Shown piece by piece: positions 1 through 64,000 of a DNA stretch of 64,000 bases; position 1 is the first letter of the stretch; each line of letters starts with the position of its first letter. A program made the position numbers and the translations under genes. The notes under the pieces are model-generated. The model ran no database searches. It saw only the letters and a program-made list of their open reading frames with translations, and was not told the origin of the DNA. This DNA comes from Myxococcota bacterium (GTDB lineage: Bacteria > Myxococcota_A > Polyangia > Nannocystales > Nannocystaceae): the NCBI GenBank assembly GCA_039028615.1, contig JBCCHT010000034.1:80944-144943 (forward strand). The letters run 5' to 3'.

Positions 1-2431
1 TGAAGTGCATCGCCGCGTAGATGTCTCGACACGAGCGCGCCCACGCTTCGTCGATGATCGGGTCCTTGCGCAGCGTGGCGATGGCCTGCTTCTGCTCGGC
101 CGGGGTCAAAAACCGCACCTGAGGATCCCACGCGGCGAAGAACTCCTTGGCATCGGGGCTCAGCGTGTCCCACGGCGGGTTCCCGAGCACGACGTCGAAG
201 CCCCCACGCGCAAACACGTGGGGGAACTCGAGCGGCCAGTGGAAGAAGCCGTGGTGCTGCGCCAGGGCCCGGGTCATCGATCGAGTCGGAGAGTCGGCGG
301 GCAGCGGCTCGGCCAGCGCCTGTCGGAGGGTGGCATGGGTCGGCGCCACGTCGGTGGCTTCGCCCGATTGCTTGGGCCACACGAACGCCGCACACCACAT
401 GTCGGCCACCGACCGCGCGTGACGATACGCGTCGCCCTCGCGGATCTCCTGCCACCGCGCTCGCTTGCGCGCCAGCTGGGGCGCATCGTCTTCCGGTAGC
501 GCCTCGAGAGCCGTCATCGCCTCGGCCAGGCTCGACCCCGTCGGCTCGGGTGCCTCCTCGGCTTGCGTCGCATCCCGCTCGCTGCGATTGCGTTTGCGGA
601 GGAGCTTGGCCGCCTCTTTGTCGTCGCCGTCCAGCGGCTTCCAAGCGTCGTCGGGAAGACCCGCCGCCACCAGCGACGGCGTCGTCCCCAGCAGCGCGTT
701 GCCGTGGCGGATATGCGAGTCGAGCCACGGCACGGGATGGCCCTGCTCGAGCGCTTCCATCCACAAGTTGGCGGTACACAGCTCCACCGCCATGGGATTG
801 AGGTCGACGCCGTAGATGCAGCGAGAGACCACCCGTCGCAGCGCGTGCCGATAGGCATCGACCGTGGGCGTGCCCCCCGATTGCAGGCGCGCGACATGAG
901 ACGCCAAGCGACGCGCCGCCCCCAGCAGGAAGTGTCCGCTGCCGCAGGCCGGGTCCACGATGGTCAGCTCGAGCAGGGTCTCCGCTTCGCGCCCGGGGTT
1001 GTCGGCCAGGGTCTTGGCCACCACGGGCTCGAGCGCACGGTCGAGGACCACCTGCACCAGGCTCTCGGGGGTGTAGTAGCTGCCGGTCGACTTGCGCGTG
1101 CTGCCCTTGGGGCCGTCGCTCGAGGCAAAGGAGAACGAGCGGGCGTGGTCGCTGACCTGCGGCACGAGCTCGAGCAAGCTCTCGTAGACGCTGCCCAGCT
1201 CCTCGGGTCCCATGTCGCGCCAGTTGACGCGGGACAGGCTGGAGCCTTGGTCCTGAAACCATGACAGGTGGCGCATGCCCTGCATCGCGAAGCGGTTTTC
1301 GAGGCGCGCCGCGTCGAGGGCGGGGCAGCGATCGGGAGCGAACAGACCGCCGAGCGCAGGCAAGCCGAGCGCGGCCTCGCCTTCGACCAGGCATCGAAAG
1401 ACCACCTTCACGCCCTCGAAGACGTCGTGGTGCCGATCATGCGCCCCATGGCCGACGGCGCGATCGCGAAGCCGCCGCATGCCGTAGCCCTGGGCGTAGC
1501 GCTCGCGGGCAGTCGCATCGGCATCGGGAGCGAAGAGCACCTGCCGCTCCTCCGCGCCCAGCAAGAAGATCAGTCGATAGACGAGCCGCAGCAGCTGCTG
1601 AAAATAGGCACTCGGGCCCAGCGTGCCGCCGCTGAGATCTCGGCGCAGCGCGCCGTTGTCCGGGTGGGCTAAAAACCCCTCGCCGAACGCGAGCAAGGCC
1701 GCCTCGACGCCCTCCCGCAAGCGCTGTCGGGCCCGCGTCCCTCGCTGACGCCCCTGCGCTCGCCATCGCTCCAGCGTGGAGTCGTCGGGCTCGGCGTCGG
1801 CGGGCCCAAAGCGCGACTGGTGCACCAAGAGCCACAGCGCGGCGAAATCGGGATAGGCGTCGTCCTCGAAGATGCGGACGAGGTCGGCCTGAATCCACGC
1901 CGGTCGGGTGAGGCGTCCCGTCGCACGGAGCAGGCGTAGCTGGAGGCCGTTGCTCACCAGCCCCCACGCGGTCGAGGCGCGAGCGTTGAGCTGCTCTTGG
2001 CAATAGCCGAACGCGCTGCGCTCGTAGCCGCCGTCGGCCCAGCGAGCATCCCGGCCATCGAGGCCAATGCCGGCTGGCGTGATGACCACGGGCACGCGCC
2101 CGCCCAGCGCGGTGTGAGCCGGACCGGGCTCGGCCACCAGCGACTCGAAGCCTAGACACTGGCCGAGCAGGGTCTCGACCCACGCGACGGTCTCCCCGGC
2201 GTCGTCGTCGGCACCGGTCCGTGCCATGTCGAACTGCCGCCACGCGACCCGGGCTGCCGACCAGGCCCGGTTGATCGCGTCGCGCAAGCCTCCGGTGTGC
2301 TCCGGCCCAAGGCCGTAGTCCCCCGCCGACTGCTCGCCCGCCTCCTGCGTGGCGACGAGGCTCAACCACTCCGGCGGCAGCAGGCCCCCCTCGATGGTCA
2401 GGGCATCGAAGCCGATCGGGGAGTGAGGCAC
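1..2431 (-). CDS. Large N6-adenine DNA methyltransferase (Eco57I/type IIG-like, DISARM DrmMI-like); 3' end runs off the window
   Basis: Not in the ORF track because no stop lies in the window. Partly hand-translated from GTG at 2431 (2 nt after the helicase stop): MPHSPIGFDALTIEGGLLPPEWL..., WGLVSNGLQLRLLR, RKSTGSYYTPESLV, motif I TIVDPACGSGHFL (~955) and motif IV FDVVLGNPPW (~199). The start and both motifs are in the same frame. Confidence 0.9.
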   Translation of the reverse strand, partial: MPHSPIGFDALTIEGGLLPPEWLSLVATQEAGEQSAGDYGLGPEHTGGLRDAINRAWSAARVAWRQFDMARTGADDDAGETVAWVETLLGQCLGFESLVAEPGPAHTALGGRVPVVITPAGIGLDGRDARWADGGYERSAFGYCQEQLNARASTAWGLVSNGLQLRLLRATGRLTRPAWIQADLVRIFEDDAYPDFAALWLLVHQSRFGPADAEPDDSTLERWRAQGRQRGTRARQRLREGVEAALLAFGEGFLAHPDNGALRRDLSGGTLGPSAYFQQLLRLVYRLIFLLGAEERQVLFAPDADATARERYAQGYGMRRLRDRAVGHGAHDRHHDVFEGVKVVFRCLVEGEAALGLPALGGLFAPDRCPALDAARLENRFAMQGMRHLSWFQDQGSSLSRVNWRDMGPEELGSVYESLLELVPQVSDHARSFSFASSDGPKGSTRKSTGSYYTPESLVQVVLDRALEPVVAKTLADNPGREAETLLELTIVDPACGSGHFLLGAARRLASHVARLQSGGTPTVDAYRHALRRVVSRCIYGVDLNPMAVELCTANLWMEALEQGHPVPWLDSHIRHGNALLGTTPSLVAAGLPDDAWKPLDGDDKEAAKLLRKRNRSERDATQAEEAPEPTGSSLAEAMTALEALPEDDAPQLARKRARWQEIREGDAYRHARSVADMWCAAFVWPKQSGEATDVAPTHATLRQALAEPLPADSPTRSMTRALAQHHGFFHWPLEFPHVFARGGFDVVLGNPPWDTLSPDAKEFFAAWDPQVRFLTPAEQKQAIATLRKDPIIDEAWARSCRDIYAAMHF

Positions 2432-2433
2432 GG

Positions 2434-5208
2434 CTAGCGCCCCCCCGGCGTGAGCAGATAAAGACCGATCACGTCGACCGGCAGCAACGGCTCGACCGCA
2501 TGGGAACCAGACGCCCGCGAGGCCTTACGCGCGCGGCGATGCTCCTCGAGCAGCAACTGCGCCCGCTCGCGCGCATGCTCGTCGAGTCGCTCACGATGCT
2601 CTCGTAGCTGCCCGAGCGCGGCCTCGATCTCGGCCGGCGAGGGAGCCTCGGGCTCCATCCACGGCGCATCGGTGAGCAGCGCCATGGCCTCGTCGCCCGA
2701 GGACCGCGGCGCCCCATCGTCCGTCGACCAGGCCACCGCCACCGCCTCCTCGACGATCGCGCTGCGGCGCTGCTGGGCGCGACGAGTCGTCAGCCGATGC
2801 CGTAGCCGCAGCAACGCGACCGTGGTGGGCACGGTGACCGCCTCGCTGCTCCACTGACCGACCCGCCCCAAGCTCCCCGCCGTGCTCTCGCCCGGCGGCC
2901 GCGGAGCGAGGGTGCGGTCGAGCAGGGTCTCGGCCAGGACGCGCACCAGGGGGTGACTGCGGTGAATCGAGCGGCAGCGCGGGCTCGCGGGATAGTCGAA
3001 GTCCACGCGGAGTGTCCCCTCGAGCCCCTCGGCGGCCAAGCCCTCGCGAACGACCCGAGGCAGATCGTCGAGCCGAATCTCGAAGCCCGGCTCCAGCGAC
3101 CGCAACGCTCCGCCCAGGTGCTCCAGCGCGTGCTCCACGAAGCGCCGCACGTCCTCGCGAGAGCCGATGGAGGCCAGCGCCCGGGTCCACTGCGGCAGCA
3201 CCTCCTCGGGCTGGAGCCGCCGCTGCGCAAACACGGTGCGGCTACGTCGGGCTCGCTGTGCCGCGTTCGTCCACTCGTCTTCGAGCCGCTCCGCTTCCTC
3301 GCTGGCGGAGAAGTCGAGCTCCAGCTGACGCTCGGCCCGACGCGGGTCGACGAACACCGCCTGCATCAACGCGCGGGTCAGGGCCTCCCCTTCGGCGGGC
3401 AGCGGCACGGGGACCCCGAGTTCCGCCCGGATCTTCGCCGCCTTGCGCACGATGACCTCGAGCACCGCGCCGTCGACCGGGTTGTTGACGCCGTATAGCA
3501 GCGTGGTGCGCACGACCGGGCTGCCCTGCCCGAAGCGATCGACCCGCCCCTCTCGCTGCTCGTGCCGGGTGGGGTTCCACGACAGGTCGTAGTGCACCAC
3601 CGCATCGAAGTGCTCTTGGAGGTTGATGCCCTCGGACAAGCAGTCGGTAGCGACCAGGATCCGCCGTGGCGCATCGCCCAGCGCCTCGACCCGGCGCTTG
3701 CGCTCCGCGGCCCCGAGTTCACCCGTGACCGCATCGACCGCGACGCCCTCGAATTTCAGCCGCTCGCTCAAGTAGTGCGCGGTGGCGATGTAGCGACAGA
3801 ACACGACCGGATCGAAGCCGTCGGCCAAAAGCCGCCCCAGGTGCTCACGCAGGCAGGCCAGCTTGGGGTCGGCCCCGCTGGCCACCAAGCGCTCCGCCTG
3901 GGCGAGCAACACGGTGAGCAGCACCCCATCGACGGCCACCGCGGGCTCGCGATCGTCCTGGCCGCCCAGCCCCTCGACCCCGTCGGCAATGCGCTCGGCC
4001 AGCTCCTCGGCGGGGGTCTCCGCGTCGGCTCGGTTGCGCAGCGCAGCGAGGGCCGCCGCCGGGCTCGAGCCCGCGCAACGCATCAAGGCCAGCGAGGACC
4101 AATACGTCGTCGATGGCGTCGGCTCGGCCCCCGGCTTGGCCTCGACCACCTCGGCGCAGTGCCGCAGCACCTGGGCGAAGAACTCCTCTCCCTCGCCCAC
4201 CAGCGCGTAGGTCAGCTCGGTCGTCTCGCGCCGCGGGAAGATGCGCCCCTGCTGCCACTCGGCGATGTCGGGGCGGCGGCGCTGCACGAAGTGCCGCGAC
4301 AGCTCGCGACGCAGCGTCTTGCGCTGGTCGGCGTCGGCATCGGCCAGCGCTTCGAAGCGAGCATCGAGCAGCCCGAGCAGCGCATGAAAAGCCCGGTCGT
4401 CACCGCTATGCGGCGTGGCGGTCAGCAGCACCAAGTGACGCTGCGGGTCCTGGGACAGCCCCTGAAGTAGCTCGTAGCGCTGGTGCCGACCCCGACCGTG
4501 GCTCGTACAGGTATGCGCTTCATCGACGATCACGAACCCCGGGCAGGCCCGCAAAAACTCCGCCCGCCGACGCTCGCTCTTGATGTAGTCGAGGCTCACC
4601 ACCGTATGCGGGTGCGCCCCGAAGATGCTCTCCCCCTGCGGGAGCCTTCGCTCGAGCCGCGAAGCGCTCGCGGCCGTGACCGCCACCGCATGCAGGTTGA
4701 AGTGCTCCTCGAGCTCGCGGACCCACTGGTCGACCAAGTGCGGCGGACACAGCACCGTGGTGCGCTCGATGTCCCCACGATCGAGGAGCTCCCGGGCGAT
4801 GAGCGCAGCCTCGATGGTCTTGCCGATGCCCACGTCGTCGGCGACCAGCAGCCGAATCGTCGGCATCCGCAGGGCCATCAGCAGCGGCACGAGCTGATAC
4901 GCCCGGGGCTCCACCGCCAGCTGTCCCAGACTCCGAAAGGGGCCCGCCCCCGCCCGCGTGCACAGCACCAGCGCGTCGCGAAGCAGCCGCGCGTTGGTGT
5001 GGTCACCGCTCTCGTCCGCCCGGGGCCAACCGAAGGTCGCGGCGGTCACCGGCTCCAGCTCGAGCGGGGCGTAGATCAGCACCTGCTCCGTCTCGGAGCC
5101 CGACACCGGCCGCAGATGCAGCGTCTGCTCGTCACTGCCAGCCAAGACGATCCAGTCTCTGCCGCGAGCGCGAACCAGGCTCCCGGGACGATGGCGGGCA
5201 GCGTTCAT
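2434..5208 (-). CDS. SNF2/RapA-family SF2 helicase (DISARM DrmD-like)
   Basis: N-terminal PGSLVRARGRDWIV; LLVADDVGIGKTIEA (motif I), IVDEAH (II), LLTATPHSG (III), TDCLSEGINLQ, WNPTRHEQREGRVDRFGQ (VI). Confidence 0.92.
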   Translation of the reverse strand: MNAARHRPGSLVRARGRDWIVLAGSDEQTLHLRPVSGSETEQVLIYAPLELEPVTAATFGWPRADESGDHTNARLLRDALVLCTRAGAGPFRSLGQLAVEPRAYQLVPLLMALRMPTIRLLVADDVGIGKTIEAALIARELLDRGDIERTTVLCPPHLVDQWVRELEEHFNLHAVAVTAASASRLERRLPQGESIFGAHPHTVVSLDYIKSERRRAEFLRACPGFVIVDEAHTCTSHGRGRHQRYELLQGLSQDPQRHLVLLTATPHSGDDRAFHALLGLLDARFEALADADADQRKTLRRELSRHFVQRRRPDIAEWQQGRIFPRRETTELTYALVGEGEEFFAQVLRHCAEVVEAKPGAEPTPSTTYWSSLALMRCAGSSPAAALAALRNRADAETPAEELAERIADGVEGLGGQDDREPAVAVDGVLLTVLLAQAERLVASGADPKLACLREHLGRLLADGFDPVVFCRYIATAHYLSERLKFEGVAVDAVTGELGAAERKRRVEALGDAPRRILVATDCLSEGINLQEHFDAVVHYDLSWNPTRHEQREGRVDRFGQGSPVVRTTLLYGVNNPVDGAVLEVIVRKAAKIRAELGVPVPLPAEGEALTRALMQAVFVDPRRAERQLELDFSASEEAERLEDEWTNAAQRARRSRTVFAQRRLQPEEVLPQWTRALASIGSREDVRRFVEHALEHLGGALRSLEPGFEIRLDDLPRVVREGLAAEGLEGTLRVDFDYPASPRCRSIHRSHPLVRVLAETLLDRTLAPRPPGESTAGSLGRVGQWSSEAVTVPTTVALLRLRHRLTTRRAQQRRSAIVEEAVAVAWSTDDGAPRSSGDEAMALLTDAPWMEPEAPSPAEIEAALGQLREHRERLDEHARERAQLLLEEHRRARKASRASGSHAVEPLLPVDVIGLYLLTPGGR

Positions 5209-5278
5209 GCGACGAGTCGGGCGCCTTTCGGCTCGGCCTTCCTACCACAGCGTGGCCCCCGTGTTACACCCCGAGGGC

Positions 5279-5911
5279 ATGGTCACGGGGCGCTACTACG
5301 TGGTGTGGATCGGGCGCGAGCCCGGCATCTACCGCGAGTGGGCGCAGTGCCGGGCCCAGGTCGACGACTTCCCCGGAGCCCTGTATCGCACCTACCCCTC
5401 GGCGGTGGAGGCCCAACGCGCGTGGGTCGAGGCGGGCGGCGAACCCATCCCGCTCGACGAGCCCGAGCAACCGGACGAGACCGCGTCGCCCTGGGGCGAG
5501 GACGGGCCGGCTCCGGGCGCCATCGCGGTCGATGCCGCGTGCAGCGGCAACCCCGGGCCCATGGAGTACCGCGGCGTCGAGATCGATACCGGAGAGCAGC
5601 TGTTTTTGGTGGGCCCGATGCTCGGCAACAACAACCTGGGCGAGTTCCTGGCCGTGGTGCACGGGCTCGCATGGCAGAAGGCCAAGGGTCGCAGCGAGCC
5701 CATCTACTCCGACTCCCGCACGGCCCTCGACTGGGTCCGTCGCGGCCGGGTGAGCACGACGCTCGAGCGCACGCCCGAGACCGCCCACATCTGGCAGCTC
5801 GTCGACCGGGCCCATCACTGGCTCCACCACGAAGCGCCCGGCGTCCTCGAGCTCCGCAAGTGGCCCACGCGGCGCTGGGGCGAGATTCCAGCGGACTTCG
5901 GTCGCAAGTAG
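5279..5911 (+). CDS. rnhA: Ribonuclease HI with N-terminal viroplasmin (hybrid-binding) domain
   Basis: YYVVWIGREPGIYREWAQC (caulimovirus viroplasmin/HBD), then VDAACSGNPG, NNLGEFLA, IYSDSRTA and WGEIPADFGRK with all four acidic residues. ATG 5279 is preferred over 5207. Confidence 0.9.
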   Translation: MVTGRYYVVWIGREPGIYREWAQCRAQVDDFPGALYRTYPSAVEAQRAWVEAGGEPIPLDEPEQPDETASPWGEDGPAPGAIAVDAACSGNPGPMEYRGVEIDTGEQLFLVGPMLGNNNLGEFLAVVHGLAWQKAKGRSEPIYSDSRTALDWVRRGRVSTTLERTPETAHIWQLVDRAHHWLHHEAPGVLELRKWPTRRWGEIPADFGRK

Positions 5912-5972
5912 CCCTTTGCTCGGAATGTCGCGGTGTGCAGCCGCGTCCTGGGCTGCTAGGTACGAAGAGCCG

Positions 5973-6962
5973 GTGCCGGAACAGCTCAAGGAAATCGCCT
6001 TTGCCCTGATGGGCTGGGTCCTGACCCCGGCGGGGTTGGTGCTGGCGCTCCTCGTGCGGGTCCTGTGGCGTAGGGCGGCACGGTGGCGGCCTCGCTGGCG
6101 CGTGGTGGGTCGCACGGGCGCGAGCCTGCTGGCGTTCCTCACCCTCGCCTGTCTCGTCGGCGGCAGCATCGGGCTGTGGGTGCGCTACCGGCCCCAGCCC
6201 AGCGCGACGGAGCGCACCTTGTTCCCCGGCGCCACCTACCGTCGCTTTTCTCGCCAGACCCCGCGACCCATCGCCGTCCACGTGGTCACCCTCGACCTCA
6301 CCACGCCCGGCCTGTCGCTCGTGCCCACGAGCGGCGCCACCGGGGCCTGCCTGCCCGCCACCACCACCTCCAACTTCCTCGCGGAGCAACGGGTTCAGCT
6401 GGCGATCAACACCCAATTCTTCTTCGTCTGCCCCGGCCAGCCCAACCCCGAACAGCTCACCCCCGGCCAGCTCCAGCACCCGGTGGGACGCTACGCGGTC
6501 GCGGGCGAGATCGTGGTGGGCAACCGCTGGAACGGCAACACCATGTTCATCGCCGAGGACGGCACGGTCAGCCTCTTCGATCGCCCCGAGACGCTGCACC
6601 ACGCGATTTCCGGGCGTCATCGGCTGGTCGTCGAGGGGCGGGCCGCGCTGCTCGATGCGAGCGGGCTGGCCCCGCGCCTGGCTCTCGGTTTCGACGAGGC
6701 GCGCGAGCGCATGACCATCGTCCTCGTCGACGGTCGCCAGCCCGGCTTCAGCGAAGGCGTCACCCTGCCCGAGCTGGCCGAGCTCATGGTGGAGCTGGGC
6801 GTCTACGATGGCATCGAGTTCGACGGCGGTGGCTCGGCCACGCTGGTCGTCGAAGACGAGGATGGCGAGCCCGAGGTCCTCAACTCGCCCATCCACACCC
6901 GGATCCCGGGGCGCGAGCGCCCGGTCGCCAATCACCTCGGCGTCCGAGCCCCTTCGCCGTAG
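5973..6962 (+). CDS. Membrane-anchored phosphodiester glycosidase (NAGPA/DUF2233) family protein
   Basis: Two N-terminal hydrophobic segments; AINTQFF, PRLALG, VDGRQPGFSEGVTLPELA, FDGGGSATL, ERPVANHL. Start uncertain (5916/5973/6009). Confidence 0.85.
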   Translation: MPEQLKEIAFALMGWVLTPAGLVLALLVRVLWRRAARWRPRWRVVGRTGASLLAFLTLACLVGGSIGLWVRYRPQPSATERTLFPGATYRRFSRQTPRPIAVHVVTLDLTTPGLSLVPTSGATGACLPATTTSNFLAEQRVQLAINTQFFFVCPGQPNPEQLTPGQLQHPVGRYAVAGEIVVGNRWNGNTMFIAEDGTVSLFDRPETLHHAISGRHRLVVEGRAALLDASGLAPRLALGFDEARERMTIVLVDGRQPGFSEGVTLPELAELMVELGVYDGIEFDGGGSATLVVEDEDGEPEVLNSPIHTRIPGRERPVANHLGVRAPSP

Positions 6963-6967
6963 GGGCC

Positions 6968-7849
6968 TCAGCGCACGAGGAAGCGCCGCAGCGCCCGGCC
7001 GTGGACCTCCGCGTCGCGCTCGCCCTGCTCGATGATCCGATCGACCAGCTCGGCCCGCGCATGCTCACCGCGCCGCACCGGGCTCGGCCCCGAGGGCGCC
7101 ACGTAGAGCCGATTGCCCTTGTCTCCCACCTTCGACGCGGGATAACGCCGCGTCAGCAAGACCACGTTGCGCCGCACGCCCGCGATCCCGTCGGCGACCG
7201 AAGCCGGCACATCGTCCACCATGCCCCCGTCCACCAGCCGCCGCCCTCCAAAGCGCTCCGATCGCGTCAGCGAAGGCCCCGTCGACGACGCGATGATCAG
7301 ATCGGTGAGCTGCTTCGGACTCCGGCACTCCCTCGCATCCACCACATGAGAGCGAAACCCGAGGGTCCGCCCCGCCACCGGATGCACCGCGTCTCGCCGT
7401 AGCCGCTGCTCGATGGTCTTGGCCGCGATCCCCAGCACCGTCCCCACCTGCGCGGGCACCAGGCGGGGCGGCACCGCGGTGGTCACCAGCACGGGAAAGG
7501 GCAAGGCCCGAACCTTCGGCAGCCCGTCCTCCGAGAACGCACACATCAGCGTGTCGCGAAAGACGTCGGGGCGAGGGTCGGGCCGCTGCCCGCGAAGCAA
7601 GCGACCCAACTCGAATCGCCCCCGCACCCCCTGCCGACGCGCTCGCCAAAACCGTAGCGTCTGCGTCTCTCGACCCATCAGCCACACCAGCGCCACGCAG
7701 GCCCCGACCCCGCACGCGGCCACGCCACCGATCCGCGGCCGCAGTCGCTCCCCCCAGCCATGCAACAAACCCAGCTGATAAAACGCCCGGTTGCCGCCCC
7801 CCGCGAAGGTGATGGCGACATCCCGAGGAGCAGCGGGCGTGGTCGTCAC
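6968..7849 (-). CDS. Patatin-like phospholipase-family protein lacking the catalytic Ser
   Basis: Gly-rich FAGGGNRAFYQLG and LVDGGMVDDVP are present; the nucleophile elbow reads AACGVGA instead of G-x-S-x-G. Confidence 0.8.
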   Translation of the reverse strand: MTTTPAAPRDVAITFAGGGNRAFYQLGLLHGWGERLRPRIGGVAACGVGACVALVWLMGRETQTLRFWRARRQGVRGRFELGRLLRGQRPDPRPDVFRDTLMCAFSEDGLPKVRALPFPVLVTTAVPPRLVPAQVGTVLGIAAKTIEQRLRRDAVHPVAGRTLGFRSHVVDARECRSPKQLTDLIIASSTGPSLTRSERFGGRRLVDGGMVDDVPASVADGIAGVRRNVVLLTRRYPASKVGDKGNRLYVAPSGPSPVRRGEHARAELVDRIIEQGERDAEVHGRALRRFLVR

Positions 7850-7868
7850 GAGCGTCGATATAACCCGG

Positions 7869-9359
7869 TCAGCGCGGCGGCGCCATGATCGCCCGGCGAG
7901 CCGCTGCGGCGGGGTGTTGGTCGTCCAAAGACACCTCCCCGTCGTTCACTTGCACGCCGAGCCGAGCCATCGCCGCCTCGACATCCGGCAGCTGATTGCC
8001 CGCCAAGACCTCCTCGGCGACCCGGGTGAACAACGGCTCCCCGTGCCAGGTGTCGAGGCGCTGGAGCAGCTCGGAGGCATCCCAGCGGAACGTGGCGTCA
8101 CCACAGCAGCGCCGCAGCTCGACCATCGCGTCGTCCAGCCCCCGCTCCCCGCCAGAGTCGAGGCGCAGCTGGACGTCGATCAAAAACGCGACCGAGGCCC
8201 CGCCCCAGTACACCCGCTGGTAGGCGCCAACCCGCCGCATCGCGGCGCTCGACTCGGCCAGCGTGGTCTCGCCCCCGCGCCGCCGACCGCGTTCGAACGC
8301 ATCGAACAATGCCTGCCACCCCTCGAGCTCGGTGCGATGACCCATGCGCGTGCGCATCAGCTCGGTGTAGTAGCTCACCCAGCCTTCGGCCATCCACGGC
8401 TCGCGAATGAAGGGCATGCCGTGGTGCAGCAGCTCGTGCACCGTCGTCCAGCCGCCGGGGAGCTTGGCCGCCTCCGCCTCGTCGTCGAGGAAGATGAACA
8501 CCCCCGGGCCTCCGCCGCGACCGGCGAGGCCGAAGTACACGGTGCCCGAGCCTCCCCCGGACACGGGGTTGATCACCAGCTGGAGTCGATCGCGGGGGAA
8601 CCGTCCGCCGAAGAGCATCGCCACCGAGTCCACCGCGTCGGTGACCCAGGTTCGCAGCCCCTCGGGTGGACACGCGACCGGGGCATCGAGGGTGGTCAGC
8701 TCGATCTCCACCCCGGCTCGCTCGAAACGATCGACGGTCAGCGCACCGAACACGATGAAGGACAGCCAGTTGAAGGCGGTGCGATCCAGCTCGTAGGTCG
8801 CGTCGGGTGTTCCTCGTGGCGCCTCCCCCCGCGTGGGCCACGGCGTGGAGACCTCCATGCCCTCGGGCAAGTCGAAGCGCAGCGTCACCTCGGGGTCCTT
8901 GGCCAGCGGGTACGGACGCCACAGCCACAGACCGGGTCGCGCCATCAAGCTGTCGCCCGCGTCCCCGATCATGCGACCGGTGCCCTCGGCCTGGAGCAAC
9001 CCGGCGAAGTCCACCCGATAGTGCACACACGCCCCGGGTCCGAGCCCGGCCAGGCTCACCCCGTCCTCGCCGACCTCCAGCGTGTTGCCATCGTCGTCGC
9101 GGAACTCCCGGGCGAAGGGCAGAGCGACCGAGACCCCGGGGATCAACATGTCCGGCGGCAGACCGTCGAAGCACACCTGCATCCCTGCCGACTCGAGCGA
9201 GGCGTCGGGGCTCATCACGTAGTGCCAGCCGTTGCGCGCGTCGGCAGCCGCTCCGCCCGGCGCCCCCGATGCCGACGCGCCGTCGCTTCGGCACGAGCCC
9301 AACGTCGACGCAAAGACGAGCGCGAGGCCCCGGGCAACGACGAGTCTGCGAGACGCCAT
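7869..9359 (-). CDS. Lipoprotein zinc metallopeptidase (gluzincin, M61/M1-like)
   Basis: Lipobox TLGSC; TVHELLHH followed by WMAEGWVSYY (HExxH...E); YQRVYWGG. Confidence 0.8.
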   Translation of the reverse strand: MASRRLVVARGLALVFASTLGSCRSDGASASGAPGGAAADARNGWHYVMSPDASLESAGMQVCFDGLPPDMLIPGVSVALPFAREFRDDDGNTLEVGEDGVSLAGLGPGACVHYRVDFAGLLQAEGTGRMIGDAGDSLMARPGLWLWRPYPLAKDPEVTLRFDLPEGMEVSTPWPTRGEAPRGTPDATYELDRTAFNWLSFIVFGALTVDRFERAGVEIELTTLDAPVACPPEGLRTWVTDAVDSVAMLFGGRFPRDRLQLVINPVSGGGSGTVYFGLAGRGGGPGVFIFLDDEAEAAKLPGGWTTVHELLHHGMPFIREPWMAEGWVSYYTELMRTRMGHRTELEGWQALFDAFERGRRRGGETTLAESSAAMRRVGAYQRVYWGGASVAFLIDVQLRLDSGGERGLDDAMVELRRCCGDATFRWDASELLQRLDTWHGEPLFTRVAEEVLAGNQLPDVEAAMARLGVQVNDGEVSLDDQHPAAAARRAIMAPPR

Positions 9360-9426
9360 CCGCCCCTACCATCGCACGATCGATGACCCCCGCGCCTCCA
9401 CCGAAGGCAGCGCGGGTCTCGCTCGC

Positions 9427-10440
9427 TCAGGCACTCGGCCCGAGCTCCACGACCGCCACGAGATTGGCTCCGCGGCTCCAGTCGGGACCGGTCACCCGCT
9501 CGAGCACGGGGTCCAGCCGGTCGAGGCCATGGAGCACCGCCGAGACCGCCGCCCGTCGCAGCCGGTTGCCGCCACCTCCGACGCGGGCACTGGCCACCCC
9601 GACCGCTCCATCGTTGGCCGACGCCGCCTTGCCGCCACGTCGCAGCCACTGCACGCCCAAGTCGACGCCGGTGAGCATCGAGGGAAAGATCAACGAGCGC
9701 GCCTTGGGGGCGCTCCACAGGGCATGCACCCGCAGCCCGGCCCCGCGCGCGAGGTCGGCCAGCGTCTGCCGCTGGAAGAAGGTCAGGTGATCCCCCAGCT
9801 CGAGCGGCCGGTAACGAGCTCCCCACAGCGGCCGCGCCAGGTCATCCCAGTTGGGCACCTCGATGACCGCGAACCCCGAGGGCCGCAGGTGCGCCCGAAT
9901 CCACCGCAGCGCCGCCCCGGGCCGCCGCAGGTGCTCGAGCACGTGGGTCATGGTGATGAGATCGAAGCGCTCGGACAGCTCGACGTCACTCTCGATGTCG
10001 AGCGCGTGCACCTGGTGCCCCGCGGCATGAGCCTCGGACGCGGCGGGCGAGCGCTCGATGCCCACCGTCTGGTAGCCGGCCTCGCGCAGCAGGTCGAGCA
10101 AAAGCCCCGTGTTGCAGCCGATGTCCAGCGCTCGACCGCCCGCGGGAGCCGGCCGCAAGCGATTGCCCGACAGCTGCTGATACAGGGCCAGCGGAGGTCG
10201 CTTGCGCTCGCTGCCCGGCCGCGGCCCGACCACCTTCGCCTGCGTGTGCACCCGATCCCCGTAGTGGGCGTCGAGAAAGCGCGGCGCGAACCCGTGGGTC
10301 GCGTGCACCAGCCCGCACGCGTCGCACTTGACGATCGCGATTCCCCCGTGCGGAGCCAACACCTCGGTGCGCTGCGCCGAATCACAGCCGGGGCAGCGCG
10401 TCACTTCAACCAGAGGCGGAGCATCGGGCTCGGTCGGCAC
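9427..10440 (-). CDS. Class I SAM-dependent methyltransferase with N-terminal CxxC..CxxC
   Basis: CPGC...CDAC, ALDIGCNTG, FDLITMTHVLEHL, VIEVPN. Confidence 0.85.
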   Translation of the reverse strand: MPTEPDAPPLVEVTRCPGCDSAQRTEVLAPHGGIAIVKCDACGLVHATHGFAPRFLDAHYGDRVHTQAKVVGPRPGSERKRPPLALYQQLSGNRLRPAPAGGRALDIGCNTGLLLDLLREAGYQTVGIERSPAASEAHAAGHQVHALDIESDVELSERFDLITMTHVLEHLRRPGAALRWIRAHLRPSGFAVIEVPNWDDLARPLWGARYRPLELGDHLTFFQRQTLADLARGAGLRVHALWSAPKARSLIFPSMLTGVDLGVQWLRRGGKAASANDGAVGVASARVGGGGNRLRRAAVSAVLHGLDRLDPVLERVTGPDWSRGANLVAVVELGPSA

Positions 10441-10466
10441 CGGTCGAGGCTACCATCGTCTGGACC

Positions 10467-12146
10467 ATGGCCACCCCGCTCGCCACGCTCGAGGTCCTCG
10501 TGGTCGATGGCCAGAGCACTGGAGCCAGTCCCGCCCACGGGCACCTGCTGGAGCTGGGATGGGCTCGGACCACGGCGGGCGCCGACCCGGACGCACTGCA
10601 GACCCACGCGCGGCTGGTGCAGCTCCCCGACGACGCCGAGATTCCCCGCACCGTCACCCGCCTGACCGGCATCGGGCCCGACGAGATGAGCGACGCCGTG
10701 GCTCCTGCCGAGGTCTGGGCCGCGTGGCGCGAAGCGATGGAACCCGACCACCCGCCGCTGCTCATCCACTACGCCCGCTTCGAACGTCCTTTCTTGCACG
10801 CACTGCGACCGCAGGCGGCCGACGACGCCCCCGCCGAGTTCAACATCCTGTGCACCCACGAGATCGCCCGCCGCCTGCTGCCCCAGCTGCCCCGCCGCGG
10901 GCTCCGGGCGCTGGCCGGCTACTACGGTCATGGCGTCGATGAACTCAAGCGCAGCGCCGAGCACGTCCGCGCCACGGCCTTCGTCTGGCACCACCTGGTG
11001 GCCGAGCTTCGCCAGCACGGCATCGAGACCCTCGAACAACTCGAGCCCTGGCTGGCCAAGCCCGCCCCACGACCGAGCGCCAAGCGGGCCTATCCCATGG
11101 ATCGAGCCAAGCGCCTCGCCCTCCCCGAGTGCCCGGGCGTCTATCGCATGCGCCGAAGCAACGGGGAGCTGCTCTACGTCGGCAAGGCCACCTCGTTGCG
11201 TCAGCGCGTCAACAGCTACTTCACCAAGCATCGCAAGGTCCCCGAGCGCACCTTGGAGATGCTGACCCAGGCCCGCGACTTCGACGTCACGCCCACCGCT
11301 ACCGTGCTCGAGGCCGCCCTGCTCGAGAGCGACGAGATCAAGGCGCACTCGCCTCCCTATAACGTCATGCTGCGCGGCGACGGACGCTCGGTCTGGTATG
11401 GCGACGCCGCGCTCGAGTCGTGGAGCGAGCACCCGAGCCCACGCCACCACGTGGGGCCCGTTCGCTCGCGCGGCCTCCTGCAGGCCTGGGCCAGCCTCAC
11501 CGCGCCCGGCGACTCGATCCCGGCCGCGCTGCAACAACGCCTGTGGGCCGGTGACACCATCGACGACGACGTGTGGCGCGAGGGTCGAGCGCTGCTGGCC
11601 ACACGATGGTTCGACGGCCGCGACTCCTTCGATCGCAAGACCCTGGGCCGCGTCGGTGCTCAGCTGTGGCAGCAATGGCGCGAGGCCGATGCCGAGCCCC
11701 CGGCCGACGACGAAGACCCCGAGCCGGCCGATGCCGAGTCCGAACAACCGCAGTGGGATCCACCGAGCATCGCCGATGCCCTCGAGCGCATCCTCGGAAC
11801 CGGCGCCCACGCGCTACGGCGTGCGGCGTGGCTGCTGCGGCTGACGGAGTGCACGGTGCGACTGCGCCGAGACGCCACCACCGTGCGGGTCTTGCACTTC
11901 CGCGACGGCCAGCTCCATGAGCGCGAGGACACCACCGAAGACCGGCCACCCCCCACGCCTCCGCGATGGGCAACCCCGGCCTCGCTTCGTCGCCACGCCT
12001 TCGACCTCGCGACCTTCGACCGGCTCTGCATTCTCACCACCGAGCTTCGCCGATTGATGCACGCCGATCCGAGCGTCGAGCTGCGCCTGAGCCCCCGCGA
12101 TCGCCTCGATGCCCCGCGCCTGCGCCGGGCCCTGGCCTGGGTCTGA
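10467..12146 (+). CDS. DnaQ/DEDDh-like domain (degenerate) fused to a UvrC/Cho-type GIY-YIG endonuclease
   Basis: Intact GIY-YIG: PGVYRM..LLYVGKATSLRQRVNSYF...EAALLESDEIK..PPYN. The N-terminal exonuclease fold is recognisable (VVDGQSTG, LTGI, LCTHEIARRLLP) but its acidic motifs are altered. Confidence 0.85.
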   Translation: MATPLATLEVLVVDGQSTGASPAHGHLLELGWARTTAGADPDALQTHARLVQLPDDAEIPRTVTRLTGIGPDEMSDAVAPAEVWAAWREAMEPDHPPLLIHYARFERPFLHALRPQAADDAPAEFNILCTHEIARRLLPQLPRRGLRALAGYYGHGVDELKRSAEHVRATAFVWHHLVAELRQHGIETLEQLEPWLAKPAPRPSAKRAYPMDRAKRLALPECPGVYRMRRSNGELLYVGKATSLRQRVNSYFTKHRKVPERTLEMLTQARDFDVTPTATVLEAALLESDEIKAHSPPYNVMLRGDGRSVWYGDAALESWSEHPSPRHHVGPVRSRGLLQAWASLTAPGDSIPAALQQRLWAGDTIDDDVWREGRALLATRWFDGRDSFDRKTLGRVGAQLWQQWREADAEPPADDEDPEPADAESEQPQWDPPSIADALERILGTGAHALRRAAWLLRLTECTVRLRRDATTVRVLHFRDGQLHEREDTTEDRPPPTPPRWATPASLRRHAFDLATFDRLCILTTELRRLMHADPSVELRLSPRDRLDAPRLRRALAWV

Positions 12147-12279
12147 GCGCCCGCGTCGACGCCGGCCTGGCGCCCGGTCCGAGACGGGACGGGTGTCCAC
12201 CCCCGCCCCCGGAGCGACGCACGAACGTTTCCGGCCTGAAACGATGGTCCAGCGGGCGATCTCGGGCGTGGTCGGGAAT

Positions 12280-12366
12280 ACACCCGTGGGCCTTCCCGGT
12301 AGCCCCCACGGGTGTGAATCGAAGCCGCCGAGCCGTTGGCAGCTTCGCGGATCTTCTGCGAAGCTG
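12280..12366. promoter_or_regulatory. Two tandem inverted repeats upstream of the YqiJ-flotillin-ATPase operon
   Basis: ACACCCGTGGG (12280-12290) pairs with CCCACGGGTGT (12305-12315); CAGCTTCGCGGA (12340-12351) pairs with TCTGCGAAGCTG (12355-12366, one G-U pair). Confidence 0.5.
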
Positions 12367-12440
12367 GACCGCCCGGAGCCTCCGATCCAGCCGGATCGCG
12401 AGCCCGAGTCCACGGACCGCTTCGCCCGCCCGCTGCCACG

Positions 12441-13226
12441 ATGCAAGTGTTCCTCGAGACCATCCTGAGCTACCCCACCGTGTTCTTCACCGTTCTGTTG
12501 GCGGTGGTGTTCATCTACTGGATGCTCGTGATCGTCGGCGCGATGGGCATCGAGGTTCTCGATGTCGATCTCGACGGTGTGCACGAGGGTGCAGCCGAAG
12601 GGGCCGCCGAAGGAGCGGCCGAAGGGGTGACCGAGGGCCTCGCCGAGGGCGTGGCTGAAGGTGCCGCCGAGGGCGTGGCCGAAGGCGCTACCGAAGGCGT
12701 GCACGAGAGCGCCCACGAGGCGCTCGGCGACGGCATGTTCGCGGGCATCTTCTATGCCCTCAAGCTGCGCTCCGTCCCGCTGACCCTCGTGCTCTCGCTG
12801 GTCATCGTGCTGGGCTGGGTCATGTGCTTCTTCGGCACGCGGTACCTGATCATCGACATGGGCCTCGGCCCCTCGTGGCTCATCGGCACCGCGCTGCTCG
12901 CCACGTCGATCATCGTGGCCTTCCCCGTCACCTCCGTGCTCGTGCGGCCGCTCGCCTCCATTCTCAAGGTCGAGAAGCCCACCACGCGCCAGGACCTCGT
13001 CGGCGAAATCGTCCGCATCGACACCAGCCGCGTCGATGACCGATTCGGCATGGCCCGAGCCGAAGACGGCGGTGCGGGGCTCATCGTCCAGGTCCGCTGC
13101 CCCGCCGAGGACAACGGCCTCGGCCGAGGCTCGAGCGCGCTGGTCGTCTCCTACGATCCGCGCCGCGAGGTCTACGAGGTCACCCCCTTCGATGACCCCT
13201 CGACCGGGACATCAGCGGACGCCTGA
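12441..13226 (+). CDS. YqiJ/DUF1449-like (NfeD-type) membrane protein with C-terminal OB-fold
   Basis: PTVFFTVLLAVVFIYW TM, acidic loop, VPLTLVLS TMs, C-terminal LVGEIVRIDTSRVDDRFGMARAEDGGAGLIVQVR...ALVVSYD; lies directly upstream of a flotillin gene. Confidence 0.85.
   Translation: MQVFLETILSYPTVFFTVLLAVVFIYWMLVIVGAMGIEVLDVDLDGVHEGAAEGAAEGAAEGVTEGLAEGVAEGAAEGVAEGATEGVHESAHEALGDGMFAGIFYALKLRSVPLTLVLSLVIVLGWVMCFFGTRYLIIDMGLGPSWLIGTALLATSIIVAFPVTSVLVRPLASILKVEKPTTRQDLVGEIVRIDTSRVDDRFGMARAEDGGAGLIVQVRCPAEDNGLGRGSSALVVSYDPRREVYEVTPFDDPSTGTSADA
12582..12720 (+). repeat. In-frame 12-nt tandem repeat encoding (EGxA/T)n
   Basis: HEGAAEGAAEGAAEGVTEGLAEGVAEGAAEGVAEGATEGVHESAHE. Confidence 0.85.
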
Positions 13227-13265
13227 GCGCCCGTTCACCGTTCATCATCCCCTTCCCGCCCCTTT

Positions 13266-13287
13266 GACCCGGACTTCGGTCCGGGTC
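13266..13287 (+). other. Intercistronic cUUCGg tetraloop hairpin
   Basis: GACCCGGAC-TTCG-GTCCGGGTC: perfect 9-bp stem, no U-tract. Confidence 0.7.
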
Positions 13288-13319
13288 GCTCCCCCAACCC
13301 CTGCAAGTGAGGTCGTTTC

Positions 13320-15557
13320 ATGTCTGCCCCGTCCCTGCTGGCCACGGGCGCACTACTCGCGGCGCTCGACGAATCCACCATGATCCTGGTGGGCGTCGTC
13401 GGTGTCTTCTTGGTGCTGCTCGCGCTCGGCGTCCCTCTTCTCTACGCGAAGCTCTACCGCAAGATCGACCAGGGTCGTGCGCTCATCGTCAACAAGATGA
13501 GCCGCGTCGAGGTGTTCTTCACTGGTGGCTTGGTCATCCCCGTCGTTCACCGCTTCGAGGAGATGGACATCTCGGTCAAGACCATCGAGATCAACCGCTC
13601 CGGCAAAGAAGGCCTGATCTGTAAGGACAACATCCGCGCGGACATCAAGGTCACCTTCTTCATCCGGGTCAACAAGACCTCCGAAGACGTGCTCAAGGTG
13701 GCCCAGGCCATCGGCACCACCCGCGCCTCGCACCAAGAGACCCTCGAAGAGCTCTTCAACGCGAAGTTCTCCGAGGCCCTCAAGACCGTCGGTAAGGTCC
13801 TCGACTTCGAGGAGCTGTACACCCGGCGCCACGACTTCAAGGAGCAGATCCTCGAGGTCATCGGCGAGGACCTCAACGGCTACGTGCTCGACGACGCCGC
13901 CATCGACTATCTCGAGCAGACCCCGATGGGCGCGCTCGACCCCAAGAACGTCCTAGACGCCCGCGGTATCCGAAAGATCACCGAGATCACCGCCGATCAG
14001 GCCGTTCGGACCAACGAGATCCAGCGCAACGAGGAGAAGGCGATCCGTAAGCAGGACGTCGAGGCCAAGGAAGCCATCCTCGAGCTCGATCGTCAGCAGG
14101 CCGACGCCGAGGCCAAGCAGAACCGCGAGATCGCGTCCGTGCAGGCCCGCGAGCAAGCCGAGACGCTCAAGGTCCAGGCCGAGGAGCGCAAGAAGGCCGA
14201 GCTGGCGCGCATCAAGCTCGAAGAGGAAGTCTCCATCAACGAGGAGAACAAGAAGCGCCAGATCCAGGTCGCCGAGAAGAACCGCGAGCGCGTGGTGGCG
14301 GTCGAGCAAGAGCGCGTGCTCAAAGACCAGAACCTCGAGGCCATCAGCCGCGAGCGCGAGGTCGAGCTCAAGCGCATCTCCAAGGAGAAGGCCCTCGAGG
14401 TCGAGAAGAAGGAGATCGCGGACGTCATCCGCTCCCGCATCGTCGTCGACAAGACCGTCGCCGAGGAAGAGGAGCGCATCAAGGACCTCCGGGTCGTCGC
14501 CGCGGCCAAGCGGGCCAAGGAAGCCAAGGTCATCCAGGCCGAAGCCGACGCCCAGGAGCTGCTGGTCAAGGACATCAAGAAGGCCGAGGCCCAGGACACT
14601 GCGGCCAAGTTCCTCGCCAAGGAAAAGATCACCATGGCCGAGGCAGCGCTCGAAGCTTCCGAGAAGGAAGCCCGCGCCAAGATCCGGCTCTCCGAGGGTG
14701 TCCAGGCCGAGGTCGCTGCCCCCGGGCTGGCTCAGGTCAAGGTCAAGGAGGCCGAGGCCGTCGCCATCGAGAAGCAGGGCGACGCCAAGGCGCGGGTGAC
14801 CCTGGGCCAGATGAAGGCCGAGGCCGAGGGACGCGAGTCCCAGGGGCTCGCCGAGGTCCGAATCAAAGAAGCCAACGCCGAGGCCATCGCCAAGACGGGC
14901 CGAGCCGAGGCCGAGGCCGAGCGCGAGCAGATGCTGGCGCGAGCGGTCGGCACCGAGCAGCAGGGCCTGGCCGAGGTCAAGGTCAAGGACGCCGACGCGG
15001 CCGCGACCGAGAAGATGGGTCAGGCCAAGGCGGTCGAGATTCGCGAGAAGCTGCTGGCCGAGGCCCAGGGCCTCGAGCACAAGGCCGAGGCGATGAAGAA
15101 GCTCGACCAGAAGTCGCGCGAGCACGAGGAGTTCCGCTATCGCCTGGAGAAGCAGGTCCAGGTCGAGATGGAATCGCTCGGCGTGCGCCGCGACGTGGCT
15201 CGCGCCCAGGCCGAGGTCCTCGGCTCCGCGATGAGCACCGCCAAGATCAACATCGTGGGTGGCGACGGTCAGTTCTTCGACCAGTTCATCCGTGCGGTGT
15301 CCTTGGGCCAGGCCCTCGACGGGGTCGTGCACAACTCGGAGACCGCCAACACCCTCATGTCCGACTACTTGAGCGGCGACAAGAGCCTCACCGACGACAT
15401 CAAGGAGGTGCTCACCCGTCCCGCTCTCGACTCCGAGAGCCTCAAGAACCTGAGCGTCTCGGCGGCCCTGACCAAGGTCATGGGACAGGTCGGTGAAGGA
15501 CAGCAGAGCAAGATCCAGTCGCTGCTGTCTCAGGCGAAAAAGCTGGGCCTGGACTAG
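13320..15557 (+). CDS. Flotillin/SPFH (band 7) protein, YqiK-like, with long EA-rich coiled coil
   Basis: N-terminal TM; SPFH motifs GLICKDNIRADIKVTFF, LFNAKFSEALKTVGK, DDAAIDYLEQT; AEA/KAEA repeats; GAGGT RBS upstream of ATG. Confidence 0.92.
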   Translation: MSAPSLLATGALLAALDESTMILVGVVGVFLVLLALGVPLLYAKLYRKIDQGRALIVNKMSRVEVFFTGGLVIPVVHRFEEMDISVKTIEINRSGKEGLICKDNIRADIKVTFFIRVNKTSEDVLKVAQAIGTTRASHQETLEELFNAKFSEALKTVGKVLDFEELYTRRHDFKEQILEVIGEDLNGYVLDDAAIDYLEQTPMGALDPKNVLDARGIRKITEITADQAVRTNEIQRNEEKAIRKQDVEAKEAILELDRQQADAEAKQNREIASVQAREQAETLKVQAEERKKAELARIKLEEEVSINEENKKRQIQVAEKNRERVVAVEQERVLKDQNLEAISREREVELKRISKEKALEVEKKEIADVIRSRIVVDKTVAEEEERIKDLRVVAAAKRAKEAKVIQAEADAQELLVKDIKKAEAQDTAAKFLAKEKITMAEAALEASEKEARAKIRLSEGVQAEVAAPGLAQVKVKEAEAVAIEKQGDAKARVTLGQMKAEAEGRESQGLAEVRIKEANAEAIAKTGRAEAEAEREQMLARAVGTEQQGLAEVKVKDADAAATEKMGQAKAVEIREKLLAEAQGLEHKAEAMKKLDQKSREHEEFRYRLEKQVQVEMESLGVRRDVARAQAEVLGSAMSTAKINIVGGDGQFFDQFIRAVSLGQALDGVVHNSETANTLMSDYLSGDKSLTDDIKEVLTRPALDSESLKNLSVSAALTKVMGQVGEGQQSKIQSLLSQAKKLGLD

Positions 15558-15585
15558 CCCCTAGAACCGGAAGGCCAACTCGACG

Positions 15586-18500
15586 ATGGCGGAACACAGC
15601 GGAAACGAGGCGGCGGAGGAGCAGGACTCCGCCGCCGAGCTGGAGGGCGGAAGCTACGAGGTCATTCGCGACCGCCTCGTCGAGCAGGCCAAGGAACTCG
15701 GTCAGCGTACCGAGGCACTCAACGTGCGACGACAGGAGGTGTTCGGTGGAACCGAGCTCTCCGTCATCGCCAACGAGCGCGTCCGTACCGAGAACAACTG
15801 CACCCCCCGGGACATCGTCCAGGTGGGGGGGCGGTTGCTCTTCGGCTACAACGTGTTCCTGGGGCTGAAGACCGAGACGTCGCTGTCCGACGTCTTCAGC
15901 CTCCACTGTTTCGATCCCAAGGACGACGGCACCGTCGACCTCTCGGCCATCCCCATCGAGGAAGGCGGGCCGGGCCTCCTGGCCGACGCCGGCTTCAACG
16001 AGCACTTCCTCGAACTCTATCGTTTCTACAAGGACGCCCGGCTCGTCCAGCTGTCGCGCAGCGAGACCAAGCTGCTCGCGGTGTGGCAGATCGGCGGCGA
16101 GCTCACCGACGTCCGCGTGGCGCGGTGGACCCTCAGCCCCGACGACGTCGCCACCTACGTCGACAACCGCGGCGAGCGAGACTACGAGTTCCCCCCGCAG
16201 CACGACTTCGAGTGGACCCAGCTCACCCGCGAAGACCAAATCTCGGGCGAGTACCCCCACATATCGATCCGCGATCGGGTCTTCGTGGAGACCACCGGGG
16301 GCGACCTCACCGTCAAGGTCGAGAACAACACCGCCACGGGGAAGGGCATCTACTCCGAGCCGGTCGAGGACGAGTACCAGACCCTCGACGACGCCGACTT
16401 CCAGTTCCACGAGATCGGGCCGCTGACGCTGATGCGGATCCAGCCCTATCGCGAGGAGCAATACCGCTACCTGGTGTTCTGCGCCCGCACCGAGGAGGTC
16501 GTCCGCATCGATTCCATCGGCCGCGCCTGCCGGAGCCTCCCCGAGGACCACGGCATCATGTTCGCGGGCGGCTACTTCCTCCAGGATGGCCAGTACAAGG
16601 TCTTCGACGGCGACTACTCGAGCTTCGAGTTCCAACGGGCTGTGCGCTCGCCCAACGGCGAGGACGTGCTCTACGTGTTCCACGACCGCACCACCGGTCG
16701 CTACGCGCTGTTCCCCTACAACCTCATCCGCCGCGACGTCGGCACCCCGATCCAGTGCTCGGGCTACTGCCTGTTCCCCGACGGCAAGATGGTGGTGTTC
16801 CGCTACGAGTCGGACGAGCCGACCCGCGTGCACCCCATGCAGGTCTGGGACACGCCCTTCGTCTCCGACGAGCACGCCGCGGCGGCCCCCGATGCGGCTG
16901 GGTTCCTGGGCAAGGTCGGCAACGCCGAGCTCGTGCGCGGCATCTCCGATGCGCTGAGCGTCCGCCGCTTCATCCTCGACCAACGCCCCTCGCGGCAGGT
17001 CTACGAGGACCTCATCTCCAACTGTACGCGCATCATCGACGCGTACTACTGGCTCAGCGACCAAGAAGAAGTCGGCGATCTCCAGACCGTCCTCACCGAG
17101 ATCCGCGACACGGCCGAGCTGGTCGTCGACGAGTTCGAGAAGGTCGTCGCGATCAAAAAGCGCGCGACCGAGGCGATGGCCGAGGCGGCCAAGACCCAAG
17201 AAGCCCTCATCCGCGGGCTTCGCCCGGAATCGTGGGAGCGCGTCGAAGACTTCATGGGCGGCCTGACCGGCCTCCGGACACAGCGCGGCCACCTCATCAC
17301 GCTCCGCGAGATGCGGTACATCGACCTGCCGCAGGTCCAGACGCTCGAAGACGAGGTCATCGAGAGCTTCGACACCCTGTCCGCGGCCACCGTCGAGTTC
17401 CTGCTCCGCGACGACGCCCTGACCCCGCTCACCGGTTCGCTCGAGGAGTTGCTCGGCAAGGCAGCCGAGATCGACAAGGCGCACGAGCTCGTCCCCGTGA
17501 ACGAAGAGCTCGAGCAGGTCAGCGAGGGCCTCAACGTGCTCTCCGAGGTCGCCGCCAACCTCCAGGTCGACGACCCCACCGCGCGCACGCGCATCCTCGA
17601 GGGCATCTCCGGCGTCTTCGCCCACCTCAACCGGGTCCGGGCCACGATCGACAATCGGCGCAAGAGCCTGATGTCGGCCGAGGGCAAGGCGGAGTTCGCC
17701 GCCCAGTTCGCCCTGCTCGGGCAGTCGGTGACCTCGGCCATCGGCATGGCCGATACCCCGGAGAAGTGCGACGAGCAGCTGTCGCGCCTGATGGTCCAGC
17801 TCGAGGAGCTGGAGGCCAAGTTCTCCGAGTTCGACGAGTTCATCGGCGAGATTTCCAGCAAGCGCGAGGAGATCTACGAAGCCTTCGGCAACAAGAAGCA
17901 GCAGCTCCTCGACGAGCGCCAGCGCCGGGTCCAGAACCTGGTGCAGGCGGCCGAGCGCATCCTGCAGGGCGTCGATCGCCGCGCCAAGTCCTTCAAGGAG
18001 GCCGACGAGCTCAACGCCTACTTCGCCTCCGACGCGATGGTGCTCAAGCTCCGCGACCTGGCGGAGCGCATTCTCGACCTCGGCGACAGCGTCAAGTCCG
18101 ACGAGGTTCAGTCGCAGATCAAGTCCGCCCGCCAGAACGCGCTACGCGGGCTTCGGGACCGCCAGGACCTGTTCGAGGACGGCGCCGACCTCATCAAGTT
18201 CGGCCGCCACCGCTTCTCGGTGAACACCCAGGCGCTCGAGCTCGGAATCCTGCCGCACGGCGATGGCATGGCGCTCAGCCTGTCGGGTACCGACTTCCTC
18301 GAGCCCATCACCGACGAAGGCTTCCAGGCCACGAGCCCCTACTGGTCGCAGCAGATCGTGTCCGAGACCAAAGAGGTCTACCGGGCGGAGTACCTGGCCG
18401 CGTCCATCGTGTTCGACGCCGAGGCCAACCGAAACGGGCTGAGCCTCGAGTCGCTCAAGGACGCCGATCGGGCGGAGGGCGGGCTGCCCGAGCTGGTGCG

Positions 18501-21429
18501 CAAGTACGCCGCCGATCGCTACCAAGAAGGCTACGAGCGCGGCGTCCACGATCACGACGGCGCACGCATCCTCGAGAAGCTCATGGGGCTGTACTCGTCG
18601 GCGGGGCTGCTTCGCTTCGCCCCCAGCGCGCGGGCCCTCGCCTGCCTGTACTGGGCGGTGCGCACCGACGAGCGCAAGGTCGCCTGGCATCGCCGCGCGC
18701 AGAGCCTCAGCCGCCTGCGTCGGGCCTTCCGCGCGGGCAAGGTCGGTGAGCGCCTGGTCGGCGAGCTGAACGAGGCCGTCGCCGAGTTCGTCGTCGATGC
18801 CAAGCTCGACTTCGCCGCCGATCTCTCCGACGCCGCCGCCCGCTACCTCGTGGAGGAGCTGGCCGCCGCGCGCCCGCAGTTCACCACCAGCAACGAGGCC
18901 CAGCAGCTCCGCGACGGCATGATCCGCTACCTCGACGCCGAGTCGATGCGCCACGAGTTCGAGGACGATCTCGCCGCCCTCGACGAGGACGTCGGCGCAC
19001 GGGTCTCGCTGGCTCGGGTCTGGCTCGAGGGGTTCATCGCCACCACCGACGACGACGCGCTGTCCGCCCTGAGCCACGCCGTGCCCGAAGCCGCGGTCCT
19101 CTTGTGCACCGAGCGCGCCCTCGACCGCGAGAGCAACTCCGCGCTCACCTCGGTCAACGTCGAGGGTCTGCTCGGCCAGCACGCCCTCATCACCGATCAG
19201 GTCCTGCCGCTACGCCTCGACGAGTTCATCGAGCGCCTCGGCGAGTTCGCCCGCAACCGCGTCCCCGGCTACCTCGACTATCGCGAGCAACGCCAGGCCC
19301 TGCTCGACCGCGAGCGCGAGCGCCTGCGCCTGTCCGAGTTCGTCCCCCGCGTGCTCAGCTCCTTCGTCCGCAACAAGCTGATCAACGAGGTCTACCTGCA
19401 CCTCATCGGGGACAACCTCGCCAAGCAGCTGGGTGCGGCGGGCGACGCCAAGCGCACCGACCTGATGGGCCTGCTGCTGCTCATCTCCCCGCCCGGCTAC
19501 GGCAAGACGACCCTCATGGAGTACGTCGCCAGCCGCCTGGGCCTGGTGTTCATGAAGGTCAACGGCCCCTCGCTGGGTCACGACGTGCACTCGCTCGATC
19601 CCTCCGAGGCCCCCAGCGCCACCGCGCGCCAGGAGGTCGAGAAGATCAACCTCGCCTTCGAGATGGGCAACAACGTGATGCTCTATCTCGACGACATCCA
19701 GCACACGCACCCCGAGCTGCTACAGAAGTTCATCTCCCTGTGCGACGCCCAGCGCCGCATCGAGGGCGTGTGGCGGGGCCGAACCCGCACCTACGACCTG
19801 CGCGGCAAGAAGTTCTGCGTGGTCATGGCCGGCAACCCCTACACGGAGAGCGGCGACAAGTTCCAGATCCCCGACATGCTGGCCAACCGCGCCGACACCT
19901 ACAACTTGGGTGACATCCTGGGCGGCAAGGAAGAGCAGTTCGCGCTCAGCTACATCGAGAACGCGATCACCTCCAACGCGGTGCTCGCCCCCTTGGCCAC
20001 GCGCGAGCAGAGCGACATCTACAAGCTCGTCCGCATGGCCCAGGGCGAGGAAATCCCGGGCACCGACCTCAGCCACGGCTACTCCGGGGTCGAGCTCAAC
20101 GAGATCAAGGCCGTGCTCCAGCGCCTGTTCCGGGTCCAAGAGGTGCTGCTGAAGGTCAACCTCGAGTACATCAAGTCCGCCTCGGCCGACGACAACTACC
20201 GCACCGAGCCGCCCTTCAAGCTCCAGGGTAGTTACCGCAACATGGCGAAGCTGGCCGAGAAGGTCGTCGCCGCCATGAACGAGGAGGAACTCGAGGCGCT
20301 GATCGAGGACCACTACATCGGCGAGTCCCAGACGCTGACCACCGGGGCCGAGCAAAACCTGCTCAAGCTGGCGGAGATGCGCGGGGCCATGACCGACGCG
20401 CAGCGCGAGCGCTGGGAGGCGATCAAGGCCGAGTTCAAGAAGCAGAAGATGCTCGGCGGCGCCGAGGAAGACCCGGTCGTGCGCATCACGGCGCAGCTCG
20501 GCTCGCTGGGCGACAAGCTCGAGGGCATCCAGGGCGCCATGAGCAACGACGAGTCGCTCGGTCGCCTGGGCAAGGAGCTGCATGGCATCGGCCAGGCGCT
20601 CGGCCAGGCGCAGGCGCTCGGCGGCGTGGTCGACAAGCTCGAAGGCATCGGGCAGGCGCTCGCCAAGACGGATGCGCTCGGGTCGGTCGCGACGCAGCTC
20701 GAGGGCATTCAAAAGGCCATGGGCACCATGAATGTGGGGGCCGACCTCGCGGGACGACTGGATGGTCTCACCCAGGCGGTACGGCAAGCGGCCACCGCTG
20801 CACCGCGAGCCCCCGTGGCGGCTCCGGTCGTGGCCCCGGCCGCTCCAGCCGCCCCCGTCCCCGCTGCTCCCGTCGCGGCCCCGGCCAATACCGACGCACT
20901 GACGCAGGTGCTCGGGGGCTACCTCCAGCGTCTCGAGCAGGCCATCGTCGCCCTGTCTCAGCCGCAGGTGAAGATCAGCGTGGAGCCGCCCTCGGGTGTC
21001 GAGGAGCTGCTCGCCCAGCAGATCGCGATCATCGAGCGCACGCTCGTGCCGCTGGTGCGCACCACCAACCAGCAGCTGGTCAACCCGACCAAGGTCGACG
21101 AGCGGGTGGTGGAGCTGCTGAACCTGCTGCGCAACGTCGATGAGCGCATGCGCCAGGGGTACTCGCCCCGGGCCACGCTCACGGGGAAGGGTGGCGGCGG
21201 CGGCTCCAAGGGCGGAGCGTCCGGGGGTGGCATGAGCCCCGCCGGAGGCTCGAAGATCACGCCGCCCAACGTGGGTGGTCAGGGTGCCCGCGGAGCGGCG
21301 CCCTACCCCGCCTCGCAGCCCACGATCACCGAATCGAGCCAGCAGCAGGCCGGCACGGCCGAGGCGGACGACGACGACGAACGCCAGCAATGGCGTCGCC
21401 CGCCGCAGTTCCGCCCGCCCTCCTCCTGA
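15586..21429 (+). CDS. Giant AAA+ ATPase (DUF3686, so-called DNA repair ATPase family) with beta-rich N-terminus and coiled coils
   Basis: N-terminal GGSYEVIRDRL, beta-rich region to ~aa 430, long coiled coil, Walker A ISPPGYGKTT, Walker B LYLDDIQH, VMAGN, MLANRAD; repeat and low-complexity C-terminal tail. Confidence 0.88.
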   Translation: MAEHSGNEAAEEQDSAAELEGGSYEVIRDRLVEQAKELGQRTEALNVRRQEVFGGTELSVIANERVRTENNCTPRDIVQVGGRLLFGYNVFLGLKTETSLSDVFSLHCFDPKDDGTVDLSAIPIEEGGPGLLADAGFNEHFLELYRFYKDARLVQLSRSETKLLAVWQIGGELTDVRVARWTLSPDDVATYVDNRGERDYEFPPQHDFEWTQLTREDQISGEYPHISIRDRVFVETTGGDLTVKVENNTATGKGIYSEPVEDEYQTLDDADFQFHEIGPLTLMRIQPYREEQYRYLVFCARTEEVVRIDSIGRACRSLPEDHGIMFAGGYFLQDGQYKVFDGDYSSFEFQRAVRSPNGEDVLYVFHDRTTGRYALFPYNLIRRDVGTPIQCSGYCLFPDGKMVVFRYESDEPTRVHPMQVWDTPFVSDEHAAAAPDAAGFLGKVGNAELVRGISDALSVRRFILDQRPSRQVYEDLISNCTRIIDAYYWLSDQEEVGDLQTVLTEIRDTAELVVDEFEKVVAIKKRATEAMAEAAKTQEALIRGLRPESWERVEDFMGGLTGLRTQRGHLITLREMRYIDLPQVQTLEDEVIESFDTLSAATVEFLLRDDALTPLTGSLEELLGKAAEIDKAHELVPVNEELEQVSEGLNVLSEVAANLQVDDPTARTRILEGISGVFAHLNRVRATIDNRRKSLMSAEGKAEFAAQFALLGQSVTSAIGMADTPEKCDEQLSRLMVQLEELEAKFSEFDEFIGEISSKREEIYEAFGNKKQQLLDERQRRVQNLVQAAERILQGVDRRAKSFKEADELNAYFASDAMVLKLRDLAERILDLGDSVKSDEVQSQIKSARQNALRGLRDRQDLFEDGADLIKFGRHRFSVNTQALELGILPHGDGMALSLSGTDFLEPITDEGFQATSPYWSQQIVSETKEVYRAEYLAASIVFDAEANRNGLSLESLKDADRAEGGLPELVRKYAADRYQEGYERGVHDHDGARILEKLMGLYSSAGLLRFAPSARALACLYWAVRTDERKVAWHRRAQSLSRLRRAFRAGKVGERLVGELNEAVAEFVVDAKLDFAADLSDAAARYLVEELAAARPQFTTSNEAQQLRDGMIRYLDAESMRHEFEDDLAALDEDVGARVSLARVWLEGFIATTDDDALSALSHAVPEAAVLLCTERALDRESNSALTSVNVEGLLGQHALITDQVLPLRLDEFIERLGEFARNRVPGYLDYREQRQALLDRERERLRLSEFVPRVLSSFVRNKLINEVYLHLIGDNLAKQLGAAGDAKRTDLMGLLLLISPPGYGKTTLMEYVASRLGLVFMKVNGPSLGHDVHSLDPSEAPSATARQEVEKINLAFEMGNNVMLYLDDIQHTHPELLQKFISLCDAQRRIEGVWRGRTRTYDLRGKKFCVVMAGNPYTESGDKFQIPDMLANRADTYNLGDILGGKEEQFALSYIENAITSNAVLAPLATREQSDIYKLVRMAQGEEIPGTDLSHGYSGVELNEIKAVLQRLFRVQEVLLKVNLEYIKSASADDNYRTEPPFKLQGSYRNMAKLAEKVVAAMNEEELEALIEDHYIGESQTLTTGAEQNLLKLAEMRGAMTDAQRERWEAIKAEFKKQKMLGGAEEDPVVRITAQLGSLGDKLEGIQGAMSNDESLGRLGKELHGIGQALGQAQALGGVVDKLEGIGQALAKTDALGSVATQLEGIQKAMGTMNVGADLAGRLDGLTQAVRQAATAAPRAPVAAPVVAPAAPAAPVPAAPVAAPANTDALTQVLGGYLQRLEQAIVALSQPQVKISVEPPSGVEELLAQQIAIIERTLVPLVRTTNQQLVNPTKVDERVVELLNLLRNVDERMRQGYSPRATLTGKGGGGGSKGGASGGGMSPAGGSKITPPNVGGQGARGAAPYPASQPTITESSQQQAGTAEADDDDERQQWRRPPQFRPPSS
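20497..20781 (+). repeat. Four to five 60-nt (20-aa) amphipathic repeats in the ATPase C-terminus
   Basis: LGSLGDKLEGIQGAMSNDES / LGRLGKELHGIGQALGQAQA / LGGVVDKLEGIGQALAKTDA / LGSVATQLEGIQKAMGTMNV / GADLAGRLDGLTQAV. Confidence 0.8.
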
Positions 21430-21453
21430 CGGCTGCGTCCGCGAGGGCCCGGG

Positions 21454-21921
21454 CTACTCGGGGCTGTCGATCAGCCCCGGATGGTCGGCAGGGCGCGGTC
21501 CGCTGGTGTCCCAGTGAAAGCGACGCTCGTCCTCGCGGATGGGCCGATCGTTGATGCTCGCCTCACGCCGACGCATGAGCCCCTCGTCGTCGAACTCCCA
21601 CAGCTCGTTGCCGTGGGCCCGGTACCACTGCCCCGCGTCGTCGCGCCACTCGTACTGAAAGCGCACCGCGATGCGACGCTCGTCGTGGCACCACATCTCC
21701 TTGACCAGGCGGTACTCGAGCTCCTTGTCCCACTTGCGCCGCAAGAACGCCCGCACCTGCTCGCGGCCGCGGAAGATCTCGGCTCGGTTACGCCAGTGGC
21801 TGTCCTCGGAGTAGGCCATGGCCACGCGGTCGGGGTCGCGGCTATTCCAGGCGTCTTCGGCCATGCGCACCTTGGCGACGGCCGCCTCACGAGTGAAGGG
21901 GGGAACGATGGGGCTGGGCAT
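21454..21921 (-). CDS. DUF1348 / NTF2-like (SnoaL-fold) protein
   Basis: [40 protein letters not shown]...[10 protein letters not shown]...[22 protein letters not shown]. Confidence 0.9.
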
Positions 21922-22046
21922 GAGCGAGTTCCGAAGCCGACAACGGACGAGCCGAGGGCTCTGTTACCGAGCGCTCGCCCACGAACTCGAGACCGGTGGG
22001 GTGGCTCCTGCCGCGCCGGGTCGAGGCAGTGCCGTTTTCTCCCCGC

Positions 22047-22613
22047 TCACGAGGCGCTGCTGCGGCGGACGGCCTCGCGCTCGAGGTCGGCGGCGAAGGC
22101 CTCGAAGGAAGGGCGAAAGTCGGGCAGCTTGCCTTCGATCATGCCCATCATCGATCCGGTGAGGACCTCGGCCATGGTCACGTCGGTCGTGCCGTCCTCC
22201 CGGGGCGTCAGCGTGAAGGTGCGGACCCCCTTGAAGGCACGGCCGCCGTCCTCCCAGACCATCTTCGTGTGTGCGTCGAAGGTGCTGACGGTGAGGCCGA
22301 AGGTTCGCTCGGGATCGACGGTGGACTTCAGCTCGATGCGCTCGCCCGCGGCGATGGTGCCCTCGAGTGAAGTGACGGTGGAGTTCCACTGCGGGTAGGC
22401 GGGCGCATCGGTCAGCACCGCCCACACCACCTCGGGACTCGCGGGCACGTGCACCCCGACGCGGTACTCGAGATAGCGCTTGCCCTCGAGACGAGCGGCC
22501 TGACCGTCGACCTCGATCGGAGCGCTCACCTCGGCCGGAGGCGTCGACGCGCACGCGCTGAGCGCGGCGGTGAGAAGCATCGAAAGACCTCGGATAGCGG
22601 TGGAAGCGTTCAC
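22047..22613 (-). CDS. SRPBCC/START-domain lipoprotein
   Basis: Lipobox LSAC; ASPEVVWAVLTDAPAYPQWN; GVRTFTL...MAEVLTG. Confidence 0.8.
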   Translation of the reverse strand: MNASTAIRGLSMLLTAALSACASTPPAEVSAPIEVDGQAARLEGKRYLEYRVGVHVPASPEVVWAVLTDAPAYPQWNSTVTSLEGTIAAGERIELKSTVDPERTFGLTVSTFDAHTKMVWEDGGRAFKGVRTFTLTPREDGTTDVTMAEVLTGSMMGMIEGKLPDFRPSFEAFAADLEREAVRRSSAS

Positions 22614-22617
22614 GAGA

Positions 22618-22690
22618 TTGGTCTACGATTATTATCAATTAGTGACCAGAGTGCTCTTCGACAACTCTTTATTATCGAAACGGCAACAAT
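22618..22690. promoter_or_regulatory. AT-rich divergent promoter region with probable LysR-type binding sites
   Basis: Conspicuously AT-rich; ATTATC occurs twice; imperfect dyad ATTATCGAAACGGCAACAAT overlaps the LysR start. Confidence 0.55.
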
Positions 22691-23612
22691 GAAGATCGAC
22701 CTCAACGATCTGGTGGTGTTCACGGAGGTGGTCAGCTGCGGGAGCTTCACCGCCGCGGGCAAGAAGCTGAACCTGCCGCCGTCCGCCGTCAGCCGTCGGG
22801 TGTCGCGGCTCGAGACCACCCTGGGCTTTCGCCTGCTCAACCGCACCACCCGGAGCGTGGGGCTGACCGACACCGGGCGCATCTACTACGAGCGAACGGC
22901 CCGCATCGCCTACGACGTCGAAGATGCGCAGCGAGCCGTGCAGGAGTTTCGCTCGACCCCGGCCGGGCTCCTGCGGGTCACCGCGCCGCCCGACGACGGC
23001 GGCGTGGTCTGGGCGATGTTCTCCGGCTTCGTTCGCGATCACCCCGAGGTCGACCTCGAGCTGCACCACACGCTGGACAAGGTGGACCTCATCGAGCAGG
23101 GCATCGACGTTGCGCTGCGGGGAGGAGCGCCGCCCGACTCGACTCAGCTGCGCGCGGTCAAGCTGGTGGACTCTCGCTTCGTGCTGGTGGCGAGCCCCGA
23201 GTACCTCGAGCGCAAGGGCACGCCGCAGCGCCCCGAGGATCTCGCGCGCCACGATTGCATCGCCATGGACAACTGGGTGCCCAATGCCATCCGGGCCTTG
23301 CATGGCCCCGACGGCCCGGTGCGGGTGGACTTTCGCAATCGCATCCGCAGCAACCGCCAAGAGACCGCCCGCAAGGCCGCCGTCGATGGCTTCGGCATCG
23401 CGCCGATGGTCGCGTTCACCTGCTGGCGAGAGCTCCGCTCGGGGGCGCTGGTCGAGGTGCTCCCCGGGGCGCTGCCCATGCCCGCGCCGATGTGGGCGGT
23501 CTACCCCGCCTCGCGCAGCAACACGGCGGCGACACGAGCATTGGTCGAGCACCTGCAGCGCATCGTGCCTACGCTGGCCGCCCCCGGGCCCCCGAAGAGC
23601 AAGGGCAAGTAG
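22689..23612 (+). CDS. LysR-family regulator (CrgA/DmlR-like)
   Basis: DLNDLVVFTEVVSCGSFTAAGKKLNLPPSAVSRRVSRLETTLGFRLLNRTTRSVGLT; VDLIEQGIDVALR. Confidence 0.95.
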   Translation: MKIDLNDLVVFTEVVSCGSFTAAGKKLNLPPSAVSRRVSRLETTLGFRLLNRTTRSVGLTDTGRIYYERTARIAYDVEDAQRAVQEFRSTPAGLLRVTAPPDDGGVVWAMFSGFVRDHPEVDLELHHTLDKVDLIEQGIDVALRGGAPPDSTQLRAVKLVDSRFVLVASPEYLERKGTPQRPEDLARHDCIAMDNWVPNAIRALHGPDGPVRVDFRNRIRSNRQETARKAAVDGFGIAPMVAFTCWRELRSGALVEVLPGALPMPAPMWAVYPASRSNTAATRALVEHLQRIVPTLAAPGPPKSKGK

Positions 23613-23618
23613 GCGTCG

Positions 23619-24269
23619 TCAGCCGGGGCCGATGTCGGGTTCGAGCGAGAGCGTCTTGGGCGTGCCTTCGTGGCGCAGCTTGCCCGAGCCATGGGCCTCG
23701 AGCTTCTCGGTCACCGGGCCCAGGATGAGCTTGCCGCCTTCCATCTGGACCATCGCGACGTCCGTCTTCAGGTGGGAGGCCTTCACGTCTCCGCGACCGT
23801 CGTAGTGCAGGGTGTCGAGCCGGCCATGGAGCTCCAGATCTCCCATCCACTCGAGCTCGACCCGCAGCTCGCCCCCTTGCAGATCGGAGATGGAGCCACC
23901 GCAGAGGCCATCGAGGTCGACGTCGCGAAGCTGCGGCAGGACGATCTCGACGCGCGGATCGATGGGGTTGGAGATCGAGCCGTTGGCCTCGACTCGCAGC
24001 GTGTCGCCGAACTTGGAGACGTTGACCATCGGCAGGATGTTGTCGTCGGCGATCGCGGTGACCGAGTACTCGGGCCCGATCTTCACGTGGACGTCGAAGA
24101 GCCCGTCACACTTGATGCGCTCGAACTCCTGGAAGTCGTACGACTTGCGCGCCTCGACCCCGCTGCCCTCGGTACCGAAACAACCCGCGCCCAACAGCGT
24201 GGCGGTAGTGAGGGCGCAAAGGGCCCATCGACGGCGGCGGGACGTGGCGAGACGCGGTTGATTCTCCAT
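23619..24269 (-). CDS. DUF2807 (GIN/adhesin head-like) lipoprotein
   Basis: Lipobox LGAGC; EGSGVEARKSYDFQEFERI; IADDNILP; GDVKA/GSGKL beta-helix-like repeats. ATG 24269 preferred. Confidence 0.8.
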   Translation of the reverse strand: MENQPRLATSRRRRWALCALTTATLLGAGCFGTEGSGVEARKSYDFQEFERIKCDGLFDVHVKIGPEYSVTAIADDNILPMVNVSKFGDTLRVEANGSISNPIDPRVEIVLPQLRDVDLDGLCGGSISDLQGGELRVELEWMGDLELHGRLDTLHYDGRGDVKASHLKTDVAMVQMEGGKLILGPVTEKLEAHGSGKLRHEGTPKTLSLEPDIGPG

Positions 24270-24374
24270 GGGGACGAGGCTCCTGCGGGACCGGACGGTC
24301 AGCGTACTGCGCGGTCGGCCACGGAACAACGCACCCCCGAGTTTCATTCTTCCCGCCGATGGAGCCAAGCCGCG

Positions 24375-25385
24375 TCAGAAACGCCCGGTGAGGCTCAAGC
24401 CCGTGAACTGCCGCGACACGCGGGGCGCGATGCTCACCTGCTGGGGGCTGAAGTACAGCCGCTCCTTGGCCGCGCGATCCTTGCGGTAGGCGACACCGTA
24501 GGCGAGCAAGCCCGCTCCGGCCGCGATGGCCATGCTGCCGAGCTGTTGCGAGCCGAAGTAGCTGGTGAAGCGACGGCGCACGCACTGGTCGCCTTCGCTG
24601 ACCGATTCGCAGGCGAAGCGGCTGCGGAGCGTGAGCCATAGCGCGACCTTGGTGACCACCCCCGCCGCGAGCAAGCCCCCACCGAGTCCGGACAGCATTG
24701 CGCCGTTGCGATCGGGTGCGCCCGCGAACATGTAGTTGGACGCATCGTAGCGGGCGCGAATACTGCCCGCCGTGGGTGCGAGCGCGTAGGTGCCGACGTT
24801 GGCCAACCACTGCAAGGCGGTGAGACCGAGCAGGCTGCCCGCGTTACGGATGCAGCTGGTGATCGAAGTCTGGGTCTGGGCGGTCGTCTCGTCGGAGACG
24901 GTGCAGGCTCGAGACACGATCACCATGCGGCCGACACCGGACGCGAAGGCAACCCCGCCGACCACGCCTGCGCTCACGATGAGGCCGATGCCCGTGTCCT
25001 CGGTGGGAGGTGGAGCCGCCGTCTTGACCGGGCCCGTGTTCAACATGGGCGGTGGCGGTGGAGTCTCCAGCACGGGCAGGATGGAGCCAGTGGGCGGCGG
25101 CGGAGTCTCCATGGTCGGCACCGAGCCGGCGGGAGGCGGAGGCGTCTCCATGGTCGGCACGGTGCCCGCCGCGGGGGCGGGCTCGGCCGGCGGCGCGGGT
25201 GTCTCGGGGGCGGGCTCGTCCCAGCTCGGATCGGGCGCGGGCTCGGTGGGAGCGGATGTGGGCGCAGGTGCCGGGGCGGGCGCAGGCGCAGGCGCGGGCG
25301 CGGGCGTTTCGACTTGGCCCATCCCGACCGAATACGGGCTCAGGGCCAGAGGAATCGTGAGAGCCACCAACGCAAACAAAGACAT
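24375..25385 (-). CDS. Hypothetical exported/membrane protein with Pro-rich repeat stalk
   Basis: Signal-like N-terminus, (PA)n and 3x (A/T)G(T/S)xPxxETPPPP, several hydrophobic helices, C-terminal GLSLTGRF. Confidence 0.7.
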   Translation of the reverse strand: MSLFALVALTIPLALSPYSVGMGQVETPAPAPAPAPAPAPAPTSAPTEPAPDPSWDEPAPETPAPPAEPAPAAGTVPTMETPPPPAGSVPTMETPPPPTGSILPVLETPPPPPMLNTGPVKTAAPPPTEDTGIGLIVSAGVVGGVAFASGVGRMVIVSRACTVSDETTAQTQTSITSCIRNAGSLLGLTALQWLANVGTYALAPTAGSIRARYDASNYMFAGAPDRNGAMLSGLGGGLLAAGVVTKVALWLTLRSRFACESVSEGDQCVRRRFTSYFGSQQLGSMAIAAGAGLLAYGVAYRKDRAAKERLYFSPQQVSIAPRVSRQFTGLSLTGRF

Positions 25386-25434
25386 CGACCCCTCAAGGGT
25401 GGAAGGCCGCGGCGGCGCTTTCAAGTGGATTGTC

Positions 25435-25454
25435 GGGCCACCCTGCGGTGGCCC
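25435..25454. other. Intergenic hairpin
   Basis: GGGCCACC-CTGC-GGTGGCCC, 12 nt after the stop at 25467. Confidence 0.45.
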
Positions 25455-25466
25455 TTCAAATGCGCG

Positions 25467-26543
25467 CTACTTGGCCGGGCTGAAGGAATCGCAGTCGAGG
25501 CTCGACGACACGACCCCGACCTCGGCCTTCCACTTGGAGCCAACTTCGGCCGCGTCCCACTTCGTGCGATCGACCGAGCACTCGTAGCTCTCGCCCTCGG
25601 CGTCCTTGAACAGCAAGGAGTAGTCCTCGTCGCGATCGCCCTCGCGATCGCAGCCTTTGCACTTGCCGGGCTTGCTCAGCTCGAACTCGGGCCACTTGGG
25701 CTCGGGGCTCTTGGAGTCACCCGAGGCTTTCTCGGTGCGCTTGGTCTCCCACGCGTCGACGTAGAAGTAGCACTTGTCCGCGTAGACCGGCTCCTCGCGG
25801 TACTTGGGCTTGCACTCCTTGACCTCCTTGAAGGTGCCGTCGCGGTTGTCCTTGCGCTTTTTTTTGCACTCTTGGCCGTCTTCGACCTTCTTGGTGGAGC
25901 GCTGTTCCTTCTTCTTGGTGACCTTGCGAGCGTCGCGGGGCTTCTCGTCGCACCAGGCCGAGCGCTTGACCTCGCCGAAGACCTCGATCTCCACGCTCCG
26001 CGCCCACTTGTGGCCCTGGACCTCGACCACCGCCTCGCGCTTCCAGAAGAACAACACGAAGATCAGCACCGCCAGCACCAGGGCGATGCCGCCGACGATG
26101 AGGCCGATCTTGAGGCCGCGGCTCATGCCCTCGGGCTCGGGTTTGGCCTGGGCTTGCTGCGATCGCGCGTCGCGGCGCGCTCGCACCTCGTCGCGGGCAT
26201 CTTTGGCCGACTCGCCCGCGAAGGCCTCGCCGTCGGCGACCTCTTGCCCGCTCCGCGCGGCGGCTGCCTTGGCGTCGGCCTCGAGCGGCGAGCCACACCC
26301 CACGCAGAACTGTGCGATCCCGGCGTTGGCGGTCTCGCACGCGGGGCAGACGATGTCGGCCCCGTGGTAGGCGTGATTCTCGACCGCGACCTTCTCGTCT
26401 TCGCTCGGATAGTAACGAGCCTCGGGATCCTGCGGTGCACCACAGGCGGGGCAGTGTCGGTGCGAAAGACCGAGCAGCTTGGGCGTACCGCAGCGGGTAC
26501 AGTCCCACATCATCTCGTAGGTACCGAGCTCCTGTTCTTGCAT
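25467..26543 (-). CDS. Double zinc-ribbon, single-TM hypothetical protein with Lys/Cys-rich external domain
   Basis: CTRC, CPAC, CPAC, CVGC; TM IGLIVGGIALVLAVLIFVLFFW. Confidence 0.8.
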   Translation of the reverse strand: MQEQELGTYEMMWDCTRCGTPKLLGLSHRHCPACGAPQDPEARYYPSEDEKVAVENHAYHGADIVCPACETANAGIAQFCVGCGSPLEADAKAAAARSGQEVADGEAFAGESAKDARDEVRARRDARSQQAQAKPEPEGMSRGLKIGLIVGGIALVLAVLIFVLFFWKREAVVEVQGHKWARSVEIEVFGEVKRSAWCDEKPRDARKVTKKKEQRSTKKVEDGQECKKKRKDNRDGTFKEVKECKPKYREEPVYADKCYFYVDAWETKRTEKASGDSKSPEPKWPEFELSKPGKCKGCDREGDRDEDYSLLFKDAEGESYECSVDRTKWDAAEVGSKWKAEVGVVSSSLDCDSFSPAK

Positions 26544-26633
26544 TCAGCGTTCCTCTTCGGGCAGACGAAGCGTATCAGCCTTCGGGCACCGATTCTGTAG
26601 GGCGAGCCAGGGCACGCAGGCCCTTCGGCCGCG

Positions 26634-29600
26634 CTAGCGACCGCGGGTATTGCGATTGGAGGTGCCCAGACCGGCGGGCACCAGCAGATCGGTCAGCCGC
26701 GGCACCTCGGCGCCCCCCAAAAGCCGCTGGAAGCCCATGTCGTCGGTGGGCTCCACCGAGCCGGCCAGGTCTCGCGCCTGCCGGGCGAGCTCCTGCGCCC
26801 GCATCGGATCGCGCCCCGCGGCCCACAGAGCCTGTCCCAGCACGAGCTTGGTCTCGGCCAGGTTGAGCTGATCTTCGTCTTCGTGGTCGCGGATCTCGTG
26901 GGCACGCTCGAGCGACTCGATGGCGTTTTGCGGCGCATCGAGCTCGAGGTCGCTGCGACCGATTCCGGTGAGCGCATAGGCGATGAGGGGATGGTCCTCG
27001 GGCAGAGCGACCTCCCAGATCGTCAGCGCCTGCTGGTAGTGCTCGCGCGCCTCCATGTGCTCGCCGAGGCTCGACAGCGCGTTGGCCAGGTCGAGGTGCA
27101 CGGTCCCGAGATCGGGGTGGCTCTCGTCGAGCTCGGCTTGCCAGATCTCGAGCGCCCGCCGCAGGTGGGTGAGCCCGTCGAGCGGCCGCCCCTGCTCGGT
27201 GAGCACGAGGCCGAGGTTGGTGAGCGGATAGCCCAGATCGCGATGGTTCGCACCGACGGTGTCCTCGGCGATGGCCAGCGCGCGGCGGTGCAGGACCTCG
27301 GCCGCCTCGAGCTCTTCTTGGGTACGCTCGAGCAGCCCCTGGCGGTCGAGCACGCTGGCGAGCTCGCGACGCTGCCAGGGCGACATCGTGGGCGGCAGGG
27401 CTCCCTGTTCGTCGGTGGCGTGCACGGGGTCGAGGATCCAGCGCGCCCGCACGAAGGTGGCGTCGGCCTGCAGCTGCATGTCGGCCCCGAGCATGGCTCC
27501 ACCCAGGCGGGCCAGCGTCGCGCCGACCTGCGGGTGCTGGGCGCCCAAAATCTGCTCGCGCTTGGCGAGGGCCTGCTCGTAGACTTGGCGGGCGTCTTCG
27601 AAGAGCCCGAGGCCGTCGAGCGCCACCCCGAGGTCGTGGAGGAGATCGGCCATCACCAGCTCGGACACCGGCTCCTCGCGCTCGGCCAGGCGCTCGAGGG
27701 TTTCTTCGAGCTGCTCGCGGGCGTCCTCGTAGCGCCCCTGCTCGAGCTGCAACGACACCCGCGCCATGGTCAGGCGCACGCGCAGCGCGGGAGGATCGTG
27801 GGCGCGAACGATCGCCGCCTCGGCGGCCAGCGCCACGCGATGGCCCTCGGCATGCAAGCCCATGCGCTCGCCGACGATCCGCACCAGCTCGACCCAGGCT
27901 TCCGCTTCCAGCCCCGGACGCCGACCCGAGGCCGCCTGCACGACGACCTCCCGCAGCCGTCGCTCGGCGCCATGGGGCTCGTCCTGCATGTCGAGCGCCC
28001 GCGCCACGACCAGACCGACCTCCGCCTCCAGCCCCGGGTCTTGCAGGGCCCTGGCCGAGCCGAGCAAGGGCTCGGCCAGGCGAGCCGCCTCCGAGGGGGC
28101 GCCCGTCTGCAGCTGAACTCGGGCCTGTGCCACCAGCTCGCGTAGTGACGTGAGCCGCTGTCGTGAGTCCGAAGAGCTCGGGGGCTCGCGATCGGAGATG
28201 GCCAGCTCGAGCTCGACGTCGGCACACCGCGCCGGATCGGGCAGCGCGGTCGCGGCCACCAGCGCTCGCGACACCGTGCCTTCGTCGGCATCGGAGAGCT
28301 GCTCGATGAGCGCGGTCAAGTCGTTGCGCTGGACGTCGAGGCAGCGCAGCCCGGGCAGCGTGGACAGCTCCTGGTCGGTCTCGGGTGCCGCCGCCTGGCA
28401 CTGGCCCATCCACTCCTCGGACCAGCGCTCGGACCACGCATCGACGAGACGAATGGTGGACTGCCCCGAGGTGTCGGCGTAGGGCAGGCCCGTGGCCGAG
28501 AACGCGCTACGGACCGCTTCACGCTGCGGCGCGCCCCACTGATCTTCCAGCGAGACGGACTCGACCTGGCAACGATCCTGCTCGGGCGGCAGCGAGCTGA
28601 GATACGCACCCACCATCAACGAGCCCACGCCGAGGGTCACCGCCGCCGTCAGCCAGGGTCGCCGCGTCTCGGGCGGGTCCCGCTGCAGCTCGGCCAGCAG
28701 CGCGTCCATGGACGGAAAACGATCTTGGGGATCGATGGCTAGCCCGCGCAGCACCACCGACCGCAGCCAGTTGGGCACCCGGCTGCCCTTGGGAGCCGTG
28801 CGCACGTGCCCTTCGAGCACGTTGATCGCGAGCGAGGCGACGCTATTGCCTCCGAAGGGACGCTCGCCGTACAGGCCCTCGTACAGCGCAACGCAGAAGC
28901 TGAACTGATCGACCCAGGGATTGGAGCTCGTGCCCTTGTGCTGCTCGGGGGCCATATAGGCGGGCGTGCCGACCATCGCGCCCGTACGCGTGAGCACGAG
29001 GTTGGGCACGTCGAGCGGCTTGGGCACCGCGGTGGACTGCGCCTCGGCCAGGCGACTGGAGCTTTGGTTGGAGGACTGGCGAGCGAGGCCGAAGTCCATC
29101 ACCAGCACCCGATCGCCGCGACCGATGAGCACGTTGTCCGGCTTGAAGTCGCGGTGCACCAGCCCCACCGCGTGGGCGGCCGCCAGACCTCGGCCCGCCT
29201 TGACGAAGACCTCGATGATCTCGCTCCACTCGTGGTTGCCCTGCTCGAGCCACGCGCGCAGGGTCAGCCCGTCGATGAACTCCATCGCGATGAAGACCCG
29301 GTCCTCGAGGGTGCCGACATCGTGCACGGTGATGACGTGCGTGTGCGAGAGCTTGGCCATGGCCTTGGCCTCGCGGAGCAACCGCTCGCGACCGTCGCTG
29401 CCCCCGAGTGACGCGCTGGCCTGACCGTGCATGACCTTGAGCGCGACCTTGCGATCCAGCTCGGGATCGAAGGCCGCATACACGACGCCCATGCCACCCG
29501 CGCCCACCCGCTCGAGCACGGTGTAGCGCCCGACCTTGGTGCCCGCGACGATCCGATCCTCGATCTCGATCGAGTCCGGGATGTCCTCGACGAAGCTGGG

Positions 29601-29669
29601 GGCGGTCACCTCCAGGTCGATGTCGTCGGCGGAGGCCATGCTGCGGCCAGCGCTGATCTCGGGGTCCAT
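26634..29669 (-). CDS. Membrane Ser/Thr protein kinase with C-terminal TPR repeats
   Basis: VGAGGMGVVY, VALK, HRDFKPDN, DFGLA, GTPAYMAPE, TM, kinesin-light-chain-type TPRs. Start uncertain. Confidence 0.93.
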   Translation of the reverse strand: MDPEISAGRSMASADDIDLEVTAPSFVEDIPDSIEIEDRIVAGTKVGRYTVLERVGAGGMGVVYAAFDPELDRKVALKVMHGQASASLGGSDGRERLLREAKAMAKLSHTHVITVHDVGTLEDRVFIAMEFIDGLTLRAWLEQGNHEWSEIIEVFVKAGRGLAAAHAVGLVHRDFKPDNVLIGRGDRVLVMDFGLARQSSNQSSSRLAEAQSTAVPKPLDVPNLVLTRTGAMVGTPAYMAPEQHKGTSSNPWVDQFSFCVALYEGLYGERPFGGNSVASLAINVLEGHVRTAPKGSRVPNWLRSVVLRGLAIDPQDRFPSMDALLAELQRDPPETRRPWLTAAVTLGVGSLMVGAYLSSLPPEQDRCQVESVSLEDQWGAPQREAVRSAFSATGLPYADTSGQSTIRLVDAWSERWSEEWMGQCQAAAPETDQELSTLPGLRCLDVQRNDLTALIEQLSDADEGTVSRALVAATALPDPARCADVELELAISDREPPSSSDSRQRLTSLRELVAQARVQLQTGAPSEAARLAEPLLGSARALQDPGLEAEVGLVVARALDMQDEPHGAERRLREVVVQAASGRRPGLEAEAWVELVRIVGERMGLHAEGHRVALAAEAAIVRAHDPPALRVRLTMARVSLQLEQGRYEDAREQLEETLERLAEREEPVSELVMADLLHDLGVALDGLGLFEDARQVYEQALAKREQILGAQHPQVGATLARLGGAMLGADMQLQADATFVRARWILDPVHATDEQGALPPTMSPWQRRELASVLDRQGLLERTQEELEAAEVLHRRALAIAEDTVGANHRDLGYPLTNLGLVLTEQGRPLDGLTHLRRALEIWQAELDESHPDLGTVHLDLANALSSLGEHMEAREHYQQALTIWEVALPEDHPLIAYALTGIGRSDLELDAPQNAIESLERAHEIRDHEDEDQLNLAETKLVLGQALWAAGRDPMRAQELARQARDLAGSVEPTDDMGFQRLLGGAEVPRLTDLLVPAGLGTSNRNTRGR

Positions 29670-29857
29670 GAACTTCGCCAGCATGCCGGAGTCCCGCGCG
29701 TAGAACAACGTGCAGACGGTCGCACCCCGCCGTCGCGCGTCGCCCGGTCCCATCGCCGGACCACCCGAACGAGCCGCGAACCACTCGCCGACGAAAAGCG
29801 ACCGCTCGCGAAGCTTCGAGTGCGCCCCACCTTCACGTCCGAGGCATCATGGGTGGG

Positions 29858-30961
29858 ATGGTCACCCACGCTCCCCCGGCGTCACCGCTCGACGGGCCGG
29901 ACTTGGCCGCCCGCTCGTTGCTGCGCAGCACGTTGCGGGCGCTTTTGTGGCCACGGCGCCTGGTGCCAATCTTGTTACTCGGCGCGGTGTTGGTGATCGC
30001 CCAGGAGCGATTTTCGTACGAGTCCAACGCCAAGTGGTTGGGGGTACTGATGTGTGTGGTGTTCACCCTGGTGGCGCCCGTCACATGGAGAGCCCTGTTT
30101 CCCCCTAGCCTGGATGCACGCCCGACCTTCGCTCGCCCCTTCGGGCGACTGGCCGTCTACGGCCTCACTGGAGCCGGCACCGTGCTGCTGGTGGGTGGCG
30201 TCCTGCCCCAGCGCCTCGGCATCGGCCCCACCTTCATGACCTCGGACGTGAGCCTGTTGGTCTCCATCGCGCTGTTCTGGGTCGGCGGCTACGGGCTCGG
30301 CCGCGACATCGACATGGAATCTTCGCTGGCCTACGAGCGTGCACGGGGCCGACGACTCGAGGCCGAAGCCGAGCGCGCCCACCTGCTCGCGCTGCGCAGC
30401 CATCTCGACCCCCACTTTTTGTTCAACACCCTCAACGCCATCGCCGAGTGGTGCCGCGAAGACGGCGAGGTCGCGGAGCAAGCCACCCTGCGGCTGTCGG
30501 AGATGCTCCGCACCGTGCTCGATGCCACCCACCTGCCGGCCTGGCCCGTACGCAAGGAGCTCGACCTGGCCCGCACCTTGCTCGACCTGCACCGCATTCG
30601 CGACCCCGAGCGTTTCTCCATCGAGGTTCGGGGCGCCGACGAAGTGCCGCCGACTCAGGTCCCGCCGATGATCTTCCTGCCCCTGGTCGAAAACGCCGCC
30701 AAGCACGGCCCCAATGCGGGGCATCGCGGGCCCATCGTCCTGCGGGTCGCCCCGGAGGGTCAGCTGCTCGTGCTCGAGGTCGACAACCCCGGCCGCTTCG
30801 GTGGCGAGCGACCCGATGGCCAGGGGCTCGAGCAGGTCCGCCGCCGTCTCGCCCACGCCTACGGGGGCGCGGCGCGACTCGAGATCCACGCCGAAGGGGA
30901 ACGAACCCGCGCCCGCATCGAGCTGCCGCTCGACGCCCGCACCCCGGCCGCCAACGCCTGA
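29858..30961 (+). CDS. LytS/YehU-type sensor histidine kinase
   Basis: Four TMs; LRSHLDPHFLFNTLNAI; PPMIFLPLVENAAKHG; GQGLEQVRRRL. Confidence 0.92.
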   Translation: MVTHAPPASPLDGPDLAARSLLRSTLRALLWPRRLVPILLLGAVLVIAQERFSYESNAKWLGVLMCVVFTLVAPVTWRALFPPSLDARPTFARPFGRLAVYGLTGAGTVLLVGGVLPQRLGIGPTFMTSDVSLLVSIALFWVGGYGLGRDIDMESSLAYERARGRRLEAEAERAHLLALRSHLDPHFLFNTLNAIAEWCREDGEVAEQATLRLSEMLRTVLDATHLPAWPVRKELDLARTLLDLHRIRDPERFSIEVRGADEVPPTQVPPMIFLPLVENAAKHGPNAGHRGPIVLRVAPEGQLLVLEVDNPGRFGGERPDGQGLEQVRRRLAHAYGGAARLEIHAEGERTRARIELPLDARTPAANA

Positions 30962-30968
30962 ACTTGCC

Positions 30969-31715
30969 ATGTCCGACGACGTCTCCCCTCCCCTGCTCCG
31001 CGTGCTCGCAGCCGACGACGAGCTGATCGCTCGCAAGCGCCTCACTCGACTGCTGCGGGCGATGCCCGGCGTCGAGTTCATCGACTGTCTCAGCGGCGCC
31101 GACGAGGTGCTCGAGCGGCTCCAAGAAGAGGCCGTCGACGTACTCGTGCTCGACATCCAGATGCCGGGGCTCACCGGGCTCGAGCTGCACGCCTTGCTGC
31201 CCCGGCCCGCTCCCTACGTGATCTTCGCGACCGCCTACCCCGAGCATGCCGTCGATGCCTTCGACCTCGGCGCGGTGGACTATGTGCTCAAGCCGATCGA
31301 AGCGGGACGGCTGGGCAAGGCCATCGAGCGCGCGTGCTCGGTCGTGGCCACCCAGCGCAAGGCCGACAGCGTGGGCTCGGAGCGGCTGGCTCGGCTCCCC
31401 GTCACCACGCGCGAGGGCGTGGTGCTGCTCGATCCCTCCGAGCTCAGCCACGCGGTGTTCGACGGCACCCTCGTGACCCTCACCACCCGCAGCGGGCAGC
31501 GACACCTCACCGACGCCACCTTACAGGAGCTATCGGCGCGGCTCCCCGAGGATCGCTTCGTGCGAGCGCACCGACGGGCGCTGCTCAACATGTACGAGGT
31601 GGAACTGCTGCAGCCGATCGAGTCGGGCGGGTACTCAGCCCGCACCCGCATGGGCGACGAGGTGCCCGTCTCACGACAAAGCGCCCGCCGACTCCGACGG
31701 GCGCTCGAGCTGTAG
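30969..31715 (+). CDS. LytTR-family response regulator
   Basis: ADDE, LDIQMPGLTG, FATAY, DYVLKP, FVRAHRRALLN, VPVSRQ. Confidence 0.93.
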   Translation: MSDDVSPPLLRVLAADDELIARKRLTRLLRAMPGVEFIDCLSGADEVLERLQEEAVDVLVLDIQMPGLTGLELHALLPRPAPYVIFATAYPEHAVDAFDLGAVDYVLKPIEAGRLGKAIERACSVVATQRKADSVGSERLARLPVTTREGVVLLDPSELSHAVFDGTLVTLTTRSGQRHLTDATLQELSARLPEDRFVRAHRRALLNMYEVELLQPIESGGYSARTRMGDEVPVSRQSARRLRRALEL

Positions 31716-31732
31716 AGCCCCAGGACCGAAGC

Positions 31733-33316
31733 TCAGCGGGCCGTCGACGGCATCAGGCGACGCAGCGGCTTGCGGAGCGGCGAGGGCAGCGACAGCAGGC
31801 TGCGCGAGCGAACGCTGGCCGCCGCGGCCTTGCCCGCGACGACGCCGGTCGCCAAGCTCGGCACCACCCCGGGCGAGAACACCCCCGCCCCCGCGAGGAA
31901 CAGCCCGCCCACGGGGCCGGTGGGGCGGAAGCCACGGTGTCCGAACTGGGCCGGGATGGCACTCGGCCCGTAGATGGCCCCGTCGGGTGAGCCGACGAAG
32001 TGCTGGTTGGTCAGCGGCGTGGCGACGTCCTTGATGGCAACGTCCCCCACCAGGCCGGGCCAGCGGCGCTCGACCGAGGCCATGAGCACGTCGGCGGCCT
32101 CGGACTTGAAGGCCTCGTAGCTCTCGCTGCGCTTGAGCGCCTTTTCGTTCTGCCAGGCGGCAAAGGGCTGGAAGGGCGCCAGCGTGACGATCTCGAGCGT
32201 CGAGCAGCCCTCGGGAGCCATGGTCCCAGTGTCGTCCTTGAGCGAGTTGGGCGACAGGAAGAAGCCGTAGTCGTCGGGCAGCGTGCCGTCGCAGGTGGGG
32301 CCGAAGACCGAGTCGATGTCCCAGCTCGGGTAGTCCCACACGTTGAAGGCCCCCATGCCGTGATCCCGGAGGTCGCGCTCGAGGCCGAGGAACACGCACA
32401 AGCTGGCCACCGAGGGCACCGTGCGTCGGACCTTGCGGACGAGCCGACGGGGCAGGTGCTCGTCGTCGATGAGCTTGCCGTAGGTGAGGGTGGGGTCGAC
32501 GGCGGAGACGATGACGTCGGCCTCGATGAACTCGCCGTCGGCCAGGGTGACCCCGCGGACGCGACCGTTCTTCACCTCGATCTTGGCGACCTCGGCCCGA
32601 CGGCGGTAGCTGGCCCCCATGGCGCGGCCCTTGTCGACCAGCGCATCGCGAAGGCTGCCGCTGCCGCCCCGCGGGAAGTAGGAGCCGTCGATGAAGTGCA
32701 GCACCAACGCGGCCCCGAGCACGGCGGGCGCTCGGCTGGGAGGCAGGCCGTAGTCGCCACACTGGGCGGCCATGACGGCGCGGATCTTGGGGTTCTTGAA
32801 GCTGCCCTCGAGCAGCTGCGAGAAGGTCTGCAGGTACCAGCGCGCGCTCAGGCCCGCCCCGCGCAGCTGAGCCAAGCCCAGCCCCATCTTCTTGCGCAGG
32901 CTCAGGGCGTGCACGTCGGCGAGCTTGTCGAAGAAGGCGTCGATCTCCCGGGTGTCGGCGGGGAAGGCCTCGTGCATGCGCGCCCGGAATCGATCGAGAC
33001 CCTTGGGCACGCGCATCTCGAAGTCGGGGAAGCGAAAGACGTCGAAGCCGTCCGGGTCCATCTCGCAGAACAGCTCGGTCGCGTCGATGTCGAAGCGGCC
33101 CAGCACGCGGTTGAGCATGCCGCCCTCCCAGGCCGTGCCCACGTAGTGCACGCCCGGATCGAAGTGGTACTTGCGACGCTTGAAGGGGTTGAGGAAGCCG
33201 CCGAGTTGCTTGGCGCGCTCGAGCGCCACGACCTCGAAGCCAGACTGCGCCAGAGTTGCCGCCGCCGTGAGCCCGCCGGCTCCCGTCCCGATCACCACTG
33301 CCTTGTTTGCTCGCAT
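31733..33316 (-). CDS. Phytoene desaturase / retinol saturase-family FAD oxidoreductase
   Basis: VVIGTGAGGLTAA, FDPGVHY, YFPRGGSG, ATPLT, GAIYG, GLFLAG. Confidence 0.88.
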   Translation of the reverse strand: MRANKAVVIGTGAGGLTAAATLAQSGFEVVALERAKQLGGFLNPFKRRKYHFDPGVHYVGTAWEGGMLNRVLGRFDIDATELFCEMDPDGFDVFRFPDFEMRVPKGLDRFRARMHEAFPADTREIDAFFDKLADVHALSLRKKMGLGLAQLRGAGLSARWYLQTFSQLLEGSFKNPKIRAVMAAQCGDYGLPPSRAPAVLGAALVLHFIDGSYFPRGGSGSLRDALVDKGRAMGASYRRRAEVAKIEVKNGRVRGVTLADGEFIEADVIVSAVDPTLTYGKLIDDEHLPRRLVRKVRRTVPSVASLCVFLGLERDLRDHGMGAFNVWDYPSWDIDSVFGPTCDGTLPDDYGFFLSPNSLKDDTGTMAPEGCSTLEIVTLAPFQPFAAWQNEKALKRSESYEAFKSEAADVLMASVERRWPGLVGDVAIKDVATPLTNQHFVGSPDGAIYGPSAIPAQFGHRGFRPTGPVGGLFLAGAGVFSPGVVPSLATGVVAGKAAAASVRSRSLLSLPSPLRKPLRRLMPSTAR

Positions 33317-33389
33317 TGGGTTGTGCCCTTCGCCTCGGTCCCGCGCGGCGGCGTGCTGTACGCCGAACAAGTAACCCGCGGTAACTTGA

Positions 33390-33408
33390 AAGTGAACATT
33401 GCTTACAT
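33390..33408. promoter_or_regulatory. Probable TetR operator (imperfect dyad) between the divergent oxidoreductase and TetR genes
   Basis: AAGTGAACA-T-TGCTTACAT in an AT-rich patch just upstream of the TetR start. Confidence 0.45.
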
Positions 33409-33417
33409 CGACGGAAT

Positions 33418-34062
33418 GTGCAACCCCTTTTGTCTGTGGGAGCCCGCTATCACCACGGTCGGCTGCGTGAGGCCCTGCTCGAGGCCTCTCGCGAGATCTT
33501 GGGCGAATCCGGGGCCCGGGCGCTGTCGCTGCGGGAAGCCGCTCGCCGCGCAGGCGTCAGCTCGGCCGCGCCCTACCGCCACTTCCAAGACAAGGGCGCG
33601 CTGCTGGTGGCGCTGGCGCATGCGGCCTTCACTCGGCTGGATGCGCAGCTGGACGAGGTCGCCCGCGCCAACGCCGACAGCCCCGCGCTCGAGCGAGTGC
33701 AGCGGCTGGGCGTGACCTACGTCGGCTTCGCGGCGCAGCACCCCGCGGAGTTTCGCCTGATGTTCGGCGAGCTCGCGCCCGCGGCGGACAGCTCACCCGA
33801 GCTGGCGGCCATCACCGCTTCGACCGCGTCGCATCTGCCGCGAGCGCTGGCCGACCTCCGCTTCGAACACGACTCGGAATCACCGCCGCTGCAGGAACTC
33901 ACGCTGCTGGCGTGGTCGATCGTCCACGGGCTCTCCACGCTGTGGCTGGACGGGCACCTGCAACGCTTCGGAGACCACGGCGTCGAACTCGTGACCGAGC
34001 AGATCACCAGCGTGTTGGTCGCCGCTCTACAGGGCCGCATTCGCACCAAAGCTCCCGGCTAG
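33418..34062 (+). CDS. TetR/AcrR-family regulator (WHG-type C-terminus)
   Basis: YHHGRLREALL, LSLREAARRAGVSSAAPYRHF, AWSIVHGLSTL. Confidence 0.92.
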   Translation: MQPLLSVGARYHHGRLREALLEASREILGESGARALSLREAARRAGVSSAAPYRHFQDKGALLVALAHAAFTRLDAQLDEVARANADSPALERVQRLGVTYVGFAAQHPAEFRLMFGELAPAADSSPELAAITASTASHLPRALADLRFEHDSESPPLQELTLLAWSIVHGLSTLWLDGHLQRFGDHGVELVTEQITSVLVAALQGRIRTKAPG

Positions 34063-34087
34063 ACGATGATGTAGAGTCCGCCGGCCC

Positions 34088-34705
34088 ATGGTTCCCACGC
34101 CGCCTGCACGCACGCCCGACGGGACCCTCGAGGTCGTCACCACGCACCTCGAACTGCGCCAGCAACCGCGACCCCTCCGCGTCTCGATCCTCAGCCGGAC
34201 GCTCGCGGTGGTCCACGCGCAACGCTTCCCCCTGCACCTTTATCGCTACCTCTACGACACGGTCGGCGCGCCCTACCTGTGGTGGGAGCGACGGGAGATG
34301 GACGACCAGGAGCTGGCGGCGATCGTGCTCGACGAGCGGGTCGAGCTGCACCTGCTTCAGGTCGATGGCGTCCCGGCCGGCTTCGCCGAGCTCGATCGGC
34401 GCAACCCGGATCACGTGGTGCTGGCCAACTTCGGGCTGATGCCCGACTACCTGGGGCAAGGGCTCGGCCTGCACTTCCTCGGCCGCGTGGTCGACATCGC
34501 GTGGCGTGACGAGCAGGTGCAGCGGGTCACCGTCACCGTGGCCTCGACCGACCACCCCCGGGCGCTGCTCATCCACCAGCGCATCGGTTTTCAGGCCTAC
34601 AACGAGGTTCGCGAGCAGATCGAGGACCCCCGCGGCCGTGGTCTGTTCCCCGAGCTCGACGAAGACGCGCCGGCCAACACCGGCCCTTCGCCCGCGCAAA
34701 GCTGA
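34088..34705 (+). CDS. GNAT-family N-acetyltransferase
   Basis: YRYLYDTVGAPYLWWER, PAGFAELD, FGLMPDYLGQGLG, DHPRAL...IGF. Confidence 0.88.
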   Translation: MVPTPPARTPDGTLEVVTTHLELRQQPRPLRVSILSRTLAVVHAQRFPLHLYRYLYDTVGAPYLWWERREMDDQELAAIVLDERVELHLLQVDGVPAGFAELDRRNPDHVVLANFGLMPDYLGQGLGLHFLGRVVDIAWRDEQVQRVTVTVASTDHPRALLIHQRIGFQAYNEVREQIEDPRGRGLFPELDEDAPANTGPSPAQS

Positions 34706-34709
34706 AACG

Positions 34710-34734
34710 AAACCGTACAATCGTACGGTTTTTT
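34710..34734 (+). terminator. Inverted repeat with T-tract: intrinsic terminator and/or operator
   Basis: AAACCGTAC-AATC-GTACGGTTT followed by TTT, 5 nt after the GNAT stop. Confidence 0.6.
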
Positions 34735-34856
34735 CAAAGCTATTGAACCCGCCTCTCTGGCGGTGACCAGACCCGCGTGGCCGCGCCTTGTGGCGCGAAG
34801 AATCCGCGTGATAGCTCAATGATGCGGTCGATGACCGCGTGCGGATGGAGCGGGTG

Positions 34857-35963
34857 ATGGAATACGGCATTGCGAAACGAGGCGTGGTTTGGGGTCTGGG
34901 GACCCTGTTGGTGCTGGCGGGCTGCGGGACCGAAGACCCCGACGACGGCATGAGCAGCGCCGCGGGTGCCTCCGGCGGCGACGCCAACGACGACGCCGAT
35001 GCTCCGGCGACCGGCGACGAGCCGGGGGACGGGACCGGCTCGCCCGCGACCACCGACGCCGCGGAGACCGACGCCAACGACGACGACCCCCCCGGCGACG
35101 AGACCGACGGCGACGACGAGGGCACCGACGACGGAAGCACGGGCGAGCCGGGCGACGACACCGGAGTCTCGGAGGAGCCGGGGCCCGACCTGCGCGAGGC
35201 CGGACCGTTCTCCGTCGACGTCACTACGGGCAACGCTCCGCTGTCGACCGGCTGCTCGATGAACTACGACCTGTACGCGCCCGCGGGAGAAGCCGATGCC
35301 CCGGTGGTCGTGCTCGCGCACGGGTTCATGGGCAACCGCGCCTCGATGGCCGGCTGGGCCGATCACTGGGCCAGCTGGGGCCTCACCGTGGTCGCCCCCG
35401 ACTTGTGCCACGCCACCATCCTCGATGCCGACCACCCGCAAAACGGCGACGACCTGCGAGCGCTGGTCACCGAGCTCGACCTGGGCGGGGTGATCTACGC
35501 GGGGTACTCCGCGGGCGGTCTCGCGGCGGTGCTCGCCGCGGCCCAAGACGACCAGACGGTCGCACTGCTCGGCCTGGACATGGTCGACAACAGCGGGCAG
35601 GGAGCGGCCGCGGCCGCGAACATCGACGTGCCCGCGTTCGCCATCGCGGGCGAGCCCTCGAGCTGCAACGAGAGCAGCAACGGCCCTCCCATCTTCCTGT
35701 CGACGCCGCAGGGCCTGGCGCTTCGCATCACCGAGGCCGACCATTGCGACTTCCAGAGCCCGGCCGACTTCCTGTGTGGCCTGACCTGCTCGGGCACCAA
35801 CAACCAGTTCGACGACGCCTCGATCCAGGCGGCCGTGCGGGGCCTATCGACCGCGGTGGTCACCTGGCACTCGGGCGTCGAGCCCACCGGGACCCAGTGG
35901 TGGACCCCGGGCGCGCCCTACTACGAAGAGCTGTTCGACCTGGGCATCGTGCAGGTGCCGTAG
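34857..35963 (+). CDS. Lipoprotein alpha/beta hydrolase (chlorophyllase/cutinase-like) on an acidic stalk
   Basis: Lipobox LAGC; D/E/T/G-rich linker; LAHGFMG, GYSAGG, ADHCDF. Confidence 0.82.
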   Translation: MEYGIAKRGVVWGLGTLLVLAGCGTEDPDDGMSSAAGASGGDANDDADAPATGDEPGDGTGSPATTDAAETDANDDDPPGDETDGDDEGTDDGSTGEPGDDTGVSEEPGPDLREAGPFSVDVTTGNAPLSTGCSMNYDLYAPAGEADAPVVVLAHGFMGNRASMAGWADHWASWGLTVVAPDLCHATILDADHPQNGDDLRALVTELDLGGVIYAGYSAGGLAAVLAAAQDDQTVALLGLDMVDNSGQGAAAAANIDVPAFAIAGEPSSCNESSNGPPIFLSTPQGLALRITEADHCDFQSPADFLCGLTCSGTNNQFDDASIQAAVRGLSTAVVTWHSGVEPTGTQWWTPGAPYYEELFDLGIVQVP

Positions 35964-35966
35964 CTC

Positions 35967-36386
35967 CTAGGGCCGCGGCGCATCGCGATAGGTGAGGACC
36001 GCGACCTGGTCGGGGTCCTCCCACTTGATCTTGCCGGGCACGCGGTCGGTGCGGCGCTCCACGATGGGGATGCCAGTGCCGCGCACGAGCTCGGCCAACC
36101 GACGCGCCTGCTCCACGCAGACCTCGGCCTCGGCGCGGAACCAAAACCGCTCGTGATCGAGGCCGTCGTCGGGCGCGTCGAGTTCGTCGTAGAACCAGTC
36201 GAGGATCTCGTCGAGTTCCTCCTCTTCGCTCGTAGACAACTTCGGCCGGACGTCGGAGATATACGAGAACACGCCGTAGGGCTCCGACTCGTGCTCGAAG
36301 CGGATCCACGCCGTGGTCGTGCGGAGAGCAAGCGGCTCGGGCAGCGTGCGCCCGAGGTTTCGGAGGTAGCGCTTGCGGCGGGACAT
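35967..36386 (-). CDS. Small hypothetical protein
   Basis: Protein-like composition, GC-ending codons; fills the gap exactly; motifs LDWF..L..P, WFR, PG.I.WED..QV. Confidence 0.7.
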   Translation of the reverse strand: MSRRKRYLRNLGRTLPEPLALRTTTAWIRFEHESEPYGVFSYISDVRPKLSTSEEEELDEILDWFYDELDAPDDGLDHERFWFRAEAEVCVEQARRLAELVRGTGIPIVERRTDRVPGKIKWEDPDQVAVLTYRDAPRP

Positions 36387-36404
36387 CGAGCCGCCAGTAT
36401 AGCG

Positions 36405-37532
36405 CTACGGGCTCCAGCAGCTCGTTGCCGCGGGGTCGTGGTGGATGTGCACGGGCTCGCCGCACGCGGTCATGCCCGCGTGGTCGTTGGCCACGACACA
36501 CGCCTCGGTCGCGCCGGGGTCCCGCTGAAACTCGAGGGTGTAGGACCAGTGCCCCCACACGTTCACGCTGGGGATGTTGCAGTAGTTGCACCCGTCGTTG
36601 TTCGTCTCCCACCAACCGGTCGTCAGCTCGGTGGCGATGTCCGAGGCGGCCCCGTCGATGTTCGCCTCCAGCACGAACAAGCCGTGATCGGAGATCGGCC
36701 AGTAGTTGAAGACCATGCCGTGCCCATCGGGTCCGGTGACGATCTGCGTGGGCAGGGGCTGCTCGCCCTGGTTGTAGATGGACTCGGAGTCGGTGCTGTC
36801 CACCGGACGTAGCGCCACGGGCACGCCTTCCATGCCGACGCCGTCTTCGTCGCGAACCCATACGTGCAGCTCGTTGCCGTAGGTGGGCTGCTCGGCGCAG
36901 GTCCACTGGTGGTTGGCGCGGACCTTGAAGATGCCGCCGTCGATCGGAGGCCCCACCGGGCGCGGGGTGACCTCGATCTCGGCGCTGGCCTCGGTGGCCC
37001 CGTCGATGATGCTGCGCAAACACAGGCCCCCGAGCGGGACCTCGGCAATCGCGTAGTAGTACAGCGCCTCGCCGCCTTGGATCGTCGAGGGGCTCAGCGT
37101 GCGGGTGCCGTTGCGATCGACGACCTCGAGGTCCATCGGCGGGGCGTCGGTACGCGAGGTGCCGTTGGTGGCGCGAACGATGACGCTGAGGGTGTCGCCC
37201 GGGTGCGGGTCCGCCGGATCGAAGAGCACCTGGGCATCGAGTACCGGAGAGTCGGCCGCGACCGCGTCGCAGTCGAAGGGCGGCAGCGGCTCCCCCGTGC
37301 TGCCGTCCTGGCTCCCCGATTCCTCGGCCTGCCCGGTCGAGTCGGTCGACTCCATCGCGTCGGTGTCATCGGGAACCGACGCTTCACCGCCCGAGCTCGA
37401 GCCCGGCCCCCACGAGGCACCCAGACCCTGCGATCCAAAGCTCGCCCCCGCGCCGGGCTCGGCAACACAGCCCAGCCCGAGCGACACCCCCAGCAGCATC
37501 CATCTCCATCGCAACCACGAACGCACGCGCAT
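36405..37532 (-). CDS. Hypothetical Cys/Trp-rich lipoprotein
   Basis: Lipobox LGLGC, S/T/E linker, beta-rich domains, GHWSYTLEFQR. Confidence 0.72.
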   Translation of the reverse strand: MRVRSWLRWRWMLLGVSLGLGCVAEPGAGASFGSQGLGASWGPGSSSGGEASVPDDTDAMESTDSTGQAEESGSQDGSTGEPLPPFDCDAVAADSPVLDAQVLFDPADPHPGDTLSVIVRATNGTSRTDAPPMDLEVVDRNGTRTLSPSTIQGGEALYYYAIAEVPLGGLCLRSIIDGATEASAEIEVTPRPVGPPIDGGIFKVRANHQWTCAEQPTYGNELHVWVRDEDGVGMEGVPVALRPVDSTDSESIYNQGEQPLPTQIVTGPDGHGMVFNYWPISDHGLFVLEANIDGAASDIATELTTGWWETNNDGCNYCNIPSVNVWGHWSYTLEFQRDPGATEACVVANDHAGMTACGEPVHIHHDPAATSCWSP

Positions 37533-37604
37533 GGACCCCCCGCGGCATCAGTTGCCGCGGAGCGCCGATGGTTCACGGAGGATCGAAGACGGCCCGACGA
37601 AGGC

Positions 37605-38678
37605 TCAGCCCGCGGCGTCGGCGCTGGCCGCCACCTCGTCGCCGCCCTCTTTGGCCTCGTCCTCGGCCGTGGGCGGCGGGGTCTTGCGGACCTCGACCGA
37701 GCCGTGCTCGGCCATCATGCGGTCCCACAGCGATTCCTCGGTGCGCAGGCCCAGCTCGGTGAGCACCAGGGGCCGCTTGAGCTGCGCCTTGCGGAAGACG
37801 GCGGGCGGCGCATCGGGCTGCTCGGGGTCGATGTCCTTGATGGTGAGCTGCTCGCTCACCGAGACCTCGCCCTCCTCGAAGTCGAAGCTGCGCACGAGCT
37901 CGAAGCGACGGATGATGCCGCCGTCGCGCTTCATCTCGGACTCGCGAGACAGCGGGAAGGTGGCCGCACCGAGGCAGGCCTCGGTGTCGTCGTCGATGAG
38001 GGGCCGCTCGGTGAAGCGGTTGCCGTTCATCGGCACCAGGCGCATCACCCGGGCGCACTTTTTGGGGTCGTCGGGCTCGCAGACCATGCTGTCGACGACC
38101 AGCACCGTGGTCTCGCCCATGGGCTCGAGCCGCATGCGCACACGGTTGGGGTTGGCCCGCAGCGCCCCGATGGCCCGGATGGCGATGCCGTTGGGGCGGA
38201 ACTCGGCGATGGCGATGGGCCCGAGCGCGTCGCCGTCTTCGAAGTAGTCGGTGCGCGCCCACACCAGCGCCTTGCCGTCGTCGAGACCGGTGATCTCGAG
38301 GTCCTTCTCGCCGTCGAGCGCTCGCGGGTCGAGCACGGGCGAGGGGTTCTCCGGGGTGATGCAGGAGGCGACGACCTCGTCCTCGATCTCGAGCGGCTTG
38401 CCCGTGCAGTCCTTGAGGGGCCGCGCCGCCTCGCCCGTCTTGGCGTTGAAGCTCTTGAGGATGAGCGCGAACCACACCTCGGGGGGCACGTTCTGGCTCT
38501 GGGTCTCCTCGGCCTCGCCGCCCTCGACCTCCGAGGCGCACACGGGCATCGGCCCGTCCACGGTCTTCTTGCACCCGAGGGGAGCCAACAGGCCCATGCC
38601 GAGCAACGCTGCCGTCTGGAGTCTCACGACAAGCTTCTTACCCCAAACGGCCGAGGACAGCGACCCCACCTCGGGCAC
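37605..38678 (-). CDS. Hypothetical lipoprotein downstream of tagH
   Basis: Lipobox APLGC, paired Cys, beta-rich. Start uncertain. Confidence 0.72.
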   Translation of the reverse strand: MPEVGSLSSAVWGKKLVVRLQTAALLGMGLLAPLGCKKTVDGPMPVCASEVEGGEAEETQSQNVPPEVWFALILKSFNAKTGEAARPLKDCTGKPLEIEDEVVASCITPENPSPVLDPRALDGEKDLEITGLDDGKALVWARTDYFEDGDALGPIAIAEFRPNGIAIRAIGALRANPNRVRMRLEPMGETTVLVVDSMVCEPDDPKKCARVMRLVPMNGNRFTERPLIDDDTEACLGAATFPLSRESEMKRDGGIIRRFELVRSFDFEEGEVSVSEQLTIKDIDPEQPDAPPAVFRKAQLKRPLVLTELGLRTEESLWDRMMAEHGSVEVRKTPPPTAEDEAKEGGDEVAASADAAG

Positions 38679-38741
38679 GGATCGAGCCCATCGGGGCGCG
38701 TGCGGGCGATTCGCGGCGGCGCAGCGGCGATCGAGGGCGGC

Positions 38742-40136
38742 TCAGCCCCCGGCCCCTTCGCCGCCCACCTCGGCGTATGCGCGGGCGAACTCGGGGCCGA
38801 ACACGTGTTCGGTGATGTTCCGATCGGCCTCGGTGAGCTCTTCGTAGCGCTGCACGAAGGCCTTCCAGGCCGACGCGCCGCGGCTGCCCCACGCGCTCGA
38901 AACCCCGCGCTCGATCTCGGCCGGATCGAGGCGCGCGAGCAAGCTCCGCACGCCTTCCATCACGCCGTTGATGAGCGCGACCTGGTGGATCATCAGGTCC
39001 GCGTAGACGCCGGTCAGCTCCTGCGTGCGGTGGGGCCCGCCCTTTTGCCAGTCGAGCAGGTACTTCAGGACGTTCTCCGGCGTGCCCGCGGCATGCAGCG
39101 GCGTGAACTCCTTGATGGTGCGGACGCCCATCTCGCGACCGAACTGCTCCTGGCCCTTTTGCAGCTCGACGAAGGCCTTGGCGCTCGCCTGCAGCACGTC
39201 GCCCACGCAGGCCAAGAAGCGCTCGGCGTCCTCGGAGCTGCGGGGCACCTCTTCGTCGGGGCTCATGGTCTGGCTCAGCCGCTGCACCGCGGACATGCCT
39301 TCGCCCTCGCCTCCACCACCGCCGCTCGCCCCGGGCACGTTGGCCCCGAGCTGACGGGCGAAGCCCACGAACTCTTTTTCGTCGGCCAGGGCCGGGAACT
39401 CGCGGGCCAGCACCGACACCGCGAACTCGTGCAGCGACGGGTGCATGCCCTGCAGCGCAGACTGCAGCGCGTTGCCGACCTGCGACCACGACTGCCGGTA
39501 CACGTCGTAGAGCGGACGCACCTGCTGGATCGCATGGTGCACGTCGGACATCTGCACGTGCGCCGTGCCGGGCCCGGACGCGGGCACGGGCTGCGAAGGG
39601 CCGCGATCGATCGAGCCCTGCATCGCGTTGCCGGCATGGCCGTACACGGGCGCAGGCGGTTGGTGCTGACCGAGCGCGGGCCCGGGAGGCTGCGGCATCG
39701 GTGGTTGATGAATCGGCGCCGGCGGAACCGATTGCGGAGCCTGGTGTGGGACCTGCGGCGGATACCCGGTGGGCGGCGCCACCGAAGGGGCCGGAGCAGC
39801 TTCGTAGCCCGAGGGGTAGATCTGCGAGACGTCGGCGCGATTGAAGCGGAGCTCCAGCTTACCGATGGTCACCGACAACATGTCGCCGACCACCACCGCC
39901 TCGCCCGCTTGGATCTTGCGCCCGTTGAGCAGCGTGCCGTTGGTCGAGCCGAGGTCGAAGAACTTGGCCTGCCCGTCATCGAAACGCACGACCGCGTGCC
40001 AGCCCGAGACGAACGGGAACGGCAGCGGAAGGTCGTTGAGCGGATTGCGCCCGATTCGGACGGGCGACGAGCCAAACGTATGGTCTGCCGTCGTCCCCGC
40101 CTCGGAGTCGAACACGGTGATCACCACGGGCCGCAT
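38742..40136 (-). CDS. tagH: T6SS-associated FHA protein TagH/Fha
   Basis: FHA RIGRN...VSGWHA...DLGSTNGT; Pro/Gln linker; C-terminal DLMIHQVALINGV...LARLDP...FGPEFARAY, typical of the T6SS Fha C-domain. Confidence 0.88.
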   Translation of the reverse strand: MRPVVITVFDSEAGTTADHTFGSSPVRIGRNPLNDLPLPFPFVSGWHAVVRFDDGQAKFFDLGSTNGTLLNGRKIQAGEAVVVGDMLSVTIGKLELRFNRADVSQIYPSGYEAAPAPSVAPPTGYPPQVPHQAPQSVPPAPIHQPPMPQPPGPALGQHQPPAPVYGHAGNAMQGSIDRGPSQPVPASGPGTAHVQMSDVHHAIQQVRPLYDVYRQSWSQVGNALQSALQGMHPSLHEFAVSVLAREFPALADEKEFVGFARQLGANVPGASGGGGGEGEGMSAVQRLSQTMSPDEEVPRSSEDAERFLACVGDVLQASAKAFVELQKGQEQFGREMGVRTIKEFTPLHAAGTPENVLKYLLDWQKGGPHRTQELTGVYADLMIHQVALINGVMEGVRSLLARLDPAEIERGVSSAWGSRGASAWKAFVQRYEELTEADRNITEHVFGPEFARAYAEVGGEGAGG

Positions 40137-40338
40137 GGACGCACGATGCCCCGGCTTCGGGCCGGAGGTGGATGGGAGCGTAACACGGGCCCCAAAACAA
40201 CAACCACGGTCCAGCGGTTCAGGCCCGGCGACCGTGTAGCCGGCCGTCCTGCGCCTCGATCACATAGCGCGAATGCCGCCCGTGCTAGGATGAAGGTTCG
40301 CTGTCGCGGGAACGCGCAGCGCCGGTGCTCGTGCGGTC

Positions 40339-42156
40339 ATGGCCTCCAACTCGCATTCATCGTCCGATGAGGACACCGGCTCCTCTGGAGCGCTGAGGCT
40401 GGTCACGCCTTCGGCCCAGGGCGGGACTGCGAGCGGGGACACGGGGGAGGAGTCCAAGGACTCGGGCCAGGGCGACTTCAACCTCCGCATCCTGAACCCG
40501 ATGTTCAGGTACATGAGGGCCAAGTTCGGCGCCGACGTCCTGGACGACGTGGTCCGCGACTGCGGGATCGCCCCCGAGACGATCCGCCGCAACAACGAGT
40601 GGATCCGTCACGAGCAGCTCGAGCGCCTGCTCTCCGCCGCCCGGGAGATGACCGGCAGCGACGAAGAGTTCATGCGGGCCTGCACCTTCGAGCTGAAGAA
40701 GCAGTACGGCGCGTTCATCCTCATCGTCCGCGGGATGTCGGTCGGCATGACCTTCCGCATGATGGCCCGAACCAGTCCCATGGTCTGCCGGGCGAGCTAC
40801 TTCGAGGTCGTCGACGGCAGCCGCACTTCGGTGCGGGTCCGGTACGTCACCCAGCACAACGAGAGCCGACTGAGCTGCTTGTCGCGACAGGCGCAGCTCA
40901 AGATGGGCCCCACGCTGTTCATGGGCATGGCGCCCGCGCGCCTCAGCGAGCACAGCTGCGTGGCGCACGGCGACGACTGCTGCGAATACGAGCTGAGCTG
41001 GTACGAGCCGCTGCGGACCCGCCGGGTCATCGCTGGGCTCGCGCTCGGGGCCGCAGCCGCAGCCGCGATCCCCACCAGCTGGGCCGCGCCCGTGCTCGCG
41101 TTCACCGTGCTGCCGCTGCTCGGCGGCATCGCGGGCGCCTCGATCGAGCTGCGCCGCCTCATCGACGAGCACCTCAAGTTCTCCGACACCACCGCCCGCG
41201 AGATGGAGCAGATCGTCGGCCAGCATACCCAGGCCATGGACGAGCTGACCGCCCTGCAAGAGCGCGAGCGCAACTGGAGCCGCTTGCTCGAGCAAGCGGT
41301 GTCCGACCGGACCCTCAAGCTCAACACCATCGTGCGGCGCCTCAAGTCGGTGCTCCGCCGCCGCACGGGCGAGTTCCCGGCGCTGCCCAGCGACCTCCAG
41401 CAGCCCCTCGACGCGCTCACCAGCCTCGCCGACGACCTCTCCGACGACGCGTCCGACCAGCAGTCGCCAGCCCACAACCCCACCAGCGAGAGCGCGGTCG
41501 ATCGCGTGTCCAAGCTGGTCGGTGAGCTGGTCGACATCGCCGAGCACGACCCGGTCCGCAACCAAGACGGGCCCGAGGAAGTCATGGTCGACGAGCTCGT
41601 CGCTCGGATCCGCCGCCACCTCAAGGCGACGATGATCGGCCGGGACGTCCGCATCACGGTGTTCCAGACCCGCGAGGCGCCCGAGCGCATCGTGACCGTC
41701 CGGACGATGCTCGAGCGCATCATCGACAACCTGCTGTTCAACGCCAGCCGGCACACCGAGCGCGGCAGCATCGTGGTCGAGGTCGGCGGTACGCCGGGCA
41801 GCCTGTTGCTGAAGCTCTCCGATACCGGCGAAGGGGTGGCCACCGAGCGCCTCGAGCAGGTCTTCGGCAACGACATGGCCAGCGCCAGCCTGCCCGCGCA
41901 CAACTCGGGCCTGAGTTCGGCCGCCGGGTTGCTCGATCGCCTGGGTGGGCGGCTCGAGGTCATGAGCGAGCCCAAGGTGGGTACCACCTTGTGGGTCTAC
42001 TTCCCCTTGGACATCCGTCGCGAAGGACAAGGGGATCGCGCTCGTAGTGAAGGCACCGCTGCCCCGCAGTCGGACGAGCCTCGCTCCGAGATGGTCGGTC
42101 GCGTCGTCACGATCCGGGCCCGCAGCGGCTCCGGCTCGCACGACGCCGCGGACTGA
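40339..42156 (+). CDS. Membrane sensor with V4R/H-NOX-like N-domain and GHKL ATPase domain; His-less (pseudo) histidine kinase
   Basis: N-domain ends CVAHGDDCCEYELSW; two TMs; coiled coil; H-box reads FPALPSDLQQPL; N-box IIDNLLFNASRHT; G1 LSDTGEG; G2 degenerate HNSGL; GTTLWVYFPL. Confidence 0.8.
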   Translation: MASNSHSSSDEDTGSSGALRLVTPSAQGGTASGDTGEESKDSGQGDFNLRILNPMFRYMRAKFGADVLDDVVRDCGIAPETIRRNNEWIRHEQLERLLSAAREMTGSDEEFMRACTFELKKQYGAFILIVRGMSVGMTFRMMARTSPMVCRASYFEVVDGSRTSVRVRYVTQHNESRLSCLSRQAQLKMGPTLFMGMAPARLSEHSCVAHGDDCCEYELSWYEPLRTRRVIAGLALGAAAAAAIPTSWAAPVLAFTVLPLLGGIAGASIELRRLIDEHLKFSDTTAREMEQIVGQHTQAMDELTALQERERNWSRLLEQAVSDRTLKLNTIVRRLKSVLRRRTGEFPALPSDLQQPLDALTSLADDLSDDASDQQSPAHNPTSESAVDRVSKLVGELVDIAEHDPVRNQDGPEEVMVDELVARIRRHLKATMIGRDVRITVFQTREAPERIVTVRTMLERIIDNLLFNASRHTERGSIVVEVGGTPGSLLLKLSDTGEGVATERLEQVFGNDMASASLPAHNSGLSSAAGLLDRLGGRLEVMSEPKVGTTLWVYFPLDIRREGQGDRARSEGTAAPQSDEPRSEMVGRVVTIRARSGSGSHDAAD

Positions 42157-42213
42157 ACGGGGCTTTGTGCCCCCTTCCTACCTTCGCCCCCTTAACCTTT
42201 GGTTCGTACTCCG

Positions 42214-43947
42214 ATGACTGCCCCAACGCCCTCCGGGGAACGCATGGTCGACATCATGCTCCGCTACCTGCGAGCGGAGGGGACCCGCGTGGTCTTTGGT
42301 GTGCCGGGCGGGCTGCTGCACCCCTTCTTCACCGCCATCGAAGAAGACCCCGAGCTGCTGCTGGTGGTGACCAAGCACGAAGCCGGCGCGGCGTTCATGG
42401 CCGATGGCTACGCCCGCTCCACTGGCTCGCTGTCGGTCTGCGCGGGCACCTCGGGCCCCGGCGCCACCAACCTGCTCACCGGGGTCGCGGCGGCGTTCTC
42501 CGATGGCGTGCCCATGCTCGTGATCACCGGGCAGGCGCCGTCCCACACCATCGGTCGCGGTGCCGCCCAGGAGATGGCCCCCGAGGACGTCGACATCGTC
42601 GCGATGTTCCGGCCCGTCACCAAGTACTCGGTCATGATCCCCGCGCCCGACCGGGTCTCGCACCATCTCCGTCGGGCGCTGCGGCTCGCGCTCACCGGGC
42701 AGCCGGGCCCCGTGCACCTCAACGTGCCCGTCGACTTCTGGGAGCGCCCCGCTCGACCGGAGTGGTTCGCCCCCCAGAGCTACCGCCCCTCGACCCAGAC
42801 CTTCGACCGCGAGGCGGTTCGCGAGGCGTCGCGCTGGCTGGTCAACGCCGAGTACCCCGTGCTGCTGGTGGGCTCGGGCGTGGCCACCTCGAGCGCGCGT
42901 GTCGAGACGCGGGCACTCGCCGAGCGCCTGCCCGCCCGCGTCGCCACCACCCCGCGCGCCAAGGGGGTCTTTCCCGAGGACCACCCGCTATCGCTCGGGG
43001 TCATGGGCTTCGCCGGGCACACCACCGCGCGCGAGACCCTGCTCTCCGAGCGCGTCGACGTCTTGCTCACGGTCGGCGCCTCGCTCAACGAGACCACCAC
43101 CCTCAACTGGCATCCCAAGCTGATGCCCAGCCAGGCGCTCATCCAGCTCGACATCTCCGTCGACCGAATCGGCCGCAACTACCCGGTCACCGTGCCGCTG
43201 GTCGGCGACGCCCGCACCGTGCTCAACGAGCTGGCCTTCCACATCCAGCGCGAGCTCAAGGGCACCGTCACCGCGTCGCGCTGGGCCGAAGAGCCTCCCA
43301 TCGACCACGGCGACAGCTTCTACTCCGAGCCCGAGCTACGGAACTCCGACGCCATTCCCGTCACGCCCCAGCGCTGGCGCGTCGAGCTGGGCGAGATCCT
43401 GCCGGGCAACGCCATCGTGTTCTCCGACATCGGCGGGCACATGCTCTTCAACATCCAAGACCTGGCCATCCGCCACCGCCAGAGCTTCATGCTCAACCTG
43501 GGCTTCGGCTCCATGGGGCACGGCACAGCAGCGCCCGTCGGGGCCGCTCTGGCTGCGCCCCATCGCCCGGTGGTGGCGATCATCGGCGACGCCTGCTTCA
43601 CGATGTGCGGCATGGAGCTGCTCACCGCGGCCGAGTACGACGTGCCCGTCATCTGGATCGTCGAGAACAACCAGATGCACGGCATCACCTGGCACGGTAG
43701 CCGGCAGGTGGGCAACGGTGAGCCGATGGACGCCATCCGCTATCGTCGCTCCATCGAGATCGCCCGCATCTCACAATCCATGGGGGTCGACTCCTGGGTC
43801 GTGGATCGCCCCGGGCAGCTGCGCTCCGCGTTCATGGAGGCGCTCGAGCGCCGACGCCCCTCCCTCATCGAGATCCTCGTCGACGGGTCCATCCCTCCCC
43901 CGCTCGGTGACCGAGCCAAGTCCATCGCGGGCTTCCGCGATCGTTGA
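42214..43947 (+). CDS. Thiamine-diphosphate-dependent enzyme (acetolactate-synthase-like / acyloin-synthase-like)
   Basis: VFGVPGG, KHEAGAAFMADGYAR, TSGPGATN, PGPVHLNVP, GSMGHG, ThDP motif IIGDACF...IVENN; no ilvN/ilvC nearby. Confidence 0.9.
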   Translation: MTAPTPSGERMVDIMLRYLRAEGTRVVFGVPGGLLHPFFTAIEEDPELLLVVTKHEAGAAFMADGYARSTGSLSVCAGTSGPGATNLLTGVAAAFSDGVPMLVITGQAPSHTIGRGAAQEMAPEDVDIVAMFRPVTKYSVMIPAPDRVSHHLRRALRLALTGQPGPVHLNVPVDFWERPARPEWFAPQSYRPSTQTFDREAVREASRWLVNAEYPVLLVGSGVATSSARVETRALAERLPARVATTPRAKGVFPEDHPLSLGVMGFAGHTTARETLLSERVDVLLTVGASLNETTTLNWHPKLMPSQALIQLDISVDRIGRNYPVTVPLVGDARTVLNELAFHIQRELKGTVTASRWAEEPPIDHGDSFYSEPELRNSDAIPVTPQRWRVELGEILPGNAIVFSDIGGHMLFNIQDLAIRHRQSFMLNLGFGSMGHGTAAPVGAALAAPHRPVVAIIGDACFTMCGMELLTAAEYDVPVIWIVENNQMHGITWHGSRQVGNGEPMDAIRYRRSIEIARISQSMGVDSWVVDRPGQLRSAFMEALERRRPSLIEILVDGSIPPPLGDRAKSIAGFRDR

Positions 43948-43958
43948 GCCTTTGCCCG

Positions 43959-44666
43959 ATGAGCTCTGAACTCCGAGGTCCCATCGAAGACCGGCCGTGG
44001 CCGACCACCCTGCCCGGGCGCGTGGTCCGACCGGGGGCCGAGCCTCGGATCCGCGGCTACGACCTGCACGGCGACCTCGTACGGCACTACGGCTTCGCCG
44101 AGATCGCCCTCATCGCGCTGCACGGACAGGCTCCCGCGGGTAACGAGGGTCGGCTCTTCGAGCTTTCGCTGAGCTTGCTGAGTCCTTGCTCCGTCGCCGA
44201 AGCCCCCAGCCACGGGGCGCAGCTGGTGCGTCGGTGTGGCGCCCGCAGTGCAGCCGTGCTCTCGGCGGGCGCGGTGGCCCTGAGCGAGCAGGCCCAGGCC
44301 GTCGTGGACGAACATCGCGAGCTGCTCGCGTGGCTCGACGCCCCCGAGTCTGTGCTGCCGCCCGCCTATCAGAGCACCGAGCCGGCCGAGACCGACGCGG
44401 TGGCCCGCTTCGCCGAGCACGTGCGGGCCCTGGGGATCACGCTCCCCATCCTCGAGCAGACCCCGACCTTCCGGGCGGCCCTGCTCGCCGCGCTGCACCA
44501 CTGCGGGCTGCGGGATCCCGAGCGCCTGCAGGTGGCCTGGGTGCTGGCGCGGCTGCCCACCGTGCTGGCCGAGGCCCTCGAGCAACCCAGCGGCGAGCTC
44601 CGCAGCTACCCCATCGACCTGCCCCACTACGCGTACGTCCCCTCCGACGACGAACCCAGCCCCTGA
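43959..44666 (+). CDS. Citrate synthase / citryl-CoA lyase-fold protein A (degenerate)
   Basis: IRGYDLHGDLVRHYGFAEIALIALHGQAP and WVLARLPTVLAEALEQ resemble the N- and C-termini of citryl-CoA lyase; no GFGH or NxD motif. Confidence 0.65.
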   Translation: MSSELRGPIEDRPWPTTLPGRVVRPGAEPRIRGYDLHGDLVRHYGFAEIALIALHGQAPAGNEGRLFELSLSLLSPCSVAEAPSHGAQLVRRCGARSAAVLSAGAVALSEQAQAVVDEHRELLAWLDAPESVLPPAYQSTEPAETDAVARFAEHVRALGITLPILEQTPTFRAALLAALHHCGLRDPERLQVAWVLARLPTVLAEALEQPSGELRSYPIDLPHYAYVPSDDEPSP

Positions 44667-44680
44667 GCGGCCCGCGAACC

Positions 44681-45487
44681 ATGTCCGCGCCATCCATCGT
44701 CACCCACGTGGGTCATGCTTCGTGGGGCGACAACCTCTACCGGGGCTACGGCGTGCTGAACGACCTGGCGGGCACCGACGGGTTCTGGAGCATGATCTCG
44801 ATGTCGCTGGGCGGACCTCGGCTCGAACCACGCCAGTGCCGGGTGCTCGACGAGCTGTCGACCTGTAGCTTCGCCGCCGACCCGAGGGTGTGGCCGATGA
44901 AGGCGGTGCGGATGGGTGCGGCCTACGGCAGCGTCACCGCGGGCTTGTGCGTGGGGCTGCTGGCAGTCGACCACGCCCGCATGGGCCCCGCGATCGCGGG
45001 CGGAGCGGCGAAGATCTTCGTGGGCCTGATGCCACCGGGCGAGCCGATGCCCCCCACCGAAGGACTCCACACCGAGCTCGATGCCCTGGTGGCCTCGGGG
45101 AGTCGCCTCGATGGTTTCGGCGTGCCCTTCCGTCCCCGAGACGAGCGCGTCGATGCCCTGCGGCGCTGCATGGCCGCGCACCCGGAGGACGAGGGCCCCT
45201 ACTGGCGGCTGATGAACGCCGTCGACGAGTACCTCGCGGCGCACCATCGGCTCCCCATCAACATCGCGGGCGCAGCCGCAGCGGTCGCCCTCGATCTCGG
45301 TTTTCGGCCGCGACAGATCACCCACCTGCCCGCCGCCCTGCTGCTGTCGAACTTCCTCGCCAACGCCTACGAGGGTGCAGCCCAGCGTCCCGCCGTCTTG
45401 CAGCGGCTCCCCGATGCGGTGATCGAGTACGTGGGTGAGCCCGACCGTCGCAGCCCCCGAGCCCTCGCGGCGGAACCCGGCGGCTGA
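44681..45487 (+). CDS. Citrate synthase / citryl-CoA lyase-fold protein B (degenerate)
   Basis: YRGYGVLNDLAG, DPRVWP, LDGFGVPFRPRDER (compare GFGHxxxxxxDPR), PINIAGAAAAVALDLGF (compare NVDG...DLGF). Confidence 0.72.
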   Translation: MSAPSIVTHVGHASWGDNLYRGYGVLNDLAGTDGFWSMISMSLGGPRLEPRQCRVLDELSTCSFAADPRVWPMKAVRMGAAYGSVTAGLCVGLLAVDHARMGPAIAGGAAKIFVGLMPPGEPMPPTEGLHTELDALVASGSRLDGFGVPFRPRDERVDALRRCMAAHPEDEGPYWRLMNAVDEYLAAHHRLPINIAGAAAAVALDLGFRPRQITHLPAALLLSNFLANAYEGAAQRPAVLQRLPDAVIEYVGEPDRRSPRALAAEPGG

Positions 45488-45492
45488 ATTGC

Positions 45493-45524
45493 CGAGCGCG
45501 CCCGGCTTGCACCGCGCGCGCTCG
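45493..45524. terminator. Hairpin between convergent genes
   Basis: CGAGCGCGC pairs with GCGCGCTCG, 9-bp stem; no clear U-tract. Confidence 0.35.
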
Positions 45525-45547
45525 ACTCGACGAAACCGCAGGAGCGG

Positions 45548-48340
45548 CTACTCGTCGTCGTCCGGGGCCGACTGCGTGACGTCGTCGGCACTGCCCTCGT
45601 CGTCACCGCCCGCGTCCGGGGCCTCGATCGCCGCGGGCGGCTCGGGCTCCGACGCCTCGGGCTCCTCCGACGCCTCGCTGCTCGGTGCCTGCTGCACGGC
45701 CGCCGACTGGGCGGGAGAGTCGGCCTCTTCGAAGTCGAAGTGCCAACGACCGCCAAAGCCCAGGCCAATGGTGAGCTTGGGCGGGATGTCGCCCTCGGCC
45801 ATGCGCTCGAGCAGGGCGCGCGACAGGACCGGCATCAAGGAGCCTCGCATCGCGTGGTCCAGCGCGCGGGCGCCCGTCTCCGACTCGGTGCAGCGCGAGA
45901 CCATCTCGGAGATGAGCGAGTCGGCGAAGATCGTCTGCAGGCCGTGGGCCTCTTCGAGGCGCTTGCCCAGCCCGCCGAGCTTGAGCTTGGCGATGTCGGT
46001 GAGGATCTCCGGGTCCATCGGGCGATACGGCACGATGCTCATCCGGGCGAGCAACGCCGGCTTGAAGTGCTTGCTCAGCGACGGCCGCACCGCCTCGAGC
46101 ACGTCGCTGACGGGCGGCTTTTTGCCGTCCTCGTGCAGGCTCATGATGACGTCGGTGGCCAGGTTGCTGGTGAGGATGACGACCGTGTTGCGGAAGTTGA
46201 CGATCCGCCCCTCGCCGTCGCTCAGCATGCCCTTGTCGAAGACCTGATAGAACAGGTTCATGACCTCGAGGTCGGCCTTCTCGCACTCGTCGAGCAGGAC
46301 CACCGAGTAGGGGCGCTTGCGCACCGCCTCGGTGAGCACGCCGCCCTCGCCGTAGCCCACGTAGCCTGGAGGCGAGCCGATGAGCCGCGACACGGTGTGC
46401 TTCTCCTGGAACTCGCTCATGTTGATGGTGACCATCGAGCGCTCGCCACCGTAGAGCAGGTCGGCCAGCGCCAGCGCGGTCTCCGTCTTACCGACACCAC
46501 TGGGGCCGACGAAGAGCATCACCGAGATCGGCGTCTGCGGGTTGCGAACGCCCGCGTGGGACATGCGAATCGACTCGGACACGGCCGCCACCGCGTGGTC
46601 CTGGCCCTTGATCCGCGCCTGGAGGTGCTCCTCGAGGTTGAGCATCAGCTCGATGGAGCTGCTCCGCATCTTGCCCACGGGGATGCCGGTCCAGTCGGCC
46701 ACCACCTGCGCGATGGCGTCGCGATCGACCTCGGCGTGCACCAGCGGCTCCTCGCCTTGCGCCTCGAGCAGCGTGGCCCGGGCCTTCTCGACCGCCGCCT
46801 GCCGCTGCTCGCGGACGTTGTCGGGCGACTCCCGCAGCGCGGCCGTGGCCTCGCGCACGGCCACGATGGCTTCGCGCTCGGCGTTGAGCTTGGTCTCGAC
46901 CGTCTCGATCTCGCCGTCGATCTCGGCGATGCGGGTCCGCAGCTCTTCGACGCGCTCGCGGCTGTCGTCACCCGCGGCGGCATCGGCCAGGTCGCGGGTC
47001 CGGGAGTCGAGCTCGCGCTGGAGGCTGGCCTGCTCGGAGCGCAGGGTGACCAGGGCGGGCGGCGGAGCGTCTTGCTCGATGCGCACGCGGGCGGCCGCCG
47101 TGTCGAGCAGGTCGACCGCCTTGTCCGGCAGCAGGCGCCCCGAGATGTAACGATCCGACAGCTCCACCGCCGCCTCCACGGCCTCGTCGCGGATGACCGT
47201 GTCGTGGGCGTTCTCGTAGGTGGGGCGGATGCCTCGCAGCATCACCGTGGCGTCGGCCACGTTGGGCTCGGCGCAGTTGACCGGCTGGAAGCGGCGCTCG
47301 AGCGCGGCGTCCTTTTCGAAGTACTTCTTGTACTCGGACCAGGTGGTGGCCGCGATGGTGCGGAACTCACCGCGGGCCAGCGCCGGCTTGAGCAGGTTGG
47401 GGATGTCGTTGTCGCCACCGCCCCCGCCGACGATGGTGTGGGCCTCGTCGATGAACACGATGATCGGCGTGGGCGAGCCCTTGACCTCGGCGATGACGCG
47501 CTTGAGGCGGTTTTCCATCTCGCCCCGCACGCCCGCGCCGGCCTTGAGCAGGCCCATGTCCAGGCTGAGCAGCTCGACCTGCTGCAGCTCGGCGGGCACG
47601 TCTTTGGCCACGATGGCTCGGGCCAGGCCCTCGACCAGCGCCGTCTTACCGACACCCGGCTCGCCGACCACGATGGGGTTGTTCTTGCGACGACGCGCGA
47701 GGATGTCGATGACCTGCCGAATCTCGCGGTCGCGACCGAAGATGGGGTCGATCTCGCCCTTCTTGGCCTTGTCGGTGAACGAGATGGTGAAGCGGTCCAG
47801 CGCCTCGCGGCCGGGGGCCGACGCTCCCGTGGGGCCCTGGCCGGGCTCGGAGGGCGGCGCCATCTCGGGCGTCTCCTTCGAGGCGGCCACCATCGCGTCG
47901 AAGGACTTCTTGAACTCGTCGGCGTCGATCTCCTCGATGATCGGGAACTCGTCGGCCGAGTAGCGTCCGGGTCGCTCGATGTACTGCAGCAGCAGGTCGG
48001 CGCCTCGCATCTGCACCGCGCCGCGCTCGAGCGAGGCCGCGACCCACGTGTCCTCGAGCCAGTTGAAGAGCGTCTCGGAGAACACCGGGCGCCCCGCGTT
48101 GCCCGTGCGCAACGACTGGAGGCTCGTCTCGATGGACGTCGCCAGCTTGAGTCGGTCCTTGCGGAAGAAGTGCAGCACGTGCCCGACGTCGCCGTCTTCG
48201 AGCTCGACCAAGCCCAGCAGCAGGTGCTCGACGGTGATCTCGTAGTAGCGACCGCCCGCCGCCCGTTCGACGACGGACTCGAGGATCTTGGTGCAGGTGG
48301 GGTTCAGGCGACGGACGAGGGAGCGAGGATCGGCGCGCAT
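45548..48340 (-). CDS. tssH: T6SS AAA+ ATPase TssH/ClpV
   Basis: IFGRDREIRQVIDILARRRKNNPIVVGEPGVGKT, second NBD GPSGVGKTETA, SRLIGSPPGYVGYGEGG; follows tssG. Confidence 0.95.
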   Translation of the reverse strand: MRADPRSLVRRLNPTCTKILESVVERAAGGRYYEITVEHLLLGLVELEDGDVGHVLHFFRKDRLKLATSIETSLQSLRTGNAGRPVFSETLFNWLEDTWVAASLERGAVQMRGADLLLQYIERPGRYSADEFPIIEEIDADEFKKSFDAMVAASKETPEMAPPSEPGQGPTGASAPGREALDRFTISFTDKAKKGEIDPIFGRDREIRQVIDILARRRKNNPIVVGEPGVGKTALVEGLARAIVAKDVPAELQQVELLSLDMGLLKAGAGVRGEMENRLKRVIAEVKGSPTPIIVFIDEAHTIVGGGGGDNDIPNLLKPALARGEFRTIAATTWSEYKKYFEKDAALERRFQPVNCAEPNVADATVMLRGIRPTYENAHDTVIRDEAVEAAVELSDRYISGRLLPDKAVDLLDTAAARVRIEQDAPPPALVTLRSEQASLQRELDSRTRDLADAAAGDDSRERVEELRTRIAEIDGEIETVETKLNAEREAIVAVREATAALRESPDNVREQRQAAVEKARATLLEAQGEEPLVHAEVDRDAIAQVVADWTGIPVGKMRSSSIELMLNLEEHLQARIKGQDHAVAAVSESIRMSHAGVRNPQTPISVMLFVGPSGVGKTETALALADLLYGGERSMVTINMSEFQEKHTVSRLIGSPPGYVGYGEGGVLTEAVRKRPYSVVLLDECEKADLEVMNLFYQVFDKGMLSDGEGRIVNFRNTVVILTSNLATDVIMSLHEDGKKPPVSDVLEAVRPSLSKHFKPALLARMSIVPYRPMDPEILTDIAKLKLGGLGKRLEEAHGLQTIFADSLISEMVSRCTESETGARALDHAMRGSLMPVLSRALLERMAEGDIPPKLTIGLGFGGRWHFDFEEADSPAQSAAVQQAPSSEASEEPEASEPEPPAAIEAPDAGGDDEGSADDVTQSAPDDDE

Positions 48341-48397
48341 TGATTGACCTCGGGGATGATTCGAGAGGGGGAGAAGAGGATGGGGGGACGGCAGAGC

Positions 48398-49516
48398 CTA
48401 CCGAGCAGCGGAGGCCGAGGGGGCGAGAGACCCAGATCCGACCGCTTTGTGTCGGACCTCGAGCAGCTTGCGGGGCAATGGAACCTTGAGGCTGGTCGTG
48501 GCTTCTTGGCCGCCTCGCGACGAGAGCCACGAATCGAAGCCCATGCGACCGCCTTCCTTCTTGCCCAGGATGAAGGGAGGGCGGTCGACCAGCATGAGTT
48601 CGAGCTCGTACTCGATGGGCTCGGGGGAGAGCACGCCCACGAGCTCGCAGATCACGGGGAACATGTCGCCGTCGGCCAAAAACCGCCGGAAGTTCTCCTT
48701 CAGGGGGCCGATGGAGATGGTGGCCTTGCCCGCGCGATCGAAGACCTCGACGCCCAGCACCGAGCTGATGCCCAGGTTGCTGTTGCTGACGCCCAGCTCG
48801 ATGCGCTGCTCGGGATCGAGCGGTGTCCAGTCCCCCGAGAACTGCAGGACCTCGACCTTGGCGTCGCCGAGCGCCTCGAGGGTGACCTCGCGAACGGCGG
48901 TGGCCATGACCCGCGCCGAGCGAACGCGGGACGACAGCAACGGCGACAGCCGCAGCATCTGGTGACGGGTCAGGTGCTCGAGCCGCCAGTCCTCGTAGGC
49001 ATCGAGGCCGGCCATCGCGAGCAGGCGGTTGGACCACGCATCGTTGGCGTCGCGCTTGTGCTCGCGGGCGAAGTCGTACTTGACCCCGATCCGATACAGC
49101 AGGCTCACCAGGCGGTGATGGAAGATGTCGAGAAAGTCGCGCTTGATCGCCGCGCCGTCGTCGTCCTGGCAGACCTCTTCGGCGATGTACAGCGGCAGCG
49201 GGGTCATGGCCCCCGACACGCCGAGGAACGCGGTCGTGACCTCGAAGCGCTGCCGGGCTTCTTCGAGGCGTTGTTCGCTGGTCCGCGGGATCTCGGCGCG
49301 CGTGATGCCCTCGATTTCACCCGCCTGGAAGATCAGGTCGTGCGCGTGGCGGAAGCGAATGGCCTCCCCGGAGTAGGGGCCCTCTCCTCCGATTCGCACC
49401 GCATCCGAGTTCAGGCGCTCGAGCATGCCGACCGAGACGAAGAAACCATAGGCGCCACTGCGCTCGACCAGGCGGTCTTCGAGGGTGGGCTTGTTGCGAG
49501 AGCGGCGTCGCTCCAT
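48398..49516 (-). CDS. tssG: T6SS baseplate TssG
   Basis: TAFLGVSGAMTPLPLY, RDFLDIFHHRLVSLLYR; position after tssF. Confidence 0.92.
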   Translation of the reverse strand: MERRRSRNKPTLEDRLVERSGAYGFFVSVGMLERLNSDAVRIGGEGPYSGEAIRFRHAHDLIFQAGEIEGITRAEIPRTSEQRLEEARQRFEVTTAFLGVSGAMTPLPLYIAEEVCQDDDGAAIKRDFLDIFHHRLVSLLYRIGVKYDFAREHKRDANDAWSNRLLAMAGLDAYEDWRLEHLTRHQMLRLSPLLSSRVRSARVMATAVREVTLEALGDAKVEVLQFSGDWTPLDPEQRIELGVSNSNLGISSVLGVEVFDRAGKATISIGPLKENFRRFLADGDMFPVICELVGVLSPEPIEYELELMLVDRPPFILGKKEGGRMGFDSWLSSRGGQEATTSLKVPLPRKLLEVRHKAVGSGSLAPSASAAR

Positions 49517-49526
49517 GGCTTCGTCC

Positions 49527-51272
49527 TCAGAGGATCGGCTGGATGCCGCTACGCGCGGGCCAGCGGAACACGGTCTTGGAGGGGTGCAGGCGCACCCGAA
49601 GCTCGTTGAAAGAGTTGAGGGGCGCGTGGTTGGCGAACACCTCGTCCAGCACGCACCCGAACAGGAACGCCTCGCCCTCGGTGCCCAAGCGCGACTCGTC
49701 GAGCTCGATGAGGGTCTGGACCCCGCGAACCGGTGCCCCCTGCATCATGCGCGTGACGGGCGTGGAATCGACGCTGCGGATCGACTCGACCTTCAGCTCG
49801 TTGGCCCGGCCGACGACGGGGCTGGCCGCCTTCTGGAAGTTGTACAGCGACAGCAAGGCCTTGAGCGTCGCGGCGTCGCCGAGGCTCTGCCGATTGATGG
49901 CCAGGTGCGACAGCAGGCGCCAGTGCAGCTCGCCGCCCAGCGGAGGCCGGATGGGCGTGGTGACCGGCGAGATGTTCTTGAACGGCGCCGCGCTCGAAGA
50001 CCCGCGCGGGGTATGGGAAATCTCGCCGAGCTGGAGCTCCGCGGGCAGCGACCGGTTGGTGCAGCGCAGATCGATCGACAGCGTCTCTTCGATCTCCGAA
50101 GGGGCCACGTCGCGCGGCGTAACGAGCGACATGTACATGTCGAGGCCGTCGTCGATCGGCGACGGCGTGGGCCGCAGCGTGTAGTACGACGGCTCGTCGG
50201 GCGAGTTCTTGTCGCCGTGCGAGTAGCCGATGAAGGGCCCGTAGTTGCGCCGCTTGGTCTGCCCCTGTCGGATCCCGATGGCCCCGGTGACCTCGTAGAT
50301 CTCCATGTGCTTCGGGTTCATCCCCGCCGCGCGCAGCAGGTGCTCGTAGACCAGAGGGTCGAGCTTGACCGGGTCGGCCGACACCTCGAACAGGTTGATG
50401 GCCGGCGTGCAGTGCAACCGGAAGTTGTCGGCCGTGATCCGCCCCGACAGCGCGGGCGGACGCTCGAAGGTGAAGCGCAGCTCGATGCCGTCCTCGGTGA
50501 GCTCGCCGACCTTGTGCAGATCGACGATGTCGAGGAAGAGCAGCTTCGCGGGCAGCGTGAAGTACTCCTGGATGAGCCGGTAGCCCGCTTGCGACAGCGT
50601 CGGCCAGGGCAGCAGCGCGTCCTCGTCGTCCCACCCCATCGGGTTGACCACGTCCTTGCCGATCGAGACGTTCTTGCCGCCGTTGCGAATCTCGACGTCG
50701 ATGAGGTAGCGACGCAGCCACAGGTAGAGCGTGGCGCAGATCGACATGTCGCCGTGCAAGAGCACGCGAATGCCCTCGCGCCGCATCACGATCTGACGAC
50801 CGGCTTCGGTCGTCTCGAGCATGAGCTTGACGACCGGCTTGGACGCGGAGGTCTCGTCGAGCTCCGCCCCGACGATCTGCAGGGGCAGCAGCTCGACCTC
50901 CTGCGTGGTCTGAAACTGACACGCCGTGCCCTGCATCGGCGTGCTGGAGACCTTGGCGCCGCGTGGGATCGGCTGCACGCCCCGCAGCGACTTGATCGCC
51001 GGGTTGTACTGGATGATCGACGTCGCCGGGATCTGCCGCAGGAAGTGCGGAAGCAGCAGCTCGGTGATGCCGTGCACGATCGCCGGCACCGAATCATCGA
51101 CCTTCTCCCGGATCCTCCCGGTGAGGAACGCGAAACCTTCGAGGAGTCGCTCGACGTCGGGGTCGCTGCCACGCTCGGCGAGGAGGCCGGCCGTCGAGGG
51201 ATGCACTACGGCAAACTCGCGGCCCATCTCCCGGAGGTACGCAAGCTCGCTCTCGTAGTACTTGGCGCCCAA
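49527..51272 (-). CDS. tssF: T6SS baseplate TssF
   Basis: YYESELAYLREMGREFA..HP, DPDVERLLEGFAFL, LHCTPAINLF, CTNR, WRLLSHL. Confidence 0.95.
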   Translation of the reverse strand: MGAKYYESELAYLREMGREFAVVHPSTAGLLAERGSDPDVERLLEGFAFLTGRIREKVDDSVPAIVHGITELLLPHFLRQIPATSIIQYNPAIKSLRGVQPIPRGAKVSSTPMQGTACQFQTTQEVELLPLQIVGAELDETSASKPVVKLMLETTEAGRQIVMRREGIRVLLHGDMSICATLYLWLRRYLIDVEIRNGGKNVSIGKDVVNPMGWDDEDALLPWPTLSQAGYRLIQEYFTLPAKLLFLDIVDLHKVGELTEDGIELRFTFERPPALSGRITADNFRLHCTPAINLFEVSADPVKLDPLVYEHLLRAAGMNPKHMEIYEVTGAIGIRQGQTKRRNYGPFIGYSHGDKNSPDEPSYYTLRPTPSPIDDGLDMYMSLVTPRDVAPSEIEETLSIDLRCTNRSLPAELQLGEISHTPRGSSSAAPFKNISPVTTPIRPPLGGELHWRLLSHLAINRQSLGDAATLKALLSLYNFQKAASPVVGRANELKVESIRSVDSTPVTRMMQGAPVRGVQTLIELDESRLGTEGEAFLFGCVLDEVFANHAPLNSFNELRVRLHPSKTVFRWPARSGIQPIL

Positions 51273-51279
51273 GGGGTCG

Positions 51280-51666
51280 CTACTCTACCTGGATTCGCCC
51301 CCCTTGGCACATCTCCGTTCGAACGCGAACGAGGCCTCTACGCTTGTCGCCGGCCAGGCGAGCCGACACCTCGAATGCCAACTTCAAGGGGTCTTCATTA
51401 GCAACGAGCCGCACCCTCACATTGCGAAGGCGCGGCTCGTATTCGGCTATCGTGGCCCGAATGCTTCGCTGAACGATCTGCGAAGCACTGGGGAACAGGT
51501 GGACGAGGTCGACGAAATCGACGACCCCGAACCCGCGAGCTGCCATCGCATCTCCGAGGCGCGTGTTCAACAGCACCCGGAGGTTACCAACGATGGAATG
51601 AACTTCGTCGACCGGCCGAGACGGGTCGGACGAAGCCAAACGAGACAGCAGCCCGCGTGCAGCCAT
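51280..51666 (-). CDS. tssE: T6SS baseplate TssE (gp25-like)
   Basis: LRVLLNTR, FGVVDF, IAEYEPRLRNVRV. Confidence 0.9.
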   Translation of the reverse strand: MAARGLLSRLASSDPSRPVDEVHSIVGNLRVLLNTRLGDAMAARGFGVVDFVDLVHLFPSASQIVQRSIRATIAEYEPRLRNVRVRLVANEDPLKLAFEVSARLAGDKRRGLVRVRTEMCQGGRIQVE

Positions 51667-51684
51667 CCGGTCCTACGGATCGGC

Positions 51685-52185
51685 TTACTTCTGGGTCTTC
51701 CAGAAGTCGGAGTGCTCGGTGTTCTCGGTCATGTGGGTCCAGGTGATGTCGTTGAACACCAACTCGACCTCTTCCGTGAACGGACGCGTCGCGCTCTGCC
51801 CGTCGATGGTGTCGGGGCTGATCTGACGAATCGCGCTGATACGACCACCCTTGATGTTGACGTCGTAGAAGTGCTCGATCTCACCCGCGCCGGTGGGCTT
51901 GGGACGGAAGAACGAGAACGTGCCCTCGATCTCCTCGTTGCCGCAAAGGGCCTTCATGAGGAGCGGCGAGGACTTGTCGATGCGCTTCGTGATGGTGATG
52001 GGGCCGAACTGACGACGACCCGTGGCACGGTTGGAGCCGCGCTCGCTGGGAGTCATGGCGCTGTGGCTGTAAGAGACACACTCGATCGAATCGATGAGGC
52101 TCTTGCCGCCCAGCTCCTCCTGAGTCGAAAGACCTTTCAGGTCGTTGGAGTCAGCTTTCAAGAATGCGTGAATGGTTTCCGCCAT
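51685..52185 (-). CDS. hcp: T6SS tube protein Hcp/TssD
   Basis: ATGRRQFGPITITKRIDKSSPLLMKAL, EEVELVFNDITW; ATG at 52185. Confidence 0.95.
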   Translation of the reverse strand: MAETIHAFLKADSNDLKGLSTQEELGGKSLIDSIECVSYSHSAMTPSERGSNRATGRRQFGPITITKRIDKSSPLLMKALCGNEEIEGTFSFFRPKPTGAGEIEHFYDVNIKGGRISAIRQISPDTIDGQSATRPFTEEVELVFNDITWTHMTENTEHSDFWKTQK

Positions 52186-52412
52186 GGGTGGGAAGCTAGC
52201 AGCGGCATGTGGGACCGACAACCACTCTTTTTCCGATCGATGTCGATTTCTTCCGCGTTCTCGTTGGGTTACAGGCGACTACAGTTGCTGCCACCGCCTC
52301 ACTTTCGTGGTGTTCGAGCCCCAGTCGATGTGCCCGGAATGAACCAGGGAACGTGACACCGACCCGACAGCGACCGGCGAACGGCCATCGGGCATGCCTC
52401 TTCCTGCGCTCG

Positions 52413-52428
52413 TCGATCGCGCGATCGA
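52413..52428. promoter_or_regulatory. Perfect 16-bp palindrome in the divergent T6SS promoter region
   Basis: TCGATCGCGCGATCGA within the 354-bp gap between hcp and the FHA-CpaF gene. Confidence 0.35.
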
Positions 52429-52539
52429 TGGCGAAGGCCGACTTCGCGCCTCGATGAAACGCGCATCCGTATCGAGACAGCGGCGAAAAGAGCTTGGAGG
52501 ACGTGGCCTCCCCGGGTCATCCTCGCGAACGCCCCGCCC

Positions 52540-55002
52540 ATGCTTCGGATCACGCTCACCAAAGAAGGCGAATCTCCCCAGGTCAGTACCTTCGACAAGA
52601 GGGAGATCACGGTCGGCCGCACCAACGCCAACGATCTCATGATCGCGGAGCCCGGCGTGTCGAGCCACCACGCGCGCATCCTGTTTACGGGCGATGGCGT
52701 GACGATCATCGACCTCGAGTCGACCAACGGCACCTTCGTCAACGGCGAGCGAATTCGTGGCCCCGCGATGCTCCAGCCGGGCGACGAGGTCTATATCTGC
52801 GCGTTCCAGCTGGACTTCGAGCTCGGGGGCGGGGCCCCCCAAGCGAGTGCCCCGCCCGCGGCCGACGCTCCGCCGATGATGGGACAGCCGCCCGCGATGG
52901 ACGCGGGGCCCCAAATGCTCAGCTCGCCCGCTCCGGTGGAAGCGCCCGAGTACCCCACGCCCGCCGATGCGGGACCGCCTCCGTTGGCCGGGGACGCACC
53001 GCCTCCTCTCGATGCGCCGCCGATGATGGGTGGAGATGCATCGGGCGCGCCGCCTCCCCTCGATGCGCCGCCGATGATGGACGCACCGCCACCGATGGCT
53101 CCGGCGCCCGCGATGCCGCCGATGATGGACGCCGGAGGCGACGCTCCGCCGCCGCTCGGTCCACCGCCGTCGCTCGAGGCTCCGCCGGACCTCGCTCCGC
53201 CCGGGGACCTGCCGCCTCCGCTGACGCCACCGCCCGGTCCGCTCGGCGCACCGCCTCCTGCCGCTCCCGCTCCGGCTGCGCCTGTCCCCGCGGCGCCTGC
53301 CCCCGCCGCACCTGCTCCCGCCGCACCCGCGCCCGCGGGCCCGCCAGGCGATCTGCCGCCGCCTCTGACTCCGCCCGCTCCCGCGTCGCCCCAGCCCGTG
53401 CCGGGCGGCGAAGAAGAGCGATCGTCGCCGTCGATGGTCTCCGGCCAAATCTCCCCGCCGGAGCCGGCCCTACCCGAGACCCCGGCCGGGCTCGCGCCCC
53501 CTCCCGCTGCGCCGGAACCGATGCCCCCCGCACCGAGCCCCGAGCCGCTGCCCCCCGTCTCGGCCCCGCCGACGCCGGAGCCGATGGTGGCTCCGGCCGC
53601 GTCCATGCCCGCGGCAGTCGCACCGAGCCCCGAGCCGGCCACGGCCGCGCCCACGGTCAGCCATGCCCTCGGGATGGCGCCCGCGATGGCACCCGCGCCC
53701 ATGGCTGTCGCCGCGCCGGCTCCTTCTGTGCCGCCTCCGCCGAGCAGCGACCTCTCCGACCTCAAGGGCCCCAACGCCGCGACCGAGGCCTGTGCCCGTG
53801 TGTTCGCGTTGGTCCACTACCACCTCGCGCCAGACGGCTCCTTGCCCCCACGCGACGGCACGACGCGAGCCGAGGCTCGTCGCGAAGCCCAGCGATTGTT
53901 CACCGAGGTCGCCCAGCGGGTCCCCGAGGTGCAGGCGCGACCGTGGGCCAATCGCCTCGCCAACGAGCTGTGCGGGCTCGGAGCCTTGAGCGCACCGCTG
54001 GCCGAACCCGAGGTCGTCGACATCTTCGTCCACGGCCCCGACCGCGTGCTCGTGCACCGCGAAGGACAAGCGCTCACGCCCGGCAATGCGATGTTCTCGT
54101 GCCCCGCGGCGGTCGACGTCGTCGTACGACGGCTGACCCAGCAACCCTTCGGCCCCGACCACCCCATGATCGACGCCCGCACGACGGATGGGGCGGATGT
54201 TCAGGCGATCCACGGCTCGGCCGCGAATCCCGGACCCTTGGTGACGATCCACCGCGATCGCGCGGGGGCCACGGGAGCCGGCTTGGAATCCTTGTTACAG
54301 CGCCGGGCCCTGCCCTCCGGCATGGCCACGCTGCTGCACCACTGCGTGCAGGCGGGGCTCAACATCCTGGTCAGCGGCGGCGCGGGAGCGCGGACTTTTC
54401 CGTGGCTCGCGGCCCTGGCCGCGGAGGCCCCCGAGGGTGAGCGGCAGGTCGTGGTCCGCCCCGGCACCGAGCCCGAGGCGCTGCCCGCCAACGCGGTGGT
54501 GGTCCAGGCTCGCTCCATGCCTCCCGCCGACGGGCTGTCCAGCGCCCAACGAGCCGTGCGCGGAGCCATGGGCCTGGCGCCGGATCGCCTGGTCGCCCAC
54601 GAGGTGAGCGGCGCTGAAGCCAGCGATGTGCTGGCCGCCATGGGCCGAGGACTCCGTGGTGCGGTGGTGTCGGTCCGGGCCGCCACGGCCGATGGCGCGC
54701 TTGCGCGACTCAGTGCGCTGGCCGGCCTGGCCGGTGATGCCCCGGATGCGGCCGCCCGCGCGCGTCACGTGGGCCAGACCGTCGACCTCATCATCGCGCT
54801 GTCGCGCTTTGCCGACGGACACACCCGGGTCACGCAGCTGTCCGAGGTCACCGTTTCGAGCGCGGGATCGGCCCAGGCCGTCGATTTGGTCACCTTCGAC
54901 CCCGCCACGGGTCGCTGGGCCCCCACAGGGGTCTCTCCATCACTGTTTGCACAGCTGCAGCGACGCGGGATCGCGGTCGATGTCAGCCTGCTCAACGAGT
55001 GA
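52540..55002 (+). CDS. FHA domain + ~300-aa Pro-rich linker + CpaF/TadA(VirB11)-like domain with dead ATPase motifs
   Basis: FHA VGRT...VSSHHA...DLESTNGT; GLGALSAPLAEPEVVDIFVHGPDRV, PMIDARTTDG; Walker A SGGAGARTFP; PDRLVAHEVSGAEA; RFADGHTRVTQLSEV. Confidence 0.85.
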   Translation: MLRITLTKEGESPQVSTFDKREITVGRTNANDLMIAEPGVSSHHARILFTGDGVTIIDLESTNGTFVNGERIRGPAMLQPGDEVYICAFQLDFELGGGAPQASAPPAADAPPMMGQPPAMDAGPQMLSSPAPVEAPEYPTPADAGPPPLAGDAPPPLDAPPMMGGDASGAPPPLDAPPMMDAPPPMAPAPAMPPMMDAGGDAPPPLGPPPSLEAPPDLAPPGDLPPPLTPPPGPLGAPPPAAPAPAAPVPAAPAPAAPAPAAPAPAGPPGDLPPPLTPPAPASPQPVPGGEEERSSPSMVSGQISPPEPALPETPAGLAPPPAAPEPMPPAPSPEPLPPVSAPPTPEPMVAPAASMPAAVAPSPEPATAAPTVSHALGMAPAMAPAPMAVAAPAPSVPPPPSSDLSDLKGPNAATEACARVFALVHYHLAPDGSLPPRDGTTRAEARREAQRLFTEVAQRVPEVQARPWANRLANELCGLGALSAPLAEPEVVDIFVHGPDRVLVHREGQALTPGNAMFSCPAAVDVVVRRLTQQPFGPDHPMIDARTTDGADVQAIHGSAANPGPLVTIHRDRAGATGAGLESLLQRRALPSGMATLLHHCVQAGLNILVSGGAGARTFPWLAALAAEAPEGERQVVVRPGTEPEALPANAVVVQARSMPPADGLSSAQRAVRGAMGLAPDRLVAHEVSGAEASDVLAAMGRGLRGAVVSVRAATADGALARLSALAGLAGDAPDAAARARHVGQTVDLIIALSRFADGHTRVTQLSEVTVSSAGSAQAVDLVTFDPATGRWAPTGVSPSLFAQLQRRGIAVDVSLLNE

Positions 55003-55874
55003 TCGCCACGAAAGCCCTTCGCGGCTTGCCAAGGGACTTGGCCGTGTGTGAAATTTCGCGACCAGTGCGCGCCACTCCTCCGAAGACGCCGACCCGCTCC
55101 TCCAGCCCCACCGCGACGATTGGCTCGTGGGCCGCGCTCGTCTTGAGTTCGGCGCTCGCGCTGACCGCCTGCAAGAAAACAAAAGAGGATACCTGCAAGC
55201 CCGATGAGAAGGGCTTCGCCAAGGTTCGACTGGTGCTCCAGCCGACCGAAGAGATCAACCTCGATCCGGAAGGTACGCCTCGCGCCACGAGCGTGCGCAT
55301 CTACCAGCTCAAGAACGGTCGCACGCTCGACGTCCCGCTCGACTTCCGCGAGGTCTGGCAGAACGCCGAGGAGGTCTTCGGAGAGGAGTTCCTCAAGGTC
55401 GAGGAGCTGACCGTCTATCCCGGCAAGCCGGACGTGGTGGAGATCGAGCCCGAGGAGGAGGCCACCCACTTCGTGGCCGCGGCGATCTTCCGCGAGCCGG
55501 CCGGAACCTCTTGGTACTCGGAGTGGACGGTGCCGCTGTACCACGGCCATTCGGTGTGCGCGGCCGAGAAGAAGTCCGAGGTCTACGAGGACCCCTGCTT
55601 CCTGCTCTTCATCGAGGGCAACCAGATCGACGGCGGGCACAAGCCGCCGCCCGGGATGGACGAGGATGCGATTCCCATCACCTGCCCGCCGCCCCCGCTG
55701 AAGGTGAAGCCGGCCCCGCCGGCCGAGGGTAAGAAGAAGAAAAAGAAGAAGGGCAAAGGCAAGGACGCGGCCGCGGGCGCCCAAGATGCCGCGGGCAAGG
55801 GCCAGGACGCCGCGGGCAAGGGCCAAGGCGCGGCCGATGCGGTGAGCAACCCCCCGGCTCCGGGGAAAGGCTAG
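54999..55874 (+). CDS. tssJ: T6SS lipoprotein TssJ with basic low-complexity tail
   Basis: Lipobox LTAC; INLDPEG...VRIYQLK; FVAAAIFRE; precedes tssK. Start uncertain. Confidence 0.85.
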   Translation: MIATKALRGLPRDLAVCEISRPVRATPPKTPTRSSSPTATIGSWAALVLSSALALTACKKTKEDTCKPDEKGFAKVRLVLQPTEEINLDPEGTPRATSVRIYQLKNGRTLDVPLDFREVWQNAEEVFGEEFLKVEELTVYPGKPDVVEIEPEEEATHFVAAAIFREPAGTSWYSEWTVPLYHGHSVCAAEKKSEVYEDPCFLLFIEGNQIDGGHKPPPGMDEDAIPITCPPPPLKVKPAPPAEGKKKKKKKGKGKDAAAGAQDAAGKGQDAAGKGQGAADAVSNPPAPGKG

Positions 55875-55879
55875 CGAAG

Positions 55880-57259
55880 ATGGCGCGACGGTATCTCGAC
55901 CGTGTGGTGTGGAGCGAGGGCATGCTGATGTGCCCTCAGCACCTTCAGCAGAACGACCTCTTCCACGAGGCCACGCTCGCCGCCCGACTGGCCGCGCTCA
56001 GCCCCTTCAACCATGGGGTCATGACGCAGACGATCGACGAAGGCGAGCTCAAGAGCGGCGTCTTCAAGGTCTCTGCGTTCAGCGGCGTGCTGTCCAACGG
56101 CCTGCCCCTGGACTACGGCATCGGTGACGCGGGCGGCCCCCCGAGCCGCCCGATCGAGGAGCACTTCTCGAGCACGGCGACGACGCTCGAGGCCCACCTG
56201 GCCGTGCCCTCCGCTCGCGAGGGCATCCCGAACTTCCAGGACGCGGTCGATGACTCGGCCAACGCCCGCTACAAGACGATCAACCGCCCGGTCCCCGACC
56301 TCACCATCGCCAAGACGGAGCAGATCATCGGCTTCGGGCGCCCCAACGTGGTGCTGTTGTTCGGCAACGAGTCGCGCGAGGACTTCGAGACCCTCAAGAT
56401 CGCCGAGATCGTCCGCGACGCGACCGGCTCGTTCTCGCTGTCGAGCAACTTCATCCCCTCGTGCCTGTACATCTCGGGCTCGACCGTCCTGGCCACCTAC
56501 GCCCAGGACCTGCTGTCGTTGATGCTGACCAAGCAGCGCTCTTTGTCGGAGACGCGCCGCCAGATCGACGCCGCGAGCGTGGAGTTCACCTCGCAGGACA
56601 TCACCCGTTTCCTGCTGCTCAACGCTCTGAACACGCACATCCCGGTGGTGCGGCACATCGTCGAGGGGCAGCAGGCCTCTCCGCTGGCCCTGTTCCTCAC
56701 CCTGATCCAGCTGGCGGGCGAGCTGACCTCGTTCTCGAGCGAGGTCGACCCCTCCACCTTCCCCAAGTTCAACTACAACGATCTGCGCTCGACCTTCGAG
56801 CCGCTGGTCGCGTCGATCAACCAGATGCTCGGGGCGACGGTCCGCGAGCGCTGCATCACCGTGCCGCTCGAGTCCCGCGCCGACGGCATGTGGATCGGCC
56901 AGCTCAAGGACGAGCGCCTCGTTCGCTGCCCGCGCTACGTGCTCGCGGTCGAGGCCCAGTCGCCGCAGCAGGAGACGGCCAACCGTCTGCCCAAGCTGTC
57001 GAAGATCGCGTCCTGGAAGCAGATCAACGCCATCGTGCAGTCGGCCACGCCCGGCGCACCGCTGGTCAACACCCATCGGCCCCCGGCCGAGATTCCGGTT
57101 CGACCCAAGCAGGTCTACTTCAACGTACGGACCGAGGACCGCTACTGGCGGCAGATCCTGCAGGAGAAGACCATCGCCTTGTACCTTCCGCCTCCCTTCG
57201 ACCCCTCCAAGGCCAAGATCAAGCTGATGGGGATCCCCGATCGGAACACGAAGCCCTGA
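55880..57259 (+). CDS. tssK: T6SS baseplate TssK
   Basis: VVWSEGMLMCPQHLQQND, FIPSCL, LAGEL. Confidence 0.95.
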   Translation: MARRYLDRVVWSEGMLMCPQHLQQNDLFHEATLAARLAALSPFNHGVMTQTIDEGELKSGVFKVSAFSGVLSNGLPLDYGIGDAGGPPSRPIEEHFSSTATTLEAHLAVPSAREGIPNFQDAVDDSANARYKTINRPVPDLTIAKTEQIIGFGRPNVVLLFGNESREDFETLKIAEIVRDATGSFSLSSNFIPSCLYISGSTVLATYAQDLLSLMLTKQRSLSETRRQIDAASVEFTSQDITRFLLLNALNTHIPVVRHIVEGQQASPLALFLTLIQLAGELTSFSSEVDPSTFPKFNYNDLRSTFEPLVASINQMLGATVRERCITVPLESRADGMWIGQLKDERLVRCPRYVLAVEAQSPQQETANRLPKLSKIASWKQINAIVQSATPGAPLVNTHRPPAEIPVRPKQVYFNVRTEDRYWRQILQEKTIALYLPPPFDPSKAKIKLMGIPDRNTKP

Positions 57260-57301
57260 AGCCCGCTCCGTCGGGTTCCCCCAGCCACCGAGTAAAGCAC
57301 C

Positions 57302-57970
57302 ATGGAGCGCGTCAACGAGGTCTCGGCCGAGTGTTTCAATGCCTTGGTCCAGCTCCGCAGCCTCGCCGACGAGGGGCATCTCGCGCCCGAGATGTTCCAC
57401 TCGCGGCTCATCTCGTTCATCGACGGGGTGTTCATGAAAGGCCGGCAGGCGGGCATGCAAGAGCACGATGTCCAGGACATCGCCTATGCCCTCGTCGCCC
57501 TGGCGGACGAGCTGGCCCTGCGCAAGCCCGGAGGGGTGCGGGACATCTGGATGTCCAACCCGCTCCAGCTGCACTACTTCAACGAAAACGTGGCGGGTGA
57601 AGTCTTCTTCCAGCGCCTCGAGTACCTGATCCGCGATCCGTCGCGCATCGAGGTGCTGCGGATCTACTACCAGTGCCTGCTCTTCGGCTTCCAGGGCAAG
57701 TACGCGATCCGTGGCGGTGAGCTCGAGCTCGCCGCCGTCACCCGCCGAGCCCAAGACGCGCTCGGCGGCCTGCTGCGGCCCGAGCCGCTGTCCACCCGGC
57801 ACCTGCGGCCCAAGGAGCGCATCAACCGGCAGCGTCAGGGCTACCTGACGATCTGGATCGGCTTGTTCGCGCTGCTCTTCGCGCTGACCCTGCTCATCGT
57901 CCTGCGGATGTCCCTCAACCAGCAGACCGAGACCCAGTCCAAGCGCATCGAAGCGATGGTCAACGGCTGA
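57302..57970 (+). CDS. tssL: T6SS TssL/DotU (no OmpA domain)
   Basis: YALVALADE, WMSNPLQLHYFNENVAGEVFFQRL, CLLFGFQGKY, C-terminal TM. Confidence 0.95.
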   Translation: MERVNEVSAECFNALVQLRSLADEGHLAPEMFHSRLISFIDGVFMKGRQAGMQEHDVQDIAYALVALADELALRKPGGVRDIWMSNPLQLHYFNENVAGEVFFQRLEYLIRDPSRIEVLRIYYQCLLFGFQGKYAIRGGELELAAVTRRAQDALGGLLRPEPLSTRHLRPKERINRQRQGYLTIWIGLFALLFALTLLIVLRMSLNQQTETQSKRIEAMVNG

Positions 57971-57988
57971 ACGTAGGAGGTCGATCCG

Positions 57989-60900
57989 ATGCTCAAGTAC
58001 ATATTTTCGGTGCTCCTGATCGCAGCCGTCTGGACGACGGTCCTGCTGCTGGAGCTGCCCATGTGGATCGCCATCGTCGCCACGGTGGTCATCCTCACCA
58101 TTTTGATCACGGTCGTCGTCTACCGGATCTACAAGGCCAAGAAGGCCGCCAAGGAGATCGAGAAGGCTCTCCAGGCGCAGGCCGATCAGCACGCATCCCG
58201 AGCCCGGCCGGACCTCCAGGCCGACATCGAGGCGATGCGCGGCGAGTTCACCAAGGCGGTCGCGGCCCTCAAGACCTCCAAGCTCGGAGGCAAGAGCGCG
58301 GCCGAGGCCCTCTACGCCCTGCCCTGGTACATGATCATCGGGCCTCCGGGCTCGGGTAAGTCCACCGCGCTGCGCAACTCGGGCCTGCGCTTCCCCTACC
58401 TCAGCAAGAGCGGCGGCGGCGTGCAGGGCGTCGGCGGTACGCGGAACTGCCAATGGTGGATGACCAACGACGCGGTCATCCTCGACACCGCCGGTCGCTA
58501 CACCACCGAGGACTCGGACCACGAAGAGTGGATGTCGTTCCTCGAGCTGCTCAAGCGCAACCGCCCCAAGGCTCCGGTCAACGGGGTCATGGTCGCCATC
58601 GCCGTCACCGACCTCATCGACGCCCACGTCGACGAGGTCATCGCCCGCGCTCGCGAGATTCGCTCCCGCATCGACGAGGTGATGAACCGGCTCGAGATGG
58701 TGGTGCCGGTCTACCTGCTGTTCACCAAGTGCGACCTGCTGCCGGGCTTCGTCGAGACCTTCGGCGACCTGGGCAACAACGAGCGCAGCCAGATCTGGGG
58801 CTTCACCTTCCCCGTCACCAAGAAGATCCGCGATCCCATCGGGGCCTTCGCCGAGCGTTTCACCGAGCTGTCGGCCACCATCGAGCGCCGCGCGGTGCGG
58901 CGCATGAGCGAGGAGCGGAGCTTCGAGGGGCGCGACAAGATCTACGCGTTCCCGCAGTACTTCGAGCCCATGCGCGACAGCCTGGCGACCTTCGCCGGGG
59001 AGCTGTTCGCCGAGAACATCTACAACGAGTCGCCGATCATGCGGGGCTGCTACTTCACCAGTGGCACCCAGGAGGGCCGCCCCATCGATCGGATCATGAA
59101 CTCCATGGCCGAGGCGTTCGGGGTCCAGCCCCGCATGCAGATGAGCGCGCAGCCTCAGCACGTCGAGGCCAAGAGCTACTTCCTCGGCCAGCTCTTCACC
59201 AAGGTCATCTTCCCCGACAAGTTCCTGGCCAGCCGCTCGGCGGCCCGGGTGCGGCGCAAGAAGCTCATCGGGCACGGCATCGGGGCCGGCCTCATCGCCG
59301 CGGCCGGCGGCACCGTGGTGCTGCCCGTCGTCTCCTTCCAGAACAACCGCGAGCTGCTCACAGAGACCAACGAGGCCGTCGCCAAGGTCAACGAGCACTA
59401 CGCCAACAAGGAAGAGACCGGCGACGTCCGGCCGATCCACATCAAGAACATCGAGCCGCTGCGCAAGGTCGAGCGCAAGCTGACCGAGTACGACGAGGAC
59501 GGTCCTCCCTGGCTCAGCCGCATGGGCATGTACCAGGGCGCCACCGTCTCGCCGGCCATTCGCGACCTGTACTTCACCGCGGTCCGCGAGGAGCTCTTGG
59601 TCCCCATCCGCGACATGGAGATCCGCGAGCTCAAGCGCTTCAAGCGGCAGTACACCGGCGTCGACGATCCTGCGCCGGACGACAAGCACGTGGAGATGAA
59701 GGACCGTCTCCGCATGTACCTGCTCATCACCGCGCCCGTCGACGGTGAGCGGCCCGAGTCCGAGCCCGGCCTCACCGAAGAAGAGCAGGCCTGGCTGACC
59801 GAGCGCATCGCCAACATGTGGGAGAAGCCGCTCGAGAACGCGGGCGACGTCGCCAGCAAGAGCGAGATGCGCAGCGTGGCGAGTGCCTACATCGCCATCC
59901 TGGCGGAAGAGCCGGAGCGGCTCTTCGAGCGCGACGACGCCCTGGTCAAGGCGGTCCGCAAGATCCTGGTCCGCACCGACCTGACGCAGTCGCTGCTCAC
60001 CCAGATCCTCGCCGAGGTCGACGCTCCCGACATCGACCTCAAGCTCGCCACCAACACACGCGGCGCGCTCAAGAACGACAACAAGAAGATCCGCGGCGCC
60101 TACACCCGCACGGCGTGGGACGAGTACCTCCGCGACCGGCTCTACGCTCCGCTCGGCGACCTCATGGGCGACGAGTGGGTCCTCGGCATCACCGAAGAGG
60201 AGATGAAGGAGGATCGCGACAAGCAGCAGGCCGCCCTGCGCTCGATGTACTTCGATCAGTACATCCAAGAGTGGAAGCAGTTCATCAACGCGATCTACGT
60301 GGAGCGCCCCGACAACTACGCGGCGGTGCTCAAGACGCTCGAAGACCTCACCCGCAACCCGGGCTCCTTCAAGCGGCTGTGCCAGTACGTCCACTATCAC
60401 ACCAACCTCCTGCCGCCCGAGCCCGACCTCGGGGACGAAGCCGGCGACGCGCTCCTCGACGGGGCCAAGAAAGCCGGCGGCAAGGCGCTCGAGAAAAAGG
60501 GCGGCAAGGCGGGCAAGGCCGCCGCGGGCCTGGCCGCCAAGGCGAAGAAGCGCGGCCCGGCCGGAGGCTCGCTGCTGACCGACGAGTTCAAGGTCACCGC
60601 GAGCTTCGAGGGCCTGGCCGCGTTCGGCTACGCCGAGGCCCCGCCTGCCCCCGAGGGTGCGCCGCCCCTGCCCGCGGCCAGCGTGCCGATCGACGACTAC
60701 CAAGAGGAGCTGCGCAAGCTCCGAACCGCGGTCAAGGGCAAGATCGACAACGACGGCGAGGAGGACACCAAGGCGCTGGCCGCCGCGGTGAAGTCGGCCG
60801 GCGACATGGTCGACACCCTGCTCAACGACAACGACACCAAGGGGTGGAACACCACCCTGAGCAAGTGGCTACGACCGCCCATCCGCGCGCTCGAGCAGGT

Positions 60901-61690
60901 CACCCGCGGCGACGAGGCCGGCAACCTCACCAAGGCCTGGTGCGACGAGGTCGTCAACCCCTGGAAGAAGCTGGTCAAGCGCTACCCCTTCAACCCGAAG
61001 GGCCGCGAGGTCACCCTCGCCGACTTCGACGCCTTCTTCGCCCCCGAGACGGGCAAGGTCTGGTCGTTCTACGCCTCGGTGCTCCCCGCCCGCGTTCCCC
61101 GACGCCACAACGGCTACGAGATCGTCACGCGCGGGGCCAAGGTCAGCAACGCCATCAACCCCAAGATCGCCGACTTCCTCAACCGAGCCCAGGACGTCAC
61201 CGCGGTGATGTATCCGCCGGGCAAGGGCGGGGTGAATTTCGAGTTCGACGTGCAGGTCCAGGGTGCTCGCCAGGGCGAAGAGGTGCGCAGCACCGTCTTC
61301 AGCGTCGACGGCCAGCGCATCGACTATCGCAACGGCCCGCTCGAGTGGAAGCCCATCGTCTGGCCGGGCGAAGAGGATCCCAAGGGCAGCATCAAGGCGC
61401 TGGGCTTCCAGGGCACGGGTGAGGTCGGACCCTTCGAGGGCGAATGGGGCCTGTTCCGTCTGCTCGAAGAAGGCACCGACACCGGTGACGCCAACAAGGA
61501 CACCTTCAAGTTCGAGTGGGACATCCGCGATCAAGGCGTCGGCATCATCACCGTGGTCATTCGGCCCAAGCTGGACGACACCCCCATCTACGGCACCCGT
61601 GCCCGTGGGGTAAAGTTCATGCAGATCTTCCGGCACCCCGACCTCGCGCCACCCAAGTCGATCATCGCGGGCGGCTCTACCTGCAAGTGA
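57989..61690 (+). CDS. tssM: T6SS membrane subunit TssM/IcmF
   Basis: LYALPWYMIIGPPGSGKST, DTAGRY, PVYLLFTKCDLLPGF, RGCYFTSGTQEG, YPF, GEWGLFRLL. Confidence 0.96.
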   Translation: MLKYIFSVLLIAAVWTTVLLLELPMWIAIVATVVILTILITVVVYRIYKAKKAAKEIEKALQAQADQHASRARPDLQADIEAMRGEFTKAVAALKTSKLGGKSAAEALYALPWYMIIGPPGSGKSTALRNSGLRFPYLSKSGGGVQGVGGTRNCQWWMTNDAVILDTAGRYTTEDSDHEEWMSFLELLKRNRPKAPVNGVMVAIAVTDLIDAHVDEVIARAREIRSRIDEVMNRLEMVVPVYLLFTKCDLLPGFVETFGDLGNNERSQIWGFTFPVTKKIRDPIGAFAERFTELSATIERRAVRRMSEERSFEGRDKIYAFPQYFEPMRDSLATFAGELFAENIYNESPIMRGCYFTSGTQEGRPIDRIMNSMAEAFGVQPRMQMSAQPQHVEAKSYFLGQLFTKVIFPDKFLASRSAARVRRKKLIGHGIGAGLIAAAGGTVVLPVVSFQNNRELLTETNEAVAKVNEHYANKEETGDVRPIHIKNIEPLRKVERKLTEYDEDGPPWLSRMGMYQGATVSPAIRDLYFTAVREELLVPIRDMEIRELKRFKRQYTGVDDPAPDDKHVEMKDRLRMYLLITAPVDGERPESEPGLTEEEQAWLTERIANMWEKPLENAGDVASKSEMRSVASAYIAILAEEPERLFERDDALVKAVRKILVRTDLTQSLLTQILAEVDAPDIDLKLATNTRGALKNDNKKIRGAYTRTAWDEYLRDRLYAPLGDLMGDEWVLGITEEEMKEDRDKQQAALRSMYFDQYIQEWKQFINAIYVERPDNYAAVLKTLEDLTRNPGSFKRLCQYVHYHTNLLPPEPDLGDEAGDALLDGAKKAGGKALEKKGGKAGKAAAGLAAKAKKRGPAGGSLLTDEFKVTASFEGLAAFGYAEAPPAPEGAPPLPAASVPIDDYQEELRKLRTAVKGKIDNDGEEDTKALAAAVKSAGDMVDTLLNDNDTKGWNTTLSKWLRPPIRALEQVTRGDEAGNLTKAWCDEVVNPWKKLVKRYPFNPKGREVTLADFDAFFAPETGKVWSFYASVLPARVPRRHNGYEIVTRGAKVSNAINPKIADFLNRAQDVTAVMYPPGKGGVNFEFDVQVQGARQGEEVRSTVFSVDGQRIDYRNGPLEWKPIVWPGEEDPKGSIKALGFQGTGEVGPFEGEWGLFRLLEEGTDTGDANKDTFKFEWDIRDQGVGIITVVIRPKLDDTPIYGTRARGVKFMQIFRHPDLAPPKSIIAGGSTCK

Positions 61691-61721
61691 GACCCTCTCA
61701 CCCAACAAGGTCTCGAACCAC

Positions 61722-62678
61722 GTGAACCCTCGCCTCGGACTCTTCGGCAAGCTCGCCGCCATGGGTGACTTCGTCGCCTACAACGCGTCGACTCCCACCG
61801 GACGAGAGCTCGACAGTTGGTTGCAGGCCGGTGTCGACACCGTCATCCGACGGGGCAAGAACCTTCCGCCCTACCCCGTTCACTTCCTGTTCTGCGACTC
61901 CACCCACTCGGGGGCCTGCGTGGGCGTATTTGTCCCCAGTCAGGACGGAGTCGGCCGCAAGTTTCCCCTGGCCGCGTTCATCTACCTCGACATGGCGGTG
62001 GCCGTGCATCGGTTCCCCGCCCTGCCCGCGGCTTATGCGCCCTGGCTCGACGGGGCGGCCGCGCTGCTCGCCCAAAACGCGACCGCCGACCCGAACGCGC
62101 TGCTCCAACACCTCGCGGCCATCCCCGTGCCCGCGCCCCAAGAGCTCGAAGAGGCGCGGCTTTGGGGACATCAGGCGCTCACGGCCACCCCGAGCCAGGC
62201 GCTGCTCGAGGCCGTGTTCGGGCCGATCGCCAGCGGAGTCCAGTACCACGGGCTCAACATGTTCCTCACCGCCTGCTCGCAGTTGCGGGGCCAAGACCCC
62301 GGACTCGCGGCGACGGTGCTCGAGTGCAGAGCATCGGACAACGTTCAGTTGGTATTCTGGCTACAGTTCGCATACGAGGTCCTGGGCTGGCGTACGGCAC
62401 CTCCAGGCCTATTTTGGAGCGGCGCGGACTCACAGGATCCCCGGCTGATGGTGTCGCTGGGTACCCCCGATCCGGGCGTGTTCCACTATCTGGCCGACCC
62501 GACGCTCAGGTCCGAACGTCTGTGGCCGACGATCACTGACAACGCGCGCAGCATCGACCACGGGCGGCAGAGCCTCGACCCCTCGATCCTCAAGGCGCTC
62601 GACCCCCCCTGCGCCACCGCGTCGCAGCTCCTGGCGTCGTTGATCGCCCCCTCCCACGCCTCGTCCTCGCCCGAGTGA
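61722..62678 (+). CDS. tagF: T6SS-associated TagF
   Basis: GLFGKLAAMGDFV, LDSWLQAG, GVFVPSQDGVGRKFPL. Confidence 0.9.
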   Translation: MNPRLGLFGKLAAMGDFVAYNASTPTGRELDSWLQAGVDTVIRRGKNLPPYPVHFLFCDSTHSGACVGVFVPSQDGVGRKFPLAAFIYLDMAVAVHRFPALPAAYAPWLDGAAALLAQNATADPNALLQHLAAIPVPAPQELEEARLWGHQALTATPSQALLEAVFGPIASGVQYHGLNMFLTACSQLRGQDPGLAATVLECRASDNVQLVFWLQFAYEVLGWRTAPPGLFWSGADSQDPRLMVSLGTPDPGVFHYLADPTLRSERLWPTITDNARSIDHGRQSLDPSILKALDPPCATASQLLASLIAPSHASSSPE

Positions 62679-62734
62679 CGGGCCCGGGACGGGGACGGCC
62701 GGCCGCCGGGTCGTGGGTCGGCTCGGGGTGACCG

Positions 62735-62765
62735 ACGAGACCCGAAAAGAAACGAACGAGACCCG
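62735..62765 (+). promoter_or_regulatory. Direct repeat ACGAGACCCG x2, 21-bp period, upstream of tssB
   Basis: Copies at 62735-62744 and 62756-62765, separated by an A-rich spacer. Confidence 0.45.
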
Positions 62766-62876
62766 GGTCGCCTGGCTCCCAACGGTCGCCATTTCTGATA
62801 GCCTGCGACCTCCCAGAAGGTCTGGCTCAGCAGACCCTGGGCAAGCTTTCCCGCTTCCCACCACGAGGATATCAGG

Positions 62877-63386
62877 ATGCCGAAAGAAGGATCCGTCGCG
62901 CCGAAGGAGCGCGTCAACATCGTCTATAAGCCGGCCGTAGACGGCGCCGAAGAGGTCGAGCTCCCGCTGAAGATCCTCGCCATCGGTGATTACACCGGGC
63001 GCGCCGACGACCGAGCGGTGGAAGATCGCAAGCCGATCAATATCGACAAGGACAACTTCAACGAGGTCATGGAGAAGCATGAGCTCGGGGTCGACCTCAG
63101 CGTGGCCGACAAGCTCTCGGGTGACGCCGATGCCGAGCTGGCCCTGTCGCTCAAGTTCAAGAACCTCAAGGACTTCACCCCCGAAGGCGTCGCGGCTCAG
63201 GTGCCGGAGCTCAAGCAGCTGCTCGAGCTTCGCAACGCGCTGACCGCCCTCAAGGGTCCCTTGGGCAACCGCCCCGCGTTCCGCAAGCAGCTTCAAAACC
63301 TGCTGGGCGACGAGGCCTCGCGCAAAAAACTCATGGACGAGCTCGGAATGGGCGAGGGCGGTGGCGAGGGCGGCGGCGGCGAGTAA
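62877..63386 (+). CDS. tssB: T6SS sheath small subunit TssB
   Basis: SVAPKERVNIVY, VELPLK, IDKDNFNEVM, DFTPEGVAAQVPELKQLLELRNALTALKGPL. Confidence 0.96.
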   Translation: MPKEGSVAPKERVNIVYKPAVDGAEEVELPLKILAIGDYTGRADDRAVEDRKPINIDKDNFNEVMEKHELGVDLSVADKLSGDADAELALSLKFKNLKDFTPEGVAAQVPELKQLLELRNALTALKGPLGNRPAFRKQLQNLLGDEASRKKLMDELGMGEGGGEGGGGE

Positions 63387-63448
63387 TCGTCGTCCAGCAC
63401 TCGCACCACCGACCACTGCAACAACTCACCACGTAACGGGTGTAGACG

Positions 63449-64000
63449 ATGGCAGAAGAGCAACAGCAAGCAGCCGGAGCAACGACCACCGAGTCGGGTT
63501 CGCTCCTCGACGAGCTCCTTTCCGAGGCGAAGGTCACCCCTGAACAAGAGACCTACGCCATCGCACGACAGGGCGTAGAGACCTTCATCACCGAGGTCCT
63601 CAGCTCGTCCGACAAGTACCGCAAGATCGACAAGGCCGCGGTCGACGTGATGATCGCCGAGCTCGATCAGCGTCTGTCGGCTCAGATCAACGAGATCCTC
63701 CACCACAACGAGTTCCAGAAGCTGGAGTCGGCGTGGCGCGGGCTCAAGTACCTCATCGACAACGTCAACTTCCGCGAGAACGTGCGGGTCGAGGTACTCA
63801 ACTGCTCCAAGCAGGACCTGCTCGACGACTTCGAGGACTCCCCGGAGATCCCCAAGTCGGGCCTGTACCGCACGGTGTACTCGGCCGAGTACGGCACCTT
63901 CGGCGGCAAGCCCTTCGGGCTGATGGTCTCCAACTACGACCTGGGCCCCGGGCCGCAGGACGTGCAGCTGCTGCAGAACTGCGCCTCGGTGGCCGCGATG
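63449..64000 (+). CDS. tssC: T6SS sheath large subunit TssC (5' part; runs off the window)
   Basis: Hand-translated from ATG 63449: ...IAELDQRLSAQINEILHHNEFQKLESAWRGLKYL...SGLYRTVYSAEYGTFGGKPFG...CASVAAM. Absent from the ORF track. Confidence 0.95.
   Translation, partial: MAEEQQQAAGATTTESGSLLDELLSEAKVTPEQETYAIARQGVETFITEVLSSSDKYRKIDKAAVDVMIAELDQRLSAQINEILHHNEFQKLESAWRGLKYLIDNVNFRENVRVEVLNCSKQDLLDDFEDSPEIPKSGLYRTVYSAEYGTFGGKPFGLMVSNYDLGPGPQDVQLLQNCASVAAM

Follow-up and report, generated by a model that had tools for sequence, protein, structure and literature searches.

What are a sensor gene, a ThDP-enzyme gene and two genes of citrate-synthase type doing together inside a T6SS locus of a myxobacterium? 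In the window, that is the whole 64,000-nt stretch of Myxococcota DNA analysed here, the four form a cassette of + strand ORFs separated by gaps of 57, 11 and 14 nt. The first begins 202 nt from tagH and the last stops 60 nt from the end of clpV. The arrangement of four co-oriented genes between clpV and tagH, as originally predicted, was confirmed by ORF coordinates, strands, gaps and the 202-nt spacer. The features are as follows.

38742..40136, − strand: tagH (T6SS FHA protein), left flank, outside the cassette; Pfam FHA and T6SS_FHA_C
40177..40187, − strand: extended −10-like motif (TGnTAnnnT) facing tagH
40281..40291, + strand: extended −10-like motif facing the cassette
40339..42156, + strand: sensor P0001, 605 aa; H-NOX/V4R-fold domain, hydrophobic segment, linker and degenerate histidine-kinase core
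40474..41016, + strand: sensory domain of P0001, aa 46-226; H-NOX fold with a V4R-type zinc motif
41383..41409, + strand: H-box remnant of P0001, aa 349-357; Ser where the phospho-acceptor His belongs (from alignments)
42214..43947, + strand: ThDP enzyme P0002, 577 aa; candidate CybE/BbmA-type acyloin (alpha-hydroxy-beta-keto acid) synthase; Pfam TPP N, M and C
43959..44666, + strand: CS1 (P0003), 235 aa; citryl-CoA-lyase-like paralogue, shortened and lacking the GFG loop
44681..45487, + strand: CS2 (P0004), 268 aa; citryl-CoA-lyase fold with the catalytic His/His/Asp replaced
45548..48340, − strand: clpV/tssH, flanking the cassette on the right and convergent with it

ClpV scored over the TIGR03345 cut-off (1077.8 bits); TagH did not reach that of TIGR03354 (106.7 bits, E 2.4e-30, cut-off 120.25) and scored over that of Pfam T6SS_FHA_C. 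The cassette is made of a sensor, a ThDP enzyme and a pair of CS-like proteins, and no acyl-CoA ligase, ammonia lyase or DNA-binding regulator is among the cassette's genes. Two traits go beyond what had been predicted: P0001 is of histidine-kinase type with its H-box His lost, and both CS proteins are devoid of catalytic residues.

Related loci were gathered with P0002 as the query; P0004 as the query retrieved none, its alignment having no stretch of sufficient conservation. Locus counts lean to close relatives because the best 80 of 563 matches were kept. All four genes lie together in the tagH-clpV interval at 9 of 18 relatives' loci and away from T6SS genes in 4 of the 18; at phylum level they were found in 9 of 20 further loci, none of those with T6SS genes. 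Since the four genes recur together in relatives' loci, their clustering is not due to chance, and the claim that they are kept together holds. A sensor of the P0001 family adjoins the ThDP gene in 39 of 54 orthologues of at least 52% identity (from the best 80 of 563 matches), and a ThDP gene lies near CS2 in 20/20 further CS2 loci. In another family the trio is found at seven loci (L053-L059) that have no P0001-type sensor. Within the stretches fetched, a ThDP gene was seen beside 4/8 further close sensor homologues and 0/12 distant ones. Some loci add tailoring genes (P450 at L037 and L183, halogenase at L073 and L111, SDR at L027) and three encode receiver-ThDP fusions (L183, L185, L186); no recurring transporter or CoA ligase was seen when loci were inspected by eye, with no systematic count. 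By inference the cassette is mobile among Myxococcota. We found no literature in which a ThDP enzyme is linked with two CS-fold proteins, most subscription papers lying outside the coverage.

The ThDP enzyme and its exchangeable partners

P0002 is a three-domain ThDP enzyme with catalytic E56, G458-D459 and N485-N486, and with Gly also at the position of BbmA G484. Its best PDB matches were BbmA (E 3e-128) and CsmA (5e-93), the best AHAS following at 1.3e-69. The AHAS acceptor-binding motif is RFDDR; it is missing from P0002, which reads GASLNETT. On contig C12 the same genome has an ilvB-like gene that belongs to an ilv/leu-type cluster and reads GARFDDR. The leading NCBIfam names for P0002 are acetolactate synthase models, all below cut-off (TIGR00118: 377.5 bits against 538.35). 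From these comparisons we predict that P0002 is of carboligase type, closest to the CybE-type acyloin synthases BbmA and CsmA of furanolide pathways, and not an acetolactate synthase, in keeping with the carboligation originally proposed. CsmA and 'BpmA' have been called CybE homologues making alpha-hydroxy-beta-keto acids (PMC12395478). A chance cluster of a plain acetolactate synthase gene with citrate-synthase genes that are unrelated to it or in decay is hardly credible: the top NCBIfam model names are in its favour, but it is largely refuted by the score below cut-off, the missing motif, the lack of a regulatory subunit, the separate ilvB and the conservation of the cluster across the phylum.

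Both CS-like proteins are of citrate-synthase type, as had been proposed: CS2 by its fold model (pLDDT 92.8; Foldseek to 6hxp E 3.7e-9, TM 0.74), and CS1 by profile only (citrate synthases/6hxp), along with an HHalign match to CS2 (prob 95.6). When CS2 is aligned to 6hxp, the DHG His becomes Pro68, the HGG His Met101, the GYGH His Val148 and the NVD Asp Ala196. Over 175 sequences V148 is present in 87% and position 196 holds A, G or S. The same 175 sequences share a near-invariant set composed of D67, P68, R69, K74, R77, R151, D154, R156, N194, D205, N228, E231 and R256, with D154 and R156 at 100%, R151 and R256 at 99%, and E231 and D205 at 98%. CS1 is poorly conserved (26-46% identity), lacks the GFG loop on comparison with CS2, and matches NCBIfam PRK06224 far below cut-off (E 4.5e-6); an ESM Atlas search with it returned unnamed clusters only. 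It is probably a partner subunit of CS2. An active citrate synthase or citryl-CoA lyase was rejected, given that the catalytic His, His and Asp are all replaced and that CS1 has no loop. Because all canonical catalytic residues are lost, the case for catalysis by the pair is one of conservation only. The CS2 profile matched 1,376 representatives (at 50% identity) at E≤0.001, including true CCL/CS relatives, and 287 at 1e-30.

The original prediction had raised a possible co-occurrence with FabH-like genes, and these were indeed found, as alternatives to the CS pair. Among the same 54 ThDP copies (at least 52% identity; best 80 of 563 matches), the CS pair adjoins the ThDP gene in 42 and a FabH-like gene in 7, with both in none and neither in 5, a FabH neighbour being counted at 100 bits or more within 3 kb. 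An exception is L200, where a FabH-like gene follows the CS pair ~2.4 kb further on; weak FabH matches (80-87 bits) at L083, L104 and L110 fall below the rule. At L063, which is 83% identical and occupies the same tagH-clpV slot, a FabH gene and two P450 genes are found where the CS pair would stand, and a CS2 search of its genome (G002) gives a distant match elsewhere only. The FabH-partnered ThDP copies are not monophyletic (AU p=0.000365) in a test of 30 chosen rows, comprising 28 of 85 loci plus L162 and L163, omitting L094, which duplicates L093, and those close copies that have no partner. The exchange of CS pair and FabH-like gene therefore arose repeatedly, one instance being at the same T6SS site. 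The FabH-like partners keep the active-site Cys; their best PDB matches are ordinary FabH proteins, and they are putative counterparts of CybF. The window cassette contains no FabH-like gene, and in its genome the strong FabH-like matches, on contigs C16 and C23, have other ThDP genes as neighbours. Since ThDP orthologues mostly carry either the CS pair or a FabH-like gene, repeatedly exchanged, the CS pair probably serves in place of a furanolide synthase.

The adjacent sensor

The sensory domain of P0001 was modelled with a pLDDT of 92.3, and its assignment as V4R/H-NOX-type proved sound: Foldseek placed it with H-NOX (E 4e-7), and structural matches were obtained to VIA (Z 13.8, rmsd 3.0, 171 aligned), VirS (Z 12.6), PoxR (7.7) and DmpR (7.0). 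V4R domains hold a zinc site of three Cys and one Glu (PMC10715001, PMC7264223). The equivalent motif C180, E204, C207 and C215 is present in 119 of 121 proteins, as judged from their sequences. H-NOX haem sensors carry a conserved proximal His and a YxSxR motif. In a sequence alignment made with no superposition, the best His column in the proximal-His helix region reaches 50/121 and the window has Pro147. Of Y-x-S/T-x-R a remnant is left (Y169 in 61/121, S/T171 in 89/121, R/K173 in 80/121), the window reading Y-V-T-Q-H. An NO/haem sensor was rejected for want of a conserved haem-ligating His, and the domain is probably haem-free. Searching the ESM Atlas with it gave unnamed clusters only.

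The kinase half of P0001 matches HATPase_c (PF02518) over cut-off at 55.9 bits with altered N-box and G2 box, and no match to HisKA was obtained. The H-box His is kept in 0/21 homologues of at least 50% identity as against 83/96 below 50%, and its loss falls mainly within one T6SS-embedded subclade. P0001 is thus a probable pseudokinase, conserved as such in the window's lineage, the protein being a probable intact histidine kinase in most lineages. No response regulator adjoins P0001 in the window genome.

Place of the cassette in the T6SS locus

The T6SS-embedded ThDP copies (17/54, from the best 80 of 563 matches) form one clade spread over three genera, and for 37/54 the fetched stretch shows no T6SS gene. 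A related T6SS locus, L150 (ClpV 71%, TagH 64%), is an empty site with 204 nt between clpV and tagH and no cassette, and the cassette was found at 0 of 14 other clpV loci. In the family of 73 genomes, ClpV scored over cut-off in 50 and a P0002 orthologue was found in 26; in genera g14 and g17 there were ClpV matches in 22/22 genomes and a P0002 orthologue in 0/22. A standard sigma-70 scan found no promoter. The extended −10-like motif facing tagH is present in 18/18 intergenic regions (0.7 expected from shuffles), from relatives that are not independent, and also at empty L150; the one facing the cassette is present in 15/18 (0.7 expected), again from relatives that are not independent. One terminator-like site was found against 0.2 expected. 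The tagH promoter motif, being present at the empty site, is older than the insertion of the cassette, whose place inside the T6SS looks like the outcome of a one-time insertion.

The cassette is kept within the T6SS locus in one clade; the control of T6SS that had been proposed is weakly supported in view of empty L150, the two genera lacking the orthologue and the older tagH motif. An obligatory T6SS component was rejected, only 17/54 copies lying by T6SS genes, in one clade, with L150 empty and none at the 14 other clpV loci. A dedicated circuit that places tagH or the T6SS under the control of the signal and its sensor would be compatible with the mechanism proposed below. It could draw on retention of the tagH-clpV slot over three genera, on the persistence of that slot through a change of partner enzyme (L063), on the back-to-back promoter motifs and on H-box loss mainly in one T6SS-embedded subclade. 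Against it stand the 37/54 copies with no T6SS gene nearby, the numbers of genomes with ClpV and without the orthologue, the same tagH motif at L150 and a cassette with no DNA-binding regulator, and we consider such a circuit unlikely.

Proposed mechanism, alternatives and known systems

We propose, with somewhat more confidence than doubt, that the cassette is a mobile small-molecule make-and-sense unit of Myxococcota, in which an acyloin is made, the CS pair modifies it and the sensor reads the product. By homology to CybE, the ThDP enzyme would couple two 2-oxo acids into an alpha-hydroxy-beta-keto acid or acyloin. CS1 and CS2, as a probable heteromer in which CS2 has a rebuilt acyl-CoA-using site, may then acylate or condense the acyloin into a butenolide/furanolide-like or related product, a step suggested by the swap and the fold and attributed to the FabH-like enzyme (the CybF role) where the swap has taken place; in some lineages the product would be tailored by P450s, by a flavin halogenase or by an SDR. 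The sensor, presumably transcribed together with the enzyme genes, is expected to bind the product in its H-NOX/V4R domain, presumably stabilised by zinc and probably free of haem; in the window's lineage the pseudokinase would need a way of signalling that does not involve autophosphorylation. A single insertion between clpV and tagH, in an ancestor shared by three genera of Nannocystaceae, would account for the cassette's place there, and the cassette has a promoter motif of its own; control of the T6SS may occur but is not needed for the proposal. The original make-and-sense reading accordingly stood as regards the four genes kept together, the carboligase type, the CS folds and the H-NOX/V4R sensor, and was weakened as regards T6SS control and by a window sensor that is a probable pseudokinase.

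The CS pair might instead be non-catalytic, serving the ThDP enzyme as a subunit that binds CoA or the product and acts as a regulator or carrier, the end product then being the acyloin. Replacement of every citrate-synthase catalytic residue would fit this reading, as would the constant presence of a ThDP gene near CS2 (20/20 further loci) and a drift of CS1/CS2 much faster than that of the ThDP enzyme (pN 0.32-0.38 against 0.12-0.13), pN/pS being used for ranking conservation only because pS, at 0.30-0.56, is near saturation. The tight polar invariant set kept in CS2, and the exchange of the pair for an intact thiolase-fold enzyme gene retaining its active-site Cys, make it improbable. Still less probable is a catabolic sense-and-degrade unit, in which the V4R-type domain would detect an external compound for the ThDP enzyme and CS pair to cleave: characterised V4R domains do respond to substrates of catabolism, phenols among them (PMC7264223, PMC10715001), and the closest fold to CS2 is a lyase (6hxp), but the nearest ThDP relatives are biosynthetic synthases, the accessory genes encode halogenase, P450s and FabH-like enzymes, and the inspected loci showed no recurring transporter or CoA ligase.

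A bolder version of the make-and-sense proposal, which we regard as rather doubtful, is that CS1/CS2 are a new enzyme class whose rebuilt site closes acyloins and acyl-CoAs into butenolides, convergently with CybF, and that the product is a diffusible signal read by a haem-free H-NOX kinase, made a pseudokinase and co-opted for T6SS control in one Nannocystaceae lineage. The repeated exchange between CS pair and FabH-like gene offers the first testable job for the large undescribed CS2 family. If true, the citrate-synthase fold would have gained a new chemistry, genome mining would have a further class of biosynthetic cluster worth looking for, and myxobacteria would offer a candidate small-molecule signal together with its receptor; this is directly testable in a three-enzyme in vitro assay and in a cultured carrier, Paraliomyxa miuraensis SMH-27-4.

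Among known enzymes, the citryl-CoA lyase of Hydrogenobacter thermophilus (6hxp), the CCL module of ATP-citrate lyase and PRK06224 resemble CS2 in fold, size, GxG loop and DxR Arg; unlike 6hxp/PRK06224, the window encodes two diverged paralogues, one truncated, with scores of at most about a fifth of the cut-off. P0001 shares with H-NOX and V4R sensors (DmpR/MopR/PoxR; VirS N-terminal domain) the fold, the three Cys and Glu motif and a partial Y-x-S/T-x-R, but differs in having no conserved haem-ligating His and in a hydrophobic segment that joins the domain to a (pseudo)histidine kinase.

Alpha-hydroxyketone autoinducers are exemplified by CAI-1/LAI-1, where the CqsA synthase is encoded beside the CqsS sensor kinase; CqsA uses PLP, whereas the sensing part of CqsS is a set of membrane helices. 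There, as in the window cassette, a synthase gene lies beside a sensor-kinase gene; the cassette differs in its ThDP-type candidate synthase and H-NOX/V4R sensing domain. Quorum-sensing systems link a signal synthase to a cognate receptor, a part for which P0001, next to the ThDP gene in 39 of 54 orthologues, is a candidate. The furanolide nostoclide, another acyloin-type or -derived molecule, is described as a density-dependent mediator, with no receptor named and no autoinduction reported (PMC9324945). A further parallel is with the furanolide clusters themselves (cyanobacterin cybE/cybF; BbmA, CsmA, PDB 8x3x, 8x3z), a cybE-cybF pair having been proposed for the deoxyenhygrolides of Plesiocystis/Enhygromyxa (PMC12395478, PMC8777810). 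The CybE-type ThDP core is common to both, and close P0002 orthologues adjoin FabH-like genes, with P450/halogenase tailoring in some loci. Unlike these clusters, the window has two citryl-CoA-lyase-fold genes, non-homologous to the FabH-like gene, in its place, lacks both a CoA ligase and an ammonia lyase among the cassette's genes, and carries a dedicated, presumably co-transcribed H-NOX/V4R kinase gene.

Cassette and T6SS locus

Re-reading the window bore out the four open reading frames, their gaps and their flanking genes as originally predicted. Features of the window are:

15586-21429 (+): DUF3686/AAA protein, 1947 aa
26634-29753 (-): Ser/Thr kinase with TPR repeats
38742-40136 (-): tagH
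40339-42156 (+): sensor P0001
42214-43947 (+): ThDP enzyme P0002
43959-44666 (+): CS1, with CS2 a pair of citryl-CoA-lyase-like fold
44681-45487 (+): CS2
45548-48340 (-): clpV
52540-55002 (+): FHA domain joined to a region with a weak Pfam match to T2SSE-type ATPases, inside the T6SS locus

Besides tagH and clpV, the surrounding locus holds hcp, tssJ, tssK, tssL, tssM, tagF and tssB within the window. The GC content of the cassette (0.69-0.72) is the same as that of the surrounding DNA, and this genome carries one copy each of the sensor domain, CS1 and CS2. The closest named relatives are Nannocystaceae, among them Paraliomyxa miuraensis SMH-27-4, whose ThDP enzyme (locus L062) is 81% identical to P0002 and whose proteins bear only generic NCBI names.

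CS2 matches were found in 19/61 related genomes and 64/401 genomes of the class, and P0002 matches in 25/401 genomes of the phylum at E<=1e-100. The four genes proved to be conserved together, with complete sets in 13 of 18 loci at CS2 matches (nine between tagH and clpV, four with T6SS genes absent in the stretch; five have other arrangements) and in 9 of 20 further loci. The rest of the latter comprise the enzyme trio with other regulators (seven), FabH (one), the ThDP gene alone (two) and a locus cut by a contig end (one); T6SS genes were absent in all 20.

The original prediction had tentatively tied the cassette to T6SS control; its location in the locus stands, whereas the control link fared poorly. 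Among the best 80 of 563 matches, the window's ThDP gene falls in a single clade with the 17 T6SS-embedded copies (FastTree 1.0; SH-aLRT 98), and none of 14 other clpV loci examined contained the cassette. Within the family, ClpV scored over cut-off in 50/73 genomes and the ThDP orthologue was found in 26/73; two genera had ClpV matches in 22/22 genomes and the orthologue in 0/22. At locus L150, a related T6SS in which 204 nt separate clpV and tagH, the site is empty. The divergent tagH-sensor spacer carries two separate extended -10-like motifs, one toward tagH (18/18 spacers, 0.7 expected), already present at L150, and one toward the sensor (15/18, 0.7 expected). A single insertion between two transcription units therefore explains the layout. 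Co-regulation with the T6SS is doubtful but conceivable, because the cassette has long been retained in this slot, which outlived a partner swap (L063). At L071:10232-15682 and L076:10215-15700, clpV is displaced directly after CS2 by photosynthesis-cluster-like genes, presumably puh/acsF-like as labelled by N-terminal sequence, and lies ~43 kb away in genomes G481 and G479; the site may be an insertion hotspot.

ThDP enzyme and CS pair

All three TPP domains were found in P0002 (Pfam). The original prediction left room for a plain AHAS, and this can practically be dismissed: P0002 falls under the cut-off of 25/25 NCBIfam models listed, its top solved relatives in the PDB are BbmA (E 3e-128) and CsmA (5e-93) with acetolactate synthases far behind (1e-69), and it lacks the RFDDR motif typical of AHAS. 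The motif is present in the same genome's own ilvB on contig C12, whose neighbours, identified by eye from their N-termini, resemble an ilv/leu cluster. In the available text of PMC12395478, CsmA and 'BpmA' are CybE homologues yielding alpha-hydroxy-beta-keto acids; CybE couples two 2-oxo acids and CybF next makes the furanolide with acyl-CoA.

CS2 has the predicted fold of a citryl-CoA lyase (model pLDDT 92.8; 6hxp E 3.7e-9, TM 0.74). Alignment with 6hxp places Pro68 at the DHG His, Met101 at the HGG His, Val148 at the GYGH His and Ala196 at the NVD Asp; of these residues and the DxR Arg, all of which we take to be catalytic, only the Arg is kept. An alternative polar set (D67, R69, K74, R77, R151, D154, E155, R156, N194, D205, N228, E231, R256) is 92-100% conserved across 175 sequences. 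CS1, by HHalign a shorter paralogue (95.6%), lacks the GFG loop; its conserved residues include H85, E205, P218, P222 and Y226. Assignment of either protein as a citrate synthase was rejected on the replaced residues of CS2 and the missing loop of CS1. A non-catalytic pair is unlikely, and catabolism in place of synthesis more improbable still; CS1 and CS2 would presumably form a heteromer. A ThDP gene lies near CS2 in 20/20 further CS2 loci. The ThDP and CS core recurs at a distance: loci L158-L161 match both CS profiles, with the ThDP gene directly adjoining in L158-L160 and ~3 kb off in L161, and the ORFs scanned at these loci included no TonB receptor. In a Nannocystis MAG, locus L139 / L158:1-8907 combines a single ThDP gene with at least seven CS-like domains, of which some are in tandem in one frame, and a LysR regulator alongside; at L079:6917-14819 the enzyme trio is duplicated in tandem around a LuxR-type regulator.

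The best 80 of 563 genome matches gave 54 ThDP copies at >=52% identity. The CS pair adjoins 42/54, a FabH-like gene 7/54 (two of the seven are one Streptomyces gene, found at each end of the chromosome), both 0/54 and neither 5/54 (three of them <2 kb from the downstream contig end); this H-NOX/V4R-type sensor adjoins 39/54. FabH-like genes, about which the original prediction had asked, do accompany ThDP orthologues, in place of the CS pair. L162 and L163 are further FabH-partnered cases. Against a swap, weak FabH matches at L083, L104 and L110 were left out of the count, and L200 is a counter-case, with the CS pair plus a FabH-like gene 2.4 kb beyond. FabH-partnered enzymes are scattered over the tree (monophyly rejected, AU p=0.000365, 30 rows), and active-site stretches are almost identical between CS- and FabH-partnered orthologues. 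The clearest swap, L063, has the same T6SS slot, the same sensor and an 83% identical ThDP enzyme with FabH and two P450s. In the reverse swap, the ThDP gene on contig C23 of the window's genome is followed by FabH and sister enzymes at L033/L035 by the CS pair. Also against this reading, the FabH-like partners are at most candidate CybF counterparts; their best PDB matches are ordinary FabH.

Outside the window, the same genome holds two more ThDP and FabH-like pairs (G000:C23:32610-35424, G000:C16:76891-79823), candidate cybE/cybF-type furanolide clusters. At L048:460-5521 and L167:9331-15413 a second such pair precedes STAS, SpoIIE-like phosphatase and anti-sigma-kinase-like genes, a stressosome-like module near an H-NOX/V4R-type sensor. 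Streptomyces orthologues (L093/L094, L096; 55% identical) with FabH-like genes nest among myxobacterial sequences, possibly through horizontal transfer. An N-terminal receiver domain is fused to the ThDP enzyme, with CS1/CS2 nearby, at L183:11867-14023 (checked with Pfam), L185:10563-12752 and L186:12067-14223, which suggests phosphorelay control of synthesis; a P450 and a hybrid kinase are also encoded at L183. More distant ThDP relatives (41-45%) from Elusimicrobia and Rokubacteria (L108, L117, L126) adjoin a solute-binding protein of family 5 together with a large kinase, plus an O-methyltransferase in L108/L117; CS pair and FabH are both absent there.

Sensor

The sensor comprises an N-terminal domain, a hydrophobic segment and a kinase core. 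The model of the N-terminal domain (aa 46-226, pLDDT 92.3) resembles H-NOX domains (Foldseek E 4e-7; VIA Z 13.8) and, with Z scores of 12.6 and 7-7.7 respectively, the ligand domain of VirS and the V4R domains of phenol sensors. A C-x22-24-E-x2-C-x7-C motif, present in 119/121 sensor proteins, appears to resemble the zinc site of V4R sensors, given as three Cys and one Glu in the accessible parts of PMC10715001 and PMC7264223. Haem binding is unlikely, since no conserved His was found near the haem-ligand helix (best column <=50/121) and the window's sensor has Pro there.

An H-box is present in 45/51 distinct locus sensors, including three missed by the pattern and added by eye. The window's sensor and its four closest loci have lost it, as have, independently, L086/L087. 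In the database set (three short proteins of 120 dropped) it is kept by 0/21 homologues at >=50% identity versus 83/96 below 50%, where 11 of the 13 lacking it are relatives at 48-49%. Among close relatives, conservation is nevertheless highest in the ATPase domain (68-70%), so the window's sensor is probably a maintained pseudokinase. The cassette contains no response regulator gene. A ThDP neighbour was found in 0/12 distant sensor homologues and 4/8 further close ones, and its absence from the distant ones speaks against the make-and-sense reading.

Proposed pathway and relation to known clusters

We somewhat favour a make-and-sense pathway, as originally predicted, all chemical and binding steps of which we infer. 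The ThDP enzyme would make an acyloin, which CS1/CS2, in CybF's place, would acylate or condense using acyl-CoA to a butenolide-like or related product; after optional tailoring, this would be sensed by the H-NOX/V4R domain. Precedents in the available text are nostoclide, a mediator that depends on cell density but shows no autoinduction (PMC9324945), and the deoxyenhygrolides of marine myxobacteria, for which a cybE-cybF pair standing alone is proposed but not genetically proven (PMC8777810).

Our literature search found nothing on a ThDP enzyme combined with a CS-fold pair; in the main text available, 'citrate' and 'sensor' do not occur in PMC13288894, nor 'furanolide', 'thiamine' and 'citrate' in PMC9960870. 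New here are the myxobacterial sensor type, the FabH swap, the probable pseudokinase and the insertion history. We conclude that the cassette is a variant of the CybE-based acyloin/furanolide clusters with an undescribed second enzyme: where those clusters have CybF, it has the CS pair.
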